The notes beneath the pieces are model-generated. The model did no database searches. It worked only from the letters and a program-made list of their open reading frames with translations, and had not been told where the DNA came from. Shown here piece by piece: positions 1-62,171 of a DNA stretch of 62,171 nt; the first letter of the stretch is position 1, and each line of letters begins with the position of its first letter. The position numbers were made by a program, and so were the translations under genes. This DNA comes from Bacteroidota bacterium (GTDB lineage: Bacteria > Bacteroidota > Bacteroidia > Bacteroidales > JAUZOH01). The stretch covers positions 1 to 62,171 of the forward strand of contig JAUZOH010000001.1 in NCBI GenBank assembly GCA_030706565.1, in the 5' to 3' direction.

Positions 1-175
1 TGGAAAGATTGATTTTTCAAAGGACCTTTATCATCGACATTCCCTTGAGTTAACATAAAATCAAGAATTTTACCCCGATCATTGATAATCAGGTGAAGTT
101 TGAAACCAAAAAACCAGCCGACAGAACAATGCCCCTTAGTTAAGAGAGAAGCTAGGAATAGTGTGCAATCACTAT
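1..175 (-). mobile_element. IS982-family transposase gene fragment (runs off the window start; N-terminal part missing)
   Basis: Minus-strand translation of ~1-150 gives GHCSVGWFFGFKLHLIINDRGKILDFMLTQGNVDDKGPLKNQSF. This is the GFKLH...GNV.D block typical of IS982-type DDE transposases. The frame does not continue upstream of ~175. Confidence 0.5.
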
Positions 176-484
176 TAAAATAACACACACAATTAGTACG
201 ATTGAAGTAAGTGTAGATAAGTACAACTTTAAGAAGTAGGATGGAGATGGAATCTAAGCTATTTCCTTTTTAGAACCACAAATAGAGTTTTCTCAATTTA
301 AAAAAATAAAAACATGATGATATTTTTACATGAGTGTAAAAGTCATTTACCTGTTACCCCGAGTATTTATCCGTACTTTTATATTAAGGAAACTTATTGA
401 TAATAATTAAAATAAAGAATTTTGAATAATACTTTCCTTATTTATATCTTAGTACCATAAAAATATACAAGACAGGAGTTAAGG

Positions 485-770
485 ATGACAAAACAGGATC
501 TGGTAAACAAAATCTCACAGGATACTGGCATAGATAAAAATTCAGTACTACAAATTGTGGAAGCTTTGATGGAAACCAATTAAGGTTTCCATGGCTAACG
601 ATCAAAACATTTATCTGAGAGGGTTTGGAAGTTTCATTGTTAAAAAACGGGCCAGGAAAATAGGACGGAATATGACCAAAAACATTCCCCTGATTGTCCC
701 TGAGCATTTTATCCCTGCCTTTAAGCCTTCGAGGAAATTTATGGATCAAATTAAAACGAAAAAGATCTGA
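485..770 (+). pseudogene. HU-family DNA-binding protein gene disrupted by a 1-nt insertion
   Basis: ATG at 485 gives MTKQDLVNKISQDTGIDKNSVLQIVEALMETN, then TAA at 581-583. The +1 frame continues IKVSMANDQNIYLRGFGSFIVKKRARKIGRNMTKNIPLIVPEHFIPAFKPSRKFMDQIKTKKI* and ends at 770. The total of 286 nt is 95 codons plus 1 nt. Confidence 0.8.
705..770. repeat. Direct repeat copy 1 (3' end of the HU gene, HFIPAFKPSRKFMDQIKTKKI*)
   Basis: About 65 nt, roughly 90% identical to 1838-1903. Confidence 0.8.
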
Positions 771-1207
771 TCTTTTTCGTCTTAAACAACCGATAATAAC
801 TTCTTTGTGCTTGTTTTTTCTATTTACTCTAGTGATGATCGACCTGAGGATGTATATTTTGTATTCTTGCATCCTTGTTTTTTCACAGTTTTCTTGCTAT
901 TTTCTCTCTGAAATAAATGCCTGTATTGTGAATTCCAGCGTTACCGTATATCCCATTTCCCCCGATATTAATACTGGCCCAATGGTCGAATGCTACCTTT
1001 GCTAACATTTACAATAGCTCCAGGCCGTATTTTTATTATTTTTCTGAATCCGAACTTATATATTTGTATCATTTTAAGTTAATAAGATGCAAAGATAGTG
1101 AATGTGTTTTAGTGCGGAAATATTTCCACTTCGTAATTTTGGGTGTTACACAGTAAAATATTTGACTTTTTGTTGCATAGTTGAGCAACAGTTTGTATCT
1201 TTGTAGC

Positions 1208-1540
1208 ATGGAAAAGCAACGTGGAATTCTGACATACGGAGGGTTCTTTGAGGCTTTCATGGAAACATTGACCGATAAGGAGCAGCAAAAGATACAATAT
1301 GGGTTACTGATGCTGAAAACACAGGAAAGACTGTCGGTGAGATATGTAAAGCTGATACGGGACGGCCTGTATGAGCTTCGTACGGAATATAAGGGTAACC
1401 TGTACCGTGTGTTTTTTATTTTCGACAAGGGGAACATTGTAGTATTATTCAACGGATTTCAAAAAAAGACACAGAAAACACCAAATAACGAAATAGAAAA
1501 AGCATTAAAAATAAAAGACGAATATTATGCACGAAAATAA
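1208..1540 (+). CDS. RelE/ParE-superfamily toxin (phage Gp49 / HigB-like)
   Basis: MEKQRGILTYGGFFEAFMETLTDKEQQKIQYGLLMLKTQERLSVRYVKLIRDGLYELRTEYKGNLYRVFFIFDKGNIVVLFNGFQKK matches the Gp49-type pattern. It overlaps the downstream HTH gene by 14 nt. The start was taken at the internal ATG of track ORF 1181-1540. Confidence 0.7.
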   Translation: MEKQRGILTYGGFFEAFMETLTDKEQQKIQYGLLMLKTQERLSVRYVKLIRDGLYELRTEYKGNLYRVFFIFDKGNIVVLFNGFQKKTQKTPNNEIEKALKIKDEYYARK

Positions 1541-1829
1541 TCATCAAATAGTGGATTATGATGTAGTATTGGATGCTAGATTCGGTAAACCTGGCACTCC
1601 GTCACGCATTGAGGCAGAGGAAAAAGCTTATACTTTCTATACAGGGCAAATTATAGAGGATGCCCGTAAAAAAGCCAAGATCACACAGGCAGAACTTGCA
1701 CGCCGTTTAGGTTGTAACCGCTCTTACATATCACGAGTGGAGCATGGTGAAACTGAGCCAAAGATATCGACCTTTTATCGTATAATGAACGCTTTAGGTT
1801 GTAATATCGAGTATTCGATGAACTTGTAA
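1527..1829 (+). CDS. XRE-family HTH antitoxin partnering the upstream toxin
   Basis: KITQAELARRLGCNRSYISRVEHGETEPKISTFYRIMNALG is a classic Xre HTH. The 100-aa gene overlaps the toxin gene. Confidence 0.75.
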   Translation: MHENNHQIVDYDVVLDARFGKPGTPSRIEAEEKAYTFYTGQIIEDARKKAKITQAELARRLGCNRSYISRVEHGETEPKISTFYRIMNALGCNIEYSMNL

Positions 1830-1837
1830 GGTTTTTA

Positions 1838-1903
1838 CATTTTATTCCTGCCTTTAAGCCCTCAAAGAAATTTATGGATCAAATTAAGACGAAAAAGATC
1901 TAA
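1838..1903. repeat. Direct repeat copy 2 (orphan HU 3' end, HFIPAFKPSKKFMDQIKTKKI*)
   Basis: Sequence ...cattttattcctgcctttaagccctcaaagaaatttatggatcaaattaagacgaaaaagatctaa duplicates 705-770 with no upstream HU coding sequence. Confidence 0.8.
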
Positions 1904-1937
1904 CCTTTTAGAAAATTTAGATGCTTCATCAAAGAAG

Positions 1938-1962
1938 GAAGGCAGCCATCAGGCTGCCCTTC
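1938..1962. terminator. GC-rich hairpin between convergent genes
   Basis: GGAAGGCAGCC-atca-GGCTGCCCTTC, a 10-bp stem with one bulge. It lies between the plus-strand TA pair and minus-strand traN. There is no clear U-tract. Confidence 0.35.
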
Positions 1963-2082
1963 ACTCCCATTACCCTTGTTTGTCGCTGGCAGGTCGTCAT
2001 CCCTGGCGGAGCCCGCTTCCATACTCGAAGGGTAATCAAATTTACAAAATATTTATGTAGTAATCAATCTTTTAGTTTATTT

Positions 2083-2919
2083 TTAATCCATTAGCACCGG
2101 TATTTTGTAGATCAAATCTTTATCTATGGTAAACAAGAAATTTCTTCCGCCTTCGGTTTCTTTCATCTCAAATTTTAACCTTTTATTATCCGGGACGGTA
2201 AATTTACTGGTGACAATTACGATATCCTTGGTTTGCTTTGCCACCAAGCGGTCAAAATTATTTAAGGTGAACACGGGTTCTATATTGCTGGATTGAAGGG
2301 TTGCTGACCGGATTTTCCTTTTACCCTGGATGGTTAAGTTGAAATAATCTACATCGTAGTTTATATTTGAATTGTTGTTTACCTTGAAATGGAAATACAA
2401 GCGGTCTTTGTACACGAATACATTGGTTAGGGATACAAATACATTTTTCTCCATTTCATCTACGTTATAGATGTCTTGTTTCTTGGTCAGTACCTGTTTA
2501 CAGGCCTGTTCTATATCTTCCTTTTCCTTCCGTTCCCTTAAAATGGAATCATTTCTTATGATCTCTCCTTCGTTTTTTCCTTCCTGTTTAACCAATAACC
2601 CACTTCCGGCTGGTATATTGTAAATTAACGTATCGCTGTTAGGGGCATATTGAAGCAAAAAACTGTATATCGTTTCATCTTTTGTTTTCACCACCAGGCT
2701 AGTTTCCTGGAAACCTTCCGTTTTTGTGGCCAGTTTAACCATGTTTTCTTCTTTTTTCCAGAGTATGTCTTCCAGCCCAACGTCCACATATTTGACTTCC
2801 GAACTGAAAATAATGTGAACGGTCTTGTTAAATGAAAGGTAAATTTTCCTGGGCATGGTTTGCCCAAAGGAGCTTATGCCAATTATTAAGGCCAGGAAAA
2901 ACAGGAATGTTTTTTTCAT
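2083..2919 (-). CDS. traN: Conjugative transfer protein TraN (Bacteroidetes type)
   Basis: 278 aa with an N-terminal signal peptide. It is the last gene of a tightly packed or overlapping operon that follows the CTnDOT-like order G-I-J-K-M-N. Confidence 0.65.
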   Translation of the reverse strand: MKKTFLFFLALIIGISSFGQTMPRKIYLSFNKTVHIIFSSEVKYVDVGLEDILWKKEENMVKLATKTEGFQETSLVVKTKDETIYSFLLQYAPNSDTLIYNIPAGSGLLVKQEGKNEGEIIRNDSILRERKEKEDIEQACKQVLTKKQDIYNVDEMEKNVFVSLTNVFVYKDRLYFHFKVNNNSNINYDVDYFNLTIQGKRKIRSATLQSSNIEPVFTLNNFDRLVAKQTKDIVIVTSKFTVPDNKRLKFEMKETEGGRNFLFTIDKDLIYKIPVLMD

Positions 2920-3893
2920 TTTGTTGCCCTAAGGATTAATTTATAGTTTTCTGTTAATACTGCCGTATTTTCATCTATTGCTTTTCTTCCCGTAGTTATG
3001 GGGACGCTTACAAAGGGGGTATTGATCTTGACCTGTCCCAGGGCATTGTTTGCTTCTTCTTTGACTGCATCATGCAGGATCAGATCCGGCACATCTACTC
3101 CTTCCAAGCCATCGCCATAGTCGTAGGCTACAAAATTTACAGGGTATAGTTTCCCGGTATATCCAATCGAGGGTACGCGGATATTTACCCTTTGGCTGCC
3201 CATGCTTACAATCCCGGATATGAAGGTATTTCTGGGGATTTTTACTCCATCTATGATAAATTCCTGAATGGCCCTCATTTTTACGGTTGAGCCGTTTTTC
3301 ACTTTTTGCTGGTTGTGTATAACAACCATAACATCAGACGATGTGTGGGTTTCTTCGTTTACCTGCACAGTTTGATCCTGGGAATCGTTAAAATTATTTC
3401 TATACCTGGCCTGGCTTTTTACAGGGGTTTGAATCAATACCCGTTTTTCCATGGGGCGTATATCCGCATTTTTCTTTATAGTAGGAGGCTTATGATCATT
3501 TGTTGTCTTTGACTTTTCTTGTTTGGTCTTTGGACTTTTTAAATCCTGGGATTTTTCTTTTATCTCCTCTTTCTTTATTTCATTTTTATCACTTTCCCCA
3601 ATATTATTGTTGCTTCCTGCTTTTTCCTTATCCTCAAAAAGCTTGCTCATGTCCACGTTGATGTCCTCTTTTACCTGAATTTTGATGCTTTCTTCATCCA
3701 CCATTTTTTTCATGTTGTTGGATATTTTTCCGGTATCCTGGTTTAAAATTTCAACGCTTGCCGTATTAATATCATTCCCGTTATTTTTATCTTTTTTCTT
3801 TCCTGGAAACACAAAAAATGCCATTAAAATGATCATTCCGGCCACGATGACCAGGAAGATTATCCCGAATGTATTTTGTCTTTTCTGTACCAT
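2916..3893 (-). CDS. traM: Conjugative transfer protein TraM
   Basis: 325 aa with an N-terminal TM helix, a Lys/Glu/Asn-rich linker and a conserved-looking C-terminal domain. It overlaps traN by 4 nt and sits in the syntenic position. Confidence 0.65.
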   Translation of the reverse strand: MVQKRQNTFGIIFLVIVAGMIILMAFFVFPGKKKDKNNGNDINTASVEILNQDTGKISNNMKKMVDEESIKIQVKEDINVDMSKLFEDKEKAGSNNNIGESDKNEIKKEEIKEKSQDLKSPKTKQEKSKTTNDHKPPTIKKNADIRPMEKRVLIQTPVKSQARYRNNFNDSQDQTVQVNEETHTSSDVMVVIHNQQKVKNGSTVKMRAIQEFIIDGVKIPRNTFISGIVSMGSQRVNIRVPSIGYTGKLYPVNFVAYDYGDGLEGVDVPDLILHDAVKEEANNALGQVKINTPFVSVPITTGRKAIDENTAVLTENYKLILRATK

Positions 3894-3896
3894 TTT

Positions 3897-4544
3897 TTAT
3901 TCTTTTATTTCTTTAAAATCGCTTTGGGTCAGATTTTCTAATACAAAGCCGTGAGGGTTGGTGGCAAAAGTTTCTGATACCCTTTTTAAATAGAATTCTA
4001 TGGTTACCTGAAATTTTTCGCATTGCATCTCTTCCCTCATGTTGATCTGAATGGGCACCCGACAAAAGTAAGGTTCCCGGCTTAGGTCTATTTGTATGTC
4101 TTTGTGGTTTACGATGGCTTCCTGCCTGATTCCCAGGCGGATGATGTCGCTGTACCAGCCTTTTTTCTGAAATCTTAAGTATAGTTCCTTTACTGATTTG
4201 TCCCCTATCCACAGGGCATTGTTGATGTGGTCTTCTACATTCCACTTGTCAAAATCATAAAAGTTTGAGATAAAATACAGGATTTGGTTTTTGGCTTCTA
4301 TCTCCTCTGCCTGCCTGGCACTTATAAAGCTCATCTTCCTGGGTGTCCCGTCTGCATCCAGGATAGGCCTGTTGGTTTCCAGCAGGGATTTGGTTTTATA
4401 TACAAAAATCGTGTAGGAAACGATCATTACCCCCATCAGCAAAATCATCCCGATCACCACATAGTCTTTTAGCCTGTTGTTCTTGGTGATATCGTTGTAT
4501 TCATCAAGTAAATGCTTCATATTATTCTCCCTGAGTGTTTGCAA
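3897..4544 (-). CDS. traK: Conjugative transfer protein TraK
   Basis: 215 aa with a single N-terminal TM helix, located between traJ and traM. Confidence 0.65.
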   Translation of the reverse strand: MQTLRENNMKHLLDEYNDITKNNRLKDYVVIGMILLMGVMIVSYTIFVYKTKSLLETNRPILDADGTPRKMSFISARQAEEIEAKNQILYFISNFYDFDKWNVEDHINNALWIGDKSVKELYLRFQKKGWYSDIIRLGIRQEAIVNHKDIQIDLSREPYFCRVPIQINMREEMQCEKFQVTIEFYLKRVSETFATNPHGFVLENLTQSDFKEIKE

Positions 4545-5364
4545 ATAGTTTGATCAATAAATTTAAAGACCCTTTGATAATCCCTATTTTCACGATGATC
4601 CCGACTAAACTGACCATGGTGGTTGCTGCCGTTACGGAAAAAGAGGTAAAATTGGAATTCGTGTAGCATTCGTTTGTGACCACATCCATAAAGGTATTGG
4701 CCGCATATATCGGGATGATCCAAAGGAAATAGATGGCATAATACCTTAACCAATTGTAAATGGCATTGTGCCATTTATCGTAGATGCTAAATACCACCGC
4801 AATGGGGCCCAGCAATTTTAACGCGAACAACATAAAGGCCCTGATCATCAGGGAGGCCATATAAACAAAGGTCCCGAAAAAATCTCCTATCCATCCGAAT
4901 ATTTTGATCAATACGGAACCGGGATGTTTTATAAACTGGACCAACTGGCTGGTGTTTGACGCGATATAGTCATCCGAATACTGGTCGGCATCCAGCTTCA
5001 AACCGTCATATTTGTCTTCCACCGTATCCTTCAGGTTATTTCTGGTTTGCCTGAGCTTTGCCTTTAAGTCCCCTTCCGGGGTAATATTCCTTTGTATATA
5101 GGTGTCTCCTTCTTTTAGTACGTTTTCTACCCCATCCATGAAGTAATTATAACTTCCAAGTATGGCGCAAAGGACAAAGGGCCGGATAATATCCCTGGGA
5201 CTGAAGATCTCATTTGCATTTTTTGCTTTCAGGTACTTGGACAGGAGTTGTACCACAACAAATATGATGGCCGCACCTTTGATGAAAGCCAGGGTGAATT
5301 CCACAAAAGTGTAATGGTTTATTTTATCCATTATCGTTGTGACGAACGAAAATGCATCATTCAT
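4522..5364 (-). CDS. traJ: Conjugative transfer protein TraJ (polytopic membrane protein)
   Basis: 280 aa with several hydrophobic helices, in the syntenic position after the traG/traI-like genes. Confidence 0.65.
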   Translation of the reverse strand: MNDAFSFVTTIMDKINHYTFVEFTLAFIKGAAIIFVVVQLLSKYLKAKNANEIFSPRDIIRPFVLCAILGSYNYFMDGVENVLKEGDTYIQRNITPEGDLKAKLRQTRNNLKDTVEDKYDGLKLDADQYSDDYIASNTSQLVQFIKHPGSVLIKIFGWIGDFFGTFVYMASLMIRAFMLFALKLLGPIAVVFSIYDKWHNAIYNWLRYYAIYFLWIIPIYAANTFMDVVTNECYTNSNFTSFSVTAATTMVSLVGIIVKIGIIKGSLNLLIKLFANTQGE

Positions 5365-5375
5365 GTCTTCCTGTC

Positions 5376-5978
5376 TTAATTGAACATCTTGTATGCCCGG
5401 GTCGATTCTCTTTCTTCATTGGTTGTCTTGGCTTCAAAATACTGGATCTTCATGACCGTTTGCTGGAAAGATAAGCGTTTGTCCATGTCTTTCAGTTCCC
5501 TTATGCGGTCTGCATCGCCCATGCTGAATTTCCCCGGAGTAAGTATATCCTTTACGGTTGAGATTATTCCTTCTGCACCCTGAACCACGATCAATAACTG
5601 GTCGTTTAGCCTTTTTAATTCTTCAGGGCTTAAGCTCTTTAGTTTTTGTGCTTTTACACTGATTTCATATTGCTCTTTTATTAAATCAACCTGGCGTTGG
5701 TAAACCTTTTTGGTCCAAATTGCAGTTTCCAGGCTGGCATTGATCGTTTTTAATAATTTTTCAGCTTTTTGCAAATACGTTATTGTGGTGGTCAGGGAGG
5801 TTACCATGGAACTTGTATTGGCGACTGTCTGTCCTTCCATGATCGTAGTTTTCACCAGCTGGGCATTATTCACCGGGTCATATACCACCGAGGCCCCTGC
5901 TTGTGGCAAAGCAGTTCTGCCGTTTGTGAGGAACAGGATGATGGATAAAAGCATCATTTTAATGGCTTTCATGTTCAA
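5376..5978 (-). CDS. TraI-like secreted conjugation protein
   Basis: 200 aa with a signal peptide and coiled-coil-like content. It overlaps the traG 3' end and occupies the position of traI in CTnDOT-type operons. Confidence 0.45.
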   Translation of the reverse strand: MNMKAIKMMLLSIILFLTNGRTALPQAGASVVYDPVNNAQLVKTTIMEGQTVANTSSMVTSLTTTITYLQKAEKLLKTINASLETAIWTKKVYQRQVDLIKEQYEISVKAQKLKSLSPEELKRLNDQLLIVVQGAEGIISTVKDILTPGKFSMGDADRIRELKDMDKRLSFQQTVMKIQYFEAKTTNEERESTRAYKMFN

Positions 5979-8352
5979 TCATTTTTTTAATTGATGATTC
6001 AAAATTTCCTGTTTTTTGATATTCTTCAAACAGGGGTTTCTTTTGGTCTTTATCGCTGACATAAGCCCAATACACTTCACGGGGTACTTCAAGGCGGTAA
6101 CAGTTCATCTTTTTCCCCAACTTGATGGCAAACTCCGTGTAGGGCGGTTTCCCCTTCTGGTTGGAACGTAAGGAAAGCAACTGCGATACATCGTGATCCG
6201 ACAATTTCAGGCGGTGTTTTAAACTCTCCAATCCTTTGTCTTGTTCAAAAATAAAGAAGGTATGGGTATTGTTTAGGATGGCTTTTCCTATGGTGTCGTC
6301 CGGAATATTGTCTATCGTTTGAAGTATTAGGCCCATCCCGCCTTCATATTTTCTCACGGTCTGGGCTATATAGTCCATTGCCGTGATCATGCTCTGGTAC
6401 TTTAACAGCTTTGCCGCTTCTTCATATACCAGTACTTTTTTGTTTTCACTGTTTTTCCAGATTTTGTTATCAATGGTATCCCTGATCATCAGGAACATGA
6501 TCGGTAAGATGGTGGGATTGTTCAAGGCTTCGGACAATTCATAAAAGACAATGCCTTTTTCTCCCCCTCGGTCAAAAAGGCCGCTGTCGGCATAGAGGAA
6601 ATCATATATCCCGGTCACATACTCATTGCATACATGCAAAAACTCATCCCTGTTGAAAAATTCAGGATTGATTTCCAAACGGTCCAATATCCTTTCCTCT
6701 TTTTTAACATAGTTGTAAAAGGAAGGAAAAGAATATCTTTCCTGGCAGTTCAGGTAATAATCCGAAATGATTGAATTCATGGATACCCTGACGGTATCCT
6801 CCGGTTTTTTTTCTTTGAGCCAATGAATGAAGACAAAATCTGAGAGGGTCTCTATTTTGGCAGCGGTCAGCCCTTCCTTTGAGGAAAGTAAAAAGGGGTT
6901 GATCCCAAAGGGCTCACCTTCCTTATACCGGATATATTGAACCTTGTCCTTGTACAGGGTCGCGATACCTTCATTGGAGTCTCCGATATCACAGAGGATC
7001 AACGAATAATTTTGTTCTATGTAGGTCCGGTACATGTGGGTTGTAAAAAAGGATTTTCCCCCTCCTGTCTCTGCGATCACGGCAAAGTTCCTGGCAAGGA
7101 TCTGCTTGGTTGCATAAGGTTTCTCCCACAAGTCTTTCAGGATGGGGGTATTGTTTACCCGGTCATTTAACAGAATCCCCTTTTCATCATGTTCATAATT
7201 CCCCACCAGCTGTGTAAAGACCAAGGCCTGGTTGATGTCTGTCATATACGTTTCTCCCTTGGGCATAAATGAGGCATTGCCGGGGATGGAGCTTAAAAAA
7301 TAGTGGGCATGGTCTATATAGATGGGCGAATAAGGGATCAGGTCCAGTTCGGAAAAGGCAGTGGTGATCTCTTTTTCTATCTTGTTCAGGCCTTCTGTTG
7401 TGTTTGCAAAGGTAAACACGTTGTAATGTGCCCTGCAGAGCCTTATATTTTCATTTTCGGCCATTTCTTCGAGGTAGCCGTCTATCGTTTTAAAATTGTG
7501 CTCGTTTTCCTTGGAAAATTTTGAAAAGGTCCGAAATTCCTGGTCTGTCTTTTCTATTTCGATTTTAAGCCTATGGTGGTCCTCTTTAAAGATGAACTGG
7601 TTAATTACATGGTTGCACTTTAGTTCCAGCCCCAGGGAGTGCGTAAAGGCCTTATAATAGATATACCGGTCTGTGGATATCTTGCCGTCCTTTTTGCAGC
7701 TGTATATTTTCTCAGGCAAATTGTCCTGGTTACAGATCGCGTAACAGTTATAGTAATTACTGCCTATTTTGAAGGGTTCGAAGTTGATATCTGTCAGTTT
7801 GCCGGGCTGATACCCGACCAAAAAATTAAAAATAATATCCTTGATCGTGTATTCATCCAAGGGGCTCACCTTAAATTGCCTGGAGGTGTTTAAGGTGGCT
7901 ATTGCTTTGTCTACTTCCTTTTGAAAACTAATGATCTTTTCAAGATCTTCCCGGATAATCCGGTTTTTATTACTAAAAACACTTAAGGAGAAATTCTTTT
8001 GGAGGCTTTCCAGTCCCGGCAAAATCACATACATGAAGCAAGTATGCTCCAGGTATTTTTTCCCTTCATAATATTCCTGGGTGGCTTTCTGCAGAAATGT
8101 GAAACCCGGCAGGGATGCCTTCTCTATTGTTTTTTCAAGATATACATTTTGAATATGGATGATGGTGTTTGAGGGCAAAGTCTTAATAAACCTGTACAGT
8201 TCCGTCTGCATCATTTCGTAATCATTTTCAGACGGGCTGTATATCTCAGGCAGTTGCATACTGAAATACAGGACGATATCCCCATTGCGGTTCAATACAC
8301 AATTGCCATCTATTTTATAGATGTTGTACAAGTCTTTAATATCAATAATCAT
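5959..8352 (-). CDS. traG: TraG-family conjugation ATPase (VirB4-like)
   Basis: 797 aa with Walker A AETGGGKSFF and a Walker B-like KKVLVYEEAAKL. Size and position match the Bacteroidetes TraG ATPase. Confidence 0.85.
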   Translation of the reverse strand: MIIDIKDLYNIYKIDGNCVLNRNGDIVLYFSMQLPEIYSPSENDYEMMQTELYRFIKTLPSNTIIHIQNVYLEKTIEKASLPGFTFLQKATQEYYEGKKYLEHTCFMYVILPGLESLQKNFSLSVFSNKNRIIREDLEKIISFQKEVDKAIATLNTSRQFKVSPLDEYTIKDIIFNFLVGYQPGKLTDINFEPFKIGSNYYNCYAICNQDNLPEKIYSCKKDGKISTDRYIYYKAFTHSLGLELKCNHVINQFIFKEDHHRLKIEIEKTDQEFRTFSKFSKENEHNFKTIDGYLEEMAENENIRLCRAHYNVFTFANTTEGLNKIEKEITTAFSELDLIPYSPIYIDHAHYFLSSIPGNASFMPKGETYMTDINQALVFTQLVGNYEHDEKGILLNDRVNNTPILKDLWEKPYATKQILARNFAVIAETGGGKSFFTTHMYRTYIEQNYSLILCDIGDSNEGIATLYKDKVQYIRYKEGEPFGINPFLLSSKEGLTAAKIETLSDFVFIHWLKEKKPEDTVRVSMNSIISDYYLNCQERYSFPSFYNYVKKEERILDRLEINPEFFNRDEFLHVCNEYVTGIYDFLYADSGLFDRGGEKGIVFYELSEALNNPTILPIMFLMIRDTIDNKIWKNSENKKVLVYEEAAKLLKYQSMITAMDYIAQTVRKYEGGMGLILQTIDNIPDDTIGKAILNNTHTFFIFEQDKGLESLKHRLKLSDHDVSQLLSLRSNQKGKPPYTEFAIKLGKKMNCYRLEVPREVYWAYVSDKDQKKPLFEEYQKTGNFESSIKKMIEHESH

Positions 8353-8630
8353 CGAAACGGCTTAAAAGAATTTATTTTTATTGAGACCTTATCACCATAA
8401 AATTTTTTGCTGAAGGCATTCATCTTTTTCTCTGTTACCTGTGATAACACGATATAGGAAAACAGGTCAAGGATAGTGATCAGGATGACCTTGGTCAGCG
8501 AAATCCCTGAGAATAATGAAAAGGCAGAGAAGAAAAGTATGGCGAAAAAGATTATAAAATTTACCACCGGCAAATTGTAAACCAGGGGTTTTCTTTCTAT
8601 AGCCCTTCTGGTTTTATATTCTTTTATCAT
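8349..8630 (-). CDS. TraF-like small membrane protein
   Basis: 93 aa with two TM helices, overlapping traG by 4 nt. Confidence 0.5.
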   Translation of the reverse strand: MIKEYKTRRAIERKPLVYNLPVVNFIIFFAILFFSAFSLFSGISLTKVILITILDLFSYIVLSQVTEKKMNAFSKKFYGDKVSIKINSFKPFR

Positions 8631-8923
8631 TATACAATAAGTGCCTTAACCGCTTCGGCAATACCCAATACAAAGGCCGGGTAAACAGCCATTTTCACGC
8701 AGGAGAAAAATGCTTCTTTGGCATATTCACCCCCTTTAATAAAATCAGAATATTTTAAGATGCCGGTTACCACAAATACGACGAAAACCAGGGCGATCAA
8801 TGCCGGCCGTATGTACTGTGTATACATGCTGTTTAGGGTGGTTTCGAACGAACCCGCTGCAAATGCCATTGCGGTGGCATAAGCCATCATCAGGACCAAT
8901 GATAAAAGTTTTTTCTTGTTCAT
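8630..8923 (-). CDS. TraE-like small membrane protein (pilin-like)
   Basis: 97 aa with a signal/TM segment plus two further hydrophobic helices. It directly abuts the TraF-like gene. Confidence 0.5.
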   Translation of the reverse strand: MNKKKLLSLVLMMAYATAMAFAAGSFETTLNSMYTQYIRPALIALVFVVFVVTGILKYSDFIKGGEYAKEAFFSCVKMAVYPAFVLGIAEAVKALIV

Positions 8924-8970
8924 GGAGGTAATATTTAATTGGTTAAGGAATTGCTGCTCACTAAAGTCAA

Positions 8971-9192
8971 TTATCTATTATCCGGGTCTTGCAGAGCATT
9001 ATAAAATTCTGCAATCCTGTACATTTCTCTAATTGTGAAAGTTTGTGATTTTAATTTTCGGTCTAATGTGGCCTTTGAAAGCCTGATATGTTCATACAAG
9101 GCTTTCTTTTGCATGCCGTAAGCTTCGATAATCCAGGGTATTTTCTTTTGAAGTTCTTCAAAGTCCGATATTATCTTGGTTTCTAATATCAT
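8971..9192 (-). CDS. Small hypothetical protein at the head of the tra operon (possible HTH)
   Basis: 73-aa ORF co-oriented with tra. The segment KKALYEHIRLSKATLDRKLK looks HTH-like. Confidence 0.35.
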   Translation of the reverse strand: MILETKIISDFEELQKKIPWIIEAYGMQKKALYEHIRLSKATLDRKLKSQTFTIREMYRIAEFYNALQDPDNR

Positions 9193-9724
9193 TGAAGGAT
9201 TTTTTTTGAATTTTGACCTCTTATATATAAATATACAAAAGTTTCATAAAAACACCATAAAAGATAGATATTTAATACCTTAAAAATATATTTAACCCTT
9301 GACTCTTATTGAGAGAAGGCTAAGCAAAATCCAAGGGATTGGGAGGATCATAAAAAAACATTTTTTATGAATGTACTTTAAAATAGGTGATTATTAAATT
9401 CTACTTATCCTGTGAATTAAGGGTTAAAAATTAGCAACTATTTTACCCTAAATGTTTTTTTCTTATTCCTTTTTATTCTCCACGTATTGCCTGAGGATAT
9501 TCAATAAAATCCAATGATTTTACTATTAGGTGCGAATGCCTTTTCCAATAATCAAATTGCAGTATGTGTGATTTTTTGCCTATTCCTGGATGTATCAGGT
9601 TTTCTTTTTTACTTCGATTTTAAACGGAAGCAGTTTCCAGTCTCAGAAATTTCTGGATATTTTGCTAAAAAATGCAGAGAACAACCCTTTAATCAATCAT
9701 TTGTCTGAAAACACAGTTGACTTG

Positions 9725-9793
9725 CGGCCAGGTTTAATATTTAAAAAAATTACTTTGTTTGAATAAAAAAATCTACCTTTAAGTCTGAGAATA
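9725..9793. repeat. Promoter-like ~70-nt direct repeat, copy 1
   Basis: cggccaggtttaatatttaaaaaaattactttgtttgaataaaaaaatctacctttaagtctgagaata recurs at 19312-19382. Confidence 0.75.
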
Positions 9794-10008
9794 ATCTTAA
9801 AAAGATTTATTCTGATGCAATAAAACAAATGAAAGCAGTCAAAAATAAGATAAATCAATTTACTACAAAATGTTAACGCCTATAGATAAGGCCGATATAA
9901 CAGCAATTATGCAGTTACAGAGATGTTACCAGCAAGTGTAAAGACACGCTGCTACCAATTTTGATAAATTATAAACTAAATATGACTAAATAATCTAACA
10001 GAAATCCC

Positions 10009-10923
10009 ATGAAAATTAATTATGACATAAAAGCATGGAAAGGGAAACAGCCGGTAAAAGTATTGGAAGATAAACTTGATGATTATAAAAAAGAAGTATT
10101 AACTAATTTGAATTTAATCCAATATGAAAATGTGTTTGACTATGATTACACCGAAATATCAATTCAAACAGGTCCTTTTGCTGGAATTGATAAAAGAATA
10201 AAAATAGAAGAATCATTTCAATCATTTATTTGGATTTGGTCTTATTGCCTAATGACATTATATGATGAAGGTGTTGCAAAACCAAGATTGAAGATTACAA
10301 ACTCTAAATCAAAGATTAAACAAGCTTTTGATTTATTAGATTATGGATATACATTACTTGACAATTTCCAGAATTGGGATTTAAAGCTTCCAAACCCTCA
10401 AGAATATGATATATCTGATTCTTATTATATAGAAAAGGCAAATGGCGTTTACATTTTCGCCATGAATGAATTATATCTGCATGAAATTGGACATATCCAT
10501 AATGGAGATATTGATAAACTTATAAATCATAATACTGGTAGGTATATTATAGATTTAGCTGAAAGGAAATCTTTTGAATATAATGCAGACAAATTTGCTT
10601 TTGAAAAGTTAGTAATTGGTATAAAAAATCCAATTTATAACAAAACAATTGAGTTTGGAATAATCTCTGGCTTCTCAGCTCTCATTATGATTCAAACTAC
10701 ATTGAAAGACTATTCAGGTATGTATCCAGATGCAGATGAAAGATACAAAATAGCGATAGAATCTCTGAATATTCATGAAGAAGATAATCTATGGGGAATT
10801 GCTTGTTTGGCATGGAAACTATGGAGTAATAAAAATTCAAGAGATTTAGATTGGGCAGTAGAATACGACACCTACAAAGAATTATTTCAAGCAACAATTG
10901 TAAAAGTAAACGATTTTAAGTAA
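10009..10923 (+). CDS. ImmA/IrrE-like (M78-type) HExxH metallopeptidase-like protein
   Basis: 304 aa with LHEIGHIHNGD followed ~25 aa later by ERKSFEYNADKFAFEKL (HExxH ... E..A..FA pattern). No HTH or signal peptide is present. Confidence 0.55.
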   Translation: MKINYDIKAWKGKQPVKVLEDKLDDYKKEVLTNLNLIQYENVFDYDYTEISIQTGPFAGIDKRIKIEESFQSFIWIWSYCLMTLYDEGVAKPRLKITNSKSKIKQAFDLLDYGYTLLDNFQNWDLKLPNPQEYDISDSYYIEKANGVYIFAMNELYLHEIGHIHNGDIDKLINHNTGRYIIDLAERKSFEYNADKFAFEKLVIGIKNPIYNKTIEFGIISGFSALIMIQTTLKDYSGMYPDADERYKIAIESLNIHEEDNLWGIACLAWKLWSNKNSRDLDWAVEYDTYKELFQATIVKVNDFK

Positions 10924-10943
10924 AATAAAATAACACCAGCTGG

Positions 10944-11073
10944 TAACACGCGGTCATAAAACATTGGGGTTTAAGTGGTATGCCAAGCTCATCCCTCGCT
11001 GGCAAGGTTCTTATCGGTTGATAGATTCGCAGCTCCGAATTCCCCAACGTTTCATACCACCAACCGTTGTGTG
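10944..11073. repeat. 130-nt imperfect inverted repeat / structured spacer
   Basis: The arms are TAACACGCGGTCATAAAACATTGGGG and CCCCAACGTTTCATACCACCAACCGTTGTGTG. GC content is visibly higher than in the flanks. Confidence 0.6.
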
Positions 11074-11094
11074 TAATGCAAAAAAAGACAGTAC

Positions 11095-13860
11095 ATGAAA
11101 TTTAAAACCCAACATTTAAGAAATATTATAGATGCTAACAATGATAATCGATTAGCAATTTTTATTGGAGCTGGAGTTTCAAAAAATTCTGAAACGAAAG
11201 GACTAAAACTACCAACATGGCAAGATTTAATTGATGATTTGAAGAAGGATTTAGAATTAACTAGTGAGACTGACTTTTTAAAAATAGCACAACTTTATTA
11301 TCTTGAATTTAAAGAGTATTCATATCTTAAAAAACTAAAAAAATATTTCCCTGATAGCATAAGACCTTCTTCAATACACAAACAAATATTTGATTTAAAT
11401 CCTCAAGTAATTATTACAACAAATTGGGATACAATTCTTGAGAAAACAATAGAAGAAAATGCATATATCTATGATGTAATTCGTTGTGATGAAGATTTAG
11501 TTAAATCCACTATTCAAAAGAAAGTGATTAAAATGCATGGGGATTTTAAAAATCACAATATAGTTTTCAAAGAAGATGATTACTTGAATTATCAATATAA
11601 TTTTCCATTAATCGAAAATTACGTAAAAAGCATTTTGTCTACTCATACGGTACTTTTTCTTGGTTATTCATATAATGATATTGATTTCAAACAAATAATG
11701 AAGTGGTTGCAAAATTATTCAAAAGTACAACCGCCTAGATATCTAACTGTCTTTTATGAAAATTCAACCCAAAATAAGTATTTAGAAAATCATGGAATAA
11801 CCACATTTGTGCTTGATGAACCCAATGGTTCAATGAATCTTCAAAGCGACTATACTGAGAATACAAAGTATTTCTTAGACTTGATAAAAAATGATGAAAG
11901 AATAAACTTCTTAAAAACAGAGAATGACATTATCAATTTTGTTTTCAATAAATTAAAGGTGCTTTCTGAACTAAATGGTATTTTAATTGAACAAATACAA
12001 ACCTCATTGACTAATTGTGGTTTTCTGTATGATGATAGCAATAAAACAATATTGGAATTCCGAGATAAAATACTCACATATGACTTAAATAAAGAAAAGA
12101 GAAATATTTATAAGGAATTTGTAAAAATACTAAATAAGCAAAACGATAAAGAATTATCAAACAAGACTCTGTATAGTATTTTTGAAATTTTAAGTAAAGC
12201 TAATATTCAAGGAATTGTTATCACCGAAGACGACTTATCAACAAGGCAAAAGAAATATATAGTTCTTGATGACTATTTAACAAATAAAGAATTTAATCTT
12301 GAATCAAAGTATCTTGATTTCAATTTTTTAATTGAGGACAAATCAACAAATGATATTTATGAATTGCTTCAAAAATCATTCATTTTATATCAGCTTGAAG
12401 ATTATGAAAAAGCTTATGAGATTGTTGAAAAAACAATAATACAGTGTTTAAAACAGAAAAATTACACTGTTTTATTTATTTCAATGTTTAATAAAAATGT
12501 TCTTCTCTGGAATTTGAAATATGGCTTTTTCCAAAATAGAAAAGCATATGAAAACATTGAAGAATATAACTTAGAAGAAAAGTTTAATCAGCTTCCAAAA
12601 GACTTACAAAAAGCTCTTAAGCCAATTTATAACTTTTTAAACTCTTGTTATTTGTACAAATTTGCGTACAGAATATCAGAAGAATTAAATAAAAAAGAGG
12701 AATCTAAAAAAACTATCAAATCTGGCGGTTTTGTTTTAAACTCTAATATTACTGAATCTTCTTCAAAACATAAAAATCTAATTTTATTTGTACTTCGTAA
12801 TGGAATAATTTTAGAAGGAAGAAGCGAATTTCAAAGTATCAATAAATATTTTCTGAAAATTTCTATTATAAGACAGGTTCAAAATAAAGCGACTACATTT
12901 AATGAAATAGAGTTTTTTTCAGCGATAAAATATTTGTCAAATAAAGAATTAAAGCATCTACTATCTGATTTTTTCAAGTATGATTCTGAACAAAAGGGAA
13001 AATTTGAAATTTCAGAAGAAAATAAAGATTGGTTAATTAATAGGGTATTAATAAATCTTATAAATAGATATATAAATTCCGATAATGCGTTTAACACATT
13101 TGAAAAATACTTAGAGAATACAATCTTCTTACTTTCATTAACAAAACTATCAGATGATGAAATTTCAAAAATTTTAGAAAGCTTTAATATCATTATCGAT
13201 AAAGCTAAAAATACAATTGGAATTTACGAATCAATAAATCTTTTCTTGGAAAACCAATATAATCTTCATAGTACATCCATTAATGAGAGTTCATTACTTA
13301 ATTTGATAAAATCCATAATTAATAAATTTGTAAGCAAGCAATATAATGGATATGATTTTCATGCTATTACACGCAATGAAATTTCGAATTTATATGGTTA
13401 TGCAAGAGAACAAAAAGCAATTTTTAAAGAAAAAGCATTGATTAATAAATTAATTGATGCATCAAAAGAACTACCAATAGAAGAACAATTAAATATTTCA
13501 GAATCTCTTCTTCTTAGTATTTATGATATTTCTACTGATGAAATTAAGACAAAAATTAAAGAATATATTTTGAGCATAAAATCAAGTGAAACAAAAGAAA
13601 AACATGATTATTTAATATTTGAGCTCATCTTAATTATTCGTGATTTTAAAAATTTAGAAACATCTTTAATCAAAGAGCTTGAAGAATATTTTGAACCATA
13701 TAAAGACTCAAAGTCATTTTCTTCAATTTGGTATTCAATAGATGGTCAAATAGATTATTTAATAAAAGAAAAGCAACTAACTCAGCTCAAAGAAGTTTCT
13801 TCAACGATAAAAACGTTAATAGAAAACTTTAAGAAAAGTGAAAGATTTTCAATATTTTAA
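11095..13860 (+). CDS. SIR2-domain protein with a long helical C-terminal region (defence-associated sirtuin-like)
   Basis: 921 aa. The N-terminus carries RLAIFIGAGVSKNS, IITTNWDTILE and VIKMHGDF (SIR2_2-type motifs). About 700 aa of K/E/L/N-rich sequence follow without a P-loop. Confidence 0.75.
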   Translation: MKFKTQHLRNIIDANNDNRLAIFIGAGVSKNSETKGLKLPTWQDLIDDLKKDLELTSETDFLKIAQLYYLEFKEYSYLKKLKKYFPDSIRPSSIHKQIFDLNPQVIITTNWDTILEKTIEENAYIYDVIRCDEDLVKSTIQKKVIKMHGDFKNHNIVFKEDDYLNYQYNFPLIENYVKSILSTHTVLFLGYSYNDIDFKQIMKWLQNYSKVQPPRYLTVFYENSTQNKYLENHGITTFVLDEPNGSMNLQSDYTENTKYFLDLIKNDERINFLKTENDIINFVFNKLKVLSELNGILIEQIQTSLTNCGFLYDDSNKTILEFRDKILTYDLNKEKRNIYKEFVKILNKQNDKELSNKTLYSIFEILSKANIQGIVITEDDLSTRQKKYIVLDDYLTNKEFNLESKYLDFNFLIEDKSTNDIYELLQKSFILYQLEDYEKAYEIVEKTIIQCLKQKNYTVLFISMFNKNVLLWNLKYGFFQNRKAYENIEEYNLEEKFNQLPKDLQKALKPIYNFLNSCYLYKFAYRISEELNKKEESKKTIKSGGFVLNSNITESSSKHKNLILFVLRNGIILEGRSEFQSINKYFLKISIIRQVQNKATTFNEIEFFSAIKYLSNKELKHLLSDFFKYDSEQKGKFEISEENKDWLINRVLINLINRYINSDNAFNTFEKYLENTIFLLSLTKLSDDEISKILESFNIIIDKAKNTIGIYESINLFLENQYNLHSTSINESSLLNLIKSIINKFVSKQYNGYDFHAITRNEISNLYGYAREQKAIFKEKALINKLIDASKELPIEEQLNISESLLLSIYDISTDEIKTKIKEYILSIKSSETKEKHDYLIFELILIIRDFKNLETSLIKELEEYFEPYKDSKSFSSIWYSIDGQIDYLIKEKQLTQLKEVSSTIKTLIENFKKSERFSIF

Positions 13861-13882
13861 TGTGAAAGAAAGCACTACACAC

Positions 13883-13933
13883 AATAAATAGGACTCTGAG
13901 CGGTCTGCAAGACCCAGCGATGAGTCTGTGTTG
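13883..13933. repeat. Cassette-end hairpin repeat, copy A
   Basis: aataaataGGACTCTGAGCGGTCTGCAAGACCCAGCGATGAGTCTgtgttg lies 22 nt after the SIR2 stop codon and is identical to copy B. Confidence 0.8.
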
Positions 13934-14157
13934 GACTACAAACGCCGGGCGATGGGCTATGTACTTAATGAGGTTTTTTGATATTTTTTAAAGGCAGGCT
14001 AATTAACCGTTCTTTGAAGTTTTGTAAATTTTGCAGGGTTCGGAACTATCTGCAATCTGCAAAAATAGAATTATAAAAAAACAATGTTTTTCTTTGCTTT
14101 TTCTTCGCTATAAGACATAGCTTTCCCAGTTATGCCGTCAGCGTAAAAAAAGAGTTA

Positions 14158-14379
14158 TTAATTAAGAATGTTGCAACACTTATTCAGGAAATAATCATCC
14201 GGAGATCGTATCCGGGGAAGTTCCCTTACGATAACCATTCGTCCTGTTTTGCATGCCGGGCAAAGGCAGGGATTTATGCCGGTCAGCCGTTCAAATCGTT
14301 GCAGGCCGGTTTCATTTGTCTTTTCCTTTTGCATTATTATGGTCTCGATGCCTAGTTTGTCTTCAGGAACAAACTGCAA
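14158..14379 (-). pseudogene. C-terminal remnant of an IS91-like (Y2/zinc-finger) transposase
   Basis: The 73-aa ORF ends ...RFERLTGINPCLCPACKTGRMVIVRELPRIRSP. This resembles the C-terminal CxxC tail of IS91-family transposases as I recall them. No upstream coding sequence is present. Confidence 0.35.
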
Positions 14380-14702
14380 GTTAAGGTTTCATTTTGAACT
14401 ATGGTTGTAAATGCCATTTTATAAACAACTTTTTCAAAATCAGGAACAAGCACGATGGCCTATTCAACAATTGTTAAACCCGATATTTTTCTCTTAATCA
14501 AATTTTTTTTGAATTAATCTTTGGAGTATAAATAGAATCGGGTACTTTAAAATAGCTATCCGCACAGGCGGATTTAGTTCAACAATGCGTGGTTTACGTT
14601 AATTTGAAGCGACAGTGGAAAAAACGGATGATACCCACCCAGTGAAAACGGCCATACCCGTTCACTTTTTTGCATAATCAGTCAAGGCGCTGTAAAAATA
14701 GA

Positions 14703-15422
14703 TTATTTTTTTCTCAAAGTATCTCCTAAAAGATCAAAACGTAGAGCCGTATGTACAATTCTGTCTAGAATGGCATCAGCCGCAGTCGTATTTTTCTTCA
14801 TTACGTCATACCAATCAGCAACAGGAAGCTGACTGATTATAACAGTTGACTTTCTTGAATGCCTGTCCTCAATGATTTCCATGAAGTCCAGCAGTTGCTG
14901 TCCGTCCAGAACTTTCATACCAAAGTCATCCAGTATAAGCAGGTCGGTCTGTGCCATCCTGTCAAAGAACTTTGGCAAGGAGGACTCTATGCGTGCCATG
15001 GAGATGTGTTCAAAAAGTTTTTGCATGTTGAAGTACGCGACCTTGTAACCGGAAAGACAAGCCTGATACCCCAATGCTGTACCGAGCCAGCTCTTTCCAG
15101 TGCCCGAAGCTCCTGTGATAGTTACGGGCACGCCTTTTCTTATGTACTCACAGGTGGCCAGCCTCATGATCCTGTCCCTTTCCACACCTCGTGCAGCATC
15201 CATGGACAAATCTTCAATGCACACCTGATAGCGGAAGCGGGCGTCCTTGATAAGCCGGGCATTGCGGTTCTCCTTTCTCTGGTCCTGCTCCGACTGCAAT
15301 AGCAGCTGCAGGCCGTCACTGAAGGACATGGAGTCTACCTTTCTTGTTTCCTGTAACGAGAGCCAGCATTGTGCCATTCCCGGCATCCTGAGACTCTTCA
15401 GTTCATTTGCGATTTCATTCAT
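14703..15422 (-). CDS. istB: IS21 helper ATPase IstB
   Basis: 239 aa with Walker A GASGTGKSW and Walker B LLILDDFG, immediately downstream of istA. Confidence 0.9.
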   Translation of the reverse strand: MNEIANELKSLRMPGMAQCWLSLQETRKVDSMSFSDGLQLLLQSEQDQRKENRNARLIKDARFRYQVCIEDLSMDAARGVERDRIMRLATCEYIRKGVPVTITGASGTGKSWLGTALGYQACLSGYKVAYFNMQKLFEHISMARIESSLPKFFDRMAQTDLLILDDFGMKVLDGQQLLDFMEIIEDRHSRKSTVIISQLPVADWYDVMKKNTTAADAILDRIVHTALRFDLLGDTLRKK

Positions 15423-15451
15423 AACACTTTAATTTTTAAAAATTATACATA

Positions 15452-17029
15452 TTACTTGAATTGTTCTTTTCCTCTGATGTTGGCATGGTCGGGATGGGCA
15501 GGGATGCAGTCGATGGATTCTGTCTCATTGACTTCCTCCACCCCCTTGCATTTGCTTTTTACTAGTTGCAGGACGAAGGGATATCGATACTTCTGATATA
15601 TCAGGGCTGTCTCGCACGCCTTCCTGAACAGGTTTGGATCGGTCGTTCTCTGCAGGTGCAGCAGACCCTCACAGCTTCTGTAGAAGGTCTCAGGAGGCAC
15701 GGTTGCCGTCGCAAACATATATTCGATGACCTGGCCAAGCTCGTCCATCGCTTTCTTGCCACGTGTGACATAATACTCCGGAGACCGGTCACGGTAAGCC
15801 AGCGAGTTGGACGCGAGGTGTTCACGTACCAGCGTATAATGTCCGGCGGAGTAATCTCGTTGATGCGTTGCCACACATTCCCCCTGGCAATACACCTTTA
15901 CAAGTGTCCGGGTATAAATGACCTTGACTTTTTGTCCGATGAAGGAGTGCGGCACGGAGTAGTAGTGCTTGTCTCTTCCCAGATAGATGCACCCGTTGAC
16001 GCCCACCTTCAGCTGGGTATAGGAGCGTATCTCGAAGTCGGCGGATGGAAGCGGACGGAGCTCGGGCTTCTCAATGGCCAGGAACTGTTCCTCACGGGTA
16101 TATGGATGCTGCTGCATGCGTTTCTGATTGTGGACCTTCATTTTCTCCGCTACGGCTCTGTTCAATTCCTCCAGCGAATAGAAACGTTCGTTGCGCAAAG
16201 GGGCATAGACCCTCTGATAGACAAGCTTCACATGATCCTCGACAAGACTTTTGTCCTTTGGGTGTACCGGACGTGCCGGCAAGACAACGCAGCCATAATG
16301 GTTTGCAAGGTCCTCCATGACGCGGTTGATCTCCGGTTCATAGGGGTCGGTCTTGATGACGGCGGATTTCAGGTTGTCCGGGACAATTATTTTTGGAACG
16401 CCTCCAATGGATCTGAAACAGCTTGCAATGGCATACACCAGATCCTCGCTTCTTTGAGAGGGAACGCCCAGAGCGTAGCCATAGTCCGTTGCGGGCATAC
16501 ATGCGACAAACATCTGAACCGTAATGATCTCGCCCGTCTCCATGTCGGTGTACTCCATCGTGTCCCCGGCAAAGTCTATGAAGATCTTCTCTCCACCAAC
16601 AAAGGTGTCCTTCAAAACGGTTGAGGACCTTTCTTCTTCGGCCAACTTGTTCTGCCTGCAGTGAAAGCGGAACTGCGTAAGAGAGTATCCCTCTGGGTTC
16701 TCCGCCTTGTATTCCTCCCACAGGAGCTTGAGAGTTACATGTTTGCGAGCCTCTTCCTTTTTCAGGTAAGGGAGTTTCTCCTTAAGCTGCTCAAAACGCA
16801 TATCCGTGTAGGCCGGACTGCCGCCGGTCATGCGGTGCTCCAGCACGGGGTCGTCAAGCCTGAGAAGTCTGTTGATGTTCATACTGTCGGATTCCGCACG
16901 TTTGACGTAGCGGTTCACCGTTTCCTTGTTCATCTCCAATTGCGTGGCTATCTTACGGTTGGATACCCCATCCAGATGCAACTGGAGCACTTGTTTGATC
17001 TTGCTCATTTCTTTTGTCTTTCCTGCCAT
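15452..17029 (-). CDS. istA: IS21 transposase IstA
   Basis: The start was taken at MAGKTKEMSKIKQVLQLHLDGVSNRKIATQL (HTH). A DDE integrase core follows. The track ORF extends to 17293 across the terminal repeats. Confidence 0.9.
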   Translation of the reverse strand: MAGKTKEMSKIKQVLQLHLDGVSNRKIATQLEMNKETVNRYVKRAESDSMNINRLLRLDDPVLEHRMTGGSPAYTDMRFEQLKEKLPYLKKEEARKHVTLKLLWEEYKAENPEGYSLTQFRFHCRQNKLAEEERSSTVLKDTFVGGEKIFIDFAGDTMEYTDMETGEIITVQMFVACMPATDYGYALGVPSQRSEDLVYAIASCFRSIGGVPKIIVPDNLKSAVIKTDPYEPEINRVMEDLANHYGCVVLPARPVHPKDKSLVEDHVKLVYQRVYAPLRNERFYSLEELNRAVAEKMKVHNQKRMQQHPYTREEQFLAIEKPELRPLPSADFEIRSYTQLKVGVNGCIYLGRDKHYYSVPHSFIGQKVKVIYTRTLVKVYCQGECVATHQRDYSAGHYTLVREHLASNSLAYRDRSPEYYVTRGKKAMDELGQVIEYMFATATVPPETFYRSCEGLLHLQRTTDPNLFRKACETALIYQKYRYPFVLQLVKSKCKGVEEVNETESIDCIPAHPDHANIRGKEQFK

Positions 17030-17622
17030 GACTTTGATTATGCTTACTTGGGTACTGTTACACAGCACAAAGTAAACCGGACAAAAGTGAACGGACATGC
17101 TCCGTTTTTTAAAAAGTCTGGATAAGTGAACGGCAATGCTCCGTTTTGCTTTATCATCCAGTTCCTTACGAAGACAAATTGGGTGGCAATGCTCCGTTTT
17201 TAGGTGGATTTTTGCCTTACCAGAATTGTCTGGGTGGTAATGCTCCGTTTTTTTGTCTGTTTTTGCCTGTTCTTGCAGGAAATGAACGGACATGCTCCGT
17301 TTTTTAGGCCCTTTTTAGGACAAAAAGAAGGTTATTGAACTCCGTCTTTTTGGGTGGGTATGCTCCGATTTTTCCACGACAGAATCCGCCGGTAGGTTTG
17401 CAGCCGTTGAAACCAACATGATCACGTTTCCCGCACTGTGTCTATCCCTGACAGTTAGTGGTAATTTTGAATTTTTGGAAAAAGTAATTGAACAGAAAAG
17501 TAACTCGTGGGTTAATAATATTGGATAAATATTTAATAAATTTTAAAATCATATATTATTTCATACTTTTGTACAATAATCAAGTATGGCAATAGTTAAA
17601 AGATTAAATTAAAAGGAAGGTT

Positions 17623-17859
17623 ATGAGTACCATATTGGAAAGTTTAAAGTCATACTTTCAAAACAATTCCAGAGAGCAAATAGAAAGGGATTGGGCTGAA
17701 TTTGAAAAGTACGATAAAATAGGACTTAAAGTAGATGAGTTTTTAGAACGATGCAAATTGTTATATGAACAAGATACAAAAGATACCTACTGGGAATATA
17801 ATTGTTTAAATCAAATAATTAAAAATCCGAAGTTCGCTTCGGATTTTTTTTTAATTTAG
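17623..17859 (+). CDS. Hypothetical small protein (candidate antitoxin of the chaperone cassette)
   Basis: 78-aa acidic ORF with a hydrophobic/aromatic tail KNPKFASDFFLI. It is the first gene of a 3-gene same-strand cassette. Confidence 0.45.
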   Translation: MSTILESLKSYFQNNSREQIERDWAEFEKYDKIGLKVDEFLERCKLLYEQDTKDTYWEYNCLNQIIKNPKFASDFFLI

Positions 17860-17885
17860 TTTTCTAAAATTAACTATGACATTAA

Positions 17886-18293
17886 ATGAATAAAGCCGCA
17901 TTTACTTTAGAAAAATATCGATTTGAGAAAGTAATGATTGATTTTTCAAAAAAATCATCAAATGATTTAGACATCGGTTTTGAACCGTCTGGAAAATTTT
18001 TCTCGTCTGACTCTAGTTATGAACTAAAATTTGTATTTATTGCTCATAACGAAAATCCGAAAAATGCATTTGTTCAAATTGAATGTATTGCTCAGTTTAA
18101 ATTTGAAGAAAACATAAAATTTGAAGAGATCCCATCCTATTTTTACAGAAATAGTATTGCCATAATCTTTCCGTATGTTAGAGCTTTTATTAGTACTGTA
18201 ACTTTACAAGCTAACATTCCACCAATTGTAATTCCAACAATGAATTTATCTTCTTTGGAGAATCCTTTAAAAGAAAATACAATACAGATTTAA
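17886..18293 (+). CDS. SecB-like chaperone
   Basis: 135 aa. ...FVQIECIAQFKFEE...YFYRNSIAIIFPYVRAFISTVTLQANIPPIVIPTMNL matches the C-terminal LFPY.R...S.....GFPP..L.P.NF signature of SecB. Confidence 0.6.
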   Translation: MNKAAFTLEKYRFEKVMIDFSKKSSNDLDIGFEPSGKFFSSDSSYELKFVFIAHNENPKNAFVQIECIAQFKFEENIKFEEIPSYFYRNSIAIIFPYVRAFISTVTLQANIPPIVIPTMNLSSLENPLKENTIQI

Positions 18294-18305
18294 CTTGACA
18301 TTACA

Positions 18306-18884
18306 TTGAAAGTAAAAACCGTATACCAAACACTTGAAGATAGAGGAAATCCAGATGAGATAGAACAAAATGCACCGTTTCCATGTCATTGGGAGAATGC
18401 TTGGCTTGGTGACGGTTACTACTTTTGGGATACCTTTATAGAAAATGCTCATTGGTGGGGAAATGTAAGATATAAAAATAACTATGTAATTTGTAGCTTC
18501 AGTTGTGACTTTGATACAGCAACCTGTTTCGATTTAGTTGGAGATACAGAACACATGTTAGACTTCTCCAATAGCATTGAATTTCTAAAACAGCAAAAAT
18601 TAATTGATGTTAATACAACTGTCCCTAGAGTCTTAGCTCTTTTGAAAAGCAAAGTCAAAGGATTTAATTATCAGGCGATAAGAGTTTATGGCATAAAATC
18701 AATTTCAGATTTTAAACAAGACTTTGAGAAATATAGACATCGATTGGTTTTTGAACTTTCAAAACCCCAATATTTAGACTATAAACCTGCAATACAAATT
18801 TGCATATTTGACAAAAAAGGAATTAACCTAAGAAATACAAAAATTGAATTTCCAGACGAATACAATTATGACTTTTTAGTTTAA
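18306..18884 (+). CDS. Hypothetical protein (candidate toxin/effector of the cassette)
   Basis: 192 aa with a TTG start. It carries AWLGDGYYFWDTFIENAHWWG, a G.G.YF-type motif reminiscent of ART-like/DUF3990-type folds (weak). Hairpin repeat copy B follows. Confidence 0.45.
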   Translation: MKVKTVYQTLEDRGNPDEIEQNAPFPCHWENAWLGDGYYFWDTFIENAHWWGNVRYKNNYVICSFSCDFDTATCFDLVGDTEHMLDFSNSIEFLKQQKLIDVNTTVPRVLALLKSKVKGFNYQAIRVYGIKSISDFKQDFEKYRHRLVFELSKPQYLDYKPAIQICIFDKKGINLRNTKIEFPDEYNYDFLV

Positions 18885-18895
18885 AAACTACCGCT

Positions 18896-18946
18896 AATAA
18901 ATAGGACTCTGAGCGGTCTGCAAGACCCAGCGATGAGTCTGTGTTG
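18896..18946. repeat. Cassette-end hairpin repeat, copy B
   Basis: Identical to copy A over ~50 nt and located 11 nt after the stop at 18884. Confidence 0.8.
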
Positions 18947-19311
18947 ATTGCCACTACAACCTGTTTCTGCCTTACCGGTTAAAATCAAATATAAATCTGG
19001 AAATAAACAGTTCCACTTCCACTATAGTCAAGCCACTTAACGATCTTTTCAAGATCAAACATTTATTAATCGCGCAGCGTAAAACAACCATTCCGTTTTG
19101 GCTGGGTTCTGTCTGAGCAAAGTCCGCCTCCTGGCGGACGGCGCGAGTTCAGCCAGCCAAGCATTTTTCTTTGGTTCCGTTTCCTTTGTTGCCACAAAAG
19201 AAATGAATGTATAATCTTTTTGTGACGACAACTAAGCGAAGCGGCCTCACTCTCCGGCATTTTAAAGAGAATAAAAAAGAATAAGGCAATTTGACCGGAT
19301 TAAAAATCTAC

Positions 19312-19382
19312 CGGCCAGGTTTAATATTTTTTTTAAAATTACTTTGTCTGTATAAAAAAATCTACCTTTAAGTATGAGAATA
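19312..19382. repeat. Promoter-like ~70-nt direct repeat, copy 2
   Basis: cggccaggtttaatattttttttaaaattactttgtctgtataaaaaaatctacctttaagtatgagaata lies ~105 nt upstream of higB. Confidence 0.75.
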
Positions 19383-19486
19383 CTTATCCGTTGTGCAAAA
19401 TTGCAAAAAAACATTCTGTGAAGAAATTACACTTTGATTATAGTTTCCTTTTGTGAAACTTTATTTGTATATTTGCAGATAAGTTT

Positions 19487-19819
19487 ATGAAAGTACATTT
19501 GATTAAAAAACAGTCTATTGAGGACTATGTCTTAAAAAATGCAAGAAGTGTTGCATCATTTGAGATTTAGTTATCAATTATTAAACGAGTTGATTGGAAT
19601 GAGCCTAAAGAGATTATCTCGACTTTTAATAGTGCAGATATTCTTGGTAAAGGTTCAGACAGAGTTGTATTTAATATTGGCGGAAACAATTACAGACTGA
19701 TTTGCAAATATAACTTTGGAAATACAAGAGTTCATCTCTTTGTAAAGTGGATTGGTACTCATGCAGAGTATACAAAACTTTGCAACGAAGGAAAACAATA
19801 CGAGATTGATGTTTATTAA
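19487..19819 (+). pseudogene. higB: HigB-family toxin gene with an in-frame amber codon
   Basis: MKVHLIKKQSIEDYVLKNARSVASFEI-TAG(19568-19570)-LSIIKRVDWNEPKEIISTFNSADILGKGSDRVVFNIGGNNYRLICKYNFGNTRVHLFVKWIGTHAEYTKL... HigB homologues have Trp at the stop position. Confidence 0.75.
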
Positions 19820-19837
19820 AGTTTTAAAAAGAAAAAT

Positions 19838-20278
19838 ATGAAAACATTAATATATACAGTAATAAAGGATATTAAGCAATACAAAAATTATTGTGACACT
19901 TTGGAGAAATTGGTTCTTCGAAATGATAAAGAAAATAATGACGAGATTGAACTGCTTACTCTATTGATTGAAAAATGGGATAATGAGCATAATACATTTA
20001 ATGATTCAGATCCAATAGTATTACTTAAATTTCTAATGGAAAATCATGATTTAAAGGCAAAAGATTTGGTAACTATTATGGATTTATCAAAAGGGACAAT
20101 CTCAAAGATTTTAAACTATCATAAAGGACTTTCAAAAGATACAATAAGGAAGCTTTCAGATTATTTTAAAGTATCTCAAGAAGCCTTTAATCGACCTTAT
20201 AAACTGATTAACGAAGTGAATAAACATTTCCGAAATGCAAGTTTAATGAATACAAGGAAAAATATGATAGAGGCATAA
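19838..20278 (+). CDS. higA: HigA-family HTH antitoxin
   Basis: 146 aa with a C-terminal HTH (LKAKDLVTIMDLSKGTISKILNYHKGLSKDTIRKLSDYF), 19 nt downstream of higB. Confidence 0.75.
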   Translation: MKTLIYTVIKDIKQYKNYCDTLEKLVLRNDKENNDEIELLTLLIEKWDNEHNTFNDSDPIVLLKFLMENHDLKAKDLVTIMDLSKGTISKILNYHKGLSKDTIRKLSDYFKVSQEAFNRPYKLINEVNKHFRNASLMNTRKNMIEA

Positions 20279-20336
20279 AAGTAACCGTTCGGCAAAATGC
20301 ACCTTTCAAAACCTTTAATTAATATTATGGGTGATG

Positions 20337-20879
20337 CTATTTACAGTAGTTTTGTGGCAGAAGTTCTGCCAATCTATTGGCTTTGTGCTCAGAAATACGT
20401 GAGAGAACGTCCCTGAACCAGGTAAAGGGTTCTACTTTGTTGAGTTTGCAGGATCCAATAAAGGAGTACATCATGGCCGCCCTTTGTGCGGCTTCATGTG
20501 ATCCGGCAAATAGATAATTCTTCCTTCCCAGAGCCACCGGACGTATGCTATTCTCCACAAGGTTGTTATCTATTTCATAACGGCCATCTTCCATGTAACG
20601 CAACAGCCGGGGCCATAAGGCCAGGGTATAAGATATAGCTCCCCCTATAACACTTTTGGGCAAAACCTGTTCAAGGTTTGCTTTTAGCCAGGTTTCCATT
20701 TTGGTTAGCACGGGCAATGCTTTTTCCTCCCTCAGGGATTTTCGGGCTGTTGCATCCATCCCCTGTTCTCGGGCACATCGCTCCATGGCATACAAATCCT
20801 GCATCAGCATAAGCATCTGCTTTGCCCTATCCGGATCATTATCTAAGGAATCTTCAAATTTACGCCTGGCATGCGCCAT
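20337..20879 (-). pseudogene. IS66-family transposase, C-terminal fragment only
   Basis: AHARRKFEDSL...YAMER...LENSIRPVALGRKNYLFAGSHEAAQRAAMMYSFIGSCKLNKVEPFTWFRDVL is the conserved IS66 Tnp C-terminus. The N-terminal ~300 aa are absent and the region is GC-rich. Confidence 0.85.
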
Positions 20880-21014
20880 GCTGAAAAGCTCTCACACTGT
20901 ACGTACGTGTCTCGTATACAGCGGTTCATTATAATGTGGGGCAACTTTGATTTTTTTTGAGTACACATGTTGATAAATTTTATCTTCAAGCTCTGTATAT
21001 TCAATGATATTAAA

Positions 21015-22340
21015 CTATAGGGTTCTGTTTTTAACCCAAAACGCCCTTAAGGGATAAACAAGTTTATATATTAGACGTTGTTCTTGTGTAATAATTTCGC
21101 AGCTACCATTATATAAACTTTTCATAGAAATATCTTTACCGTATGTAGTTAATAATTTTGACGAAAAATTAACTTCAGCAAAGTAAAAGTCATTATCCGG
21201 GACAAGAGATATCTTATTGACAAAACCGCAAAGCATACCATATTCCATATATGGAAAATCATCTAATTTAATAATAACTTTCTGTCCAACCTTAACTTTG
21301 CCAGAACTTTGTATAGGTAATTGTATCTTGGCAATATAAGAAATTGAACCAGAAGGTATGATAGTAAATACGACATCCCCTTTTTTTACATTTTGGTTTT
21401 TGTTCCATATACGAGTAAAAGTCATTATGCCATCTGTTGTTGATTTTAAAATATATGTTTTTTCCCAATCAGAAATATGTGAAAGTAAAACTTCATAGCT
21501 TTCTTTAAGATTATTATGTTGTTGGGTTGTTTGTTCTAAACGTTGAGATGATAAATCGAGAATATCCTGATTTAATTTTGTAACTTGAATGTTTGCATTA
21601 ATAATTTCGGTATTTACATTTTCAAGAGTACTTTTTGACTGCAAATAGGTAGTCCGAGATTTCTCAAAATCAGCTAGCGCTATAACTTCATGTTTATATA
21701 ATAATGAATCTCGCCTGAATTGACTTCTCGCAATACTTAATTGTTCTTTTGAATAATACAATTTTTTATTTAATTTTTTGATATAGCTATTTTCTTGAGA
21801 TATCTCGAAGTTAAGGCTTGCTATTTTTTTTCGTTGGTAATTAAGAAAAACAAAATTGTTATAGTCACTTAATTGTTTTATGAAAGATGAATAATATGGC
21901 TGAATCTCGCCTAATTTAAAATAATCATATGTAATTCCTGAAAAGATAGTATCCTTAAACTGAAATATTGAGTTTAAGGAGTCTGTTAAGTTTTTAATTG
22001 CGAAAACTTCCTTATAATCGGCATTACTCTCTATAACTGCTAATATCTCATTTTCATTTACATGTTGATTGTCCCTAATAAATATTTTTTCAATCCGACC
22101 ATCTGAATGTGCTACTATAGAAGAAGGAATATTATTTGCAGTAATTTGAACTTTTCCTGAAACGATATCAGGGTATTTAAAAAACCAGCATCCTATAAGG
22201 ATTATCATTAGAAAAATAAATATTATGGTAATGCCAAATCTGACAAACCATTTAGGTACAATTCCAATAATATCATTAATCTCATTGTTCTGTAACCTAA
22301 GTTTTCCAATTTCTGTTTTTAGTGGTTTATTATTTTCCAT
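21015..22340 (-). CDS. HlyD-family secretion adaptor (bacteriocin export)
   Basis: 441 aa with an N-terminal TM helix and a long coiled-coil middle region, directly downstream of the C39-ABC transporter. Confidence 0.75.
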   Translation of the reverse strand: MENNKPLKTEIGKLRLQNNEINDIIGIVPKWFVRFGITIIFIFLMIILIGCWFFKYPDIVSGKVQITANNIPSSIVAHSDGRIEKIFIRDNQHVNENEILAVIESNADYKEVFAIKNLTDSLNSIFQFKDTIFSGITYDYFKLGEIQPYYSSFIKQLSDYNNFVFLNYQRKKIASLNFEISQENSYIKKLNKKLYYSKEQLSIARSQFRRDSLLYKHEVIALADFEKSRTTYLQSKSTLENVNTEIINANIQVTKLNQDILDLSSQRLEQTTQQHNNLKESYEVLLSHISDWEKTYILKSTTDGIMTFTRIWNKNQNVKKGDVVFTIIPSGSISYIAKIQLPIQSSGKVKVGQKVIIKLDDFPYMEYGMLCGFVNKISLVPDNDFYFAEVNFSSKLLTTYGKDISMKSLYNGSCEIITQEQRLIYKLVYPLRAFWVKNRTL

Positions 22341-22343
22341 TGT

Positions 22344-24533
22344 TTAATTACCAAGTTCAAGTTGGTTTTTAACTAAATTGAAATAAGAACCTTTTATTGA
22401 AGTAAGTTCATGATGAGTGCCTATTTCGGTAACACAACCATTGTTTAGAACAATAATTTGATCAGCATTTTTAACGGTACTTAAACGATGAGCTACCACA
22501 ACAACTGTCTTACCTTTAAAAAATTGTAAGAGATTTTCCATTATGATACGCTCATTATTCGCATCGAGTGCATTGGTAGCCTCGTCAAAAAACACGAATT
22601 CTGGGTTTTTATAAATAGCCCTTGCAATTAAAATTCGCTGCTTTTGTCCCTGACTAAGTCCATTACCTTCCTTCCCAATTATTGTATTATAACTTAATGG
22701 CAAACTCTCTATGAAGTCTTGAATGTTCGCCATTTTTACTGCATATAGAAGTTTTTCTTTGTTTATTTTTTCATCAGAAATGGCTATGTTCGAAGCAATA
22801 GTTTCGGAAAAAATAAAGCCATCCTGCATAACAACCCCACACTGACTTCGCCACCAACTATTGTTGTAGTTCAGTAAATTAATGTCTCCTATATTAACAC
22901 TGCCTTCAACCGGTAAATAAAAACCAAGCAAAAGTTTTAACAAGGTTGTCTTGCCACTTCCACTTGCACCCACAATCGCCGTTGTTTTTTTCTGAGGGAT
23001 AGTTATATTTACATTATTTAACACTTTTGGAGAATGAGGCCCCTCATATTGATAAGTGACATTTTTTAGTATAATACTTCTATTTTCGGGTAGATATGTA
23101 AGCTTAGTTTCTTCTGGTATTTCTTCATCTTTTTTAATATGGATTTCACAAAGTCGCTCTATGCTTATTTTAGCAAGTTGACTACTTTGAATAAATTCAA
23201 TCATTTGTTCTATAGGACTATTTAATTGTCCTATAATGTATTGAATTGCCAGCATCATACCCAATGTCATTTGGCCGTTGAGTACAGCAGTAGCTGCCAT
23301 TATAGTGATAATAATATTTTTAGTTTCATTAATAAAAACAGATCCTGATATTTGGTATTGTGTTACAGACAGATTATTAAGGTTGATATAAAATAAATTA
23401 GCTTGTATACCTTCCCATTTCCATCGTTTCTGACGTTCGCAATTATTAAGCTTTATCTCTTGCATACCTTCAATTAACTCTAGCGTATTATTTTGATTAG
23501 CCGATAGTTGAGCAAACCTTCTATAATCCAAATCTTTCCTCTTTTTCATAAACAAAAACATCCACAGACAATATAATGTACTACCGAGCATAAATACAAT
23601 GAAAATTTTTATCTCATAAATAGCCAAAACTACCCCAAAGATAATAAGGTTAAAACTTGAAAAAAGCACACCTAACATTTGAGAAGAAAAGAATTGTTCT
23701 AGCCTTTCATGATCATTCAAACGCTGCAAAATATCCCCAGTCATTTTGTTGTCGAAAAAACTTATCGGTAGCCTCATTAATTTGGAAAGGAAATCAGATA
23801 AAATTGAAATATTTATTCTTGCACTAATATGTATAAGTATCCTAGACCGAATAAAATCTACAGTTGTTCGACTTATAAATAATGTCATTTGCGCCATCAG
23901 GGCAAGGTAGATAAAATTTAGGTCCCGTGTATTGATACCAGTATCAACAATAGCTTGAGAAATAAAAGGAAAAATTAATTGAACAATACTACTAAATAAT
24001 AAACTCACAAATAATTGAAAGAAAAATTTCTGGTAGACTAAAATATATGAATATAAGAACTTAAAACCGGATGTTTCTTTGTTATTAGCTATTGTTTTGT
24101 AGAATTCTGACGTAGGTTCAAGCAACAAACAAGTACCAAAATCTCCATCATTATTTGAATTATTAATCCAACCTCTTTTAAAATCGCTAATTGAAAATTT
24201 TAAAAGTCCATATGCTGGATCGGAAACATATACCAGTTTTTTTTTTATTTTATAAACAACGATAAAATGGTTTTGGTTCCAATGGACAATGCATGGTAAT
24301 TGAGCCTCATTTGCCAAAGACTCAAACTTTAGATTTACACCAATTGTTCTGAAACCTATTTTTTCAGCCGCTTCACTAATACCTAATAATGAAACACCTT
24401 CACGCGTAATAAAACAATTTTCACGAAGATATTGAAGGTTATAATTTTTGCCATAAAACTTTGACACCATATGAAGACATGATGGGCCGCAATCTGTCTG
24501 ATCATGTTGATGGATGAATGGGAAGGATGACAT
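22344..24533 (-). CDS. Peptidase C39-domain ABC transporter (double-glycine leader cleaving exporter)
   Basis: 729 aa with N-terminal QTDCGPSCL (C39 catalytic Cys), a six-TM region, Walker A GASGSGKTT, signature LSQGQKQR and Walker B FVFFDEATNALD. Confidence 0.9.
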   Translation of the reverse strand: MSSFPFIHQHDQTDCGPSCLHMVSKFYGKNYNLQYLRENCFITREGVSLLGISEAAEKIGFRTIGVNLKFESLANEAQLPCIVHWNQNHFIVVYKIKKKLVYVSDPAYGLLKFSISDFKRGWINNSNNDGDFGTCLLLEPTSEFYKTIANNKETSGFKFLYSYILVYQKFFFQLFVSLLFSSIVQLIFPFISQAIVDTGINTRDLNFIYLALMAQMTLFISRTTVDFIRSRILIHISARINISILSDFLSKLMRLPISFFDNKMTGDILQRLNDHERLEQFFSSQMLGVLFSSFNLIIFGVVLAIYEIKIFIVFMLGSTLYCLWMFLFMKKRKDLDYRRFAQLSANQNNTLELIEGMQEIKLNNCERQKRWKWEGIQANLFYINLNNLSVTQYQISGSVFINETKNIIITIMAATAVLNGQMTLGMMLAIQYIIGQLNSPIEQMIEFIQSSQLAKISIERLCEIHIKKDEEIPEETKLTYLPENRSIILKNVTYQYEGPHSPKVLNNVNITIPQKKTTAIVGASGSGKTTLLKLLLGFYLPVEGSVNIGDINLLNYNNSWWRSQCGVVMQDGFIFSETIASNIAISDEKINKEKLLYAVKMANIQDFIESLPLSYNTIIGKEGNGLSQGQKQRILIARAIYKNPEFVFFDEATNALDANNERIIMENLLQFFKGKTVVVVAHRLSTVKNADQIIVLNNGCVTEIGTHHELTSIKGSYFNLVKNQLELGN

Positions 24534-24538
24534 TTCTA

Positions 24539-25594
24539 TTATTTATCTAACCATGTACTAACTGACGTTAAAATTGATGGCCAATTAAACTCATTTTTAA
24601 TGATTTTACCAGATGCGTCATAGGTATTGGAAAAATAGTTATGATCTAAATTATGCAAACGTAATATTGTAAGATTATCCTTTTGATTTCTATAAAAACA
24701 TAATGGCAAATAATCATTTAAGGCAGAGGCATCGTCATTAGTACCATATACAATTAAAATAGGTTTATCCACCTTTAATAGATAGTTAATTGGAGGATAA
24801 AAATTAAAAGAATAATCATTTAGAAAATTAAAATAATTGTCGTCTTGTGGAAATGAATCCTTTTTTAAGTACCACTGACTGACCAATTTTTGATGCTGAT
24901 ATATTGAATCGAGCTTTTGTTGTACATTATTAGATGGCAATTCATTTAACATTTCTTTCTTCTTTAAAGAATATATAGATATACTTTGCCGATCAAAAGG
25001 ATTTGACGACATACAAACCACTTTAGTGATTAATTTGGAAAAATTACACGCAAGTTTTGCAGCTACTGAATATCCTTGGGAATGTCCGACTATATAAACT
25101 TTATTAGTATCAATAAAATCTTTTTTTAATAAATAAGTTATTACTTGAGCTGAAGCCTTAACATAATAATCTAAATTATCATTACGAATAAATTTTGATC
25201 TTACTTGTTGGTTATCTGCAATTTGATTTCTGTGATTAAAATCATAAGATATTGGTAACCCGGGCTTTGAGATTATTACGATATGGTATTTTTCCATAAA
25301 ATCTTTTGGAAATAATGAAGATACGGAACAAAAAAAGTCTTTACCATCAACAAAAAATAATGGACTCTGTCCGGAACCTTGAATAAAAAGCAGCATTGCT
25401 TTTTTGGAAGAAATAGGAGAACTTACAATAAAACGAATAGAATCTATGGTCGATTCTTTCGAAGTATCTTTAATTGAGAAATAATTGAAACCACACTTAT
25501 TAATTGAAATTGATTCTTTTTCTATTTGAGCATTGACAATTTGAAAAGAGAATAAAATAACAGCCAATAAATTAAACATTTTCATAGTATCCAA
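24539..25594 (-). CDS. Secreted alpha/beta-hydrolase-fold protein
   Basis: 351 aa with a signal peptide and nucleophile elbow VGHSQGYS (GxSxG). It overlaps the rSAM gene by 23 nt. Confidence 0.55.
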   Translation of the reverse strand: MDTMKMFNLLAVILFSFQIVNAQIEKESISINKCGFNYFSIKDTSKESTIDSIRFIVSSPISSKKAMLLFIQGSGQSPLFFVDGKDFFCSVSSLFPKDFMEKYHIVIISKPGLPISYDFNHRNQIADNQQVRSKFIRNDNLDYYVKASAQVITYLLKKDFIDTNKVYIVGHSQGYSVAAKLACNFSKLITKVVCMSSNPFDRQSISIYSLKKKEMLNELPSNNVQQKLDSIYQHQKLVSQWYLKKDSFPQDDNYFNFLNDYSFNFYPPINYLLKVDKPILIVYGTNDDASALNDYLPLCFYRNQKDNLTILRLHNLDHNYFSNTYDASGKIIKNEFNWPSILTSVSTWLDK

Positions 25595-26732
25595 TTTTTT
25601 CTATTTTACAATCATTAATTATATTTTCAGGTAAATCAGCCAATAATCTATTTTGTATATGCCTGATAAGATTATAAATTTGGTTACAGTATACGGAAGG
25701 ATTATCAAAATTATTTTTATTTGAAAACCTATGAGCTAATTGCCCCCCTCCGCATAATTCTTTAATTTCACATTCTAGACAATTTTTAGATAAATAATCA
25801 TCAGAATGAGCATAATAATAATTTTTAAATAGATTATCTTTAAATAGATCATCTAACTCATTTCTATCTACATTTAAATTAGTTCTCGTAAATCCATTAC
25901 CACATATCCTTAATGAGTCAACAGCTTCAATATCACCATTTGTTTTTACTGTTAAAACGGCATTTTCATTTGTTCCAAACATCTCGTTACCTAATTCAGT
26001 ATATCCCAAAATTTTCTGACAAAGGAAATTGAATGGACGAAACATGGGTCTAGTTTCTGTATCATCATACCATAAGTCAAACAGTTTGATTAACCATTCA
26101 CCAACTTTAGGAATATCATTGGGGTCTTGAACTTGATCATAATTCAAATCTGGAAATAAAAAACTTCCATGAGTAATCCCTATTTTTTTAAAATGTTCAT
26201 ATACTTTAATAGGCTCCTCTTTGGTGTTTATAACACTTAAAATGGCAACTTCATTATAACTATCTTTTAAAGTTTCAATTCCTTTTAAGATATCAGTATA
26301 TGCAGAGGTTTTATCTTTTCTGTATACTCTATTTTCATTTGCAAATGGTGTCCCGTCCATGCTTACCCCAATATTAATTTTTAATCTTTTAAACAAATCA
26401 CACCATTCTTCATTTAATAATGTACCATTAGTTTGCAGAGCAAAATCTATTTTTATATCTGTAATAATTTTGTTTGCTAATTCAATAAAATCAGAATAAA
26501 ATTTTTTGCCTACCAATAACGGTTCACCACCGTGAAAAATTAACAGAAACGTTTTAAGATTATGCTTTTTTATATGATTATTCAATCTATAAAGGAGTTT
26601 TTCAGATGTTCTTAGATCAAGAAAGGAAGGTTCTTTCTTAAAAGATTTATCTCCTTTGTTAAATACGTAACAATAACTACAATTTAGGTTACATTTACTT
26701 GTAACTTTTAAAACCAAATTTTCTAATTTCAT
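25572..26732 (-). CDS. Radical SAM / SPASM-domain peptide maturase
   Basis: 386 aa with CNLNCSYCY (CX3CX2C) at the N-terminus and a C-terminal Cys cluster CLECEIKELCGGGQLAHR...YCNQ. Confidence 0.85.
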   Translation of the reverse strand: MKLENLVLKVTSKCNLNCSYCYVFNKGDKSFKKEPSFLDLRTSEKLLYRLNNHIKKHNLKTFLLIFHGGEPLLVGKKFYSDFIELANKIITDIKIDFALQTNGTLLNEEWCDLFKRLKINIGVSMDGTPFANENRVYRKDKTSAYTDILKGIETLKDSYNEVAILSVINTKEEPIKVYEHFKKIGITHGSFLFPDLNYDQVQDPNDIPKVGEWLIKLFDLWYDDTETRPMFRPFNFLCQKILGYTELGNEMFGTNENAVLTVKTNGDIEAVDSLRICGNGFTRTNLNVDRNELDDLFKDNLFKNYYYAHSDDYLSKNCLECEIKELCGGGQLAHRFSNKNNFDNPSVYCNQIYNLIRHIQNRLLADLPENIINDCKIEKIGYYENV

Positions 26733-26787
26733 ATTAAAATGTATTTAAAAAACAGGGTTATTTTTACATAACCCTGTTAAATTAAGA

Positions 26788-26952
26788 TTATTTTCTTACA
26801 TAGGTAGTATCAGGATATGCCACATTATCATATTTAGGAGGTTGAAGTGAAGTACCTCCTTTAAAATTTGCAAGTGACCTTTTTGATAACAATTCAAAAA
26901 TTTCTGATGAGTGTTTTTTTAACTCACTTCTTGTTAAAGAAACTTTTTTCAT
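26788..26952 (-). CDS. RiPP precursor peptide with a double-glycine leader
   Basis: Internal Met of track ORF 26788-27138 gives MKKVSLTRSELKKHSSEIFELLSKRSLANFKGG|TSLQPPKYDNVAYPDTTYVRK. It lies 55 nt upstream of the rSAM gene, and a C39 exporter is in the same operon. Confidence 0.6.
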   Translation of the reverse strand: MKKVSLTRSELKKHSSEIFELLSKRSLANFKGGTSLQPPKYDNVAYPDTTYVRK

Positions 26953-27085
26953 GATTATAATTTTATTAAATATTAGTCTACTCGTTACCCTTTTCGACTT
27001 CCGGGACATAAAATTATGGCCATTAATTATTATTGCATTACAAATTTTATTATTTACACTCTGATATTTTCGGAGTATAAAATAA

Positions 27086-27328
27086 TTACTCAATTTTTTT
27101 CTTTTTAAAGGTAAATACAAAAAAACAAGGTTCTTCATAACAATAAGATTCTAAATATTTATTATAATAGATTGGAGCACCGTATTTTTTCATAAAAGCA
27201 AGCGTCTGATAAATGACTGATTCGGACAAGCTCAATCTATTAGCTAATTCTTTTGGAGTCCCAGTTGCTTGTAATCTAATTAATTGATCGATTCTTTCAA
27301 TTCTTTGCAAATATCTCACAATACTCAT
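27086..27328 (-). CDS. Small HTH transcriptional regulator
   Basis: Taken from the internal Met: MSIVRYLQRIERIDQLIRLQATGTPKELANRLSLSESVIYQTLAFMKKYGAPI (wHTH-like), upstream of the RiPP operon. Confidence 0.45.
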   Translation of the reverse strand: MSIVRYLQRIERIDQLIRLQATGTPKELANRLSLSESVIYQTLAFMKKYGAPIYYNKYLESYCYEEPCFFVFTFKKKKIE

Positions 27329-27796
27329 AACTGTAGTATTTAAAAAGTCCTCTTCATTAAAATTTATTATATTACAATGACAGGCAAATATGATTATTTT
27401 TAGTACATGTATTAATTCGTCAAAAGAGCATTTTAGGCATGATAACATGTCTAAAACAATCTTATTATTGTTTTAATTTAAAATATAAACATCAAATAGT
27501 TTATTAGATACTAATTTGTAAACTATAAATGATTAATCCAAATTTTAACAAAATATTTTATTAACAAAATATTACTTACTAGCTGCTTTTGATTGTAATT
27601 TCCATATAATCTGCCCTTGCAGGTTAGAATCTTTAGGAAATAAAAAAAAATCCAGAAAGACCTGTGTATATTCCAGATGATTTGACTATCCACCGAACTT
27701 TTTTGAACGTATAAATTCACTTTTATTTGAATTGGGACGTTCAATAATACATATATATTTAATAATGTGCATAGTATGCAACAAATATTCCGAACT

Positions 27797-28265
27797 TTAT
27801 TCCGAACTTTTAATTATCCAATAACCAGTTTTACGAGAACCTTTTCGTTCAATTAATCCAATATCTTTAAGGCTTTCGATAATTTTTTCAACTGCCCTGC
27901 TTGAAATCCCAATTGAAACAGCTAGTTCGGAAGCTGTAATATGAGGATTATTCCGAATTAAGTTTACGACCTTTTCCGAACTTTCGTTTAGTTTTGTTAA
28001 AGTATTGTCAATTTTAGATTTCACATTATTAAAATCATGTGTTCCTTTAAAAGCTGGATGAATCAGAAAATCAACTTCAAAAAAAGTGCGCTTTTCATCG
28101 AAATCAAAAACAGGCTAAGGCGAACCATTATCTTTCATTGCTTTTTTAATTCGGGGAATACCTGTTGCTTTTCCTTCGGTAAGATAAAGTTCTTTGAGAA
28201 AATCACCCAGACGGCGGTTTCGGTAACGGCGAGGTTTTATGATACCCAATTTAAAAGCTCCTAAC
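27797..28265 (-). pseudogene. Remnant of a HATPase_c_4 / winged-HTH (AlbA_2-type) regulator
   Basis: Minus-strand translation gives ...IIKPRRYRNRRLGDFLKELYLTEGKATGIPRIKKAMKDNGSP*PVFDFDEKRTFFEVDFLIHPAF..., continuing into ORF 27797-28024 (wHTH). It has an in-frame stop and no N-terminal domain. Confidence 0.5.
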
Positions 28266-28876
28266 TTAAATGAACGGTATGGACCTTCATTGTTAAAGTT
28301 TTAAGAAGAAATTTTGCAATATTTAAGTTTGAAATTTGATTAATAATAATGAACTTAGTATACCAAATATAATATTAACAAAGGAGGTAAATTATGGGAA
28401 TTAAAACAGGACCAAAAAGAACTACTAAATCAACAGGAGAACCAGACAGGCGCCAACGAGATAATAAGGATACTCCCGGAAATACGCCATCACTGAAGCC
28501 ACACGAGCATAAGAAAGGGGATTAATCACTATGACCCTGAAGAAATGAAATTATCCTTTTGTCGACAGAAGTTTCGAAAAGAAACAGATGAAGAAATGAT
28601 AAAGTGTAAAAGTCAAGACTTGATCTGACAGTTGGATATTTTTTACCTCTATGGGGTCAATGCATTTTCTGAGGGATTTTCTCCTGAAATGATTTGTTTC
28701 AAAAGGGGGCTTTATGGCCCCCTTTGACCATTCCAGTCGGACAATGTATTCCTAACAGTTGGCCGCCACTGAACCTGTTTCTGCTTCATTGTCAGAGGTA
28801 AATTCTAGAGTTTTTCTGGTTATTTAAAATTTTCACAGGAAATACCTTCGTTGCTTCTCAGTAAAAATAAAAAGCT

Positions 28877-29524
28877 TCAATTGACAGTGATATTTTTAAT
28901 TAAGTAACCGCTCCAGGTGTTATCGTTATCTTTTACCCTGAGTTTCACCTGTTTTGTGCCGGCAGAGTTAAATGAAAAGTCAACTACCCCATTTGTAGTC
29001 TGAAAATTAACCGTATTATCCATGGTGAAATCATATTCAACAACTTTACCACCAAACCTTGCATCTTTGTCGTAAGACGAAGATGCATCAAATTCTATTT
29101 CATGACTTGAAAGGTTACTGATAGGGATATAGGTAAAAGAAGCTACTGGAGGCAGATTATCGAATATGATAAAATTCAAACGCCTTTCCTCGCTTTTCAA
29201 ATACGCATCCTTTACACTACAGGTAATTTGGCAAATTCCTGCTGAAAGGCCTTTAAAAGTAAGGGTATGGTCATCCAAAAAGACAAGAGTATCCAAATGT
29301 CCGCTTGAACTGATTTGAAGCCGTTGAGCCCTCTCCGATGTGATTTTATAGGTTAAGGTTAAAATAGTATTTACTTTAATGGAATCTATAGAATCCGTGT
29401 ATAAAAGGCCATCCTTATACAAGGTCAGGCCAGGGGGAGTATCCATATTATAATAATAATCGTCCCATTTTTCACAGGAGGAAAGCAACAAAAATGCACC
29501 CAGAATAAAAAAGAAGTACTTCAT
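28877..29524 (-). CDS. Lipoprotein with a PKD/Ig-like C-terminal domain
   Basis: 215 aa with the lipobox-like signal LLLSSC, downstream of and co-oriented with the giant adhesin. Confidence 0.45.
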   Translation of the reverse strand: MKYFFFILGAFLLLSSCEKWDDYYYNMDTPPGLTLYKDGLLYTDSIDSIKVNTILTLTYKITSERAQRLQISSSGHLDTLVFLDDHTLTFKGLSAGICQITCSVKDAYLKSEERRLNFIIFDNLPPVASFTYIPISNLSSHEIEFDASSSYDKDARFGGKVVEYDFTMDNTVNFQTTNGVVDFSFNSAGTKQVKLRVKDNDNTWSGYLIKNITVN

Positions 29525-29528
29525 GGAT

Positions 29529-32500
29529 TTATAGTTTTATGATTTTTGATATCTGGAAGCTGTTGTCCTTTAATGTGATTTTAATCAAATACAACCCAGG
29601 TTTGAAATCAAAAAGATTACCATGATATTCGCCGGAATTGATCATGAGTTTCTTAACCGTCAGGCCTATCGAATTAATAAATTCTACTTCTTTCATATCC
29701 AGTGAAGTTTCAATATTCAATACATCATTTACTGCAGTAGGATATATCCGAATCTTTGGCCTAATGGTGTTTTCAGTTATAGCTGATTTAAGGGGATCAT
29801 AAATGGTAACTGCCTTTGCATTAAGGTAGGAATCCATACAATTGTTTGCGCTTGTTGCAATAAGTTGAACTGTCTTATCTCCAGGACTATAATAGTTGAA
29901 ATAAATATCCTTATCCGTGTACGAATAGTTTTCCAATTTCCATAGATAACTAGTCGCTCCGGAACTTGCATTAGAATATTTAACCTGTTCGCCAATTGCA
30001 AAAGAATCCCGTTCCGTAGTAAAACCGGCTTTTATCTTGTCCACGTTTAAATTAACCTGTTGGGCATCGCTCAAGCAATTCTGGTTATTTTTGGCTATGA
30101 TATATAGAATTTGATCATTTTGTATATTTTGAACTGAATAATTGGAACCGGTTTGTAGTAAATTTTTATTGGCATCATACCAACCATATGAAAAATCGGA
30201 ACCTGCAGATAAATTTAGATTTGAACCCCGGCAATAAATTGAATTGTAAGAAACCGCAGGTAGCGGCAATGCAGGCATTACACTAATCAAAACCGGCGAA
30301 GTATAAGCACTGCCACAATTCGAATCCGTTACTTTCCTCCTGAAATAGCTGGTACCGGTAATATTACCGGATTGAAAACTTGCACCATTAGCCAGTGTAA
30401 TATCTGTATATATTGAATTATCGTACGCCAGCTGCCATTGATAAGTGAAATTGTTAAATCCTCCGCTTGCCACATTTCCGGATAACAATTGCGGGGAAGT
30501 ATTATAGCAAATTGTTTGAGCCTGACCAATAACGCCAGGATCGATGATCCCTTTGACTTCAATTTTCAGGGAATCACTTGTCGCAGTTCCACAATTATTT
30601 GTAACCACTCTCTTATAATAGGTTGTTTGCGTAAGGCTTGTTGGAATATAACTGGAAGTTGAAGCACCAGGTATATTATTCCAAATCGAACCATTTACAG
30701 AATATTTCCATTGATAGTTAAATATCCCATCACCACCACTTGCAGATGTCCCTGTAAGTCCGGCAGGTATGGAAGAACTACAAATAACCTGGGAATTGTA
30801 TATCTCACCCGGATCAAGCTTTCCATAAACAGTTATGGTAGCCGGGGAACTGGTTTTACTACCACAACCTGATCCTGAAGTTGTAATTCTTCTAAAATAA
30901 GTGGTGGCGGTCAAAACTCCGGATTGATAATTAGCACTTAAAGCACCCGCAATAGTTAACCACTTGCTATTGTCTAGGGATGATTCCCATTGATAGGTAT
31001 ATTTCCCATCACCTCCTGTTGGACTGGTACAAACTATTTGTGCAGGTGTCCCATTATAGCACAACGTTTGGGCTTGAGACAATATTCCAGCATTCAAGGC
31101 TCCATAAACCGTTATGGTAACCGGTGAACTGCTCATACTCCCGCAACTTCCAGCGGTGGTTACCCGTTGATAATAAGTCGTGGCAGTCAAAGCACCAGGT
31201 TGATAATCTGCACTTGAAGCCATAGCAATATTGTACCATGAGGTTGCATCCAGTGATGACTGCCATTGATAGGTATATGTACCGTTTCCTCCTGTCGGAC
31301 TGGTACCAACTAATTTTGTGGGGATAGCCCCGTTACATACTGTTTGTGACGTTGAAATTGTTCCTGAGGTTAAAGTACCATAAACTGTTATAGTTACCGG
31401 CAAACTGGTTTTGCTTCCACAACCTGATCCGGAAGTGGCCACCCTATGGTAATAAGTTGTAGCGGTTAAAGCTTCGGGCTGATAACTTGCACTTGTAGCC
31501 CCAAAAATATCTGACCAAGTATCGTTGTCAGTTGATTTCTGCCATTGATAACCATAAACACCATCCCCGCCAGTTGGTGAAGTTCCCAATAGTTGAGAAG
31601 GGGTAATGCCATTGCATATTGTTTGGGATGAAGAAATGCTACCTGAAGTCAAAACATCGTAAACTATTATTTTAACAGGTGAACTTGTGATACTCCCACA
31701 ACCTGTATTTGCTACCCTCCTATAATAAGTTGTAGAAATCAAAGCATCAGGTTGATAACTTGCATTCACACTGCCAGCAATATCCGACCATTTGTTATTA
31801 TCAGTAGATGATTGCCATTGATAGGTATATTTCCCATCGCCTCCTGTCGGACTGGTACCGAACAGTTGTGAAGGAATTGACCCATTACATAGTATTTGGG
31901 AGGAGGATACTGTTCCAGCGTTCAAAGCTCCATAAACCGTTATAGTCACCGGTGAACTGGTTACACTCCCGCAACTTCCAGAGGTGGTTACCCGTTGATA
32001 ATAAGTTGTGGCGGTCAAAGCACCAGGTTGATAATCTGCACTTGAAGCCATAGCAATATTAGACCATGAGGTTGCATTCAGTGATGATTGCCATTGATAG
32101 GTATATGTACCGCTTCCTCCTGTCGGACTGGTACCACTTAATTTTGCAGGGATAGCCCCGTTACATACTGTCTGCGACGTTGAAATTGTTCCTGAGGTTA
32201 AAGCACCATAAACTGTTATAGTTACCCTCAAACTGGTTTTGCTTCCACAACCTGATCCGGAAGTTACAATTCTGTGATAGTAAGTCGTTGTTTTTAATGG
32301 TTCGGGTTGGTAACTTGCACTTGTAGCCCCAAAAATATCTGACCAAGTATCGTTGTCAGTTGATTTCTGCCATTGATAACTATAAACACCATCCCCACCT
32401 GTTGGCAAAGTACCCAATATTTGTGAAGGGGGAATCCCATTGCATATTGTTTGGGATGAAGAAATGCTACCTGAAGTCAAAGCATCGTAAACTGTTATTT

Positions 32501-34649
32501 TAACAGGTGAACTTGTGATACTCCCACAACCTGTACTTGCTACTCTCCTATAATAAGCTGTAGCTATCAAGGCATCAGGTTGATAACTTGCATTCACACT
32601 GCCAGCAATATCGGACCATTTGCTATTATCAGTAGATGATTGCCATTGATACGAATATTTTCCATCACCACCCGTTGCACCAGTACCGACAAGTTGTGAA
32701 GGAGTTGATCCATTACATAGTATTTGAGAGGAGGATATTGTTCCAGCATTCAAAGCTCCATAAACCGTTATAGTCACCGGTGAACTGGTCATACTCCCGC
32801 AACTTCCAGCGGTGGTTACCCGTTGATAATAAGTCGTTGCGGTCAAAGCACCAGGTTGATAATCTGCACTTGAAGCCATAGCAATATTAGACCATGAGGT
32901 TGCATCCGTTGATGACTGCCATTGATAAGTATAGGTACCGCTTCCTCCTGTCGGACTGGTACCGGCTAATTTTGCAGGGATAGTCCCGTTACACACTGTC
33001 TGCGACGTTGAGATTGTCCCGGATGTCAAAGGATCGTAAACTGTAATGGTAACCGGCAAACTGGTTTTGCTTCCACAACCTGATCCGGAAGTCACAATCC
33101 TGTGATAGTATGTTGTCTTTGTCAATGCTTCGGGTTGATAACCGGAACTGGTAGCACCAATTATATCTGACCAGGAACTATTGTCTAAAGAAGATTGCCA
33201 TTGATAACCATAAATACCGTCCCCACCTGTTGGTAAAGTCCCCAATAGTTGAGAAGGGGTAATGCCGTTGCATATTGTTTGAGATGAAGAAATGCTTCCC
33301 GAAGTCAAAGCATCGTAAACTGTTATGGTCACCGGAGAACTAATTACACTACCACAACCTGATCCGGACGTGGCTACCCTTCTATAAAATACGGATTCAT
33401 TCAAAGTGCCCGGCTGATAATTAGATCCTACTGCCCCTGAAATATTTGACCAATTAGTCCCATCATTTGAGGATTGCCATTGATAAGTATAAGTCCCATC
33501 TCCACCTGCCGGACTGACACCAACCAATTGTGCAGGCGTAGTATTATAACACAACGTCTGTGAAGATGACAAGGTACCGGAAGTTAAGGCATCATACACC
33601 TTTATGGCTACCATATTTGATTCTGCTGAATTCACGCCCGAAGTACATATTCGTTTATAATAAGTGGAAGCTGTGAGCCCGCCGACTGAATAAGTTAACC
33701 CGTTAGCAGAAGGTATATCTTGAAAATAAATTCCATCTTTGGATGACTGCCATTGATAGGTATATACCCCGGTCCCACCACTTCCTGAAGAGATATTGGA
33801 AAGATTCAGATTTGCGTAATTACAAATACTCTGGGATGTACCTATCGTACCCCCGGAAACATCAGGCAATACATTAATGGTTATCTCATTGGTAAACATT
33901 GATGTTCCACATTTCCTGGGGCTGTCCATCCTTCGAAATATGGTTGAAGTAAGCAGCCTAGAAGGAGTATAATTATAGGAAGTTGCCCCATAAATACTTT
34001 TATACACATCCCCGGGTGTTTTTTCCTGCCATTGATAGGAAAAGATTCCATCGCTGCCTGTTGCCTCCATCCCGTTAAATTCACCAGGTGTTGTGTTATA
34101 CTCAATTTGCTTTGTAGTAACTGATGTTCCATTAGTCACCACGCTGACGGAACCTACCTTAGGTTTTGGGTAAAATGTTCTGGCAACGACCATAATATTT
34201 TGCCAGGGGGCAACAGTAGAATAAGTATTTGCATTTTTATAATAGGTGGTATAAAATATGACCACATAAAACACTTTAGGTGAAGTAAAACCCGACCAAT
34301 TATAATTTGGAAAGAGATCTTCGACAGAACAAAGAGTAGATTGTGTTGTGCTATAAGCAGATGATGCCAGGGATTGTCCCATGCCAATGCCGACTAAATT
34401 ATCATAGAGTTCAAAATCATCAAAAGAAAGGATATAACCACTTTGAACATTGGCCGGATCATAGTAGGTCTCGAATTCAAATTTACCATTGGTACAGGTG
34501 TACGTACTTGATTCATCAAACAGCCAATAATGCCAAGTTGAAGAATAAATTTTTAAAACCGGTGAAGTATTTTGACTTACCTCCTGCCCTACGGTTCTAG
34601 CATAAATAAATGTTAGAAAAGTTAAAATGGGTATAATTTTTCTCATCAT
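29529..34649 (-). CDS. Giant T9SS-sorted repeat surface protein (adhesin-like)
   Basis: 1706 aa with a signal peptide and ~13 tandem ~92-aa units (..SSQT.CNG..P..L.G..PTGG.G.Y.YQWQSS.D...W..I.GA...YQP..L...TYY.R......CGS..S.PV.I.VY). The C-terminal YPTAVNDVLNIE...GLYLIKI... is a T9SS CTD. Confidence 0.85.
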   Translation of the reverse strand: MMRKIIPILTFLTFIYARTVGQEVSQNTSPVLKIYSSTWHYWLFDESSTYTCTNGKFEFETYYDPANVQSGYILSFDDFELYDNLVGIGMGQSLASSAYSTTQSTLCSVEDLFPNYNWSGFTSPKVFYVVIFYTTYYKNANTYSTVAPWQNIMVVARTFYPKPKVGSVSVVTNGTSVTTKQIEYNTTPGEFNGMEATGSDGIFSYQWQEKTPGDVYKSIYGATSYNYTPSRLLTSTIFRRMDSPRKCGTSMFTNEITINVLPDVSGGTIGTSQSICNYANLNLSNISSGSGGTGVYTYQWQSSKDGIYFQDIPSANGLTYSVGGLTASTYYKRICTSGVNSAESNMVAIKVYDALTSGTLSSSQTLCYNTTPAQLVGVSPAGGDGTYTYQWQSSNDGTNWSNISGAVGSNYQPGTLNESVFYRRVATSGSGCGSVISSPVTITVYDALTSGSISSSQTICNGITPSQLLGTLPTGGDGIYGYQWQSSLDNSSWSDIIGATSSGYQPEALTKTTYYHRIVTSGSGCGSKTSLPVTITVYDPLTSGTISTSQTVCNGTIPAKLAGTSPTGGSGTYTYQWQSSTDATSWSNIAMASSADYQPGALTATTYYQRVTTAGSCGSMTSSPVTITVYGALNAGTISSSQILCNGSTPSQLVGTGATGGDGKYSYQWQSSTDNSKWSDIAGSVNASYQPDALIATAYYRRVASTGCGSITSSPVKITVYDALTSGSISSSQTICNGIPPSQILGTLPTGGDGVYSYQWQKSTDNDTWSDIFGATSASYQPEPLKTTTYYHRIVTSGSGCGSKTSLRVTITVYGALTSGTISTSQTVCNGAIPAKLSGTSPTGGSGTYTYQWQSSLNATSWSNIAMASSADYQPGALTATTYYQRVTTSGSCGSVTSSPVTITVYGALNAGTVSSSQILCNGSIPSQLFGTSPTGGDGKYTYQWQSSTDNNKWSDIAGSVNASYQPDALISTTYYRRVANTGCGSITSSPVKIIVYDVLTSGSISSSQTICNGITPSQLLGTSPTGGDGVYGYQWQKSTDNDTWSDIFGATSASYQPEALTATTYYHRVATSGSGCGSKTSLPVTITVYGTLTSGTISTSQTVCNGAIPTKLVGTSPTGGNGTYTYQWQSSLDATSWYNIAMASSADYQPGALTATTYYQRVTTAGSCGSMSSSPVTITVYGALNAGILSQAQTLCYNGTPAQIVCTSPTGGDGKYTYQWESSLDNSKWLTIAGALSANYQSGVLTATTYFRRITTSGSGCGSKTSSPATITVYGKLDPGEIYNSQVICSSSIPAGLTGTSASGGDGIFNYQWKYSVNGSIWNNIPGASTSSYIPTSLTQTTYYKRVVTNNCGTATSDSLKIEVKGIIDPGVIGQAQTICYNTSPQLLSGNVASGGFNNFTYQWQLAYDNSIYTDITLANGASFQSGNITGTSYFRRKVTDSNCGSAYTSPVLISVMPALPLPAVSYNSIYCRGSNLNLSAGSDFSYGWYDANKNLLQTGSNYSVQNIQNDQILYIIAKNNQNCLSDAQQVNLNVDKIKAGFTTERDSFAIGEQVKYSNASSGATSYLWKLENYSYTDKDIYFNYYSPGDKTVQLIATSANNCMDSYLNAKAVTIYDPLKSAITENTIRPKIRIYPTAVNDVLNIETSLDMKEVEFINSIGLTVKKLMINSGEYHGNLFDFKPGLYLIKITLKDNSFQISKIIKL
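31050..33540. repeat. Higher-order tandem repeat, period 828 bp (three ~92-aa units) x3
   Basis: The landmark gccattgataggtatatgtaccg... recurs at 31262, 32090 and 32918, exactly 828 nt apart. Confidence 0.8.
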
Positions 34650-34704
34650 GGGTTTTAAATTAAGTTTATCCTACATGGCAAAGTATTTTAATAATGGAAG
34701 TGAG

Positions 34705-35247
34705 CTAAAAGAAAATGCGAAACCCTAATCCGTATGAAATATAAGAACTACGAATAAGGCTTTTTCTCATGAAATTTTGATCCAGGGCTAAATCCAGACA
34801 AAGTTTATTGGTCAGGAAATATTCACAATGGGTACCCAGGCTTAAACCATAAATAAAATCAGACTGATGACCACTGTCGATATCGAAAAGCCTTTCTTTA
34901 AGAATCTCCTGTCCGCCAAATAACCCCAAATCAGCGTTACAGAAAATGCTTTTGCGATAAGAAAAAAAATTAGCCTTACCCGTTAAACAAAGCTTATGGG
35001 TAGAAAAATCGGTATAATGAAACCGGCCGTATTCAAAAGAATAGGTAAGATCAGAGAAAAAATATTTTGTGAAATAGTATGAATAACCTCCGGAAAAGTA
35101 ATGTCCCCTGGTTGTAGAACCCAGTGACAGGATTAAACCATTGCTTCCTTTCGAGTGTCTGGCAAAAAAATTCGGATTATCACCACAATAGGAATTTATC
35201 AAAACGACATATAGGAATAACGTTTGTAGGGACAGAATTTTTTTCAT
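34705..35247 (-). CDS. Small outer-membrane beta-barrel-like protein
   Basis: 180 aa with a signal peptide, alternating aromatic/Gly-rich strands and a C-terminal ...GLGFRIFF. Confidence 0.45.
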   Translation of the reverse strand: MKKILSLQTLFLYVVLINSYCGDNPNFFARHSKGSNGLILSLGSTTRGHYFSGGYSYYFTKYFFSDLTYSFEYGRFHYTDFSTHKLCLTGKANFFSYRKSIFCNADLGLFGGQEILKERLFDIDSGHQSDFIYGLSLGTHCEYFLTNKLCLDLALDQNFMRKSLIRSSYISYGLGFRIFF

Positions 35248-35541
35248 TAATAAATTTCATTAATAAAATTTTATACTACTCCTCTCCTATTATAAATTTA
35301 AAAATTATTAGTTAAAAATGGAAAAAAATCCAAGGGATAATTAAAAGACAGTTTAGAAAATTCCTTGAATTCTATAGAGATTGCAAAAAGGAAGAGCAAT
35401 ATTAGGTTTCACATTATAATAAGCAAAGCAATACTGGAAAATAACGACTTTATAAGATAGTTTATTTGATATGTTTTCTTAGAATAGTATCGATTTGTGG
35501 AAGTAAAATTGAAAAGAAAATCAGAGAAAGTACTTACAAGT

Positions 35542-35582
35542 TTTTATTAGTTTTACTAGTTTTATTAGTTTTATTAGTTTTT
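35542..35582. repeat. 9-bp microsatellite (TTTTAYTAG)x4
   Basis: ttttattag ttttactag ttttattag ttttattag, in the intergenic region upstream of 35710. Confidence 0.7.
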
Positions 35583-35709
35583 TTAATCAACATAAAGATG
35601 ATTTATATTGGTGATTATTGTAAAAAACACCTTTTGTTTTTTTATTATTTTTTTTTAATTCCCAACTTTAACCAATAATAAAAATAACATCAGAAATTGG
35701 AATAAAAGG

Positions 35710-36933
35710 ATGAAACGATTTTTATGTTTTTTATCGATTATTGTCTTATCAAAACTTTGCTTTACCCAGATAATTAAGCCATTCGTTGGAATTGACGGAC
35801 ATTATGGTATCCAGAATAAAATGACAGGTAAAACTTTAATAGATACTAAATTCAAACAAATTAATCAGTTCAATGATTCAATGATTGTTGTCGTTGATGA
35901 TAAAGGGAATTATGCCATCATTGATACTTTAGAGCATATATTATTGCCCTATTCCAAATATAACACTGGCTTTATAGATTATGATTCTATCAATACTTCA
36001 AAATTCACAGAATCTCCATACCGAAATGATAAGGGAGAAATATCTTACTATACTTACATAGTTGATAGAAACAGAAATTGTATTCCCAGTGATTATTATC
36101 CCTGTCCATGCTGGAAAAGTATCACCAAGGATACTGTTGCAGAATATCTATCGTTAATCCAAAAGGCAATGTCTTATACATGCAGAAACATGGGCGATTC
36201 GGCAAAATTTTACTGCGAAAAAGCTATTTCATCAGCTCTCGCTAATCCTTATGTCTATTTGAAAAGAGCATTTATTGAAATGATTGATCAATCCGGCAAA
36301 ACTAAGATAAAAAATACTGATACGATTAACGTAAGGGAAAAAAATAGGATTTCTGAATGTCTTGAATTGGCTGAAAAGTATGAAAAAAATTCCTACTACA
36401 AGACGTATATTAGAAATATGAAATATCAATGGTACAAAGAACTTAAGGATAAAGCCAAATGCCGGAAAATTGAGAATCAATTGAAACAATCTAATGTTGA
36501 AACTTTTCGTCATGGATGTTTTTTAATTCCAACGATTTCGTATATCAACGGAATTGAAGCAGAAATTGGTATTGGAAATGGATATATAAACGAAGAAACT
36601 TCCTTTAAGAAAAAGTGGTATCAACAAGGACTTATTTTATATGGCGCCTCTTGGAGTAAAAATTTTGATCAGCACCTAGACGGTTATAAATTGTACTTGT
36701 TATCGTTTGTAAAAACCGTAAATGCAGGTATTTACCCAATACTTTATACGAATTATAAGAAATCCGAATTTGTTTTAAAATTTGAAGCCGGAATGGGATA
36801 TTCCTGTTTCGCTATAAACTTAGGATACAACCTGCACGCAAGCGGAGAGAAATTTAATGAAGCCAACAGATTCACAATCAGTCTAAAAGCATATCTGTCA
36901 TTTAAGACGCAAAAATCATTTCAAAAGGATTAA
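35710..36933 (+). CDS. Secreted hypothetical protein
   Basis: 407-aa ORF with a signal peptide. The N-terminal region resembles WG/KWG-type repeats (weak). Confidence 0.45.
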   Translation: MKRFLCFLSIIVLSKLCFTQIIKPFVGIDGHYGIQNKMTGKTLIDTKFKQINQFNDSMIVVVDDKGNYAIIDTLEHILLPYSKYNTGFIDYDSINTSKFTESPYRNDKGEISYYTYIVDRNRNCIPSDYYPCPCWKSITKDTVAEYLSLIQKAMSYTCRNMGDSAKFYCEKAISSALANPYVYLKRAFIEMIDQSGKTKIKNTDTINVREKNRISECLELAEKYEKNSYYKTYIRNMKYQWYKELKDKAKCRKIENQLKQSNVETFRHGCFLIPTISYINGIEAEIGIGNGYINEETSFKKKWYQQGLILYGASWSKNFDQHLDGYKLYLLSFVKTVNAGIYPILYTNYKKSEFVLKFEAGMGYSCFAINLGYNLHASGEKFNEANRFTISLKAYLSFKTQKSFQKD

Positions 36934-37111
36934 GGACTACTTTATCATTGCTCAGAATAATTAACTAATCGAAAATATGAAAAGCTGATTAAGTCACAAT
37001 AATATCGGTAATGCAGTTAACGTTAATATAGAAAGGAACTTTAATGTTGGGAAAAAAAAAAATTGAAATAATTCGACTGACCTTATATCTAATAGCTTTG
37101 AAAGTTAAAGC

Positions 37112-38374
37112 TTATTTTTTTAAAACTTTAAACTCTACTCTTCTGTTTATAGCACGGTCCTTTTCTGTTTGGCTTTTCTGAAGTGGTTTTGTGCGACCAT
37201 AACCTTTGTATATGATCCTACTTTTATCCACTCCCTTGGAAATTATATATTCTACAACCGACTTAGCTCTTGATATGGATAATTTCAAATTATAATCATC
37301 TGTACCCACATCATCAGTAAAACCATCTACTTCAATTTCAGCCAATGAAGCGGTTCCCATATATTGTACCAATTTATCAAGTTCTTTGAATGATGTAGGT
37401 AATAAATCCGATTTACCAAATTCAAAATAAATATTTTTAATTACAACTGAAACCCCTATATTAATGTGCTTATAATTAATACATTCAGTAGATTCATTGG
37501 TTGGTTTAACCTGAAATTCTTTTTTATCATTTTGTGAATTATCTATAACAGAAATAACACTCACATCGTCAATAAGGTAATAACAAACAAAGTCTTTACT
37601 TTTAATGTTATCATACTTAATTGTATTATCACTTTGAGGATAAAAGTCACCAATAATTATATATTGTTCTCCTCCTTTTGCTGTATAAATACCACTAACC
37701 TTAACCCAACTGACTGTGTCTTCAATTACTTTTCCTTTAGGATTAGTAATCTGTGGTTTAAAACGATACATTTGATGATAGTCATTAACCTTGATTTCTT
37801 TGTCAGAAAAATACAATCCCAAGCAATCAGTTGATACAGTGGAATAATCTGCTCTATTGACGAAAAATTCTGTATAATATTGTTGACCCACTTGTAAAGG
37901 ATGAATAAGTTTTGTTTGCATAAATTCGGGATTTACAAAATTTAATTTTTTAAACTTTGTATTAGATACAAAGATGCCCATATAACCTGAACCACTTTTT
38001 GCATTTTGATAATTACATGCCAATATTTTATGATTGAATACCCATTCAGATTTAGGAACACCAAATTGAATACTGCATCTATTATATAAATCAGGACTAT
38101 CAAAAAAATAATCATGATTACAATTGGTCCATTTTTTACAAAATAGAAATGTAAGCGTCCCATATATTGAGCAATCATTCTTTTTTTTAGGTCTAAATTC
38201 CCAATACCCATCTTGAGACATAGATATAATATAACTAGGAATTGTCATTGTCCTAACTTCTTCCGCTGTATAATATTCCTCAAAACTAGGATTAGGTACC
38301 AGATTTTGCGTATGTGCAATCTGGTTTAATTCTAATACAAACAGAAAAATATACAATTTTTTATTTAATTCCAT
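37112..38374 (-). CDS. OmpA-family (OmpA/MotB C-terminal domain) secreted protein
   Basis: Start taken at MELNKKLYIFLFVLEL (signal peptide). The C-terminus reads NIYFEFGKSDL...GFTDDVGTDDYNLKLSISRAKSV...RINRRVEF. It overlaps the RHS stop by ~14 nt. Confidence 0.7.
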   Translation of the reverse strand: MELNKKLYIFLFVLELNQIAHTQNLVPNPSFEEYYTAEEVRTMTIPSYIISMSQDGYWEFRPKKKNDCSIYGTLTFLFCKKWTNCNHDYFFDSPDLYNRCSIQFGVPKSEWVFNHKILACNYQNAKSGSGYMGIFVSNTKFKKLNFVNPEFMQTKLIHPLQVGQQYYTEFFVNRADYSTVSTDCLGLYFSDKEIKVNDYHQMYRFKPQITNPKGKVIEDTVSWVKVSGIYTAKGGEQYIIIGDFYPQSDNTIKYDNIKSKDFVCYYLIDDVSVISVIDNSQNDKKEFQVKPTNESTECINYKHINIGVSVVIKNIYFEFGKSDLLPTSFKELDKLVQYMGTASLAEIEVDGFTDDVGTDDYNLKLSISRAKSVVEYIISKGVDKSRIIYKGYGRTKPLQKSQTEKDRAINRRVEFKVLKK

Positions 38375-41300
38375 AAAGCCATTTATGATACCAAGGTCTT
38401 TGAGTCGATGCCATAAACTGGGTTCCTGTACAAAGTGGTTGTCCATATCTAGAATATGCCTGAACATGTAGATTATGAAAAATTGCAGTTTCAGTCCCTT
38501 GACCCCCAACAGGATTTTCTACTGTAACGGAATAGTGGTTATGATTAATTCTAAAATCCTTTATCCCACCAAAACCCATCTCACTACCCATTCCAATAAT
38601 ATGCTTTCTAACTGTATTACCAGGTGTTCTTACTTCAACTGGGGAAGCTTTGGTTGAAAAATCAAAATCCCCATCATATATCCGACTTACACATAAATCA
38701 TGCTTATGACTATTTCCTCTAATTGTCCCCGGGTCTATATTAGTAGTATAATTACTACTAGGATTAAAATTCCCCGGTATATTAGTACTGAAATTATATT
38801 CTATATTTACCATTTTCCCAGCAGGAACAAGTTTTAAGATATCCTTAGCATCAGTGAATAAATACCTGCCTAAGGCGTTAACCGACTGATATATGTTTGA
38901 AGTCAGCCTCGGTAAATCATTTAGATGCCAAGCTTCATTTGGAGAAATCCATTTGTAATGCGGTTCGTATCCAAACCATTTATTCCATAACCATTCTTTA
39001 CCTAATGACCAATTTAATCCGACAAGAGCAGCAGAAAATGCAGCCCCAGAAACAAATCCTTTTTCAAAACTTCCGCCATAAATTAAATTATCAAAACCAC
39101 TCATCATCCCATTCCCAAAAATTGCAGCAGTCCCACCGATTGAAGTAAAACCATAACCAGACAACAAACTTCCACCTAACATAGCATAATTGCCAACAGT
39201 GTAAAGAGTAGTATTGTTATTGATTTCACCATAGGATCTCATAAAAGCACCCGCATCTATAAGTAAAATGCCTACCATAAGAAAAGGGAAATTACCATTT
39301 GGGTCAGAATACATTAATGGATTATTAAGTCCATAATTATAACGATTAAACGCTTGGCTATAGCCAATATCATCCATATAATTATCCGGGCTTATAAATA
39401 AACCCAAAGATGGGTCATATATTCGTGCATTCATATTAATAAGTCCTAAGTTATCTAAATGTTCTTGACCAACATAACCACGTGAAGTAAGACTAATGGA
39501 ATTTTCCAATTCTGCTGTTGTAAGTTTTGTCCCTGTATACGGATTACGCCGGTTACCCCACACATCAAAACTTAATCTTTGTTCATTGGTCCCTAGATTG
39601 TCAGTAATACATTTCAAAGAACCCAGATAATCAGAGTAAACATAATGTATTTTGTCTCCATCCGACTTCTGTTCAAAGATACCTATTAATGAGTTTCCTG
39701 CAAAAATATAATTGAGATGACGTACAGCACCGTTTTCCATAATTTGTTTTTCATAATTATCAAAATAATACCAGATATATTTAGTCGTATCATTCTGTGA
39801 ATAAACGGTTTTAAATCTTTGGTCATCAACCCCATAATCTATAGAAAGTGATTTGCTTTTAAGACTATCGGTTTCCATAATTGCAGACACTTTTCCTAAC
39901 TGGTTATATGTAAGGTCGTGCCTGGGTGGCCTATATCCTGTAGCTGCAGCCAACTTATCAATACAATGTTTGGAGGTTTCGTTATAAATATAGGTCCCGA
40001 CATCCGATTTATTGTCAATACGGTCGTTTACACCGCTTTTATATGTCATATGCAATGTTTCTGTATTTCCTACTGATACCGTAGATAAGCGATTTACATT
40101 ATCGTATGTAAAATTTTCCTGGAAACCATTCATCGTTGAACCATCAAACATATATTCCTTCCTGTAATCCAGTTGTTGCTTATTGTTAAACTGGTAATTA
40201 AAATCAACCACATTATCGGCAAAAATTCTATTAAGCCTATTTTCCCCATCATATCCATAAATTGTTGATTTACCGTTTCCCAATGTAACTTTTGTAATTT
40301 GGCCAAGGTCATTGACGTCAGAATTATTTAGCGACCAAATATTGATACCATCTTTTGTAATGGAGATAAGATCATTGCTTATATCATTGTAGCCATAAGT
40401 CAAACTCATATTATTGGGATAGGTAAGTTTGCTTACCCTGCTTTTATTATCATATTCGTATGTAAAAGTAAATTTATCATTTCCTTTGCTACGGGTTTTC
40501 TCGATGATCCTGTCAAAGCTATCATATTTATATAACATTCCTCCATTTGAATTATTAACTCCTGATAATAATCCTATTGTCCCCGGGGCATCATATGTAT
40601 AGTTGGTAATAAGATTCCCAATAGTTTTTGTTTTTACACGTCCTATACTGTCATAAACTATTGTGGTTTGATTATTTAAAGCATCTGTCTGTGATGATAG
40701 TTCCCCATAAATGTTATAATCGTAACTGGTAGTTCCGGCATCAGGATCTGTTAAAGTTTTCTGTAAACCGGTTTCATCAAAATAAGTAATTGTTTCAGCT
40801 CCTGAACCTCCATTGGGTTGTATACTCCTAGGGTTGGAATTTTTATAATACAGATAACTGATACTTCCCCCCGGGTCGGTTGTCGAAGTTAATAATCCTG
40901 CTGCGTCATATGTTTCTGTATAGGTTTCCCCGGTACTATAATGAGTTGTCGTTTTTCTGTCTATATCATCGGAATAACTGATAGTATCCGTAACTGCATC
41001 CGGTAAAGTTTGTTCAGTCAATCGACCATAGCCATCATACAAGTTGGTGGTTGTTTTAGTCGCACTTCCTGATGGCGGATATGGGTCGGAAAAAATCCAG
41101 CTCTGACCTAATGAATTATATTTACAATCAGAATAGGTAACTTTCCCATTAAAACCGGATACGGCTTCTCTTAGCAAATGTCCTACTGCATCGAAATATT
41201 CGGCACTGATAAAATGGTTGTCTTCATCAACCGATGACACATAATAAAGAGCATTGTCCGGTTTATAAGAGGTAAAATTACCATTATCTGCCCAATTTAT

Positions 41301-44300
41301 TAATGAAACTATTTTAGTTGCATCTGAAAAGGTCGTACTTGTAAGACCATCCCAATCATCAAATGTAAATGTGGTTGGTAAACGGTTCAAATCCCATTTT
41401 ACCAATGGATTTCCCCAATTATCGTAAGAGGTCTCCGTATAATGATTCAAAGAATTAAATTGCTTTTTTATAAATCTTTTATCATCGGTATATACTGCCG
41501 AATCTCTACGGTCACCAACAGTTGTAGAGATAACATTTCCTACTTCGTCATAAGTTAATTCTGTAGAAACGGCTTTTGTGGTTCCAGAAAAATCTGTTTT
41601 CTTTTTTACCGTACCGTTATCATTATACTCAAATGCTGTAGTAATAGAGAATTTACCATCCGTATCTTTGTGCGTTTGTTCGGTTACCACATTATCCGGT
41701 GCATTAGGGTAAGGGTTCAAATTATTTTTTAACCTTTGGGCATACCCATTGTAAATATTTTTCTTGGAAGCTACAATTTTATTACTGGTAGGATTTGTGT
41801 AATCAGTATAGTCAATTTCATTTGAAAGAATATTCCCGTTATTATCATAAGAAACAATAGAAGTAGTTGTGATTTTTTTCAGATAATCGGTTTGAGTTGA
41901 GATGCTGGGATATATAAATACATGCTTCAGCCCGTTAGGGAAAGCAGTCAATGAATAGGAAGAGAGTGGAGTATTTGAATCTGAAACAACTGTTGAACCA
42001 ACAATTGTCTTTGAATAAGTCGGAAAAGGTTGAATGTAATTTTTTGATCCTGATGATAAAGAAAACTCATAGTCTTGTTCAGAAGATGTATTCGTAAGGG
42101 AATCATATACCATAAATTTTCCAAAACCAAGAAATCCACGTTGTAAATCTTGAGTAGCATTAGCATATGAATATTTCTTTACAATATCCGATGATACGCC
42201 ATTTGGAATTGTGACCTTTTTTACTAAATATGCAGAGTTTCTTAATAATGCTAATGGAAATATAGGATTTGAATTTGAGGAATAATTAATTCCAACTGCT
42301 GTTGTAATATATGAAATACGTGTATTTTGACCTAAACCATCGAATAAGGAAGTCACCATTCCCCCTCCAAAATTGGTATTGGGTGTAGAATATAACCGCC
42401 ATCTCTGGGTCATATCTGTAGCACCATAACAGTCGTATCCAAAATTCATAAGATCAGGACGCCCATCTCCATTAAAATCACCAGAAACAAAAAGTTTAGC
42501 CTGTGCATCGTCCTCAGTATGCGATGTTGCAGTAGTTTTTGAAAGTGAAACATTATCCCCGGTAGATTGATACCAATAGGTATTGAAATAATTAAATATG
42601 CCCCAACTTTCTCCTGTAAAAGAATTATGACCAAATTCATAATCTGCATCAAAAACAATTAAATCAGATTTTCCATCATTATTAAAATCCGTAACAATAC
42701 AATTATGAGTTGCATCATCTTTATCTGTATAATCTTCATTCTGAGCGGTGACTGATGGTAAAAGTTTTTGGTCAAAACCTAAATTCCCATTATTTAATAA
42801 AAGGTACCAATTTGGAGACTCATGCTGGTTAATGACGAAATCAACCAAGCCATCGCCGTTAAAATCACCCGTTTTTATGATGTCACAAGTACTGTTTAAT
42901 ATGCCATCTACTAAATCCCCAACTGTAAAAGTGTTATCCCCATTATTTAAATAAATGATGTATTCATTATCAGTTAAAACCATAATATCATTTAATCCAT
43001 CTGCATTAAAATCTGCAATAAAAATATTTTTAGGAGCATTTGTCGTAGAAACATTAAAGTTAATCCAATTATTATCCCAATTTGTCGAACCAAACCTTAT
43101 TTTCCCAGGATAATTCATACTTGACGATTGACTATCTTCAATATATATAATATCATCTATTCCATCATTATTCAGATCTCCAATAGCATAAATTGGAAGT
43201 TTATCAGTACTGGATAGTAATTTTTGTGCAAAAACTGGAGTATTCTGATTATAATTAAGTACAAAAAAATCTATTTCATTCCAAGAATTAGTCTTATTAA
43301 AATATGGAACAATAATATCTGGAATATTATCACCATTCAAATTCTGAACACAAGACGTTGAAGAATAGCATTTAAAATCATCCCAAACTAAATTAGGTAT
43401 ATATTCATAGTTTGGTCCAAGCGAAAAAGATGTGATTCCTTCAGGAGAAATAGAGGCATAAAAAATTTGTACGACATTAACTTGAGACCAACTTTCTCCC
43501 CCATTATAATAAGAATAATGTTTATAAGGGAAAAAACTTATTAAATCAGTTAGTCCATCACCATTAACATCTCCAGTTGTCCAGTTCCTTTGTGAAAAAT
43601 TAACTTGATTATAATAAGAATCTTCCGGTAATAAAGGATTGTTTAGAGTTACTTTGTCAGAATTATAATCTCCCCATTTCAAATAAGTAGGATTTAGTTT
43701 AGTTCCATTCCCATTGCTTTCGGTTATTTTAGAAAGTCTTGAAAAAGCATCTTGAGTATATTCAAAATTATAAGTGCGAAATACCTGGTTTCCAGTTTTT
43801 GTAACAATTTTATACAATTCCTGGTCAATTTGTCCTTTTAAAGGGAAATAATGGATATTAATGGGATCATTACGGATTTCATAGAAGAATTCTAAAGAGC
43901 TGGAAGTACCTACTCCGGATTTATTGGTACCGTAAGAGATTTTTTTCAGATAAGTTACTAATCCTTTTTGCTCATAGGTATAACTAATAGTATTTCCAGA
44001 CACATCCACCACAGAGTCTAAGTACCAAGCCAATATGGCATTTGTCCCATTTGCACTATAAAGTGTACGTCCATTGGGACTTCCATATACATATTTTGTC
44101 CCATTTTTAGTATAAACTTCAAACCAGTTAGGACTATTTTTTCCGTATATTCCTTTAGATATAATATGTGAAAATGTCTCGTTTTCAGTACGATAAGTTG
44201 ATTCATCTGCACCGTAAATCCCAGTATTAGGAACAAGCCTGTTTCCATCCAAAATAAAGCGGTCTGTAGTATCAATGGCTAAACCGCTAACCCGATTATC

Positions 44301-44822
44301 ACTATATAGATTTTTAGGAACGCGGGTTATTGCAGAAAGTCCTGATAGATTACATCCCCATCCCAACAGTCCATTTCCTGTTTGACTATTATAAATAACG
44401 GAAATTTTAGGCTCTAGATTATTTAATCCTTTAGGTACAGATATAGGTATTTCGTAAGTAGCAGCTCCTGTAGGAGTAACATTAAAAAAACCGGTAAGTG
44501 TTCCGAAAGGCAAATTGGTATCAACTTTTCGGGTCGAAAGGTCAGGAGTGTTTGTTAAATAATTGGCAGGTAAATCTAAACTTTCATCAACGCTTGCATT
44601 AAATGCAGGATTAGAACTGGAAGCATAGCCATTTAAGGAACAATAAAACCCTGCTTTTAAAATAATACTATCCCTGGCATTTAAATTTACACAAGGAGAC
44701 AACACAGAAGAATCCTTGGTTATTGTGACACCTACTTCATTTGTACATTGAGCTTGTACAAAAACAATATTTATTAAAAAAATGCTGATAATAAACAGTA
44801 AGTAAAGAAAACTTTTTTTCAT
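38361..44822 (-). CDS. FG-GAP/VCBS + RHS/YD-repeat polymorphic toxin with a variable C-terminal domain
   Basis: 2153 aa with a signal peptide, a possible SpvB/TcdB-like N-terminal region and six D.N.DG..D blades (e.g. GDFNGDGLVDF). Many YD repeats are present (YDAAGLLTSTTDPGG, YDSIGRV...). The RHS core ends ...NRYNYGLNNPLMYSDPNGNFP and a ~308-aa tail follows. Confidence 0.85.
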   Translation of the reverse strand: MKKSFLYLLFIISIFLINIVFVQAQCTNEVGVTITKDSSVLSPCVNLNARDSIILKAGFYCSLNGYASSSNPAFNASVDESLDLPANYLTNTPDLSTRKVDTNLPFGTLTGFFNVTPTGAATYEIPISVPKGLNNLEPKISVIYNSQTGNGLLGWGCNLSGLSAITRVPKNLYSDNRVSGLAIDTTDRFILDGNRLVPNTGIYGADESTYRTENETFSHIISKGIYGKNSPNWFEVYTKNGTKYVYGSPNGRTLYSANGTNAILAWYLDSVVDVSGNTISYTYEQKGLVTYLKKISYGTNKSGVGTSSSLEFFYEIRNDPINIHYFPLKGQIDQELYKIVTKTGNQVFRTYNFEYTQDAFSRLSKITESNGNGTKLNPTYLKWGDYNSDKVTLNNPLLPEDSYYNQVNFSQRNWTTGDVNGDGLTDLISFFPYKHYSYYNGGESWSQVNVVQIFYASISPEGITSFSLGPNYEYIPNLVWDDFKCYSSTSCVQNLNGDNIPDIIVPYFNKTNSWNEIDFFVLNYNQNTPVFAQKLLSSTDKLPIYAIGDLNNDGIDDIIYIEDSQSSSMNYPGKIRFGSTNWDNNWINFNVSTTNAPKNIFIADFNADGLNDIMVLTDNEYIIYLNNGDNTFTVGDLVDGILNSTCDIIKTGDFNGDGLVDFVINQHESPNWYLLLNNGNLGFDQKLLPSVTAQNEDYTDKDDATHNCIVTDFNNDGKSDLIVFDADYEFGHNSFTGESWGIFNYFNTYWYQSTGDNVSLSKTTATSHTEDDAQAKLFVSGDFNGDGRPDLMNFGYDCYGATDMTQRWRLYSTPNTNFGGGMVTSLFDGLGQNTRISYITTAVGINYSSNSNPIFPLALLRNSAYLVKKVTIPNGVSSDIVKKYSYANATQDLQRGFLGFGKFMVYDSLTNTSSEQDYEFSLSSGSKNYIQPFPTYSKTIVGSTVVSDSNTPLSSYSLTAFPNGLKHVFIYPSISTQTDYLKKITTTSIVSYDNNGNILSNEIDYTDYTNPTSNKIVASKKNIYNGYAQRLKNNLNPYPNAPDNVVTEQTHKDTDGKFSITTAFEYNDNGTVKKKTDFSGTTKAVSTELTYDEVGNVISTTVGDRRDSAVYTDDKRFIKKQFNSLNHYTETSYDNWGNPLVKWDLNRLPTTFTFDDWDGLTSTTFSDATKIVSLINWADNGNFTSYKPDNALYYVSSVDEDNHFISAEYFDAVGHLLREAVSGFNGKVTYSDCKYNSLGQSWIFSDPYPPSGSATKTTTNLYDGYGRLTEQTLPDAVTDTISYSDDIDRKTTTHYSTGETYTETYDAAGLLTSTTDPGGSISYLYYKNSNPRSIQPNGGSGAETITYFDETGLQKTLTDPDAGTTSYDYNIYGELSSQTDALNNQTTIVYDSIGRVKTKTIGNLITNYTYDAPGTIGLLSGVNNSNGGMLYKYDSFDRIIEKTRSKGNDKFTFTYEYDNKSRVSKLTYPNNMSLTYGYNDISNDLISITKDGINIWSLNNSDVNDLGQITKVTLGNGKSTIYGYDGENRLNRIFADNVVDFNYQFNNKQQLDYRKEYMFDGSTMNGFQENFTYDNVNRLSTVSVGNTETLHMTYKSGVNDRIDNKSDVGTYIYNETSKHCIDKLAAATGYRPPRHDLTYNQLGKVSAIMETDSLKSKSLSIDYGVDDQRFKTVYSQNDTTKYIWYYFDNYEKQIMENGAVRHLNYIFAGNSLIGIFEQKSDGDKIHYVYSDYLGSLKCITDNLGTNEQRLSFDVWGNRRNPYTGTKLTTAELENSISLTSRGYVGQEHLDNLGLINMNARIYDPSLGLFISPDNYMDDIGYSQAFNRYNYGLNNPLMYSDPNGNFPFLMVGILLIDAGAFMRSYGEINNNTTLYTVGNYAMLGGSLLSGYGFTSIGGTAAIFGNGMMSGFDNLIYGGSFEKGFVSGAAFSAALVGLNWSLGKEWLWNKWFGYEPHYKWISPNEAWHLNDLPRLTSNIYQSVNALGRYLFTDAKDILKLVPAGKMVNIEYNFSTNIPGNFNPSSNYTTNIDPGTIRGNSHKHDLCVSRIYDGDFDFSTKASPVEVRTPGNTVRKHIIGMGSEMGFGGIKDFRINHNHYSVTVENPVGGQGTETAIFHNLHVQAYSRYGQPLCTGTQFMASTQRPWYHKWLYGIK

Positions 44823-44881
44823 TTGTTTGTTTTTTTATGCTTTAAAAGTCTGATTACTCAAACTTTTAAAAATCAATGTCT

Positions 44882-45361
44882 CTATTCTTTTATAATTTTC
44901 CATGTACTTATTTTATTTCCTAGTATAATTTTTAATATATAATCACCCGCCTGATAATTAGATAAATCAAGTGACATGTTACTGTTAACTGTTTTTTGAG
45001 AGATTAGAATTTTCCCTGAAATATTGAAAAGATATAAAGCTGAATTCTTTTCTTTATCATAACCTTGAATTTCCACTGTTAAATTTCCTTTTGTAGGGTT
45101 AGGATAAATAAGAATTTTTTGTTGACCCAATTTTTCTTCGAACATTTGTTTTTTTGTATTACTGGTATCAGTTTTAGCGACTAATGCAGATTTCTTTTTG
45201 GGAAGGGTTATTGTGCGTAAAACACGATTTCCAGCATTATCATACATATAAGATATGGTATCGCAATCATAATTTATTTTTGTTCGTGCATTGATATGAT
45301 TAATATCAAACAATGAATATATTATGGGGAAAAAAATTAATATAGGTATAAAAGTTTTCAT
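44882..45361 (-). CDS. Small T9SS C-terminal-domain protein carrying a single YD-like repeat
   Basis: 159 aa with a signal peptide, ISYMYDNAGNRVLRT, and then ILIYPNPTKGNLTVEI...GDYILKI (T9SS CTD). Confidence 0.55.
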   Translation of the reverse strand: MKTFIPILIFFPIIYSLFDINHINARTKINYDCDTISYMYDNAGNRVLRTITLPKKKSALVAKTDTSNTKKQMFEEKLGQQKILIYPNPTKGNLTVEIQGYDKEKNSALYLFNISGKILISQKTVNSNMSLDLSNYQAGDYILKIILGNKISTWKIIKE

Positions 45362-45827
45362 ATGTAAAAGATATAAGTTAGCATTCAGTTTGTAATTCGA
45401 TTTTGAAAACTATTCTATGGTTCTGTAAATATTTATGTTATTTTTATATTATCAATTAATAAAGTGAATATTACAGTTATATTATTTTATATTAAATATC
45501 ACTAGTGTCCACAAAACTTAATAATTAACTTTTATAACAAACAGATAATATGCAGATTTCATTAGTAAATGCCATGTCCACGATTTGAATTTTTATTTCG
45601 CAATTATGAACAAAACATAAAACTTAACTCATTTATAATAAACATATTTGTAAATCAAAATTAATACTTTTGAATTTTAAGTGGACACTAATGATTAAAT
45701 ATACATGTTAAAATTATGAAATATTTTAACTTTTAATTAATTTTTCTTTATAAATTTAATGTTAAAATTAATATTTTATATATTTAACATAAATAACTCA
45801 TTAATAATGATATAATAAAATTATAAA

Positions 45828-46823
45828 ATGAAAAAAACAGTTTTAATAACAGTATTAGTAAGTTTCTTTATTAATTCTTTTGCCCAATTAAAAGTTAGTT
45901 CAAGTAATAATGTAGGTATAGGGGATGTCTCTGATCCCGGTATATATAGATTATGGGTACAAAACGGAAATGCCCGCTTAATGTTTGGAGCTAATACAAA
46001 TGGTACGGGAGCTAACTTATTCAGATTGTGGAATAATGTAGGATCAGCATTGAGTATTAATTCATATAATAATTTGTATTCATCTTTTATTACAGATATT
46101 GGAGCGAATTATGCAGTAAACGGAGTAAATGGTTATACCCAATATTGCATCGTAGGTTCAAAGTATGCACCCATGATTCGTCTTAACGCAGATGAAGGGT
46201 CAATATCATTATTCGGTGAAAATGGTCCTACGACTAGTTCAAGCAATCGTAGTCTATACCACTGCCTCGGGGTTTATATAGCTTCTAATGGCAATGTAGG
46301 AATTGGAAACTATTCTCCATCAAGTGCACTTGATGTAAACGGGGATATTTACATATATGGATCTCTTGCAATAAGTTCAGATTCCAGACTTAAAGAAGAC
46401 ATTACAACCATTACTTCTTCTTTAAAAAACATTTCAAGTTTACGGCCGGTAAAATATAAATTAAAACAGGAAATAAATGAACCCACTTCCTTATTAGCTT
46501 CAAATAATCTTTCAGATTCTGCCAGAATGTCTTTGTCCAATATTAAGCAAAATACAGATACCGCTATTTTTAACCGCTATCATAATGGTTTCATCGCTCA
46601 AGAAATTCAAAAAATATATCCGGAACTGGTATATACAAATAAGAAAGGGATATTAAGTGTTGATTATATCGGTTTAATACCAATATTAACGAATGCTTTA
46701 AATGAACAGGAAACATTAATCGAAAAACAGTCTGCAACCATTAAAAGTCAGAATGATGACATAGCCCTAATTAAATCTCAGTTGGTTGAAATAGAGAAAC
46801 TGTTAGTAAAACAAAAAAATTAA
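45828..46823 (+). CDS. Tail-fibre-like protein with a peptidase S74 intramolecular chaperone domain
   Basis: 331 aa with a signal peptide. It contains SDSRLKEDITTI...LRPVKYKLK...GFIAQEIQKIYPELV...VDYIGLIPIL and a terminal coiled coil. Confidence 0.65.
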   Translation: MKKTVLITVLVSFFINSFAQLKVSSSNNVGIGDVSDPGIYRLWVQNGNARLMFGANTNGTGANLFRLWNNVGSALSINSYNNLYSSFITDIGANYAVNGVNGYTQYCIVGSKYAPMIRLNADEGSISLFGENGPTTSSSNRSLYHCLGVYIASNGNVGIGNYSPSSALDVNGDIYIYGSLAISSDSRLKEDITTITSSLKNISSLRPVKYKLKQEINEPTSLLASNNLSDSARMSLSNIKQNTDTAIFNRYHNGFIAQEIQKIYPELVYTNKKGILSVDYIGLIPILTNALNEQETLIEKQSATIKSQNDDIALIKSQLVEIEKLLVKQKN

Positions 46824-46864
46824 TGATAAGTATTTACTATTGACGAAAGAACCGGCGCAGCATA

Positions 46865-46987
46865 TTAGATGCTTATATCTTTAGAACGCTTCTATCCGAT
46901 GTCCGGGTGATAACAGAGACCTGGATGACGGATTATAATGAAAATAGACCTAAATATTCATTGGGAGACATGTCTCCCAATGAATAA
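46865..46987 (+). pseudogene. C-terminal remnant of an IS3-like (rve) transposase
   Basis: Translates to LDAYIFRTLLSDVRVITETWMTDYNENRPKYSLGDMSPNE* (W..YN..RP..SLG..SP motif). There is no upstream coding sequence. Confidence 0.55.
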
Positions 46988-47081
46988 GACTGAAATAAAT
47001 ATTACTAATTTAGCAGTCTAATTAATGACGGCCCTAAAAAGGGGAAGCTGACATCCGATCCGGTATATGACAGGTTTAAAA

Positions 47082-48677
47082 TTAATTTTGAACCAAAAAA
47101 TCGCTTTCAGCTAGAATTTCATGGAAATTTCTCTGTACTTCCGAAGATGTGACGGAATTTAAAATTTTCATGGGCATTTCAATTTCATCGTACATTTTGT
47201 ACCGGGCATTAAATGTTTTGTGGTTGGCATCAGCAAATACTCCATAGAACTCGCCGGCTTCCAATTGTTGAAATACCTGCGGGGGATAGATGTCTACCTC
47301 CCTTGGAGATCGGGTGGACGAACTGATAAAAAGATCCCCTTGCCGAATTGACTTGCTTGAAAATTCCTTGAACTCCTTACCAAACATTTTACTGTAACGT
47401 TCGGCCGTTTGAGGATCCCTCACCAAACCGTACATTTGATTGGCCAGGTTGGCCAATATCTTATCCCTTCCGATCCGTCCGTAAGTCCCCTCCCCTTGCA
47501 CCATATCCTGGCAAATAAAAAAAGTGATGATTTTATTTTCCCTTGCAGTAGCCGGGATATTATCAAAATTAGGAATCTTTATTGTAGTTCCTTCATCAAG
47601 CATCACAATGCTGGGGCTTTTGCCTTCCTGGTTCATCTGCTTTAAAGCCATATTAATGGTCAGGGCAATAACGGGAGAAAAAACATCTTCCAGAACCTGA
47701 TAATTTGAGATGCACAACAGTTTGGGCTCCTGTGGATTATTGAGGTCAAGGCTAAAATCATTCCCGGAAAGCACGTAAAACAACTCTGGCAGTGCCAGTT
47801 TTCTCATCCCGCTGGACATACTGGCCGCCACACCGGCCATCTGCTTTTCTGAAACGGCACTTTGCAAAAATGGAGCGGCAATAAGGGAAGCTTGTTTATT
47901 TTTGGATACAAAATCATATACTTTGCATATATCCTTATTTAAAGAAATAGCTACAGCATAAGGTAAAGAACATTGCTCAGGAAAATCTTCCTTTAGTCTC
48001 CACAGGATGCCGGCAAGACCAGATTCAGCGGCATCAATAAAAAAGGGGTCTTTGGATTCTTCAGAACCCTTAACAAGGTTTCTAATCAAGGTAGAAGCAG
48101 CTTGAGATGCGTAAGCAGGATTTTCAAGCATTTCTGGAGCTACCGGATTAACCCTTTCCGAATACTTTAAATCAAAGAAATTTACAAAATGTAACTTAAC
48201 CGAAGAATTGTATTTTTTATACATCGTTAAAGCACAGCAGGTCAGATCAAACTTTTTATAGTCGTATATCGCCCCACAGACATTTAAGCGGGCACAATTT
48301 TCAATGGTGGGCTTGGTTATACTTTTGGTTTTCCCGGAACCGGCCCCCCCAAAAACACCAAAGCCCCTAAATGGGTTTTCAATGATTAATTTCCCTTGAT
48401 CGGTATGATATATAAATTTAAAATCATCCGCTTCAATTTTTTTGTCAGAAATAAAATGTAAAAAAATGGCCAGGGCCAACGGAGGCAAAACATAGATGGC
48501 CAAAAATAAAAACAACCGAAAATTCCAGATTTTATTTAGGAATAAGCCAAAAAACAGAATGATTAAGGATATTGATATAATTCGTATTGGAATTTTGCGG
48601 AGCTTAATAATGAGATAAAATATACCGGTGAGTATTAAGTCAGCAAATAAAATAAAAAGTTTAGTCTGTAAGGTCAT
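47082..48677 (-). CDS. Type IV coupling protein (VirD4/TraG-TraD family; MobC-like)
   Basis: 531 aa with two or three N-terminal TM helices, Walker A GGAGSGKTKS and Walker B IVMLDEGTT. Confidence 0.8.
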   Translation of the reverse strand: MTLQTKLFILFADLILTGIFYLIIKLRKIPIRIISISLIILFFGLFLNKIWNFRLFLFLAIYVLPPLALAIFLHFISDKKIEADDFKFIYHTDQGKLIIENPFRGFGVFGGAGSGKTKSITKPTIENCARLNVCGAIYDYKKFDLTCCALTMYKKYNSSVKLHFVNFFDLKYSERVNPVAPEMLENPAYASQAASTLIRNLVKGSEESKDPFFIDAAESGLAGILWRLKEDFPEQCSLPYAVAISLNKDICKVYDFVSKNKQASLIAAPFLQSAVSEKQMAGVAASMSSGMRKLALPELFYVLSGNDFSLDLNNPQEPKLLCISNYQVLEDVFSPVIALTINMALKQMNQEGKSPSIVMLDEGTTIKIPNFDNIPATARENKIITFFICQDMVQGEGTYGRIGRDKILANLANQMYGLVRDPQTAERYSKMFGKEFKEFSSKSIRQGDLFISSSTRSPREVDIYPPQVFQQLEAGEFYGVFADANHKTFNARYKMYDEIEMPMKILNSVTSSEVQRNFHEILAESDFLVQN

Positions 48678-48679
48678 AA

Positions 48680-49215
48680 TATTTAAATTATAAAATATAC
48701 ATAAACTAAGTTAGCTACATATAATATAAATGTAATAGATATTATTTATTTAATTTATATTATATATAATATATTACTTATATATGATCTATTAATAATG
48801 AATACTATATATTTTATACATAATATTTAAAATATAAATATTATATCTACTATTAAAACATTTATAATATAAATCATATAATACATAATTATCAAATATA
48901 TAATATAATAATTAAATTAATTAATAAACATATTTAATTTAGTAATCCTATTTATGTTATGTATTATATAAACAATATTCATAATACAAATACACTTATT
49001 AATATTAATACTATTTATACAATATTAAATATATATATATTATTTATTTTATATTTACTATAAATATTATTTATAATATGTTCACTATAATCATTATTTA
49101 TAATATTAATACTATATTAAATATATATACGAATTATAATATTTTAATTAGTTAATTTAGTTAAATTATTTATAATATATAAAATATATGAATTATACCT
49201 AATATTCATAATACG
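48680..49215. other. ~540-bp almost pure A/T low-complexity block
   Basis: By eye there are only scattered G/C bases. It consists of tataat/ataata-type words and sits between the relaxase and coupling-protein genes. Confidence 0.8.
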
Positions 49216-49245
49216 CCAGCTATTCAACACAATTAAAATAGCACA

Positions 49246-58648: not shown

Positions 58649-59215
58649 ATGAGCAAAGACTTAAAAACAGAAAAAAAAGTCAAAGGGATATTGACAAATA
58701 TGCCAGAGCAAAATCGTATGCAAGGAGATTTCTTAGACAATGAATTCTGTTTAAAATTTTATCAGTTAGCATTTCCCAAAGAGCTAGTTGATAAAGTGAT
58801 AAGAAGTTATGAAGTTGTAATAAATAAGAGAAATATACATGTCGATTTAGAGAATCCTATCGGGGAAAAATACATTTGTGATAGAAACTTTGAAAATGAT
58901 AATATTGATGTATCATTCAGTTTTGCAATTGACTTTGAGAATATAAAGGAAGCCTGGGATATAGTATCTTTAAAAACCATTCAAAACTACAACAACTTGG
59001 ATACGACTTACTACACAAAAATACTGCGAGTTGAAATACAACCATATGTTTCCGATGACTATCCCAATATTTTAAGACATATGCAAAAGATTAAAGCCAA
59101 CTGCTTATATATTCGAGAGTATACTGGAAAAGGACTTGACAAACAAAAATTTATTCAGATATTTAACCATCAGGGTATTAGCGTAGTTTTTGAGAGACAA
59201 TTAAATGAAGAATAG
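58649..59215 (+). CDS. Hypothetical protein (single-gene AT-rich cassette)
   Basis: 188 aa from the ATG (track ORF starts at TTG 58640). Hairpin repeat copy C follows. The RVEIQPYVSDDYPNILRHMQK segment is faintly PD-(D/E)xK-like. Confidence 0.45.
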   Translation: MSKDLKTEKKVKGILTNMPEQNRMQGDFLDNEFCLKFYQLAFPKELVDKVIRSYEVVINKRNIHVDLENPIGEKYICDRNFENDNIDVSFSFAIDFENIKEAWDIVSLKTIQNYNNLDTTYYTKILRVEIQPYVSDDYPNILRHMQKIKANCLYIREYTGKGLDKQKFIQIFNHQGISVVFERQLNEE

Positions 59216-59228
59216 AAAGCCTATTGCA

Positions 59229-59278
59229 AATAATAAGACTCTGAGCGGTCTGAAAGACCCTGCAATGAGTCTATATTG
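59229..59278. repeat. Cassette-end hairpin repeat, copy C (diverged)
   Basis: aaataataaGACTCTGAGCGGTCTGAAAGACCCTGCAATGAGTCTatattg. Similarity to the copy A flank continues for ~40 more nt. Confidence 0.75.
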
Positions 59279-59681
59279 AACTATAAACGCTGGGTTATGA
59301 ATCATAACTTATTGATAATAAACAAAATTATTTTGGAAAAATCAGTTATTAAAAATTTTAGTAGACACATACTGATATTGGAATTTGATTTGAAGGTATG
59401 TTAAGAATAAAGAAAAATTCTTTAGTTGAAACGAAACTACAAGTTTACAACACATTTTTCAAATCAGTCAAGATTTTTTAGCAAGGGTTGCACAACGCAT
59501 TCATTCAACCAAAAAAATTGGCAAAGTACCTAAACAAATTATTATCATACCACTATTTCAATTTACACAAATAAATAATAAATTTATTTACAGTTTTAAA
59601 AAAATATTATGTATATTTGTATGAAAAAAATTCCCTTTGCCAGAAGGGAATTTTATAAGTATTAATTTAAATTTCAAAATT

Positions 59682-60296
59682 ATGAACAAAAGTACACATT
59701 TATTTGACACTTCGAAATATATCCGAAGAAATTTGCCAGAGCAAATAGATTTTTTAGAATCTTTAAAAAATGAATTACCTTTTTTCCGAGAAATATTAGA
59801 AAAGGGTTATTCAATGACAATTGAAGAACGCAAAAATAAAGAAAAGAGTTTCCTTGATAAAAATTGGGAAGCTATAACTATGAGTGGGAATATAAAAGGA
59901 TTATTATGTAGAGAATATCCAGAGAATATTAAAATAGATAAGAATGGTAGATTTTATTTCGAAAAAAGTTCAAGATATTTTATTTACTTTAAAAAGTTAA
60001 ATAGAGATTATCTGCCATCAAATATAAGTACCGAATACACACAAAAATTATATGGTCAATATGCATTACCAAGTGAAAAGCCAACACCAATTGTATTCGT
60101 TGGCTACCAAGTAGATAATTCTTGGGAAAATTTAATTGGCTGTTATGCTATAAGTGTAAAAAATGAAGAGAAACTTTGGATAAGTGATTTGCCAAAAATT
60201 GACAATATAAATTTAAAATATTTTGGCACTGAAACTATAATTCAAACTGATGATTTATCTTCTATGTTAAAAATTAGACAAAATAAATCTTTATAA
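59682..60296 (+). CDS. Hypothetical protein upstream of the HTH-ImmA/IrrE gene
   Basis: 204 aa from the ATG (MNKSTHLFDTSKY...), with a 27-nt gap to the next gene. Confidence 0.45.
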   Translation: MNKSTHLFDTSKYIRRNLPEQIDFLESLKNELPFFREILEKGYSMTIEERKNKEKSFLDKNWEAITMSGNIKGLLCREYPENIKIDKNGRFYFEKSSRYFIYFKKLNRDYLPSNISTEYTQKLYGQYALPSEKPTPIVFVGYQVDNSWENLIGCYAISVKNEEKLWISDLPKIDNINLKYFGTETIIQTDDLSSMLKIRQNKSL

Positions 60297-60323
60297 AATT
60301 AAAAAATAATTGCTTTCATTTTT

Positions 60324-61385
60324 ATGAAGGGAAAGATAAATTATAAAATGATTACATTGGCAAGAGAAAGTAGGGGTATAACTCAATCTAATCTTGCCAA
60401 AAAGATTTCCAACCTAACTCAAGGAAACCTATCTCGGATAGAAATGGGAATTCTTCCGATAAATGAAACAACACTATTATCTATTGCTAATTTATTAAAC
60501 TATCCTATAGATTTTTTTTATAAAAGGGAAATACAAACTCCAATAAGTAATTTTTATTACAGGAAAAGGATTATGATACCCAAAAGAGTCCTATCACAAA
60601 TAGAGGCACAAATGGACATTGTAAGGCTATCTATCGATGAATTGATGAATTCTATTGAATTGCCGGATTTTAATTTCCCACAAATTGACATTTCCTTTAA
60701 AGGAGACCCTGCAGATGCTGCAAGAAAGATTCGAGATTACCTTAAATTGCCCAAAGGGCCAATAATTAATATTGTTAACATTTTTGAAAAACATGGAATT
60801 ATTGTCTATTTTATAGATACTAATTGCGAAAAGTTTGATGGCATTACATTATTTACTGACAAAAACCAACCCATTATTTTTATAGACAAAAAAATACCTA
60901 ATGATAGAAAAAGATTTACACTTGGACATGAACTTGGCCATCTTGTAATGCATATTCCATTTGTTATTGATAATTTTCGTAATGAAGAAGAAGAAGCAAA
61001 TTCATTTTCTTCGGAATTTAACATGCCTTATTTAGAATGTAGAAATGATATAATTAATTTAAAATACAATGATTTAGGAAAATTAAAAAGCTATTGGAAA
61101 CTTTCAAAAGCAGCTATTATTGTAAGAGCGAAACAATTAAAGCTTATTACAGAAGAAAAATATAAATATCTAATGATTGAACTAGGCCGAAGAGGAGAAA
61201 GAAAGCATGAATCAGGTTTGGATGTAGATATAGATGAACCAACTTTAATACCTCAAATGATTAAAATATTTAAAAATAATCTTAATTATAATACAGAAGA
61301 AATCTCTGCAATACTAGGCTTAAGTATATCAGATTTTAATATGTATTTTGATAATAATTATAGAAAAATGCGAATAGTAATTTAA
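60324..61385 (+). CDS. XRE-HTH + ImmA/IrrE (M78) metallopeptidase fusion
   Basis: The N-terminus reads ITLARESRGITQSNLAKKISNLTQGNLSRIEMG (HTH). The central region has RFTLGHELGHLVMH ... EEEEANSFSSEFNMP (HExxH + E..A..F). Confidence 0.8.
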   Translation: MKGKINYKMITLARESRGITQSNLAKKISNLTQGNLSRIEMGILPINETTLLSIANLLNYPIDFFYKREIQTPISNFYYRKRIMIPKRVLSQIEAQMDIVRLSIDELMNSIELPDFNFPQIDISFKGDPADAARKIRDYLKLPKGPIINIVNIFEKHGIIVYFIDTNCEKFDGITLFTDKNQPIIFIDKKIPNDRKRFTLGHELGHLVMHIPFVIDNFRNEEEEANSFSSEFNMPYLECRNDIINLKYNDLGKLKSYWKLSKAAIIVRAKQLKLITEEKYKYLMIELGRRGERKHESGLDVDIDEPTLIPQMIKIFKNNLNYNTEEISAILGLSISDFNMYFDNNYRKMRIVI

Positions 61386-61954
61386 CGGCTCAAACCATTA
61401 TAGTGCTGCAGAAAGTCGCTTAACGTTCATTAAATGAACAAAACTTGTGTTCCATCACAAGTAGCCTACGGACACGTTATAGAACAAAATACTACCTAGA
61501 TTATTGCTTATGTAGAATGGGCAGACGGAGATTCCGTTGCGTCTCATATTGCAATAGGTGGTGACTATTTTTGCACCAACGACAAAGCTATTTCGGGTGG
61601 TGTAAAATCTGTTTTTACGGAAAACAATTTGACTATTTTAAAAAATGAATATGGTTTTAAAACAATTTCACCGACAGAACTATCAAACTTATTAAAGACA
61701 AATTGAAAAAGCACAGCCCATAATCGAATTCTAAGACTAAAACAAACTTAATAGAATAAATTTTATAAATTTGTAATACCGAACGACGACTGAAGGCGAT
61801 TTTTAAACCGAAAGTCAAGTCAAATCTTCAAAATCGCTCATTATCTTTGGTATAATATTAAATTCCTTTTACAAATTGTAAGGTCAAAAGATTTATTCTA
61901 AGGTTATATGGAATGATGGTTTCCTGGTGGTGACCTATTCAGTTCATGGATAGT

Positions 61955-62171
61955 TCATGATTTTTCAATTATTTCCCAATGACCTCTTAATTTGGGACCT
62001 TTTCGTACAATTATCCCTGCATCTTTTAATTTAGCCAGATAGTTTTCTACTGTTCTTGGTGTTTTACCTATTTCATTTGCAATTTGTTGTGAGCTAAATT
62101 CTGGATGATTAAGAATAATATCAAAAGTTATGGCTATTTCTTTTCCGAAATCTTTCCGAAATCTTTCCGAA
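61955..62171 (-). CDS. Partial CDS (C-terminal winged-HTH of an AlbA_2/HATPase_c_4-type regulator), truncated by the window end
   Basis: Minus-strand translation gives ...ILNHPEFSSQQIANEIGKTPRTVENYLAKLKDAGIIVRKGPKLRGHWEIIEKS*, a paralogue of the wHTH at 27797-28024. Confidence 0.5.
   Translation of the reverse strand, partial: SERFRKDFGKEIAITFDIILNHPEFSSQQIANEIGKTPRTVENYLAKLKDAGIIVRKGPKLRGHWEIIEKS

What the first reader, a model, noticed from the sequence alone, without database searches (positions are those of the whole stretch)
10009..13860. ImmA/IrrE-like HExxH protein followed by a 921-aa SIR2-domain protein: candidate two-gene NAD-targeting defence module
ORF 11095-13860 carries SIR2_2-type motifs in its first ~200 aa: the FIGAGVS nucleotide-binding loop, TTNWD, and KMHGD with the presumptive catalytic His. 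About 700 aa of helical K/E/L-rich sequence follow with no P-loop. That is the layout of defence-associated sirtuins (DSR2-like), not of a deacetylase. A co-oriented 304-aa protein sits upstream with LHEIGH...EYNADKFAFEKL, the M78/ImmA-IrrE signature, but it lacks the HTH partner that usually accompanies such peptidases. I cannot match a peptidase + SIR2 pairing to the SIR2 defence architectures I know (Thoeris ThsA, DSR1/DSR2, SIR2-HerA, SIR2-pAgo, SIR2-STAND). The pair sits in very AT-rich cargo on a conjugative element next to IS debris, which is typical defence-island context.
Basis: partly seen in the sequence, partly recalled or inferred. Interest (0 to 1): 0.85.

Follow-up and report, generated by a model that had tools for sequence, protein, structure and literature searches.

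The report
Adjacent Lit and DSR2 defence cassettes
The two genes are not a new peptidase-plus-sirtuin system: they are two already-known kinds of stand-alone anti-phage suicide genes (a Lit-type protease and a DSR2-type NAD-destroying enzyme) that sit side by side as separately mobile cassettes in the defence cargo of a Bacteroidota conjugative plasmid.

Summary
Both ORFs are real (10009-10923, 304 aa; 11095-13860, 921 aa). The 921-aa protein is a full-length DSR2 homologue. It hits SIR2_2 and keeps the four catalytic residues. Its sequence aligns with solved B. subtilis DSR2 to residue 579, and the AlphaFold model matches DSR2 chains end to end.

The 304-aa protein is not ImmA/IrrE (M78). It belongs to the Lit phage-exclusion protease family (Peptidase_U49).

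The pairing is not conserved. About nine distinct contexts of Lit-clade genes (52-97% identity) have no DSR2 neighbour, and three are inside type I R-M operons. About 17 DSR2-family loci have no Lit-clade neighbour, and some orthologues are solitary genes. One locus (L018) has an ambiguous HExxH protein upstream.

Homology breakpoints define two modules, Lit (9925-11086) and DSR2 (11065-13888). They meet at CCG|TTG, at the 3' end of a 132-nt AAC...GTT imperfect palindrome. Related loci show textbook attC-like sites around the same genes. Neighbouring units are other known defence systems (PD-T4-9, PD-T7-5).

No integron integrase is in the window, and the integron-type cassette reading is inferred, not proven.

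Verdict: two new members of known families, adjacent in a defence-cassette array.

The parts
9725..9793 (+). D9a repeat, the upstream copy of a direct repeat. It holds a near-consensus Bacteroidota promoter (TTTG-N16-TAccTTTa) about 215 nt before the Lit ATG and may drive the cassette run.
   Evidence: 89% identical to 19312-19382. The promoter reading is by eye against the TTTG/TAnnTTTG consensus, which I recalled from memory. This is inference.
9873..9931 (+). Short AAC...GTT palindromic remnant and left junction of the Lit module (G|TTACCAGC at about 9925)
   Evidence: Homology with L009-L012 (95.7%) starts at 9925, at GTTACC. Upstream of that point the sequences differ.
10009..10923 (+). 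Lit-family (Peptidase_U49) zinc metalloprotease gene, 304 aa. H158-E159-x-x-H162, E190 and D194 are invariant in the clade.
   Evidence: Pfam U49 26.3 bits (GA 23.9). NCBIfam Lit 92 bits, E 2.9e-26, full length but below the equivalog cut-off. PADLOC Lit 6e-9. Clade alignment. The family has 670 clusters among 1.84 billion representatives.
10941..11072 (+). 132-nt attC-like imperfect palindrome (TGGTAAC ... CCAACCG|TTGTGT) that belongs to the Lit module
   Evidence: About 93% conserved after the 97%-identical Lit gene in L009-L011, where the next gene is unrelated. Long-range pairing appears in the MFE structures, but the energy is not significant.
11065..11086 (+). Junction core CGTTGTGTGTAATGCAAAAAAA, shared by the end of the Lit module and the start of the DSR2 module. 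The inferred crossover is at CCG|TTG.
   Evidence: blastn block ends overlap here. Left of G|TT the window matches L009. Right of it the window matches L016, L018 and L019 (TTGnnnGTAATGC).
11095..13860 (+). DSR2-family SIR2 NADase gene, 921 aa (SIR2, then a middle domain, then a HEAT-like helical C-terminal domain)
   Evidence: SIR2_2 3.9e-24. phmmer to PDB DSR2 7.7e-37 over residues 8-579. BLASTP 24% identity, 3e-45. AF2 pLDDT 84.4. In Foldseek the top 44 hits are full-length DSR2 chains, TM 0.55-0.70.
13879..13936 (+). D7a, a 58-nt hairpin element (ACACAAT...GAGTC TGT GTTGGAC) just after the DSR2 stop codon. It looks like a short attC-type site, with AAT in place of AAC.
   Evidence: Homology with the L016 orthologue ends at 13888. 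There is 51-nt exact identity to 18896-18946 and a third copy at 59232-59294, each after an unrelated + strand gene.
14703..17293 (-). IS21-family insertion (istB 14703-15422, istA 15452-17293) that interrupts the cassette run
   Evidence: IstB_IS21 178 bits and Mu-transpos_C_2 in the IstA-like ORF. GC is 50-52%.
17454..17465 (+). Junction motif GTTAGTGGTAAT at the 5' end of the next unit (PD-T4-9)
   Evidence: Identical 14-mer (GTTAGTGGTAATTT) at the Lit/next-gene junction of L009.
17623..18884 (+). Neighbouring defence unit: PD-T4-9 genes. 17886-18293 matches the C component and 18306-18884 the A component. The 78-aa ORF at 17623-17859 is unassigned.
   Evidence: PADLOC PD-T4-9_C 199 bits and PD-T4-9_A 279 bits.
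18892..18949 (+). D7b, the second copy of the hairpin element, closing the PD-T4-9 unit
19312..19382 (+). D9b, the downstream copy of the D9 direct repeat

Best explanation
The locus holds two independent single-gene abortive-infection defences. They lie in tandem as separately mobile cassettes in the accessory region of a Bacteroidota conjugative plasmid.

Gene 1 is a Lit-family (Peptidase_U49) zinc metalloprotease. By analogy with E. coli Lit, it would stay latent until a late phage structural protein appears, then cleave a core translation factor and stop protein synthesis.

Gene 2 is a DSR2-family sirtuin. By analogy with B. subtilis DSR2, its HEAT-like C-terminal domain would bind a phage tail-tube-type protein. 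That would switch on the N-terminal SIR2 NADase (S29, N110, D112, H148), deplete NAD+ and abort infection.

The genes are probably co-transcribed. They share a strand, and no promoter or terminator consensus lies between them. They do not need each other.

Their adjacency comes from cassette shuffling. Each gene sits in its own homology block bounded by AAC...GTT imperfect palindromes of the integron attC type, and the inferred crossover is at G|TT.

Shown here: family membership by sequence and fold, catalytic residues, lack of conserved pairing, module boundaries.
Inferred: triggers, targets, co-transcription, and the integron-type recombination mechanism.
For: DSR2 membership:
- SIR2_2 hit.
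- E 7.7e-37 to solved DSR2 over residues 8-579, with N110=N133 and H148=H171.
- S29, N110, D112 and H148 invariant in 34 homologues. These are the catalytic residues named in PMC11850899.
- AF2 pLDDT 84, and all 44 top Foldseek hits are full-length DSR2 chains, TM 0.55-0.70.

Lit membership:
- Pfam U49 above its gathering score; NCBIfam Lit and PADLOC Lit hits cover nearly the whole length.
- PGAP calls plasmid relatives 'phage exclusion protein Lit family protein'.

Independence:
- Lit-clade genes at 52-97% identity in about 9 distinct contexts have no DSR2-like ORF.
- DSR2 orthologues at 50-77% identity have other upstream genes: PD-T7-5 in L016, unknown proteins in L019 and L021, NUDIX in L020. 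P0036 is a solitary gene between opposite-strand genes in 10 places.
- Ten IMG/VR loci with a full-length or near-full-length DSR2-family match have no U49 gene.
- DSR2 defends as a single gene (bioRxiv 10.1101/2021.12.14.472415). For Lit, the paper read here reports only that the T4 Gol capsid peptide activates Lit to cleave EF-Tu (PMC9712102). That Lit acts as a single gene is my recollection.

Modules:
- blastn blocks are 9925-11086 (Lit, 95.7% to L009, different downstream genes) and 11065-13888 (DSR2, 75.7% to L016).
- The junction was analysed.

attC-like sites around the same genes:
- L019 (GGCTAAC...GTTAGCC, perfect R''/R' complement), L016, L018 and the held-out L021.
- Strictly defined sites occur at 4 of about 18 junction windows, against about 0.02 per window in background.

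Neighbouring units are known defence systems.
Against: - The two genes share a strand with only 171 nt between them and no recognisable promoter or terminator. Co-expression, and therefore some functional interplay, cannot be excluded.
- One other locus (L018, 73% DSR2 orthologue) has an HExxH protein directly upstream. A precomputed table flags it as PF10463, and it scores E 4.5e-5 against the NCBIfam Lit model.
- For the cassette mechanism: no integron integrase or any tyrosine recombinase was found among the 41 window ORFs scanned.
- The window's own spacer does not fold better than shuffles and fails my strict site definition.
- D7 has AAT in place of AAC.
- The window DSR2 gene does not carry the 3' site shared by its L016 and L019 orthologues.
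- The recombinase fragments beside the Lit cassette in L009/L010 lack the spacing expected for the IntI-specific insertion.
- No biochemical activity was tested.
Confidence: 0.78

Rival explanations
1. This is an obligate two-gene system. The metallopeptidase senses infection and proteolytically activates, or licenses, the SIR2 NADase (or the reverse).
For: - Same strand, 171-nt gap, no promoter or terminator consensus in between.
- In L018 an HExxH protein also sits upstream of a DSR2 orthologue.
Against: - No co-occurrence in about 9 Lit-clade contexts or about 17 DSR2-family loci.
- The solitary orthologue P0036 has no same-strand neighbour at all.
- The 97%-identical Lit gene carries the same spacer but is followed by unrelated genes.
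- The L018 protein is not detected by the Lit-clade HMM, the broad U49 HMM or my Pfam scan, while its SIR2 partner is 73% identical to the window protein. That is not the pattern of co-evolving partners.
- DSR2 is reported to function as a single gene.
Confidence: 0.05
2. The pair is co-selected but not obligate. The two autonomous Abi genes are kept adjacent and co-transcribed because together they cover complementary late-stage phage signals (capsid versus tail tube), or back each other up against anti-defence proteins.
For: - Probable co-transcription.
- Possible recurrence of a zincin-like gene upstream of DSR2 in L018.
- The U49 family is rare overall, with 670 clusters in 1.84 billion representatives, so even two juxtapositions would be notable if L018 is truly U49.
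Against: - The family assignment of the L018 protein is weak and inconsistent.
- In both loci an attC-like element separates the genes.
- Other orthologues pair with PD-T7-5, unknown proteins or nothing.
- The sample of informative loci is small.
Confidence: 0.1
3. The modular boundaries are not integron-type. The palindromic spacers are ordinary terminators, RNA-stability hairpins or REP/MITE-like elements, and the gene blocks were swapped by homologous or illegitimate recombination within defence islands.
For: - No IntI in the window.
- Spacer folding is not significant.
- A generic AAC...GTT hairpin scan does not differ from shuffles.
- D7a and D7b share 51 nt of exact identity starting at the DSR2 homology breakpoint, which looks like homologous exchange.
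- A 2.9-kb cassette would be unusually large for an integron.
Against: - Breakpoints fall at G|TT at two junctions.
- The sites have RYYYAAC / GTTRRRY-like ends, 58-132 nt lengths, asymmetric spacers and extrahelical bases. Examples are L019 GGCTAAC...GTTAGCC, L021 ATTCAAC...GTTAGGC, and an 11-bp L stem with one bulged G.
- Sites within one locus resemble each other, as in chromosomal integron arrays.
- L019 has tandem cassettes, including a duplicated one.
- Integrons are documented in Bacteroidota (PMC8618304, PMC9668308).
Confidence: 0.3

Closest known systems
DSR2 (defence-associated sirtuin 2) of Bacillus subtilis 29R (PDB 8k98, 8wkt, 8wy8 and others)
   Same: - Single polypeptide of about 920-1005 aa.
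- N-terminal SIR2 NADase with the same four catalytic residues.
- Sequence homology continues through the middle domain.
- The predicted fold superposes over the whole chain, including the HEAT-like C-terminal domain.
- Orthologues occur as stand-alone genes in defence islands.
   Different: - Only 24% identity over the first ~580 residues (17-19% in the structural alignments).
- About 85 aa shorter.
- The C-terminal sensor region has no significant sequence similarity, so the phage protein it recognises is unknown and need not be a tail tube protein.
- The host is Bacteroidota and the gene is plasmid-borne.
- Tetramer formation and NADase activity are untested.
Lit (e14 prophage phage-exclusion protease of E. 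coli; MEROPS/Pfam Peptidase_U49)
   Same: - Same Pfam family.
- Match to the NCBIfam Lit model over nearly the full length.
- HExxH zinc site plus a conserved downstream E...D.
- Single-gene defence.
- Relatives are annotated 'phage exclusion protein Lit family'.
   Different: - Scores far below the Lit equivalog cut-off (92 vs 274 bits).
- Belongs to a Bacteroidota clade.
- The trigger (Gol-like capsid peptide?) and the substrate (EF-Tu?) are inferred only.
- No solved structure exists for comparison.
ImmA/IrrE (Peptidase_M78) with an HTH partner, for example RosmerTA RmrA or CapP
   Same: It shares the short zincin motif HExxH followed by an E..AD.FA-like motif.
   Different: - No M78 Pfam hit.
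- BLASTP against the window's own genuine HTH-M78 protein (60324-61385) aligns only HE.GH.
- No fold match to any PDB entry.
- No HTH domain or partner.
Integron gene cassettes and CALINs that carry anti-phage systems (Vibrio chromosomal integrons, Darracq et al. 2024)
   Same: - Same-orientation units with no recognisable promoter, each ending in an AAC...GTT imperfect palindrome.
- Homology breakpoints at G|TT.
- The cargo is made of defence genes.
- Sites within one array resemble each other.
   Different: - No IntI, attI or Pc was identified in the window.
- The location is a Bacteroidota conjugative plasmid.
- Cassettes are large (1.1-2.9 kb) and hold full-size known systems, not streamlined mini-systems.
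- Several sites deviate from the consensus (AAT for AAC).
- The attC calls were not validated with IntegronFinder.
Multi-gene SIR2 defences (Thoeris ThsA/ThsB, SIR2-HerA, SIR2-pAgo, Avs5)
   Same: A SIR2 NADase effector. The best PADLOC HMM hits are ThsA SIR2 models.
   Different: - No SLOG, HerA, pAgo or STAND domain.
- No conserved partner gene.
- Genuine DSR2 gives the same ThsA-model hits in this library, so that label only reflects the shared SIR2 domain.

Membership tests
DSR2 (defence-associated sirtuin 2) | N-terminal SIR2 (SIR2_2) domain | tested here: met
   Pfam PF13289, E 3.9e-24, 85.8 bits, residues 105-237.
DSR2 (defence-associated sirtuin 2) | Catalytic residues equivalent to DSR2 S51, N133, D135 and H171 | tested here: met
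   S29, N110, D112 and H148 align to them and are invariant in 34 homologues. The residue list comes from PMC11850899.
DSR2 (defence-associated sirtuin 2) | Homology beyond the SIR2 domain: middle domain plus HEAT-like C-terminal domain, about 1000 aa in total | tested here: met
   phmmer aligns residues 8-579 to DSR2 29-607 (E 7.7e-37). Foldseek aligns about 1000 columns to full-length DSR2 chains, TM 0.55-0.70, E down to 6e-26.
DSR2 (defence-associated sirtuin 2) | Functions as a stand-alone gene with no conserved partner | tested here: met
   Orthologues have varied neighbours or none. This is context only; function was not assayed.
DSR2 (defence-associated sirtuin 2) | NADase activated by binding a phage tail tube protein; tetramer; inhibited by DSAD1 | not testable with these tools
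   Needs biochemistry and phage assays.
DSR2 (defence-associated sirtuin 2) | Recognised by a curated DSR2 HMM (PADLOC or DefenseFinder) | tested here: inconclusive
   PADLOC gives only ThsA and PDC-S65 SIR2-domain hits. Genuine B. subtilis DSR2 residues 30-608 behave the same way in this copy.
Lit / Peptidase_U49 | Pfam PF10463 at or above the gathering score | tested here: met
   26.3 bits against a cut-off of 23.9, which is marginal. All 14 close relatives carry PF10463 in the precomputed table.
Lit / Peptidase_U49 | Equivalog of E. coli Lit (NCBIfam NF007238 cut-off) | tested here: not met
   92.4 bits against a cut-off of 274, although the match covers residues 54-302 of the protein and positions 55-305 of the 309-position model. 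It is a family member, not an equivalog.
Lit / Peptidase_U49 | HExxH zinc-binding motif with conserved downstream acidic residues | tested here: met
   H158, E159, H162, E190 and D194 are invariant in the clade alignment.
Lit / Peptidase_U49 | Cleaves EF-Tu when activated by a phage capsid peptide | not testable with these tools
   Known for E. coli Lit (PMC9712102). Inferred only for this protein.
ImmA/IrrE (Peptidase_M78) | Pfam PF06114 domain | tested here: not met
   No hit even at E <= 1. The window's genuine M78 protein at 60324-61385 scores 49 bits. BLASTP between the two aligns only HE.GH.
ImmA/IrrE (Peptidase_M78) | Fused or adjacent HTH repressor partner | tested here: not met
   No HTH domain in the protein, and no adjacent same-strand HTH gene.
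ImmA/IrrE (Peptidase_M78) | Fold similarity to solved M78 structures | tested here: not met
   The AF2 model (pLDDT 83, pTM 0.87) has no PDB match better than E = 1.
Integron cassette array (complete integron or CALIN) | attC sites: R'' RYYYAAC, imperfect palindrome, R' GTTRRRY, about 57-141 bp, one per cassette 3' end, same orientation | tested here: inconclusive
   Clear in related loci L019, L021, L016 and L018. The window sites are deviant: 10941-11072 is TGGTAAC...GTTGTGT with an irregular outer stem, and D7 has AAT. Strictly defined sites are enriched at junctions, but the windows were chosen post hoc. Folding energy and a generic scan are not significant.
Integron cassette array (complete integron or CALIN) | Cassette boundaries (recombination crossover) at G|TT of R' | tested here: met
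   Homology breakpoints are at G|TTACC (9925) and CCG|TTG (11066-11068) when the window is compared with L009 and with L016, L018 and L019.
Integron cassette array (complete integron or CALIN) | Integron integrase (IntI with its specific extra domain), attI and Pc next to the array | tested here: not met
   No tyrosine recombinase among the 41 window ORFs scanned. The L009/L010 recombinase fragments score about equally as XerC/D and IntI, and the K-to-HxxR spacing is about 62 aa, too short for the IntI insertion. At best the window holds an integrase-less cluster (CALIN).
Integron cassette array (complete integron or CALIN) | Detection by the IntegronFinder attC covariance model | not testable with these tools
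   The tool and its model are not available. My own model attempt failed because the stems were not in register in the alignment.
Two-gene or multi-gene SIR2 defence (Thoeris, SIR2-HerA, SIR2-pAgo, or the proposed peptidase+SIR2) | A partner gene conserved next to the SIR2 gene across genomes | tested here: not met

The most novel reading that the evidence does not exclude
The Lit|DSR2|PD-T4-9 run on this Bacteroidota conjugative plasmid is an integrase-less integron-type cassette array (CALIN). The same full-size defence genes, including a 2.9-kb DSR2 cassette, move between arrays in other metagenomic Bacteroidota-like contigs by attC x attC recombination at G|TT. That would make integron-style cassette exchange, carried on conjugative plasmids, a route for trading complete anti-phage systems outside Proteobacteria.
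Probability: 0.45. Interest if true: 0.55.

Novelty: new member of a known kind. Interest (0 to 1): 0.35.

Why it matters
For the finding as stated, the result is mainly corrective. There is no new peptidase-sirtuin architecture, only divergent Bacteroidota members of the DSR2 and Lit families.

These members are still useful:
- The DSR2 sensor domain has no detectable sequence similarity to the characterised one, so it may recognise a different phage protein.
- The Lit clade gives a confident fold model for a family with no solved structure.

The more interesting by-product is the organisation. Full-size known defence systems (Lit, DSR2, PD-T4-9, PD-T7-5) appear as interchangeable units bounded by attC-like sites, on a conjugative plasmid and in related contigs. 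If confirmed, this extends the 'integrons as defence biobanks' idea from Vibrio chromosomes to Bacteroidota mobile elements, and to cassettes much larger than usual.

Tried and rejected
- **Rfam.** Scans at gathering score over the whole window and at E <= 1 over 9000-14700 gave no RNA family for the spacer or D7.
- **Spacer folding.** Energies as RNA and as DNA are not better than shuffles (z -0.7, -0.3, -1.85), so thermodynamics cannot carry the argument.
- **Generic hairpin scan.** An AAC...GTT hairpin MFE scan of the window gives scores that overlap the shuffles, so it has no power. Rejected.
- **Covariance model.** MAFFT returned an ungapped alignment with L-stems out of register (i+j from 53 to 58). 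A model built from it would capture only the R boxes. Abandoned.
- **Array-wide motif searches.** CGTTGnnnGTAATGC is specific to DSR2 orthologues. GTT-N4-GTAAT occurs 6 times against 3.2 expected in the window, which is not significant as a count; only its positions are informative. One pattern had the wrong length.
- **D7.** Not found in the fetched loci or in IMG/VR.
- **Promoters and terminators.** The sigma-70 and terminator scan and the Bacteroidota TTTG/TAnnTTTG search found nothing between the genes.
- **L018 upstream protein as a second Lit.** Results conflict. The precomputed table flags PF10463 and NCBIfam Lit gives E 4.5e-5. My Pfam scan, the Lit-clade HMM, the broad U49 HMM and hhalign (1% probability) do not support it. 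Treated as ambiguous.
- **L009/L010 recombinase fragments as IntI.** Not supported.
- **Circularity.** No exact terminal overlap of 15-399 nt.
- **Collection scans with the Lit alignment.** Only 5 loci from the genome and metagenome collections, and none from viral contigs.
- **L036 (78% orthologue).** The contig starts 124 nt upstream of the gene, so it says nothing about the upstream neighbour.

Full report
**1. Observation**

The window has two co-oriented ORFs exactly as described: 10009-10923 (304 aa) and 11095-13860 (921 aa), separated by 171 nt. The region is very AT-rich (GC 0.24-0.30). The tra genes upstream are at 0.39-0.42 and the IS21 copy downstream is at 0.50-0.52.

**2. The 921-aa protein is a DSR2 homologue**

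Pfam places a SIR2_2 domain at residues 105-237 (E 3.9e-24). A sequence search of the PDB gives B. subtilis DSR2 as the best match. The E-value is 7.7e-37, and the alignment runs from residue 8 to 579 (DSR2 29-607). That is well beyond the SIR2 domain and into the middle domain. Direct BLASTP against DSR2 residues 30-608, rebuilt from that alignment, gives 24% identity over 592 columns (E 3e-45).

In that alignment S29, N110, D112 and H148 correspond to DSR2 S51, N133, D135 and H171. Those are the catalytic residues named in PMC11850899, and the N133/H171 mutants abolish defence. All four are invariant in a 34-sequence family alignment.

An AlphaFold2 model built on that alignment is confident (mean pLDDT 84.4, pTM 0.73). 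In a Foldseek search of the PDB, the top 44 hits are all full-length DSR2 chains. E-values go down to 6e-26, and TM-scores are 0.55-0.70 over about 1000 aligned columns. So the SIR2 domain, the middle domain and the HEAT-like C-terminal domain are all shared.

PADLOC labels the protein only with ThsA-type SIR2 models. As a control I scanned genuine DSR2, which gets the same labels and no 'Dsr2' model in this copy of the library. The missing label therefore says nothing.

The family is large. More than 1585 relatives were found, and the 120 best listed are mostly full-length. They come from Bacteroidota, Vibrio, Leptospira, Alteromonas and others.

**3. The 304-aa protein is Lit-family, not ImmA/IrrE**

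The only Pfam hit is Peptidase_U49 (26.3 bits, gathering score 23.9). NCBIfam's 'phage exclusion protein Lit' model matches residues 54-302 against model positions 55-305 of 309. The score is 92 bits, well below the equivalog cut-off of 274. PADLOC's Lit model matches residues 62-302 (6e-9).

H158-E159-x-x-H162, E190 and D194 are invariant in the clade. There is no M78 hit. The window has a genuine HTH+M78 protein (RmrA-like, 60324-61385), and BLASTP between the two aligns only the hexapeptide HE.GH.

A confident AF2 model (pLDDT 82.9, pTM 0.87) has no structural neighbour in the PDB (best E = 1), so there is no fold-level support for ImmA/IrrE either. An exhaustive profile search finds only 670 clusters of this family among 1.84 billion representatives. 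PGAP names plasmid-borne relatives 'phage exclusion protein Lit family protein'.

**4. The pairing is not conserved**

*Lit side.* Relatives at 52-97% identity were recovered in about nine distinct contexts (L001-L015). None has a DSR2-like ORF.
- The 97%-identical copy (L009-L012) is followed by unrelated 155-aa and 440-aa genes.
- The 88% and 74% copies sit inside type I R-M operons, between hsdS (plus an NTase pair) and hsdR.
- Another copy lies about 3 kb from an RT gene on the opposite strand.

*DSR2 side.*
- L016/L017 (77%) has PD-T7-5 upstream (289 bits).
- L019 (72%) and L021/L022 (54%) have unknown proteins upstream.
- L020 (65%) is chromosomal, with a NUDIX gene upstream.
- P0036 (50%) is a solitary gene flanked by opposite-strand genes in ten places.
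- Ten IMG/VR loci with a full-length or near-full-length DSR2-family match have no U49 ORF within the flanks held.

The one possible recurrence is L018 (73%). Its upstream 331-aa HExxH protein is flagged PF10463 in a precomputed table and scores E 4.5e-5 against the NCBIfam Lit model. It is not detected by my Pfam scan, the Lit-clade HMM, a broad U49 HMM built from about 150 representatives or hhalign. It is at best a very distant relative, and it pairs with a 73%-identical DSR2. Co-evolving partners would not diverge so unevenly.

**5. Two modules with their own boundaries**

blastn of the window against the fetched loci gives two blocks.
- The Lit block is 9925-11086 (95.7% to L009 2131-3298). 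It includes the whole 171-nt spacer.
- The DSR2 block is 11065-13888 (75.7% to L016 2086-4907).

The blocks overlap in 22 nt, CGTTGTGTGTAATGCAAAAAAA. Left of CCG|TT the window follows L009. Right of it the window follows the DSR2 orthologues, which all carry AAC(C)G|TTGnnnGTAATGC 20-30 nt before their ATG. The left edge of the Lit block is also at a G|TT (G|TTACCAGC, 9925).

The spacer is a 132-nt imperfect palindrome that begins TGGTAAC and ends GTTGTGT (10941-11072).

**6. attC-like sites in related loci**

L019 has tandem units upstream of its DSR2 orthologue. Each ends in a site such as GGCTAAC-AA-GGCGCTTCAAGGGACAAGCGGGC...GCCCGCTTGCCCCTGAGCTT-AAAC-GTTAGCC, where R'' and R' are perfectly complementary. 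One of these units, about 1090 nt, is duplicated.

Its DSR2 gene is followed by CCACAAC-AAT-GTATAAGCGTAATGCGGG...CCCCGCACTACGCTTATAC-TTACC-GTTGCGA. L016 carries a homologous 3' site.

L021 was not used to define any of this. It has three such sites, and two of them flank its DSR2 gene:
- ATTCAAC...GTTAGGC, an exact RYYYAAC / GTTRRRY pair.
- GGGCTAAC-AAA-ATAATG(G)AGCAG...CTGCTCATTAT-TGAC-GTTCTTT, an 11-bp stem with one bulged G.

With a strict definition (AAC, a 1-4 nt spacer, a stem of at least 7 bp, a 3-8 nt spacer, GTT), shuffled sequence gives about 36 hits per 355 kb of single-strand sequence. That is about 0.02 per 200-nt window. Four of about 18 junction windows have such a site, with stems of 7, 9, 12 and 17 pairs.

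Caveats:
- The junction windows were chosen post hoc.
- The window's own spacer fails the strict definition.
- Its folding energy is not significant.
- A generic hairpin scan has no power.

**7. The rest of the run in the window**

The DSR2 stop is followed by D7a (13879-13936), a 58-nt hairpin element ending TGT-GTTGGAC. It recurs after PD-T4-9 (18892-18949, with 51 nt identical) and after an unrelated gene at about 59.2 kb. Then come an IS21 insertion, the junction motif GTTAGTGGTAAT (17454) that is identical to the one at the L009 Lit junction, and a PD-T4-9 system.

A direct repeat (D9, 9725-9793 and 19312-19382) brackets the run and contains a near-consensus Bacteroidota promoter. That reading is by eye.

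No tyrosine recombinase was found among the 41 window ORFs scanned. The contig has Rep3, ParA, a T4SS, a T4CP and a Mob-like gene, so it looks like a conjugative plasmid. At most, then, this is an integrase-less attC cluster. Integrons have been reported in Bacteroidota (PMC8618304, PMC9668308), and integron cassettes are known to carry anti-phage systems in Vibrio (bioRxiv 10.1101/2024.07.02.601686).

**8. Mechanism**

*Shown:* family membership, catalytic residues, modularity and non-conservation of the pair.

*Inferred by analogy:*
- The Lit-like protease is activated late in infection by a phage structural protein and cleaves a translation factor. E. coli Lit, the T4 Gol peptide and EF-Tu are the model (PMC9712102).
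- The DSR2-like protein binds a phage structural protein through its C-terminal domain and depletes NAD+.
- Co-transcription is plausible, because no promoter or terminator consensus lies between the genes. It is untested.

**9. Verdict**

The finding is real as a pair of defence genes, but it is not a new two-gene architecture. It is two divergent members of known single-gene families, juxtaposed in a defence-cassette array. The cassette organisation is the most interesting aspect and needs IntegronFinder and longer assemblies to confirm.

Noticed in passing
L007 3921-4835; L013-L015; contigs in ERZ1426823 and ERZ1426532: Lit-clade genes (74-88% identical to the window's) are embedded inside type I R-M operons, between hsdS (plus an NTase/SMODS-like pair) and hsdR, with gaps of only a few nt. 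The arrangement recalls PrrC in the E. coli prr locus.
   Followed up: partly
L003 1398-2528 and L005 5875-6975: Weak U49-like ORFs (broad HMM E about 1e-4) lie directly upstream of the Lit-clade gene. They may be tandem, highly diverged paralogues.
   Followed up: no
L020 3349-3822 and 3843-6605: A chromosomal DSR2-like orthologue (65%) has a NUDIX hydrolase gene ending 20 nt upstream. A NUDIX enzyme next to an NADase could be functionally linked, or the adjacency could be chance.
   Followed up: no
window 13879-13936, 18892-18949, 59227-59299: The D7 hairpin repeat has three copies, each just after an unrelated + strand gene. D7a and D7b share 51 nt of exact identity, starting at the point where DSR2 homology to L016 ends. 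D7 was not found in the other loci or in IMG/VR.
   Followed up: partly
window 9725-9793 and 19312-19382: The D9 direct repeat (89% identity) brackets the Lit / DSR2 / IS21 / PD-T4-9 stretch. It contains TTTG-N16-TAccTTTa, one mismatch from the Bacteroidota promoter consensus.
   Followed up: partly
window 17623-18884: A PD-T4-9 defence system: the C component scores 199 bits and the A component 279 bits in PADLOC. The 78-aa ORF at 17623-17859 may be the third component.
   Followed up: partly
window 59637-61385: A RosmerTA-like pair. RmrA (HTH + M78, 195 bits) follows a 219-aa protein with no family hit, presumably the toxin. This is the genuine ImmA/IrrE-type peptidase of the contig.
   Followed up: partly
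window 19838-20278 and 20337-20879: An HTH protein that matches only the N-terminal part of PD-Lambda-2_B (72 bits) sits next to an IS66 transposase fragment. It looks like a defence gene truncated by IS activity.
   Followed up: no
window 21015-27448 (- strand): A cluster of HlyD-like, C39-peptidase ABC exporter, alpha/beta hydrolase, radical SAM and HTH genes. It looks like a RiPP or bacteriocin production and export cluster on the plasmid.
   Followed up: no
window 29529-34649 (- strand): A 1706-aa ORF made largely of 11 tandem repeats of 273-279 nt (about 92 aa each). It lies between a PKD/Y_Y_Y-domain protein and a TraO-like gene and is probably a surface protein.
   Followed up: no
window 52308-53381, 54805-55545, 47082-50298: Rep3 initiator, ParA, T4 coupling protein and a DUF5712 Mob-like gene. 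The contig is a conjugative plasmid-like replicon and not an integrated element. No exact terminal overlap of 15-399 nt was found.
   Followed up: partly
L019 1-2260: A tandem duplication of an apparently non-coding unit of about 1090 nt. Each copy ends in a 130-nt attC-like site that resembles Vibrio cholerae repeats.
   Followed up: partly
L050 4001-4294 and 7051-7545 (- strand): In an 85-kb IMG/VR contig, a U49-like ORF (broad HMM E 1e-6) lies 2.7 kb from a SIR2-domain gene that is not full-length DSR2, on the opposite strand.
   Followed up: no
window 705-776 and 1838-1909: A 72-nt direct repeat (90% identity), 1.1 kb apart, near the start of the contig.
   Followed up: no

Follow-up and report, generated by a model that had tools for sequence, protein, structure and literature searches.

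Insertion sequences (IS) of the IS91 family, such as IS91, IS801 and IS1294, encode a Y2 HUH transposase (NF033538) and insert without target duplication, and a subgroup that includes ISWz1 of Weeksellaceae also carries a recombinase gene, placed before the transposase gene. HUH enzymes that read subterminal DNA hairpins are found in the IS200/IS605 and REP/RAYT systems, and the attC sites of integrons are targeted by the IS1111-attC group (IS110 family). Group IIC-attC introns (PMC3001079) likewise insert at integron attC sites, in a specific orientation. The terIS of IS91-family elements is a single subterminal palindrome adjoining the cleavage tetranucleotide, which is GTTC in IS801 and IS1294, and the functional intermediate is a bottom-strand single-stranded DNA (ssDNA) circle (PMC13181058). 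The recombinases linked to IS91 elements are reported to be the closest homologues of the integron integrase IntI, without the IntI insertion (bioRxiv 10.1101/542381), and ISWz1 is reported as multiple ‘tandem transposase’ copies in cargo regions of Flavobacteriia conjugative elements and of Elizabethkingia ICEs (PMC11322121, PMC10973501).

We analysed a 62,171-nt stretch of Bacteroidota DNA (the window) in which a hairpin element of approximately 50 nt occurs three times, in copies here called A, B and C. The reading that we favour, with a probability of roughly 0.78, is that this element forms the outermost cis structure of a ~2.44-kb IS91-family IS, on its oriIS side, and that this IS inserts at cassette junctions. 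The IS encodes a Y2 HUH rolling-circle transposase and an Xer/IntI-like tyrosine recombinase, and has non-autonomous derivatives of 170-500 nt. It is a known kind of mobile element, its closest named relative being ISWz1; a literature search found no description of its site specificity and end architecture, nor any report of attC-directed insertion by an IS91-family member.

The backbone of the window is a conjugative element or plasmid (Tra proteins, coupling protein, Rep_3, ParA). One array, at ~9.8-20.3 kb, comprises a U49 peptidase, an empty attC-like site, a SIR2 gene and copy A with a decayed IS cut by IS21, together with a SecB-type module, copy B and a 436-nt segment, a HigBA-type module and an IS66 fragment. 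A second, short array at ~58.2-62 kb contains copy C. The features are listed below; in motifs, a slash marks a boundary between adjoining sequences.

10009-10923: U49 peptidase cassette ORF
10940-11073, + strand: unoccupied attC-like palindrome of ~130 nt (..CTGGT/AAC ... CCGTTG), between the Peptidase_U49 and SIR2 cassettes
11095-13860, + strand: SIR2-domain cassette ORF, with its stop 22 nt before copy A
13883-13933, + strand: copy A, apparently a complete left (oriIS-side) end, made up of AATAAATAGG (13883-13892), the hairpin (13892-13926), TGT and the GTTG of a GTTGGAC box
13934-14580, - strand: apparent IS91-family body of copy A, decayed and internally deleted, with ori-side repeat GACTACAAAC
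13957-13978: motif CTATGTACTTAATGAGGTTTTT in the IS body of copy A
14415-14200, - strand: C-terminal remnant of a Y2 transposase beside copy A (tblastn, E=1e-13)
14492-14385, - strand: N-terminal remnant of a tyrosine recombinase beside copy A (tblastn)
14558-14580: IS terminus of copy A, ATCCGC-acag-GCGGAT-TTA-GTTC, that is ATCCGCacagGCGGAT-TTA-GTTC
14581-14613, + strand: right flank AACAATGCG, the start of a cassette junction, interrupted by IS21
14614-17377: IS21, with a 6-bp target duplication (CGACAG)
17886-18884: SecB-like plus partner cassette ORF, ending 11 nt before copy B
18896-18946, + strand: copy B, apparently a solo 51-nt left end (AATAAATAGG, hairpin and TGTGTTG) without an IS body
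19488-20278: HigB/HTH pair cassette
58192-58205, + strand: degenerate motif resembling a terminus, GGATTTAGTGAAAC, before the cassette ORF at 58640-59215
58640-59215: cassette ORF, ending 13 nt before copy C
59228-59432, + strand: copy C, an apparent AT-drifted non-autonomous derivative of ~200 nt, with left end, hairpin (59237-59271) and ATTGAACTATAAAC
59420-59432, + strand: terminus-like CTTTAGTTGAAAC of copy C

As judged from sequence, copy A probably heads a decayed IS (13883-14580), copy B is probably a solo end and copy C probably heads a decayed miniature derivative. The 436-nt segment after copy B (18947-19382) recurs behind a hairpin in another locus (L074), and the HigBA-like cassette (19393-20268) was found, differently flanked, in two further genomes. 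Window positions 5095-13988 have a 99.8%-identical counterpart on a contig that carries another derivative and other cassettes after hairpin A, and these different contents on near-identical backbones indicate that the arrays turn over quickly. A group II intron was considered for the GC-rich block at 14.7-17.3 kb and rejected, as the block is IS21. When IS21 was removed in silico, the flank of copy A gave no clear attC-like palindrome fold.

The 35-nt hairpin core, GACTCTGAGCGGTCTGCAAGACCCAGCGATGAGTC, was located by a window scan at 13892-13926 and 18905-18939 without mismatches and at 59237-59271 with three, against a chance expectation of none (0/100 shuffles). Copies A and B match letter for letter across 51 nt (13883-13933 and 18896-18946), from AATAAATAGG through to TGTGTTG, and copy C shares 85% identity with A over 67 nt, the likeness continuing beyond the hairpin. 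The three copies begin 22 (A), 11 (B) and 13 nt (C) after the ends of same-strand ORFs at 13860, 18884 and 59215. An earlier note on this DNA, made from the sequence alone, had described these three copies closely behind same-strand stops, the identity of A and B and the extended similarity of A and C, all of which we recovered. It had also reported that copy C differs from A solely at unpaired positions of the fold, and indeed all three substitutions are in the loop (GCA to GAA), the bulge (CA to CT) and the internal loop (GAT to AAT).

From this pattern the earlier note had argued that the structure is under selection, and covariation among 48 distinct related sequences bears it out. The stems of copy A pair GACTC with GAGTC, GC with GC and GGTCT with AGACC. 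Across the related sequences this fold is paired in 92.6% of cells, where slid registers reach no more than 47%, and two-sided changes occur in 6 of the 13 pairs, with a covariation score of 0.168 vs 0.072 in shuffles (0/500). Variation is almost lacking in the inner stem, in part as a result of its use as search bait. Mismatches of the G.T and A.C types occur in similar counts (17 vs 10) and single out no strand. Placement at cassette 3’ ends, likewise claimed, also extends to the relatives: 90 of 126 copies sit just after the stop of a same-strand ORF, compared with 8.6% of random positions, and most are 8-24 nt past it. The view that the hairpin is not an intrinsic terminator is borne out by the lack of a T-tract, both in the window and in all of 138 related copies (TTTTT within 15 nt of the stem); the 12 nt after the stem contain a mean of 3.7 T in these copies. 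The window gave no match at gathering thresholds to Rfam, a collection that contains no attC family, and no tRNA or tmRNA gene, and a search of a phage collection with the hairpin element returned no match.

With the core alone as query, and one genome searched per species, at least 120 hairpin loci were detected, almost all of them in Bacteroidota. The only plasmid matches by blastn were in Persicobacter sp. JZB09 (Cytophagales), where the element occurs in 16 places and shows a compensatory change of the outer stem (GGAATA with TATTCC vs GGACTC with GAGTC). The sequence shared by the Persicobacter copies begins sharply at AATAAATAGG and extends downstream through a reverse-strand IS91-family Y2 transposase and a tyrosine recombinase, and the neighbouring cassettes differ. 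One-ended (read-through) transposition, moving a cassette and its hairpin as one unit, was rejected, since a single genome contains almost identical IS copies beside cassettes that are unlike one another.

Across the loci the hairpin is preceded by (C/T)AATAAATAGG and followed, at a fixed offset of +15, by GTTGAACTACA. The sequence behind it consists of GTTGAACTACAyCC, a short variable palindrome and CTATGyACTTAnnGAnGGTTTT, also at fixed offset. This ori sequence follows ~85-90% of hairpin copies and is missing behind ~10%, including copy B. In ~40 loci it leads into a reverse-strand Y2 transposase (~+270 to +1420), a recombinase (~+1430 to +2320) and a terminus (~+2400), the full-element terminus being AGCTATCCCGnnnGGGATTTAGTTC at ~2.4 kb from the hairpin. 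In other loci there is just an ori and a terminus, 170-500 nt apart, which are miniature non-autonomous derivatives. The AGCTATCCCGnnnGGGATTTA-GTTC terminus is conserved at 66 ends. At the oriIS end, a stretch of ~110 nt contains the hairpin and the second, variable palindrome; the transposase gene stops ~200 nt deeper in the element. All ori ends in these loci, which were retrieved with the hairpin as bait and hence with the inner stem fixed by the search, have a hairpin before them. Hairpin variants at ori ends have compensatory inner stems (GGCGT with ACGCC, GGTCG with CGACC) or a different outer stem.

Transposases of the related loci matched PF04986 (1.7e-52), PF14319 (1.6e-28) and the IS91-family model NF033538 (401 bits vs a cut-off of 125); the window itself keeps just a C-terminal remnant of this protein. 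The recombinase best matched XerA and ‘integron integrase’ models, in each case below the cut-off (NF040815, 196 bits vs 220; TIGR02249, 152 vs 265). Its match to TIGR02249 is split in two stretches, hence the recombinase appears to be without the IntI-specific segment, which fits the report on IS91-linked recombinases (bioRxiv 10.1101/542381). A linked recombinase, for which the earlier note had suggested looking, is therefore present in the family, with a decayed remnant retained beside copy A (14385-14492). Taken together, the mobile unit would start at its ori end with (AA)TAAATAGG, the hairpin, three nucleotides, GTTGAACTACAyCC, a second small palindrome and CTATGyACTTA, and would continue through the transposase and recombinase, on the opposite strand, to palindrome-TTA-GTTC(AA) at its far end.

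The right flank of the terminus is an imperfect palindrome of ~130 nt which starts with AAC, ends with ..CCGTTR and shows nine compensatory pairs. A covariance model built from 12 examples of this palindrome detected 68 sites in 100 loci, with up to five per 8-kb locus; its single significant hit in the window is at 10940-11073 (42.7 bits, E=2e-7). Among 69 attC-like sites, 34 directly follow an IS terminus, 34 are empty after a cassette end (..Y/AAC) and one is at a locus edge; the 50% occupancy is that of hairpin-baited loci and is no population estimate. All but one of the 69 are on the hairpin strand. A 363-aa recombinase upstream of cassettes (in locus L002) was considered as an ‘array integrase’ and rejected, being present in only four loci and absent from the window.

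The 20 nt upstream have equal position-specific composition in occupied (..Y/AAT AAATAGG) and empty sites (..Y/AAC), hence the inserted unit would be (AA)TAAATAGG-hairpin-...-TTAGTTC(AA), placed between RYYY and AAC. Occupied and empty sites differ in the last base of the triplet behind the Y (T in 97% of the former, C in 100% of the latter), which suggests a crossover within RYYY^A^A^. Integron integrases use the AA/C position, which falls inside this range. No target-site duplication is present: occupied sites read ..RYYY/AAT...GTTC/AAC.. and empty ones ..RYYY/AAC.., with no repeated flank. Insertion thus appears to take place in one orientation and without target duplication, between the cassette end ..RYYY and the AAC of the ~130-nt palindrome, with boundaries drawn from consensus comparison and junction contigs. 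A search for one and the same cassette junction with and without the insert yielded ambiguous pairs only. Insertion at cassette junctions would explain why the hairpin lies a few nucleotides past a stop codon.

These junctions bear on an explanation close to that of the earlier note, namely that the hairpin and its GTTRRRY-like box are the cassettes’ own attC-type site, used by an integron-like recombinase for excising and inserting cassettes. We consider this unlikely. It would place the hairpin 8-24 nt past same-strand stops, as in most copies, but cassette 3’ ends are alike with or without a hairpin, and hairpin-free junctions are common (half of those in the hairpin-baited loci) and use the different ~130-nt palindrome. 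The box is a conserved feature across loci (GTTGGAC or GTTGAAC), as the earlier note had proposed; GTTGAAC fits GTTRRRY, and the order of box, spacer, bulged stem, spacer and box resembles a short attC, although the recombinase has no IntI-specific insertion and scores below the integron-integrase cut-off. Some 10% of copies, including copy B and that in L074, are followed by non-IS sequence and diverge near GTTG as a crossover would leave them, whereas ~85-90% run into the IS ori at a fixed offset and not into the next cassette. The differing arrays after hairpin A on 99.8%-identical backbones are also compatible with cassette exchange, but the type of hairpin stem goes with the likeness of the IS bodies (9-mer Jaccard 0.038 vs 0.003) and shows no such relation to that of the cassettes (0.0027 vs 0.0023). 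The hairpin therefore most probably belongs to the IS. Of the earlier interpretation, selection on the structure, the position at cassette ends and the tie to recombination and mobility stand, while the owner that it assigned does not: the hairpin is attached to an IS91-family element, or one of its miniatures, on the oriIS side rather than being the cassettes’ 3’ marker, it co-varies with the IS body rather than with the upstream cassette, and the junction itself is a separate attC-like palindrome.

Joining the two ends of the proposed unit predicts the head-to-tail junction GATTTAGTTCAA/TAAATAGGA, which was found in three metagenome contigs, as a junction in assemblies and not a circle in cells; one of these contigs, 2256 nt long, is a single 2.44-kb unit in circularly permuted form. 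The viral contigs showed neither this pattern nor the alternative. Among simulated junctions, two of five elements, including copy A of the window, folded as a long stem with a hairpin cap.

The junction also weighs on a second explanation, similarly improbable, that the hairpin is a pre-existing target and that the IS proper, AACTACA...GTTC, inserts 3’ of GTTG beside a terminus-like hairpin. Described IS91-family targets (CTTG, GTTC or GTCC) do lie beside oriIS, and the termini of the family consist of a palindrome and GTTC (PMC13181058). GTTG/AACTACA and TTAGTTC/AAC are furthermore inverted repeats, and a Clostridium relative has GTTG/AGCC by its ori, within a palindromic flank. However, the hairpin-free junction that this explanation predicts, TTAGTTCAACTAMA, is missing from all loci and viral contigs, whereas the hairpin-including one exists. 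No hairpin-GTTG-AAC site was found without at least the first ~10 nt of ori, empty junctions are entirely without hairpin, the boundary of identity in Persicobacter sits to the left of AATAAATAGG, and hairpin type co-varies with the IS body. The nick site may nevertheless be internal, since the outer boundary abuts the variable RYYY and GTTG, which forms an inverted repeat with the terminus, is 48 nt inside the unit; the hairpin could then formally lie outside the rolling-circle unit. Least probable is an RNA-level role as 3’ stabiliser, processing site or factor-dependent terminator of the upstream cassette mRNA, for although the hairpin is on the coding strand directly past stop codons, has a conserved stem with compensatory changes and is preceded by AATAAATAG with stops in two frames, none of the 138 copies has a T-tract, Rfam has no match in the window, G.U-type pairs are not in excess on the coding strand, IS insertion accounts for the presence of the hairpin with half of the cassette junctions in the baited loci being without it, and DNA-level motifs at the IS end are conserved along with it; transcripts upstream may still be affected incidentally.

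Under the favoured reading, in which the hairpin is the outer end of the IS, a mechanism can be proposed. In relation to the transposase gene, the letters given here are those of the bottom strand, which would be the strand that IS91 elements move as a single-stranded circle. On this strand the terminus arm (GGATTTAGTTCAA) is complementary to the ori arm (GTTGAACTAcATCC) and could pair with it, with the hairpin capping the stem. The circle junction would then take on the layout of an attC site, i.e., an RYYYAA(T) box, a spacer, a bulged stem, a second spacer and a GTTRRRY box, as GTTCAA(T) and GTTGAAC boxes would flank the hairpin in the order RYYYAAY...GTTRRRY. The element’s own proteins may recognise this folded single-stranded recombination/termination site and join it to the AA/C of an attC-like site already in place; both the protein that would act on the hairpin and the strand concerned are inferred.

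In several respects the element is an ordinary IS91-family member. It shares with the family the Y2 HUH transposase, the lack of target duplication, a subterminal palindrome by GTTC at the terminus, structured palindromes at the oriIS end downstream of tnpA, and a terIS-oriIS head-to-tail junction, seen here in metagenome assemblies. With the recombinase subgroup it shares the gene order of recombinase then transposase, and with ISWz1 the multiple copies in cargo regions of Bacteroidota conjugative elements. A Clostridium relative with the same gene pair has the same terminus, ACCGCtgttaGCGGT-TTA-GTTC. It differs from the family in that CTTG, GTTC or GTCC does not abut oriIS, the bases before AATAAATAGG being variable (S-G/C-N-Y), in that it inserts at one position of attC-like palindromes, and in that its end and terminus, as modelled, can fold as an attC-like site.

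Orientation-specific insertion into folded sites, leaving copies at cassette boundaries, is a likeness to the attC-targeting IS1111-attC elements and group IIC-attC introns. The enzymes here are different, however (an HUH Y2 transposase and a tyrosine recombinase), as are the targets, Bacteroidota palindromes that resemble attC. Compared with integron attC sites, the hairpin and its flanks show a comparable succession of RYYYAA(T/C) box, bulged imperfect stem and GTTRRRY box over ~66 nt, are located after cassette ORFs and likely act as folded ssDNA. The ~130-nt junction elements also share with attC the AAC...GTT ends, a long imperfect palindrome, covariation and occurrence in arrays. In contrast to attC, the hairpin is probably owned by the IS and not by cassettes, the associated recombinases are without the IntI-specific insertion and below the TIGR02249 cut-off, and the exchange is predicted to occur on the coding strand, in the box nearest the ORF. 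GTTGAAC is nearly invariant and the 5’ box of integrated copies is ..YAAT, so that ~4 bp pair, with the fully complementary GTTCAAT occurring only in the predicted junction; a canonical attC with R''/R' pairing around the integrated hairpin was rejected on account of these ~4 bp. A conserved imperfect hairpin near the element end, presumably read as ssDNA by an HUH nuclease, also recalls IS200/IS605 and REP/RAYT, but the enzyme here is an IS91-type Y2 and not a Y1, no TnpA(Y1)/RAYT gene is present, and hairpin copies are tied to cassette junctions, unlike the scattered intergenic repeats of REP systems.

Elements of the IS91 family that carry an additional tyrosine recombinase have already been catalogued, and in conjugative elements of Flavobacteriia ISWz1-like copies recur around resistance genes such as tet(X). 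Our analysis offers a precise insertion site, the RYYY/AAC box of attC-like palindromes, together with a conserved cis structure. It also places the AT-rich defence genes of the window (SIR2, U49 peptidase, SecB-type and HigBA-type toxin-antitoxin modules) in an integron-like array of cassettes carried by a conjugative element. Annotators can use the hairpin as a handy marker of IS ends and of miniature derivatives, the latter being missed by gene callers and IS finders. More tentatively, and less likely than not, the IS91-type element may be a self-mobilising integron-like cassette: its Y2 transposase would release an ssDNA circle whose junction, with the hairpin at the tip, folds as an attC mimic, and an IntI-related recombinase would carry out single-strand exchange at AA/C with the attC-like sites of Bacteroidota arrays. 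If true, this would link rolling-circle transposons to integrons, both mechanistically and evolutionarily, and would suggest a widespread integron-like system in Bacteroidota that carries defence genes and operates without a canonical IntI.

Between single-gene cassettes of Bacteroidota lie imperfect palindromes of ~130 nt that form an attC-like family (AAC...CCGTTR) with nine compensatory pairs; they were found in L118, L013, L071, L080 and other related loci retrieved with the hairpin core as bait, at densities of up to five per 8 kb. The window carries one such palindrome and a possible second site, together with a toxin–antitoxin cassette and a repeat:

10940-11073, + strand: attC-like palindrome between the U49-peptidase and SIR2 genes
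19393-20268: HigB-like/HTH-antitoxin cassette
9725-9793 and 19312-19382: 71-nt direct repeat, copies 89% identical
61383-61482 and 61700-61740: candidate attC-like site, AACGGCTCAAACC...ACACGTTAT, and nearby cassette-end-like motif

The HigB-like/HTH-antitoxin cassette was recovered from two other genomes (L090 and L014, 83% and 77% identity) with different neighbours, and its boundary falls directly behind an attC-like site, which ends in ..CCGTTG. The 71-nt repeat, also seen in L074 and L127, is AT-rich and promoter-like, with one copy upstream of the U49/SIR2 cassettes and the other upstream of the HigB/HTH pair. The AACGGCTCAAACC...ACACGTTAT sequence is a possible additional attC-like site, scoring below significance with the covariance model built from 12 examples of the palindrome. 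Near it, a cassette-end-like AAAAAGCACAGCCCAT joined to AAT runs into non-hairpin sequence.

Other insertion sequences and further cargo of the conjugative element or plasmid were also present in the window:

14614-17377: complete IS21-family element, with IstA (15452-17293) and IstB (14703-15422) on the reverse strand
20337-20879, - strand: truncated IS66-family transposase fragment, directly 3' of the HigBA-type cassette
21015-26732, 29529-34649 and 38361-44822, all - strand: other cargo regions

The IS21-family element is flanked by a 6-bp target duplication (CGACAG) and inserted immediately right of the decayed IS91-family unit. The downstream junction of the HigBA-type cassette was probably lost through the IS66-family fragment. 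Cargo includes a bacteriocin-like cluster (radical-SAM, alpha-beta hydrolase, C39-peptidase ABC exporter and HlyD), an SprB-repeat protein of 1706 aa that carries a T9SS sorting domain, and an SpvB/FG-GAP/RHS-repeat protein of 2153 aa.

A variant of the hairpin element occurred elsewhere. In L005 (~1280-1335) and L132 (reverse complement ~1655-1715), AATAAATAGG pairs with downstream CCTATTTATT, making the entire element a long near-perfect palindrome, after which the ori sequence is missing. In L090 (reverse complement ~4590) and L004 (~5468), another sequence, starting CGAG(G/T)A.., adjoins the point after ..CAAT, the same point used by the hairpin element, and may be a second element exploiting its crossover position.

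No canonical IntI was found near the attC-like palindromes of Bacteroidota cassettes. A tyrosine recombinase was detected in four loci:

L002 1002-2093, + strand: tyrosine recombinase, 363 aa, also in L004, L122 and L022

In L022 it lies on the opposite strand; in the other three loci it is co-oriented with the cassettes and lies 5' of them. The protein scores 233 bits, above the cut-off of 220 bits for the NCBIfam model 'site-specific tyrosine recombinase/integron integrase', and resembles the 1,071-bp integrase reported to head the resistance region of Elizabethkingia ICEs.

Integron-type cassette systems are very rare in Bacteroidota according to standard surveys; the attC-like palindromes and their cassettes look like such a system.

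Follow-up and report, generated by a model that had tools for sequence, protein, structure and literature searches.

Results

The cassette lies in a window of 62,171 bp, the whole stretch of DNA that was analysed, which is an entire contig of a Bacteroidota MAG. It comprises three genes on the forward strand: ORF1 (17623-17859; 78 aa, ATG start), encoding a small acidic protein that is a probable CmdA-type antitoxin, ORF2 (17886-18293; 135 aa, ATG start), a cmdC-like gene for a SecB-family chaperone, and ORF3 (18306-18884; 192 aa, TTG start), a cmdT-like gene for an ADP-ribosyltransferase (ART) toxin. Only 12 nt separate the cmdC stop from the cmdT start. The three ORFs and the peptides quoted in the earlier note were found as described, IIFPYVRAFISTVTLQANIPPIVIPTMNL in ORF2, KNPKFASDFFLI ending ORF1 and AWLGDGYYFWDTF in ORF3. 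An intrinsic-terminator-like hairpin (AAAAATCCGAAG-TTCG-CTTCGGATTTTT) with a T-run (17821-17852, forward strand) is located inside ORF1, 5 nt 5' of its stop codon. Upstream, the sequence TACTTTTG (17564-17571, forward strand), 52 nt 5' of the ORF1 start, is a candidate Bacteroidota-type -7 promoter element fitting TAnnTTTG, the consensus of the Bacteroides -7 element; a sigma-70 promoter scan is uninformative for Bacteroidota. DNA similarity with the closest loci begins at about 17537, and no terminator was found 3' of cmdT.

The contig carries a Rep_3 initiator, ParA, a DUF5712 relaxase-like gene, a coupling protein and Bacteroidetes-type Tra genes. This content fits the plasmid setting proposed earlier, although the contig ends showed no overlap with each other. 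A megablast search of plasmids with the cassette as query found no match. The cassette is probably located on a conjugative plasmid among other defence genes, with Lit-like, ThsA-like SIR2 and RmrA-like genes as neighbours. It is flanked by IS elements, and its expression may be absent.

The ORF3 product matched the PADLOC model PD-T4-9_A (PDLC04068) with E=6.9e-84, residues 1-192 aligning to profile positions 1-187 of 187, and hence the toxin is not unrecognised, as the earlier note had it, but a member of the CmdT/PD-T4-9_A family. It also matched the proteobacterial model PDLC04069 at E=6.7e-18, and reciprocally the CmdT of a Vibrio phage matched both models. CmdT has been established by experiment in E. 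coli to be an mRNA ADP-ribosyltransferase (PMC11618068; bioRxiv 10.1101/2024.02.24.581848). Sequence searches of all three proteins and their family profiles against PDB chains gave nothing useful, so a fold comparison was needed. The AF2 model of the toxin (pLDDT 92.5) has an ART fold of the diphtheria-toxin/PARP (H-Y-E) class, and its best 41 Foldseek matches in the PDB were all ART domains (PARP1/2/4, NatT and VPA0770). The top match had E=0.03, a probability of 0.87 and TM 0.40, each score being weak alone, and this is comparable to the published resemblance of CmdT to exotoxin A (6.9 Å rmsd). The family and Foldseek matches agree with the earlier view that the toxin is unlike HigB, MqsR and HicA.

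A blastn search of E. coli genomes with the Vibrio phage cmdTAC as query found no match. Because there was no E. coli match to align, the T-A-C loci of Vibrio phage, Psychrobacter and Acinetobacter served as proxies for the experimentally studied E. coli proteins. Tyr39 in GDGYYFWD and Gln164 in IQICIF were invariant over the Bacteroidota and proteobacterial sequences, Tyr39 being the equivalent of the catalytic Tyr41 of E. coli CmdT, whose Y41A substitution abolishes defence (PMC11618068). The His of the H-Y-[E/D/Q] triad was absent at the aligned position in 71 out of 71 family members, which have Gln there (Y-Q8-T). This Gln was present in all clades with the A-C-T gene order and in one Psychrobacter T-A-C system; the His is retained in the Vibrio and Acinetobacter proteins and in those of loci L057 and L060. 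Gln8, Tyr39 and Gln164 are thus the putative active-site positions. Downstream of the in-frame stop at 18291-18293 and ahead of the codons for the invariant Y7-Q8-T9, TTG at 18306 is the only canonical start codon; homologues of the toxin are 187-195 aa long, and by heuristic assignment cmdT starts with TTG or GTG in 28 out of 32 loci.

The ORF2 product matched PADLOC PD-T4-9_C (PDLC04072) over its full length with E=6.9e-60. The SecB signature recognized earlier in this 135-aa protein is real, with a match to Pfam SecB (PF02556) at E=3.3e-5 and 24.3 bits, just under the cut-off of 26, and the matter was settled by the predicted structure (AF2, pLDDT 93), which has the SecB fold. The best Foldseek match was 5MTW, the Mycobacterium tuberculosis Rv1957 chaperone with a ChAD peptide (E=8e-7, TM 0.65), whose chains A-D took the first four places among the PDB matches (E=8e-7 to 3e-6, probability 1.0), followed by E. 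coli and Haemophilus influenzae SecB. A SecB(TA) chaperone with a SecB fold, the general hallmark of TAC systems, is therefore present. The operational definition of CmdTAC, applied here as published, is a SecB-like chaperone CmdC encoded no more than two genes from CmdT (PMC11618068), and the cassette falls within it.

The order small ORF-chaperone-toxin was found in 32 out of 32 informative Bacteroidota genome loci (those in which the upstream DNA was long enough) and in 18 viral contigs. Riemerella anatipestifer, Elizabethkingia anophelis and a Flavobacterium are examples of hosts with native copies. Thus the gene-neighbourhood check suggested in the earlier note showed the trio conserved as a unit, far beyond chance given the 32 out of 32 genome loci. 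The SecB fold, the PDB match to a TAC chaperone and the retention of the trio bear out the proposal of a TAC-type cassette built around a SecB-like chaperone. We consider it likely that the trio is a Bacteroidota form of the known CmdTAC (PD-T4-9) anti-phage TAC module, in the order cmdA-like, cmdC, cmdT. The T-A-C order was observed in the Vibrio phage, Psychrobacter, Acinetobacter and L059-L065 loci, and not in the window, the 32 genome loci or the 18 viral loci, which are all A-C-T. A downstream HTH gene (19838-20278) was weighed as a possible partner or antitoxin, but none of 65 related loci has a homologue of it, and it was rejected.

The same conservation bears on two other views: that the cassette is a secB gene with a housekeeping role and two neighbours that have nothing to do with it, or that insertion sequences have enclosed a remnant that is no longer active. 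In public records the 135-aa protein goes by 'protein-export chaperone SecB', an IS21 element lies approximately 170 nt upstream of the cassette and an IS66 fragment downstream, and the toxin does not have the triad His. However, the strict three-gene synteny over very divergent genomes and phages largely refutes this view, all three ORFs are intact and of full length compared with their homologues, the invariance of Gln8 in 71 sequences shows that the His was not lost sporadically, and the closest structural match of the chaperone is a TA-associated SecB rather than a housekeeping one. We therefore regard a remnant or a housekeeping gene as highly improbable.

The ORF1 protein is acidic, as had been noted (pI 4.76; 15 Asp and Glu compared with 11 Lys and Arg), and falls into three parts: an N-terminal module of about residues 1-45 that is conserved, a linker that varies and a tail encoded by the hairpin. 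Its family comprises 241 representative clusters with invariant Tyr11, Trp24 and Asp31, and the gene is always directly 5' of cmdC-cmdT. Orphan N-terminal modules of the ORF1 type also occur in phage proteins, such as that of L068 and the dUTPase fusion P0388. The only CmdA model, PD-T4-9_B, did not match ORF1 or 24 aligned homologues at E≤10; two out of three proteobacterial CmdA proteins likewise miss this model. BLAST detected no similarity between ORF1 and the three proteobacterial CmdA proteins. Profile comparison by hhalign of the ORF1 N-terminal module with the Vibrio CmdA family gave E=0.011, a value equalled by one out of 600 column shuffles; the Psychrobacter and Acinetobacter CmdA sequences, whose addition distorted the alignment, were left out of the CmdA alignment. 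The CmdA of L059 scored 17.7 bits against the ORF1 N-terminal HMM, with one out of 20,000 decoys scoring higher. These weak profile scores suggest a weak but significant relationship of the module to the N-termini of CmdA proteins, and because of this relationship ORF1 is probably an antitoxin of the CmdA type.

A hairpin-less sister clade with the same gene order shares the ORF1 N-terminal module, and its antitoxins end in ...LAA (Y[CYG][LM]AA) like CmdA. A long C-terminal ChAD with a ClpX Ala-Ala degron was not found in ORF1, which ends ...NPKFASDFFLI. Among 51 relatives of ORF1 bearing the tail motif none ends in AA or VA and two end in LA, and no AA end was found among the top 150 ORF1 representatives, whereas the proteobacterial CmdA proteins and those of the L046-L058 clade end in AA. 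As there is no Ala-Ala degron and only approximately 30 residues follow the helical module, the canonical route to a chaperone-dependent antitoxin is not evident.

The terminator-like element lies in the last ORF1 codons, so that its 3' arm would be covered by a ribosome terminating there, and ORF1 fails to match the CmdA model. Both points would also suit a leader or regulatory ORF whose translation governs terminator read-through, CmdT then being held in check by CmdC alone or by another factor. The N-terminal 45 residues are, however, conserved as protein, with the invariant Tyr11, Trp24 and Asp31, and appear related to CmdA, and the module recurs in those antitoxins of the sister clade whose tails resemble that of CmdA; none of this would be required of a leader peptide. 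A leader ORF is thus quite improbable, and we favour an antitoxin.

The hairpin and T-run encode K-N-P-K-F-A-S-D-F-F, and throughout the family it is a hairpin of 9-12 bp and the T-run that supply the codons for the conserved NPKFxS[GD]FF tail. The hairpin of the window folds with -15.5 kcal/mol (z=-4.5). It is kept in 32 out of 32 distinct homologous sequences with compensatory changes: 95% of the cells were paired, five out of nine pairs had changed on both sides and none of 500 shuffles reached the observed score. The T-run is invariant. The codons used for pairing are CCG in 28 out of 29 cases (background 7.7%), TCG in 28 out of 32 (background 3.0%) and AAG in 22 out of 22 (background 22.5%). 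Rfam gave only sub-threshold matches over the hairpin, to enterobacterial sRNA models. The presence of the hairpin in every sequence, the compensatory changes and the rare codons at paired positions show that selection acts on the nucleic-acid structure.

This result changes the meaning of the aromatic tail KNPKFASDFFLI, which the earlier note had proposed as a chaperone-addiction extension. The tail is indeed conserved, but its conservation is explained first by the hairpin and T-run lying in the same codons. Alternatively, selection may act on the peptide NPKFxSGFF itself, which CmdC would bind as a short ChAD element, with the hairpin incidental or secondary. K-F-[A/S/T] of the tail fits the loose polar-aromatic-small motif published for HigA ChAD recognition and FF[LFY] the aggregation-prone patch described there, the M. 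tuberculosis ChADs are likewise short, the reading frame through the hairpin is constant and the loop codon specifies Phe or Tyr in 31 out of 32 sequences. Yet the amino acids of the tail change whenever pairing demands it: the choice between Asp and Gly goes with the base at position three of the Asn codon, Pro is replaced by Ser or Leu with matching changes in the partner, and Ser by Leu. L041 reads the 3' arm in a different frame (NPKFDLRVSFF) and still keeps the hairpin; L030 and L035, too, retain the pairing with an altered peptide. A constraint on the peptide only does not predict the near-exclusive use of the rare codons CCG, TCG and AAG either. Selection of the tail primarily as a peptide is thus somewhat unlikely; a role of the tail as a short ChAD is possible and is not needed to explain its conservation.

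Discussion

The conserved tail of a small probable antitoxin is, as newly found here, the translation of a conserved terminator-like hairpin. It most likely functions as an attenuator after the antitoxin gene, and it might also yield non-stop mRNA. We propose that ORF1 would neutralize CmdT, and perhaps aid its folding, via the N-terminal helical module, and that the labile antitoxin would survive with the help of the SecB-like CmdC until the chaperone is titrated away by a phage protein, the presumed trigger, which would release a putative toxin with RNA as its presumed target. In the most conservative reading the hairpin and T-run would act as an attenuator making the antitoxin message exceed that of the chaperone and toxin, and the weak start codon of cmdT (TTG or GTG) would hold toxin synthesis lower still.

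A bolder model gives the hairpin a part in antitoxin turnover. Termination within ORF1 would release transcripts ending in the T-run, before the stop codon; ribosomes would stall at the 3' end, tmRNA would add its ...LAA tag and the antitoxin would so gain in trans the ClpXP degron that is written directly into proteobacterial CmdA and the sister-clade antitoxins. CmdC, bound to the neighbouring KF..FF segment, would protect the tagged end. Consistent with this, the hairpin and T-run never lie outside the ORF, the in-frame stop begins at least 9 nt after the stem in 32 out of 32 sequences, and the residues after FF are unconserved (0-26 aa). Hairpin and AA ends are nearly complementary, the hairpin clade being without AA ends and the hairpin-less clade ending in Y[CYG][LM]AA; L044 has both a hairpin and an AA-type end. 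The Ala-Ala end of CmdA is required for ClpXP-dependent toxicity, which also speaks for the model, and there are precedents in natural arfA and in engineered terminator-in-ORF constructs (PMC3989581). Against it, a ribosome close behind the polymerase could melt the hairpin and block termination, the constant frame through the hairpin fits a peptide function too, the complementarity rests on few independent clades, and the model is a proposal from sequence rather than from transcripts or proteins. We rate non-stop release as rather unlikely, and hold with similar reserve, as fairly unlikely, the general claim that antitoxin instability in this widespread Bacteroidota sub-type is encoded by an overprinted intrinsic terminator instead of a C-terminal degron, through a tmRNA tag shielded by the chaperone. 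If true, it would be a natural arfA-like use of non-stop mRNA within a toxin-antitoxin immune system, and activation would be tied to transcription-translation coupling and the state of ribosome rescue during infection.

The hairpin suggests a directly testable way in which TAC systems could adjust the antitoxin:toxin ratio and, possibly, the lability of the antitoxin. It is also a cautionary case, in which an apparent conserved peptide motif is mainly a nucleic-acid signal. CmdTAC is one of few defence systems with an mRNA-modifying effector and has been studied only in E. coli. The sub-type described here is large in Bacteroidota and their phages, with hundreds of homologues mostly labelled 'hypothetical protein' plus 'SecB', and a tool demanding a match to the existing CmdA model would miss it.

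E. coli CmdTAC/PD-T4-9 (ECOR22; O112ab:H26), which ADP-ribosylates GA sites in mRNA and provides abortive-infection defence triggered by a phage capsid protein, likewise has three genes, with the toxin in PD-T4-9_A and the chaperone in PD-T4-9_C. Both toxins have the GxGYYFW tyrosine and the IQxC glutamine, and both systems have a small acidic partner with an apparently related N-terminal module and are carried on mobile elements and phages. The differences are considerable. The E. coli order is T-A-C and that of the window A-C-T; the window proteins match the second sub-family models of PADLOC (04068 and 04072), for which there is no partner CmdA model; and the antitoxin has 78 aa compared with about 121 aa, without the long disordered tail and the terminal Ala-Ala. 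Unlike its E. coli counterpart, the antitoxin gene of the window holds a conserved terminator-like hairpin, and the toxin has Gln for the triad His and a TTG start; the sub-type is known here from sequence.

With M. tuberculosis HigBA1-Rv1957 and E. coli HigBAC and MqsRAC the cassette shares a SecB-like chaperone, 5MTW being its closest structure, and the shared logic would be a chaperone stabilizing a labile antitoxin via a C-terminal aromatic element. The toxins of those systems are, however, RNase-type HigB or MqsR and not ART proteins, their antitoxins are HTH proteins whereas ORF1 is not, and ChAD binding, demonstrated in those systems, is only hypothetical in the cassette.

E. coli arfA is likewise a small ORF with a conserved stem-loop in its 3' portion. 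There the stop codon is lost through RNase III cleavage or premature termination and the product becomes SsrA-tagged, which for ORF1 is only a hypothesis. The full-length arfA product has a destabilizing hydrophobic C-terminus, and ORF1 similarly ends in ...FFLI. ArfA is, in contrast, a ribosome rescue protein whose stem is mainly an RNase III site, whereas the hairpin of the window has the canonical form of a terminator with a T-run. In the type III TA system toxI-toxN a terminator/attenuator occupies the intergenic space between the antitoxin, which is an RNA, and the toxin gene. As in toxI-toxN, a terminator after the antitoxin unit would set the excess of the antitoxin transcript over that of the toxin, but in the window the putative terminator is overprinted on protein-coding sequence.

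Organization and genomic setting of the cassette

The three ORFs that an earlier note had described as a possible SecB-centred toxin–antitoxin–chaperone (TAC) cassette were reproduced at exactly the same coordinates, all on the + strand: ORF1 (17623–17859, 78 aa), a probable CmdA-type antitoxin; ORF2 (17886–18293, 135 aa), matching PADLOC PD-T4-9_C and modelled as a SecB fold; and ORF3 (18306–18884, 192 aa), matching PD-T4-9_A with an ADP-ribosyltransferase (ART)-like model. Spacers of 26 nt (ORF1–ORF2) and 12 nt (ORF2–ORF3) separate them. ORF1 is acidic (pI 4.76). The start of ORF3 has to be the TTG, since a TAA lies in frame four codons before it and the invariant Y7-Q8-T9 comes directly after it; homologues of ORF3 span 187–195 aa.

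The window, which is an entire 62,171-bp contig of a Bacteroidota MAG, carries genes for a Rep_3 initiator, ParA, a relaxase-like protein (DUF5712) and a coupling protein as well as Tra genes of the Bacteroidetes type, so that a conjugative plasmid is plausible; no overlap between the contig ends was found. DNA similarity with the nearest loci is confined to about 17537–18898, indicating that the mobile unit comprises the trio and about 85 nt of DNA in front of it. On its upstream side the cassette is bordered by an intact IS21-type element (14703–17293, − strand), with IstA of 613 aa and IstB of 239 aa, which stops about 170 nt before ORF1; other mobile remnants border it on the other side. 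GC content rises across the IS21 element from about 0.29–0.32 to 0.43–0.44. Downstream of the trio, a 180-aa transposase-like ORF (20337–20879) is a candidate IS66-family fragment.

Just upstream of IS21 lie a Lit-like Peptidase_U49 gene (10009–10923; PADLOC Lit, E=6e-9) and a gene for a 921-aa SIR2_2 protein (11095–13860) whose N-terminus matches ThsA (E=5e-31). Judged by these predicted neighbours, the cassette is part of a defence-gene cluster on a plasmid-like contig. A further defence-associated protein, with HTH and M78-peptidase (IrrE-like) domains, is encoded at 60324–61385 and strongly matches PADLOC RmrA (E=4e-58). The gene at 19838–20278 encodes an orphan 146-aa HTH protein that resembles HigA (TIGR02607, E=7.5e-5) and, over residues 1–116, matches PD-Lambda-2_B (E=1e-20). 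It has no evident partner alongside, and it was rejected as part of the unit because it accompanies the trio in none of the 65 related loci compared. On the − strand, a cluster at 21015–26732 (HlyD-family protein, C39-peptidase ABC transporter and radical-SAM enzyme) resembles a locus for the export and maturation of a RiPP or bacteriocin. Two very large − strand ORFs occupy 29529–34649 and 38361–44822 (1706 and 2153 aa), and an adjacent 465-aa protein (37112–38509) has a MotB/OmpA-like C-terminus and weak ZorB matches.

Identity of the chaperone and toxin

PD-T4-9, from E. coli ECOR22 (PMC9519451), is the CmdTAC system. According to the published CmdTAC work, the toxin CmdT is an ADP-ribosyltransferase acting on mRNA; its antitoxin, CmdA, is labile and also aids folding of CmdT, and the SecB-like chaperone CmdC protects CmdA; T4 capsid protein displaces CmdC, and ClpXP then degrades CmdA via its terminal Ala-Ala. 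ORF2 gave a full-length match to PD-T4-9_C (E=6.9e-60). Its AF2 model (pLDDT 93) adopts the SecB fold, the absence of which from the 135-aa protein would have counted against the earlier note's proposal, and the best PDB matches were four chains of 5MTW (E=8e-7, TM 0.65), the Mycobacterium tuberculosis TAC chaperone Rv1957 with a bound chaperone-addiction (ChAD) peptide, followed by E. coli and Haemophilus influenzae SecB. The toxin, previously regarded as unrecognised, falls in a known family, as ORF3 matched PD-T4-9_A (CmdT) over its full length (E=6.9e-84). The top 41 PDB matches of its AF2 model (pLDDT 92.5) were all ART domains (PARP1/2/4, NatT toxin, VPA0770), with weak fold scores (best E=0.03, TM 0.40). 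In an alignment with three proteobacterial CmdT proteins, the invariant Y39 of ORF3 corresponds to the catalytic Tyr (Y41 in E. coli) and the invariant Q164 to the third triad residue. Throughout the clade to which this trio belongs, Gln (Q8) takes the place of the triad His. PADLOC holds two sub-family model pairs for PD-T4-9: 04069 + 04071, the proteobacterial type, is accompanied by the CmdA model 04070, and 04068 + 04072, the type of the present trio, has no antitoxin model.

The trio is conserved as a unit. The order ORF1 homologue, cmdC, cmdT (A-C-T) was found in 32/32 Bacteroidota genome loci with enough upstream DNA (three more, cut by contig ends, are outside this count), in hosts including Riemerella, Flavobacterium, Cecembia, Psychroflexus, Salinimicrobium, Adhaeribacter and Paludibacter, and the full trio recurs in this order on 18 viral contigs. 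In proteobacterial systems the order is T-A-C; among them are a P2-like Vibrio phage with PD-T4-9_A/B/C annotation and plasmids from Psychrobacter and Acinetobacter. The most divergent viral loci (L059–L065) are likewise T-A-C.

ORF1 as a probable antitoxin

Members of the ORF1 family (241 representative clusters) share a conserved N-terminal module of about 45 residues, in which Y11, W24 and D31 are invariant; a variable linker joins it to the tail, which is conserved too. Neither ORF1 nor 24 aligned homologues matched the CmdA model, and BLAST of ORF1 against proteobacterial CmdA gave no similarity. These negatives are of limited weight, because two of three proteobacterial CmdA proteins likewise miss the model and the authors of the Nature paper left CmdA out of system calling as too variable (PMC11618068). 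Profile–profile comparison matched the module to the N-terminal end of the Vibrio CmdA family (score 18.4, E=0.011; reached by 1/600 column shuffles), and the CmdA of L059, a T-A-C locus, whose long tail ends in AA, scored 17.7 bits against the ORF1 N-terminal HMM (1/20,000 shuffled decoys higher). The module is also carried by a sister clade from viral contigs in A-C-T order (L046–L058; E about 1e-13), whose aromatic, apparently disordered antitoxin tail ends Y[CYG][LM]AA like canonical CmdA. From these three matches, ORF1 is probably a CmdA-type antitoxin with its C-terminal part replaced. The sister-clade homologues (at about 2309–2572 of their loci) end ...KYCLAA, ...QYYLAA or ...QYGMAA without the hairpin described below, ends similar to the YALAA with which tmRNA tags terminate.

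The module (residues 1–45, 17623–17757; L..LK.YF.NTP.EQ.EKDW...EKYD.VGPT..EFL) is absent from Pfam. It recurs at the N-terminus, middle or C-terminus of many unrelated proteins (P0388, P0368, P0335, P0385, P0361, L068:2501-2836 and L069:2501-2734), including fusions to dUTPase (P0388) and DUF4406 (P0368) and three matching stretches in P0361, and also on phage contigs without cmdC or cmdT nearby. These proteins could be stable mimics of the antitoxin, borne by phages for counter-defence; alternatively, the module might have a generic role in binding.

A conserved terminator-like hairpin within ORF1

The sole terminator-like site in 17300–19900 lies inside ORF1 at 17821–17852: AAAAATCCGAAG-TTCG-CTTCGGATTTTT, followed by more T. 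Its bases are the codons of K-N-P-K-F-A-S-D-F-F, and its folding energy is −15.5 kcal/mol (z=−4.5). The hairpin is kept in 32/32 distinct homologous sequences with compensatory changes: AAT..GAT to AAC..GGT, so that the Asp/Gly alternation of the peptide varies with the third position of the Asn codon; AAG..CTT to AAC..GTT; and CCG..CGG to TCG..CGA, CTG..CAG or CCA..TGG, altering Pro and Ser/Gly together. Locus L041 retains the hairpin although its peptide differs, because a longer loop puts the 3′ arm in another reading frame. Across the alignment 95.2% of cells are paired (31–66% with slid partners), 5/9 pairs have changed on both sides, the observed covariation was reached in 0/500 shuffles, and the T-run is invariant. 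Stem codons are CCG for Pro (28/29), TCG for Ser (28/32) and AAG for Lys (22/22), whereas the corresponding shares in the cmdC and cmdT genes of these loci are 7.7, 3.0 and 22.5%. Because the sequences are related, binomial P values exaggerate their independence, but the effect is very large. The compensatory changes, covariation and rare pairing codons thus show that selection acts on the nucleic-acid structure, of which the peptide motif is largely the translation. An Rfam search of 17783–17904 on both strands found no known RNA family, only sub-threshold matches to enterobacterial sRNA models (MicC, STnc240, C0465 and others), which all overlap the hairpin and are probably due to the terminator stem-loops of those models.

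The tail had been proposed earlier as a ChAD. Its K-F-[AST] and FF do fit published ChAD patterns, and a second use of the hairpin-encoding sequence is possible; its conservation is, however, accounted for by the hairpin, making a ChAD role superfluous as the explanation.

The cassette is best read as an abortive-infection module of CmdTAC type in which an attenuator closes the antitoxin gene, the first of the three. The putative attenuator would yield more antitoxin message than chaperone and toxin message. Alongside it we note the weak start of cmdT, which under heuristic assignment in L001–L035 is TTG in 22 loci and GTG in 6 (together 28/32); for ORF1 and cmdC the start codon is nearly always ATG, which suggests that low translation initiation of the toxin gene is conserved. 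Alternatively, since the stop codon lies at least 9 nt after the hairpin and T-run in every sequence, terminated transcripts would lack it, and tmRNA might tag the antitoxin, giving it in trans a degron that is encoded in the genes of other CmdA proteins. The analogy with arfA and engineered terminator-in-ORF constructs (PMC3989581) speaks for this, and the hairpin and AA ends are nearly complementary in distribution, the hairpin-less sister clade encoding an LAA end instead; locus L044 has both. We consider such tagging rather unlikely, and retain the attenuator as the preferred reading.

Comparison with CmdTAC

By the sequences of its toxin and chaperone, the cassette belongs to the CmdTAC family. 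It departs from that family in five respects, for which we found no description in the literature searched: the genes run A-C-T rather than the proteobacterial T-A-C, the antitoxin differs in length and C-terminus, the antitoxin gene contains an embedded terminator-like hairpin, the toxin has Gln in place of the triad His, and the toxin gene begins with a non-ATG start codon.

Follow-up and report, generated by a model that had tools for sequence, protein, structure and literature searches.

Gene content of the locus

We have analyzed a stretch of 62,171 nucleotides from a Bacteroidota bacterium (GCA_030706565.1), called here the window, in which positions 21015-27328 hold six intact, co-oriented genes on the minus strand, coding for an HTH protein, a GG-leader peptide, a radical SAM (rSAM) enzyme, a hydrolase, a C39-ABC transporter and a HlyD protein. 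The features, in the direction of transcription, are:

27086-27328, minus strand: small HTH regulator, 80 aa from the ATG at 27328 (Pfam HTH_11, E 1e-6)
26788-26952, minus strand: precursor peptide gene, 54 aa (leader 26854-26952, core 26791-26853, stop 26788-26790)
26751-26778, minus strand: terminator-like hairpin, 11-bp stem and 6-nt loop, then TTTTTT
25572-26732, minus strand: radical-SAM peptide maturase, predicted multiple cyclophane synthase, 386 aa
24539-25594, minus strand: alpha/beta-fold serine hydrolase, secreted/periplasmic, 351 aa from a TTG start, with signal peptide and catalytic triad
22344-24533, minus strand: peptidase-containing ABC transporter (PCAT), 729 aa (Pfam Peptidase_C39 1e-35, ABC_membrane, ABC_tran)
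21015-22340, minus strand: HlyD-family membrane-fusion adaptor, 441 aa (TIGR01843 E 4e-24; Pfam HlyD_3)

None of the six ORFs is interrupted or shortened relative to its homologues, and the catalytic and cluster-binding residues of the hydrolase, the rSAM enzyme and the PCAT are all present. The gene order is preserved in distant relatives at about 50% identity, indicating purifying selection. The operon is located in a Bacteroidota conjugative element, with an IS66 transposase fragment adjoining its 3' end, and its G+C content (27–32%) is lower than that of the neighbouring genes. No outer-membrane channel or immunity gene was visible within the operon, and a scan that lacked the Bacteroidota promoter types found no consensus promoter above shuffled expectation. 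We conclude that the operon is genuine and complete, and that its product is a small secreted peptide.

The mechanical ORF of the HTH regulator runs to 27448, and a start at 27328, the end coordinate given in the original prediction, is supported by the homologue of locus L084, which begins at the equivalent MSI. This homologue (49% identical) is found at the equivalent position in L084-L086, and a LytTR-domain protein replaces it there in other relatives. The spacer between the precursor and rSAM genes contained a strong hairpin in 12 of the 12 loci examined, with stems of 10–22 bp and unrelated sequences.

Precursor peptide

The precursor lies in an ORF of 116 aa (26788-27138), in which an internal ATG at 26952 yields a leader of 33 aa ending in GG, MKKVSLTRSELKKHSSEIFELLSKRSLANFKGG, and the core TSLQPPKYDNVAYPDTTYVRK. 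The core has 21 aa, is free of Cys and carries Tyr at 41, 46 and 51, an exact spacing of five residues that generates the motifs YDN, YPD and YVR. The original prediction had described this 54-aa precursor, its GG site, its Cys-free core and the three motifs in the same terms, and all of it holds on re-reading. The leader hydrophobics F-15, L-12, L-7 and F-4 fit the PCAT/ComA recognition pattern of hydrophobic residues at -4/-7/-12/-15 (PMC10885120). In more than 15 independent loci a homologous rSAM gene is preceded by the small ORF with its GG site and Tyr block, a recurrence beyond chance; the conservation of the ORF beside such genes, on which the original prediction had staked its case, is thus borne out.

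An alignment of 14 relatives, together with 5 more retrieved in an unbiased search of 1.84 billion proteins, showed that the aromatic-X-X motifs are conserved in the core, the common block being [Y/W]-x-N...Y-[A/P/C/S]-[E/D/N/Q]-[S/T]-[T/C/V]-Y-[V/I]-[R/K] with an invariant middle Tyr. Most of the residues found in third place in the three motifs (Asn, Asp/Glu and Arg/Lys) are established partners in triceptides. In the products of 3-CyFEs the third position is known to hold Asp, Asn, Arg or Ser. Linkage of Tyr-C3 to C-beta is experimentally known for Asp with YxdB and for Arg with YhhB (PMC11002830) and with ChlB on YDR (PMC11499958), and Asn and Lys are likewise known in the third position (PMC11002830; PMC11499958; PMC12912966). 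Glu, the third residue in the majority of relatives, had no precedent in the triceptide literature searched. Among the most conserved residues of the core is an S/T-T pair, located between the second Tyr and the third, for which the triceptide model offers no explanation. The third Tyr is absent in L175 and L003, so three rings are not universal. The absence of Cys holds for the window peptide but not for the whole family, as Cys appears in the cores of L084 (YCESTYVRK) and L177 (YCDSCYVRK), and that of L168 begins with it. The overhangs that flank the fixed core are variable, with TSLQPP(K) at the N-terminal side in the window and C-terminal tails of 1–30 residues among the relatives.

Radical SAM maturase

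All 28 aligned relatives keep the rSAM motif CX3CX2C (C14/C18/C21; Pfam Radical_SAM E 3e-16) and five further Cys: C277, C318, C321, C327 and C349. The models ranked highest among NCBIfam were YhhB (NF041707, 299 bits against a curated cut-off of 445), FxsB (TIGR04269, 277 against 370), XyeB (TIGR04496, 184 against 450), anSME (177) and DynA (142), with GrrM/OscB (TIGR04261) at 123 against 310 and AmcB (NF041718) at 122 against 425. The score is under all the curated 3-CyFE cut-offs, so the enzyme belongs to none of the named families. All of the 28 aligned clade members show the same pattern, with cyclophane synthases best. The models of the ether-forming DarE/DarW reached only 89–96 bits (DarE 89) and those of sactipeptide and ranthipeptide enzymes 98 bits at most. 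Both latter classes are ruled out for this operon (PapB 98 bits against 340, RumMC 54 against 720, CcpM 85 against 500), the core being devoid of Cys.

The top PDB sequence match was the rSAM domain of ChlB (E 2e-55). The AF2 model (pLDDT 93) superimposes on ChlB (9gmc/9gm3) with TM 0.88–0.91 and rmsd 2.1 A, whereas anSME gives TM 0.77–0.81 and SuiB, the streptide enzyme, 0.55. By HMM, PDB match and fold, the enzyme is thus closer to characterised 3-CyFEs than to other rSAM peptide maturases, and most likely it staples the peptide at the three tyrosines. The three-residue cyclophane chemistry guessed in the original prediction is the best-supported reading, as a prediction. Sequence identity is about 30% with ChlB and 32% with a YhhB labelled by PGAP, values that, together with the scores below the curated cut-offs, do not allow a safe transfer of regiochemistry. 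The best 120 matches are all nearer to the window enzyme than to ChlB or YhhB, and no characterised member of this clade was identified.

The enzyme had also been labelled as a SPASM protein. Pfam SPASM gave no match, and a search for the C-terminal motif of seven or eight Cys found only the five conserved ones, which bear the label out only in part. In an alignment with anSME, no Cys stands opposite either Cys of 'GtCt-Cq' or the last one of CkkCkwfrlCkggC. Judging from the residues present, the five Cys would be enough to hold one auxiliary cluster, with one Cys to spare; the CX2CX5CGGG pattern is seen likewise in ChlB. An identity as anSME was rejected, since TIGR03942 requires 349 bits and gave 177, and the operon lacks a sulfatase gene.

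Secreted hydrolase and exporter

The hydrolase gene overlaps the rSAM gene by 23 nt with the TTG start, as originally reported, or by 14 nt with the ATG at 25585, which is the start of the 348-aa form in the protein-database record. Its secretion had been claimed as well, and the N-terminus does carry a signal peptide, MKMFNLLAVILFSFQIVNA, followed by an invariant Gln at +1. The triad Ser172 (GHSQG), Asp287 and His318 is also invariant (AF2 pLDDT 94). In each of the evaluable loci that carry this type of precursor, the hydrolase gene follows that of the rSAM enzyme and is tightly coupled to it. The hydrolase is, then, a conserved signature partner and no incidental neighbour, a point that is new here and had been overlooked before. 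One relative has two ricin-B lectin domains fused to it, a trait of extracellular proteins. The nearest structures are a mixture of feruloyl/cinnamoyl esterases, lipases and catalytic domains of S9 peptidases, all with TM of about 0.5, which leaves a peptidase activity as only putative.

The PCAT matches PCAT1 (4ry2, E 9e-106) and ComA (8hf4) over the full length, and the catalytic Cys15, His89 and Asp105 of its C39 domain are present. The C39-ABC fusion, these residues and the leader pattern are those of a double-glycine peptide exported by a PCAT, so the proposal of a GG-leader rSAM RiPP operon with a matching C39 exporter is sustained. The HlyD gene follows the PCAT gene in L001, L009, L081, L172 and L176.

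A putative triceptide pathway

We propose, with a probability of roughly 0.6, that the whole locus is a triceptide-type RiPP pathway that includes rSAM cyclophanes, PCAT export and trimming by the hydrolase. The precursor would be translated in excess over the enzymes, as suggested by the positionally conserved hairpin, a putative terminator or attenuator after its gene. In the cytoplasm the leader would be bound by the rSAM enzyme, and in each Tyr-X-X motif 5'-deoxyadenosyl radicals would remove a hydrogen from the C-beta of the third residue (predicted sites Y41-D-N43, Y46-P-D48 and Y51-V-R53). The resulting radical would join the Tyr ring to give up to three three-residue cyclophanes, each with a loss of 2 Da, a step that we infer from the homology to enzymes of the ChlB, YhhB and FxsB type and from the conserved motif. 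Judging from its domains and catalytic residues and from the leader pattern, the PCAT would then cut after Gly33 and, together with the HlyD adaptor, export the core of 21 residues. Once the core has left the cytoplasm, the co-translated Ser-Asp-His hydrolase would most likely trim the unmodified overhangs, a putative second processing step like those of CylA and LicP in lanthipeptides and the weakest of the series. The mature peptide probably acts in antagonism or signalling and would be cargo of the conjugative element.

The enzyme might instead modify the peptide without forming triceptide rings, by another crosslink (a larger or reversed ring via Ser/Thr-Thr-Tyr, a C-O ether or a Tyr-Arg link) or by anSME-like oxidation of Ser/Thr in S-T-Y-V-R. 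The S/T-T pair, as conserved as Tyr, would then have the explanation that Tyr-X-X rings do not give, and the large clade with no characterised member identified, the scores below every curated cut-off and the position of anSME as fourth-best HMM with a related fold point the same way. The anSME oxidises Ser/Cys in the motif S/C-x-P/A-x-R, and S-T-Y-V-R has Ser(1) and Arg(5) in common with it. We consider this unlikely, since the cyclophane models exceed anSME by 100–120 bits, ChlB is better by fold, the DarE/DarW scores and the SuiB fold match are poor, and the three aromatics are conserved with N, D/E and R/K at +2 as in triceptide substrates. Far less probable is that a mobile element carries the cluster as silent or decaying cargo, with the small ORF unexpressed and no product. 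The IS66 fragment, the low G+C and the outcome of the promoter scan would agree with it; the six full-length ORFs, their complete functional residues and the gene order kept among distant relatives argue strongly against.

The proposed pathway contains one step, the trimming, for which a different assignment is somewhat doubtful but deserves more weight than the two just discussed: the hydrolase could serve in self-protection by degrading peptide that returns to the periplasm, or be an esterase or acyl-transferase that tailors or de-protects conserved Ser/Thr or Asp/Glu side chains. Its best matches in sequence and structure are cinnamoyl, feruloyl and chlorogenic-acid esterases, MHETase and a lipase, the operon shows no other immunity gene, and the conserved E/D-S/T-T stretch allows ester chemistry. 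Against this, the match to S9 catalytic domains (DPP4, acylaminoacyl peptidase, S9 carboxypeptidase) is just as good, variable overhangs at both ends of a fixed core are the expected target of a trimming enzyme, and the tight translational coupling to the maturase suggests a biosynthetic role. This assignment affects a single step and can coexist with what the main model says of the rSAM enzyme.

Comparison with known systems

The original prediction had pointed to the 'GG-Bacteroidales' systems (TIGR04148/TIGR04149), which resemble the window in their Bacteroidota origin, GG-type leader and the logic of rSAM plus PCAT. That identity had to be abandoned. The rSAM enzyme belongs to another family, reaching 66 bits on TIGR04148 (cut-off 300) by a match limited to the N-terminal rSAM core (residues 2–182), and the window peptide has no TIGR04149 match at E<=10, 3 of the 14 relatives matching weakly via the leader.

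A secreted hydrolase acting after a PCAT has parallels in class II lanthipeptides (CylB/CylA, LicT/LicP), where the PCAT cuts at GG/GS and a secreted serine hydrolase then removes a short N-terminal remnant (PMC10885120). An S9 protease with an alpha/beta fold, WprP2, is encoded beside the cyclophane synthase WprB2. CylA and LicP are subtilisin-like S8 enzymes and WprP2 is a large S9 protease, whereas the hydrolase of the window is a single-domain alpha/beta protein of 35 kDa for which sequence and structure searches found no close characterised relative.

YxdB, XncB/XyeB, OscB/GrrM and MscB/FxsB are 3-CyFEs that act on aromatic-X-X motifs like those of the window, there crosslinked from ring to C-beta. 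The window enzyme scores under the cut-offs of the FxsB, XyeB and OscB/GrrM models, and all of these systems belong to other phyla and other precursor families. YhhA/YhhB/YhhC (NF041707) gave the best-scoring curated model. YhhB joins Tyr-C3 and His-C2 to Arg C-beta (PMC11002830), and the window core has Y-V-R at its C-terminal end. In contrast to the window precursor, YhhA (…GAYDRTHNRHNRGQ) has no GG leader, and the partner at the reference locus L178 is a 2OG-Fe(II) oxygenase, without hydrolase or PCAT. Membership in YhhABC was rejected, as the window precursor has no NCBIfam match and its operon no oxygenase.

ChlA/ChlB of Chryseobacterium (PDB 9gm3, 9gmc) share with the window the Bacteroidota origin, a near-superimposable rSAM fold and the C-terminal CX2CX5C...C pattern with its CGGG end. 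ChlB makes several Tyr-X-X cyclophanes per precursor, with YDR as native motif (PMC11499958), and is fused to an alpha-KG/HExxH hydroxylase domain (PMC12912966). The window enzyme, 30% identical, is stand-alone, its clade has in Cys277 an extra invariant Cys with no aligned Cys in ChlB, and its partners, unlike those of ChlB, are a secreted hydrolase and PCAT/HlyD. The window system most likely represents a Bacteroidota lineage, as yet uncharacterised, within the triceptides, a known group of natural products.

Anatomy of the operon

The operon consists of six genes of the window (21015-27328), co-oriented and all on the minus strand:

27086-27328, minus, HTH regulator (80 aa)
26788-26952, minus, precursor peptide gene (54 aa)
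25572-26732, minus, radical-SAM (rSAM) enzyme (386 aa)
24539-25594, minus, alpha/beta hydrolase
22344-24533, minus, C39-peptidase ABC transporter (PCAT)
21015-22340, minus, HlyD adaptor

The rSAM RiPP operon of the original prediction is therefore real, its gene set and peptide sequence being both confirmed. The 23 nt by which the hydrolase gene was said to overlap the rSAM gene hold from the TTG start; from the ATG at 25585, where the 348-aa form in the protein database begins, the overlap is 14 nt. The exporter is homologous to PCAT1 and ComA over its full length and has the C39 Cys, His and Asp. The peptide and rSAM genes are 55 nt apart; this spacer contains an 11-bp hairpin followed by a T-run, and a strong hairpin of unrelated sequence was found in the same spacer in all 12 loci examined (12/12). 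Such a position fits an attenuator that would keep the peptide transcript in excess. A scan for sigma-70 promoters was uninformative (40 sites vs 43.7 expected). Upstream of the operon there are a 75-aa winged-helix ORF similar to MarR/HTH_24 (27797-28024, minus) and an adjoining short ORF fragment (28115-28249, minus) that look like remnants of a larger gene.

The precursor peptide and its family

The 54-aa sequence first reported is exact, with a 33-residue leader ending in GG, and so is the Cys-free 21-residue core with its three Tyr-x-x motifs (YDN, YPD and YVR). The core Tyr are at positions 41, 46 and 51, a spacing of exactly five residues, and the computed monoisotopic mass of the peptide TSLQPPKYDNVAYPDTTYVRK is 2455.238 Da. 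The leader hydrophobics F-15, L-12, L-7 and F-4 fit the recognition pattern of PCAT/ComA substrates, hydrophobic residues at -15, -12, -7 and -4 (PMC10885120). A 116-aa ORF was rejected as the precursor because the homologues all start at MKK.

The DNA around rSAM homologues was taken from reference genomes and individual assemblies, and the check suggested originally, whether the small ORF is kept beside homologous rSAM genes, found it conserved. An ORF of 50-71 aa lies directly upstream of the rSAM gene in all relatives with at least 46% rSAM identity, except in the loci L172 and L173, and likewise in a Sphingobacterium locus (L009) with 42% identity. In L172 a GG-leader candidate is located ca. 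1.3 kb upstream, past a transposase fragment that separates this divergent peptide (…SYNKIAPIPYTKSSK) from the rSAM gene. The upstream ORFs share the leader MKK[VI]SL..[DE]L......[FL]LSKK.[LM]..I.GG and a core block of [Y/W]-x-N followed by Y-[A/P/C/S]-[E/D/N/Q]-[S/T]-[T/C/V]-Y-[V/I]-[R/K] (alignment A3). Examples are ...PPTYDNVAYADTTYIRK, next to an rSAM enzyme 70% identical to that of the window, ...DPPPYSNYAESTYVRK, ...WGNSNYAESTYVRR from Candidatus Azobacteroides and ...SYPDTTYVRGNKPLPP... from a Paludibacteraceae MAG. The middle Tyr of the block is invariant; L175 and L003 lack the third. Since Cys occurs inside the block of a few members, the lack of Cys is not a property of the whole family. 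The overhangs around the fixed block vary from 2-18 residues before the first aromatic and from 1-30 after YVR.

An exhaustive profile (HMM) search of 1.84 billion representative proteins added five further members with the same pattern and no other convincing match; a repeat protein (P0165) was a false match and was discarded. A word-index search with the 54-aa peptide retrieved one relative only. The precursor family is real but rare. In the locus L084 (4073-4411) the HTH homologue was called with a C-terminal extension containing the leader-like LKKEQLEKIIGG; the gene caller may here have run on into a second small GG-peptide.

The radical-SAM enzyme

The enzyme has its CX3CX2C motif at C14/C18/C21. 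The top NCBIfam models were all cyclophane synthases, and the same order of models was found in 28/28 aligned clade members. The scores were 299 bits for YhhB (cut-off 445), 277 for FxsB (cut-off 370), 184 for XyeB (cut-off 450), 177 for anSME (cut-off 349) and 54-142 for the dynobactin, darobactin, ranthipeptide and sactipeptide maturases (cut-offs 340-720). By sequence, the best solved structure was the rSAM domain of the reference cyclophane synthase ChlB (E 2e-55). The AlphaFold model (pLDDT 93) superposed on ChlB-peptide complexes with TM 0.88-0.91 and rmsd 2.1 A, the TM being 0.77-0.81 for anSME, 0.73 for the sactisynthase CteB and 0.55 for the streptide enzyme SuiB. The model ranking and the match to ChlB in sequence and fold place the enzyme in the cyclophane-synthase superfamily.

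The identity to ChlB is, however, 30%, and to a PGAP-labelled YhhB of a Vibrio plasmid 32%; the best 120 database matches were all nearer to the window enzyme than to either. A metagenome scan with the rSAM alignment gave, among the matches listed, relatives of at most 41% identity, besides one fragment of 57%. The enzyme sits in a large, mainly Bacteroidota clade outside all curated models, of which no characterised member was identified. The SPASM label attached to it at first stands in part: there are five invariant C-terminal Cys (C277, C318, C321, C327 and C349), but no Pfam SPASM match. In the alignment three Cys of anSME lack a Cys counterpart (both of 'GtCt-Cq' and the last of CkkCkwfrlCkggC), and ChlB has the same CX2CX5CGGG pattern as the window enzyme. 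A reading as a defence system (PADLOC pVip) was rejected, the 60-bit match covering the generic rSAM core only.

The secreted hydrolase

In every evaluable locus with this peptide type (L001, L002, L009, L081-86, L167-171, L174, L176 and L177), the next gene after that of the rSAM enzyme is a homologue of the hydrolase gene, usually overlapping the rSAM gene or starting within 10 nt of it. It is also present in L172 and L173, where the candidate peptide is divergent, and absent from sister rSAM clades with other peptide types. The hydrolase belongs to the system and is a distinctive conserved partner of the rSAM enzyme. A variant of the cassette was found in L177, with a methyltransferase gene (2945-3571) added after the hydrolase and a core with Cys (YCDSCYVRK).

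The family is small, with 40 homologues, all from Bacteroidota where named. Ser172 (in GHSQG), Asp287 and His318 are invariant, as is the Gln that comes first after the predicted signal-peptide cleavage site; Gln at +1 is common among exported Bacteroidota proteins. The hydrolase of L172 (6201-7667) carries two ricin-B lectin domains in the same polypeptide, which also points outside the cytoplasm. The fold search with the model (pLDDT 94) gave no close structural relative. Its matches at TM ~0.5 were feruloyl/cinnamoyl esterases, a lipase and S9 peptidase catalytic domains, a mixture from which the substrate is not readable by homology.

Genomic context

The following features were identified in the window outside the operon:

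5959-8352, TraG P-loop protein
34705-35247, TraO
47082-48677, type IV coupling protein
49246-50298, DUF5712 protein
52308-53381, Rep3-type replication initiator
20337-20879, minus, IS66 transposase, C-terminal fragment only (profile positions 153-283), 135 nt past the end of the HlyD gene

The 62-kb window, which also carries transposase genes and T9SS cargo proteins, resembles a conjugative plasmid or conjugative transposon of Bacteroidota. Its two ends do not overlap and thus gave no evidence of a circular plasmid, and PLSDB gave no near match for the 45-62 kb part. The G+C of the operon is 27-32% vs 35-43% for nearby genes, which together with the IS66 fragment suggests that IS activity brought in or rearranged the cluster. 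The conjugation genes, the transposases and the low G+C indicate an operon that is cargo of a conjugative element, and an antagonistic or signalling product would fit such cargo.

Other genes of the window include a 2153-aa protein with SpvB, FG-GAP and RHS repeats (38361-44822, minus) that looks like a polymorphic toxin; an OmpA-domain ORF (37112-38509, minus) overlaps its gene and a small T9SS-tail protein (44882-45361) is encoded just upstream. A Lit-like peptidase ORF (10009-10923, plus) and, after it, a 921-aa SIR2-domain protein with matches to the PADLOC ThsA models (11095-13860, plus) may be a pair for anti-phage defence, in a stretch of very low G+C (25-29%). A 1706-aa protein (29529-34649, minus) consists of ~90-residue repeats ('...TITVY..L..G.IS.SQT.C.G..P..L.G..P.GG.G.Y.YQWQ.S...') with SprB and CHU_C Ig-like domains and a T9SS sorting tail, and is followed by a 215-aa PKD/Y_Y_Y protein. 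A SecB-like small protein (17886-18293, plus) immediately before a 192-aa ORF without Pfam match (18306-18884, plus) may form a chaperone-linked two-gene module.

Proposed product and alternatives

The anatomy and the homologies make it very probable that the operon produces an rSAM-modified peptide exported by the PCAT. As for the chemistry, the three-residue cyclophanes guessed originally are still the best reading, and we give triceptide-type rings on the window peptide a probability of about 0.6. The rSAM enzyme would most likely join the Tyr ring to the C-beta of residue i+2 in YDN, YPD and YVR. After cyclisation the PCAT would remove the leader behind GG and export the core, and the exported hydrolase may then trim the variable overhangs around the ring block, a role that we propose tentatively. 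Tyr-to-Asp (YxdB) and Tyr-to-Arg links (YhhB; ChlB on YDR) are known by experiment, and Asn and Lys are also known third residues (PMC11002830; PMC11499958; PMC12912966). For the trimming there are parallels in CylA and LicP, which carry out a second processing step after PCAT cleavage, and in the S9 protease that neighbours the cyclophane synthase WprB2.

Two features of the family fit less well. Between the second and third Tyr, an S/T-T pair is conserved as strongly as the aromatic residues and is unaccounted for by the triceptide model; either enzyme could use it for recognition, or a different modification could be made there. S-T-Y-V-R also has Ser and Arg where the substrate motif of anSME has them, a weak lead. 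Besides, the third residue is Glu in most relatives, for which no precedent was found in the triceptide literature examined. We consider it unlikely that the product of the clade falls outside the triceptide definition, either by an rSAM crosslink through the invariant Ser/Thr-Thr-Tyr stretch or by a hydrolase that acts as a new extracytoplasmic RiPP tailoring enzyme (it may form or cleave esters, or be a ring-dependent exopeptidase on a cyclophane peptide). If either alternative is true, this would be a RiPP subclass of its own, disseminated by conjugative elements of Bacteroidota.

Under the preferred triceptide reading, a stand-alone enzyme is predicted to set three Tyr cyclophanes in a 13-residue block, and the product would give macrocyclic-peptide engineering a scaffold that is both compact and exportable. 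With its strict co-occurrence, the secreted hydrolase makes this a system in which the processing of a cyclophane peptide outside the cytoplasm can be tested. Since the operon is carried on a conjugative element, it may serve competition or signalling between anaerobic Bacteroidota. Current understanding is not overturned by any of these findings.

Comparison with known systems

The TIGRFAM 'GG-Bacteroidales' identity suggested in the original prediction did not survive. The rSAM model TIGR04148 gave 66 bits vs a cut-off of 300, over the generic N-terminal core only, and the window peptide had no match to the peptide model TIGR04149 even at E<=10; among relatives, the latter weakly touches the leaders of 3 out of 14. 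In Cytophagales/Sphingobacteriales, a sister clade of rSAM enzymes with 36-43% identity (L005, L007, L012, L018, L020 and L179) has two tandem GG-leader peptides upstream of the rSAM gene, the first with a D-K-[ED]-Y-x-P-x-Y-[ED] core; the PCAT gene comes directly after the rSAM gene, and there is no hydrolase. These peptides are a different, likewise uncharacterised, Tyr-rich family.

Triceptides are a young RiPP class, with thousands of such pathways predicted. Only about ten maturases have been characterised so far (PMC11499958). A search of the literature for Bacteroidetes 3-CyFEs, the enzymes that form three-residue cyclophanes, found nothing relevant, and an earlier bioinformatic listing of the clade may exist. 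The class is known, but the clade, the peptide family and the hydrolase are unexplored. We regard the window system as a new, uncharacterised triceptide-type rSAM RiPP with a conserved hydrolase partner, different from the TIGRFAM GG-Bacteroidales systems.
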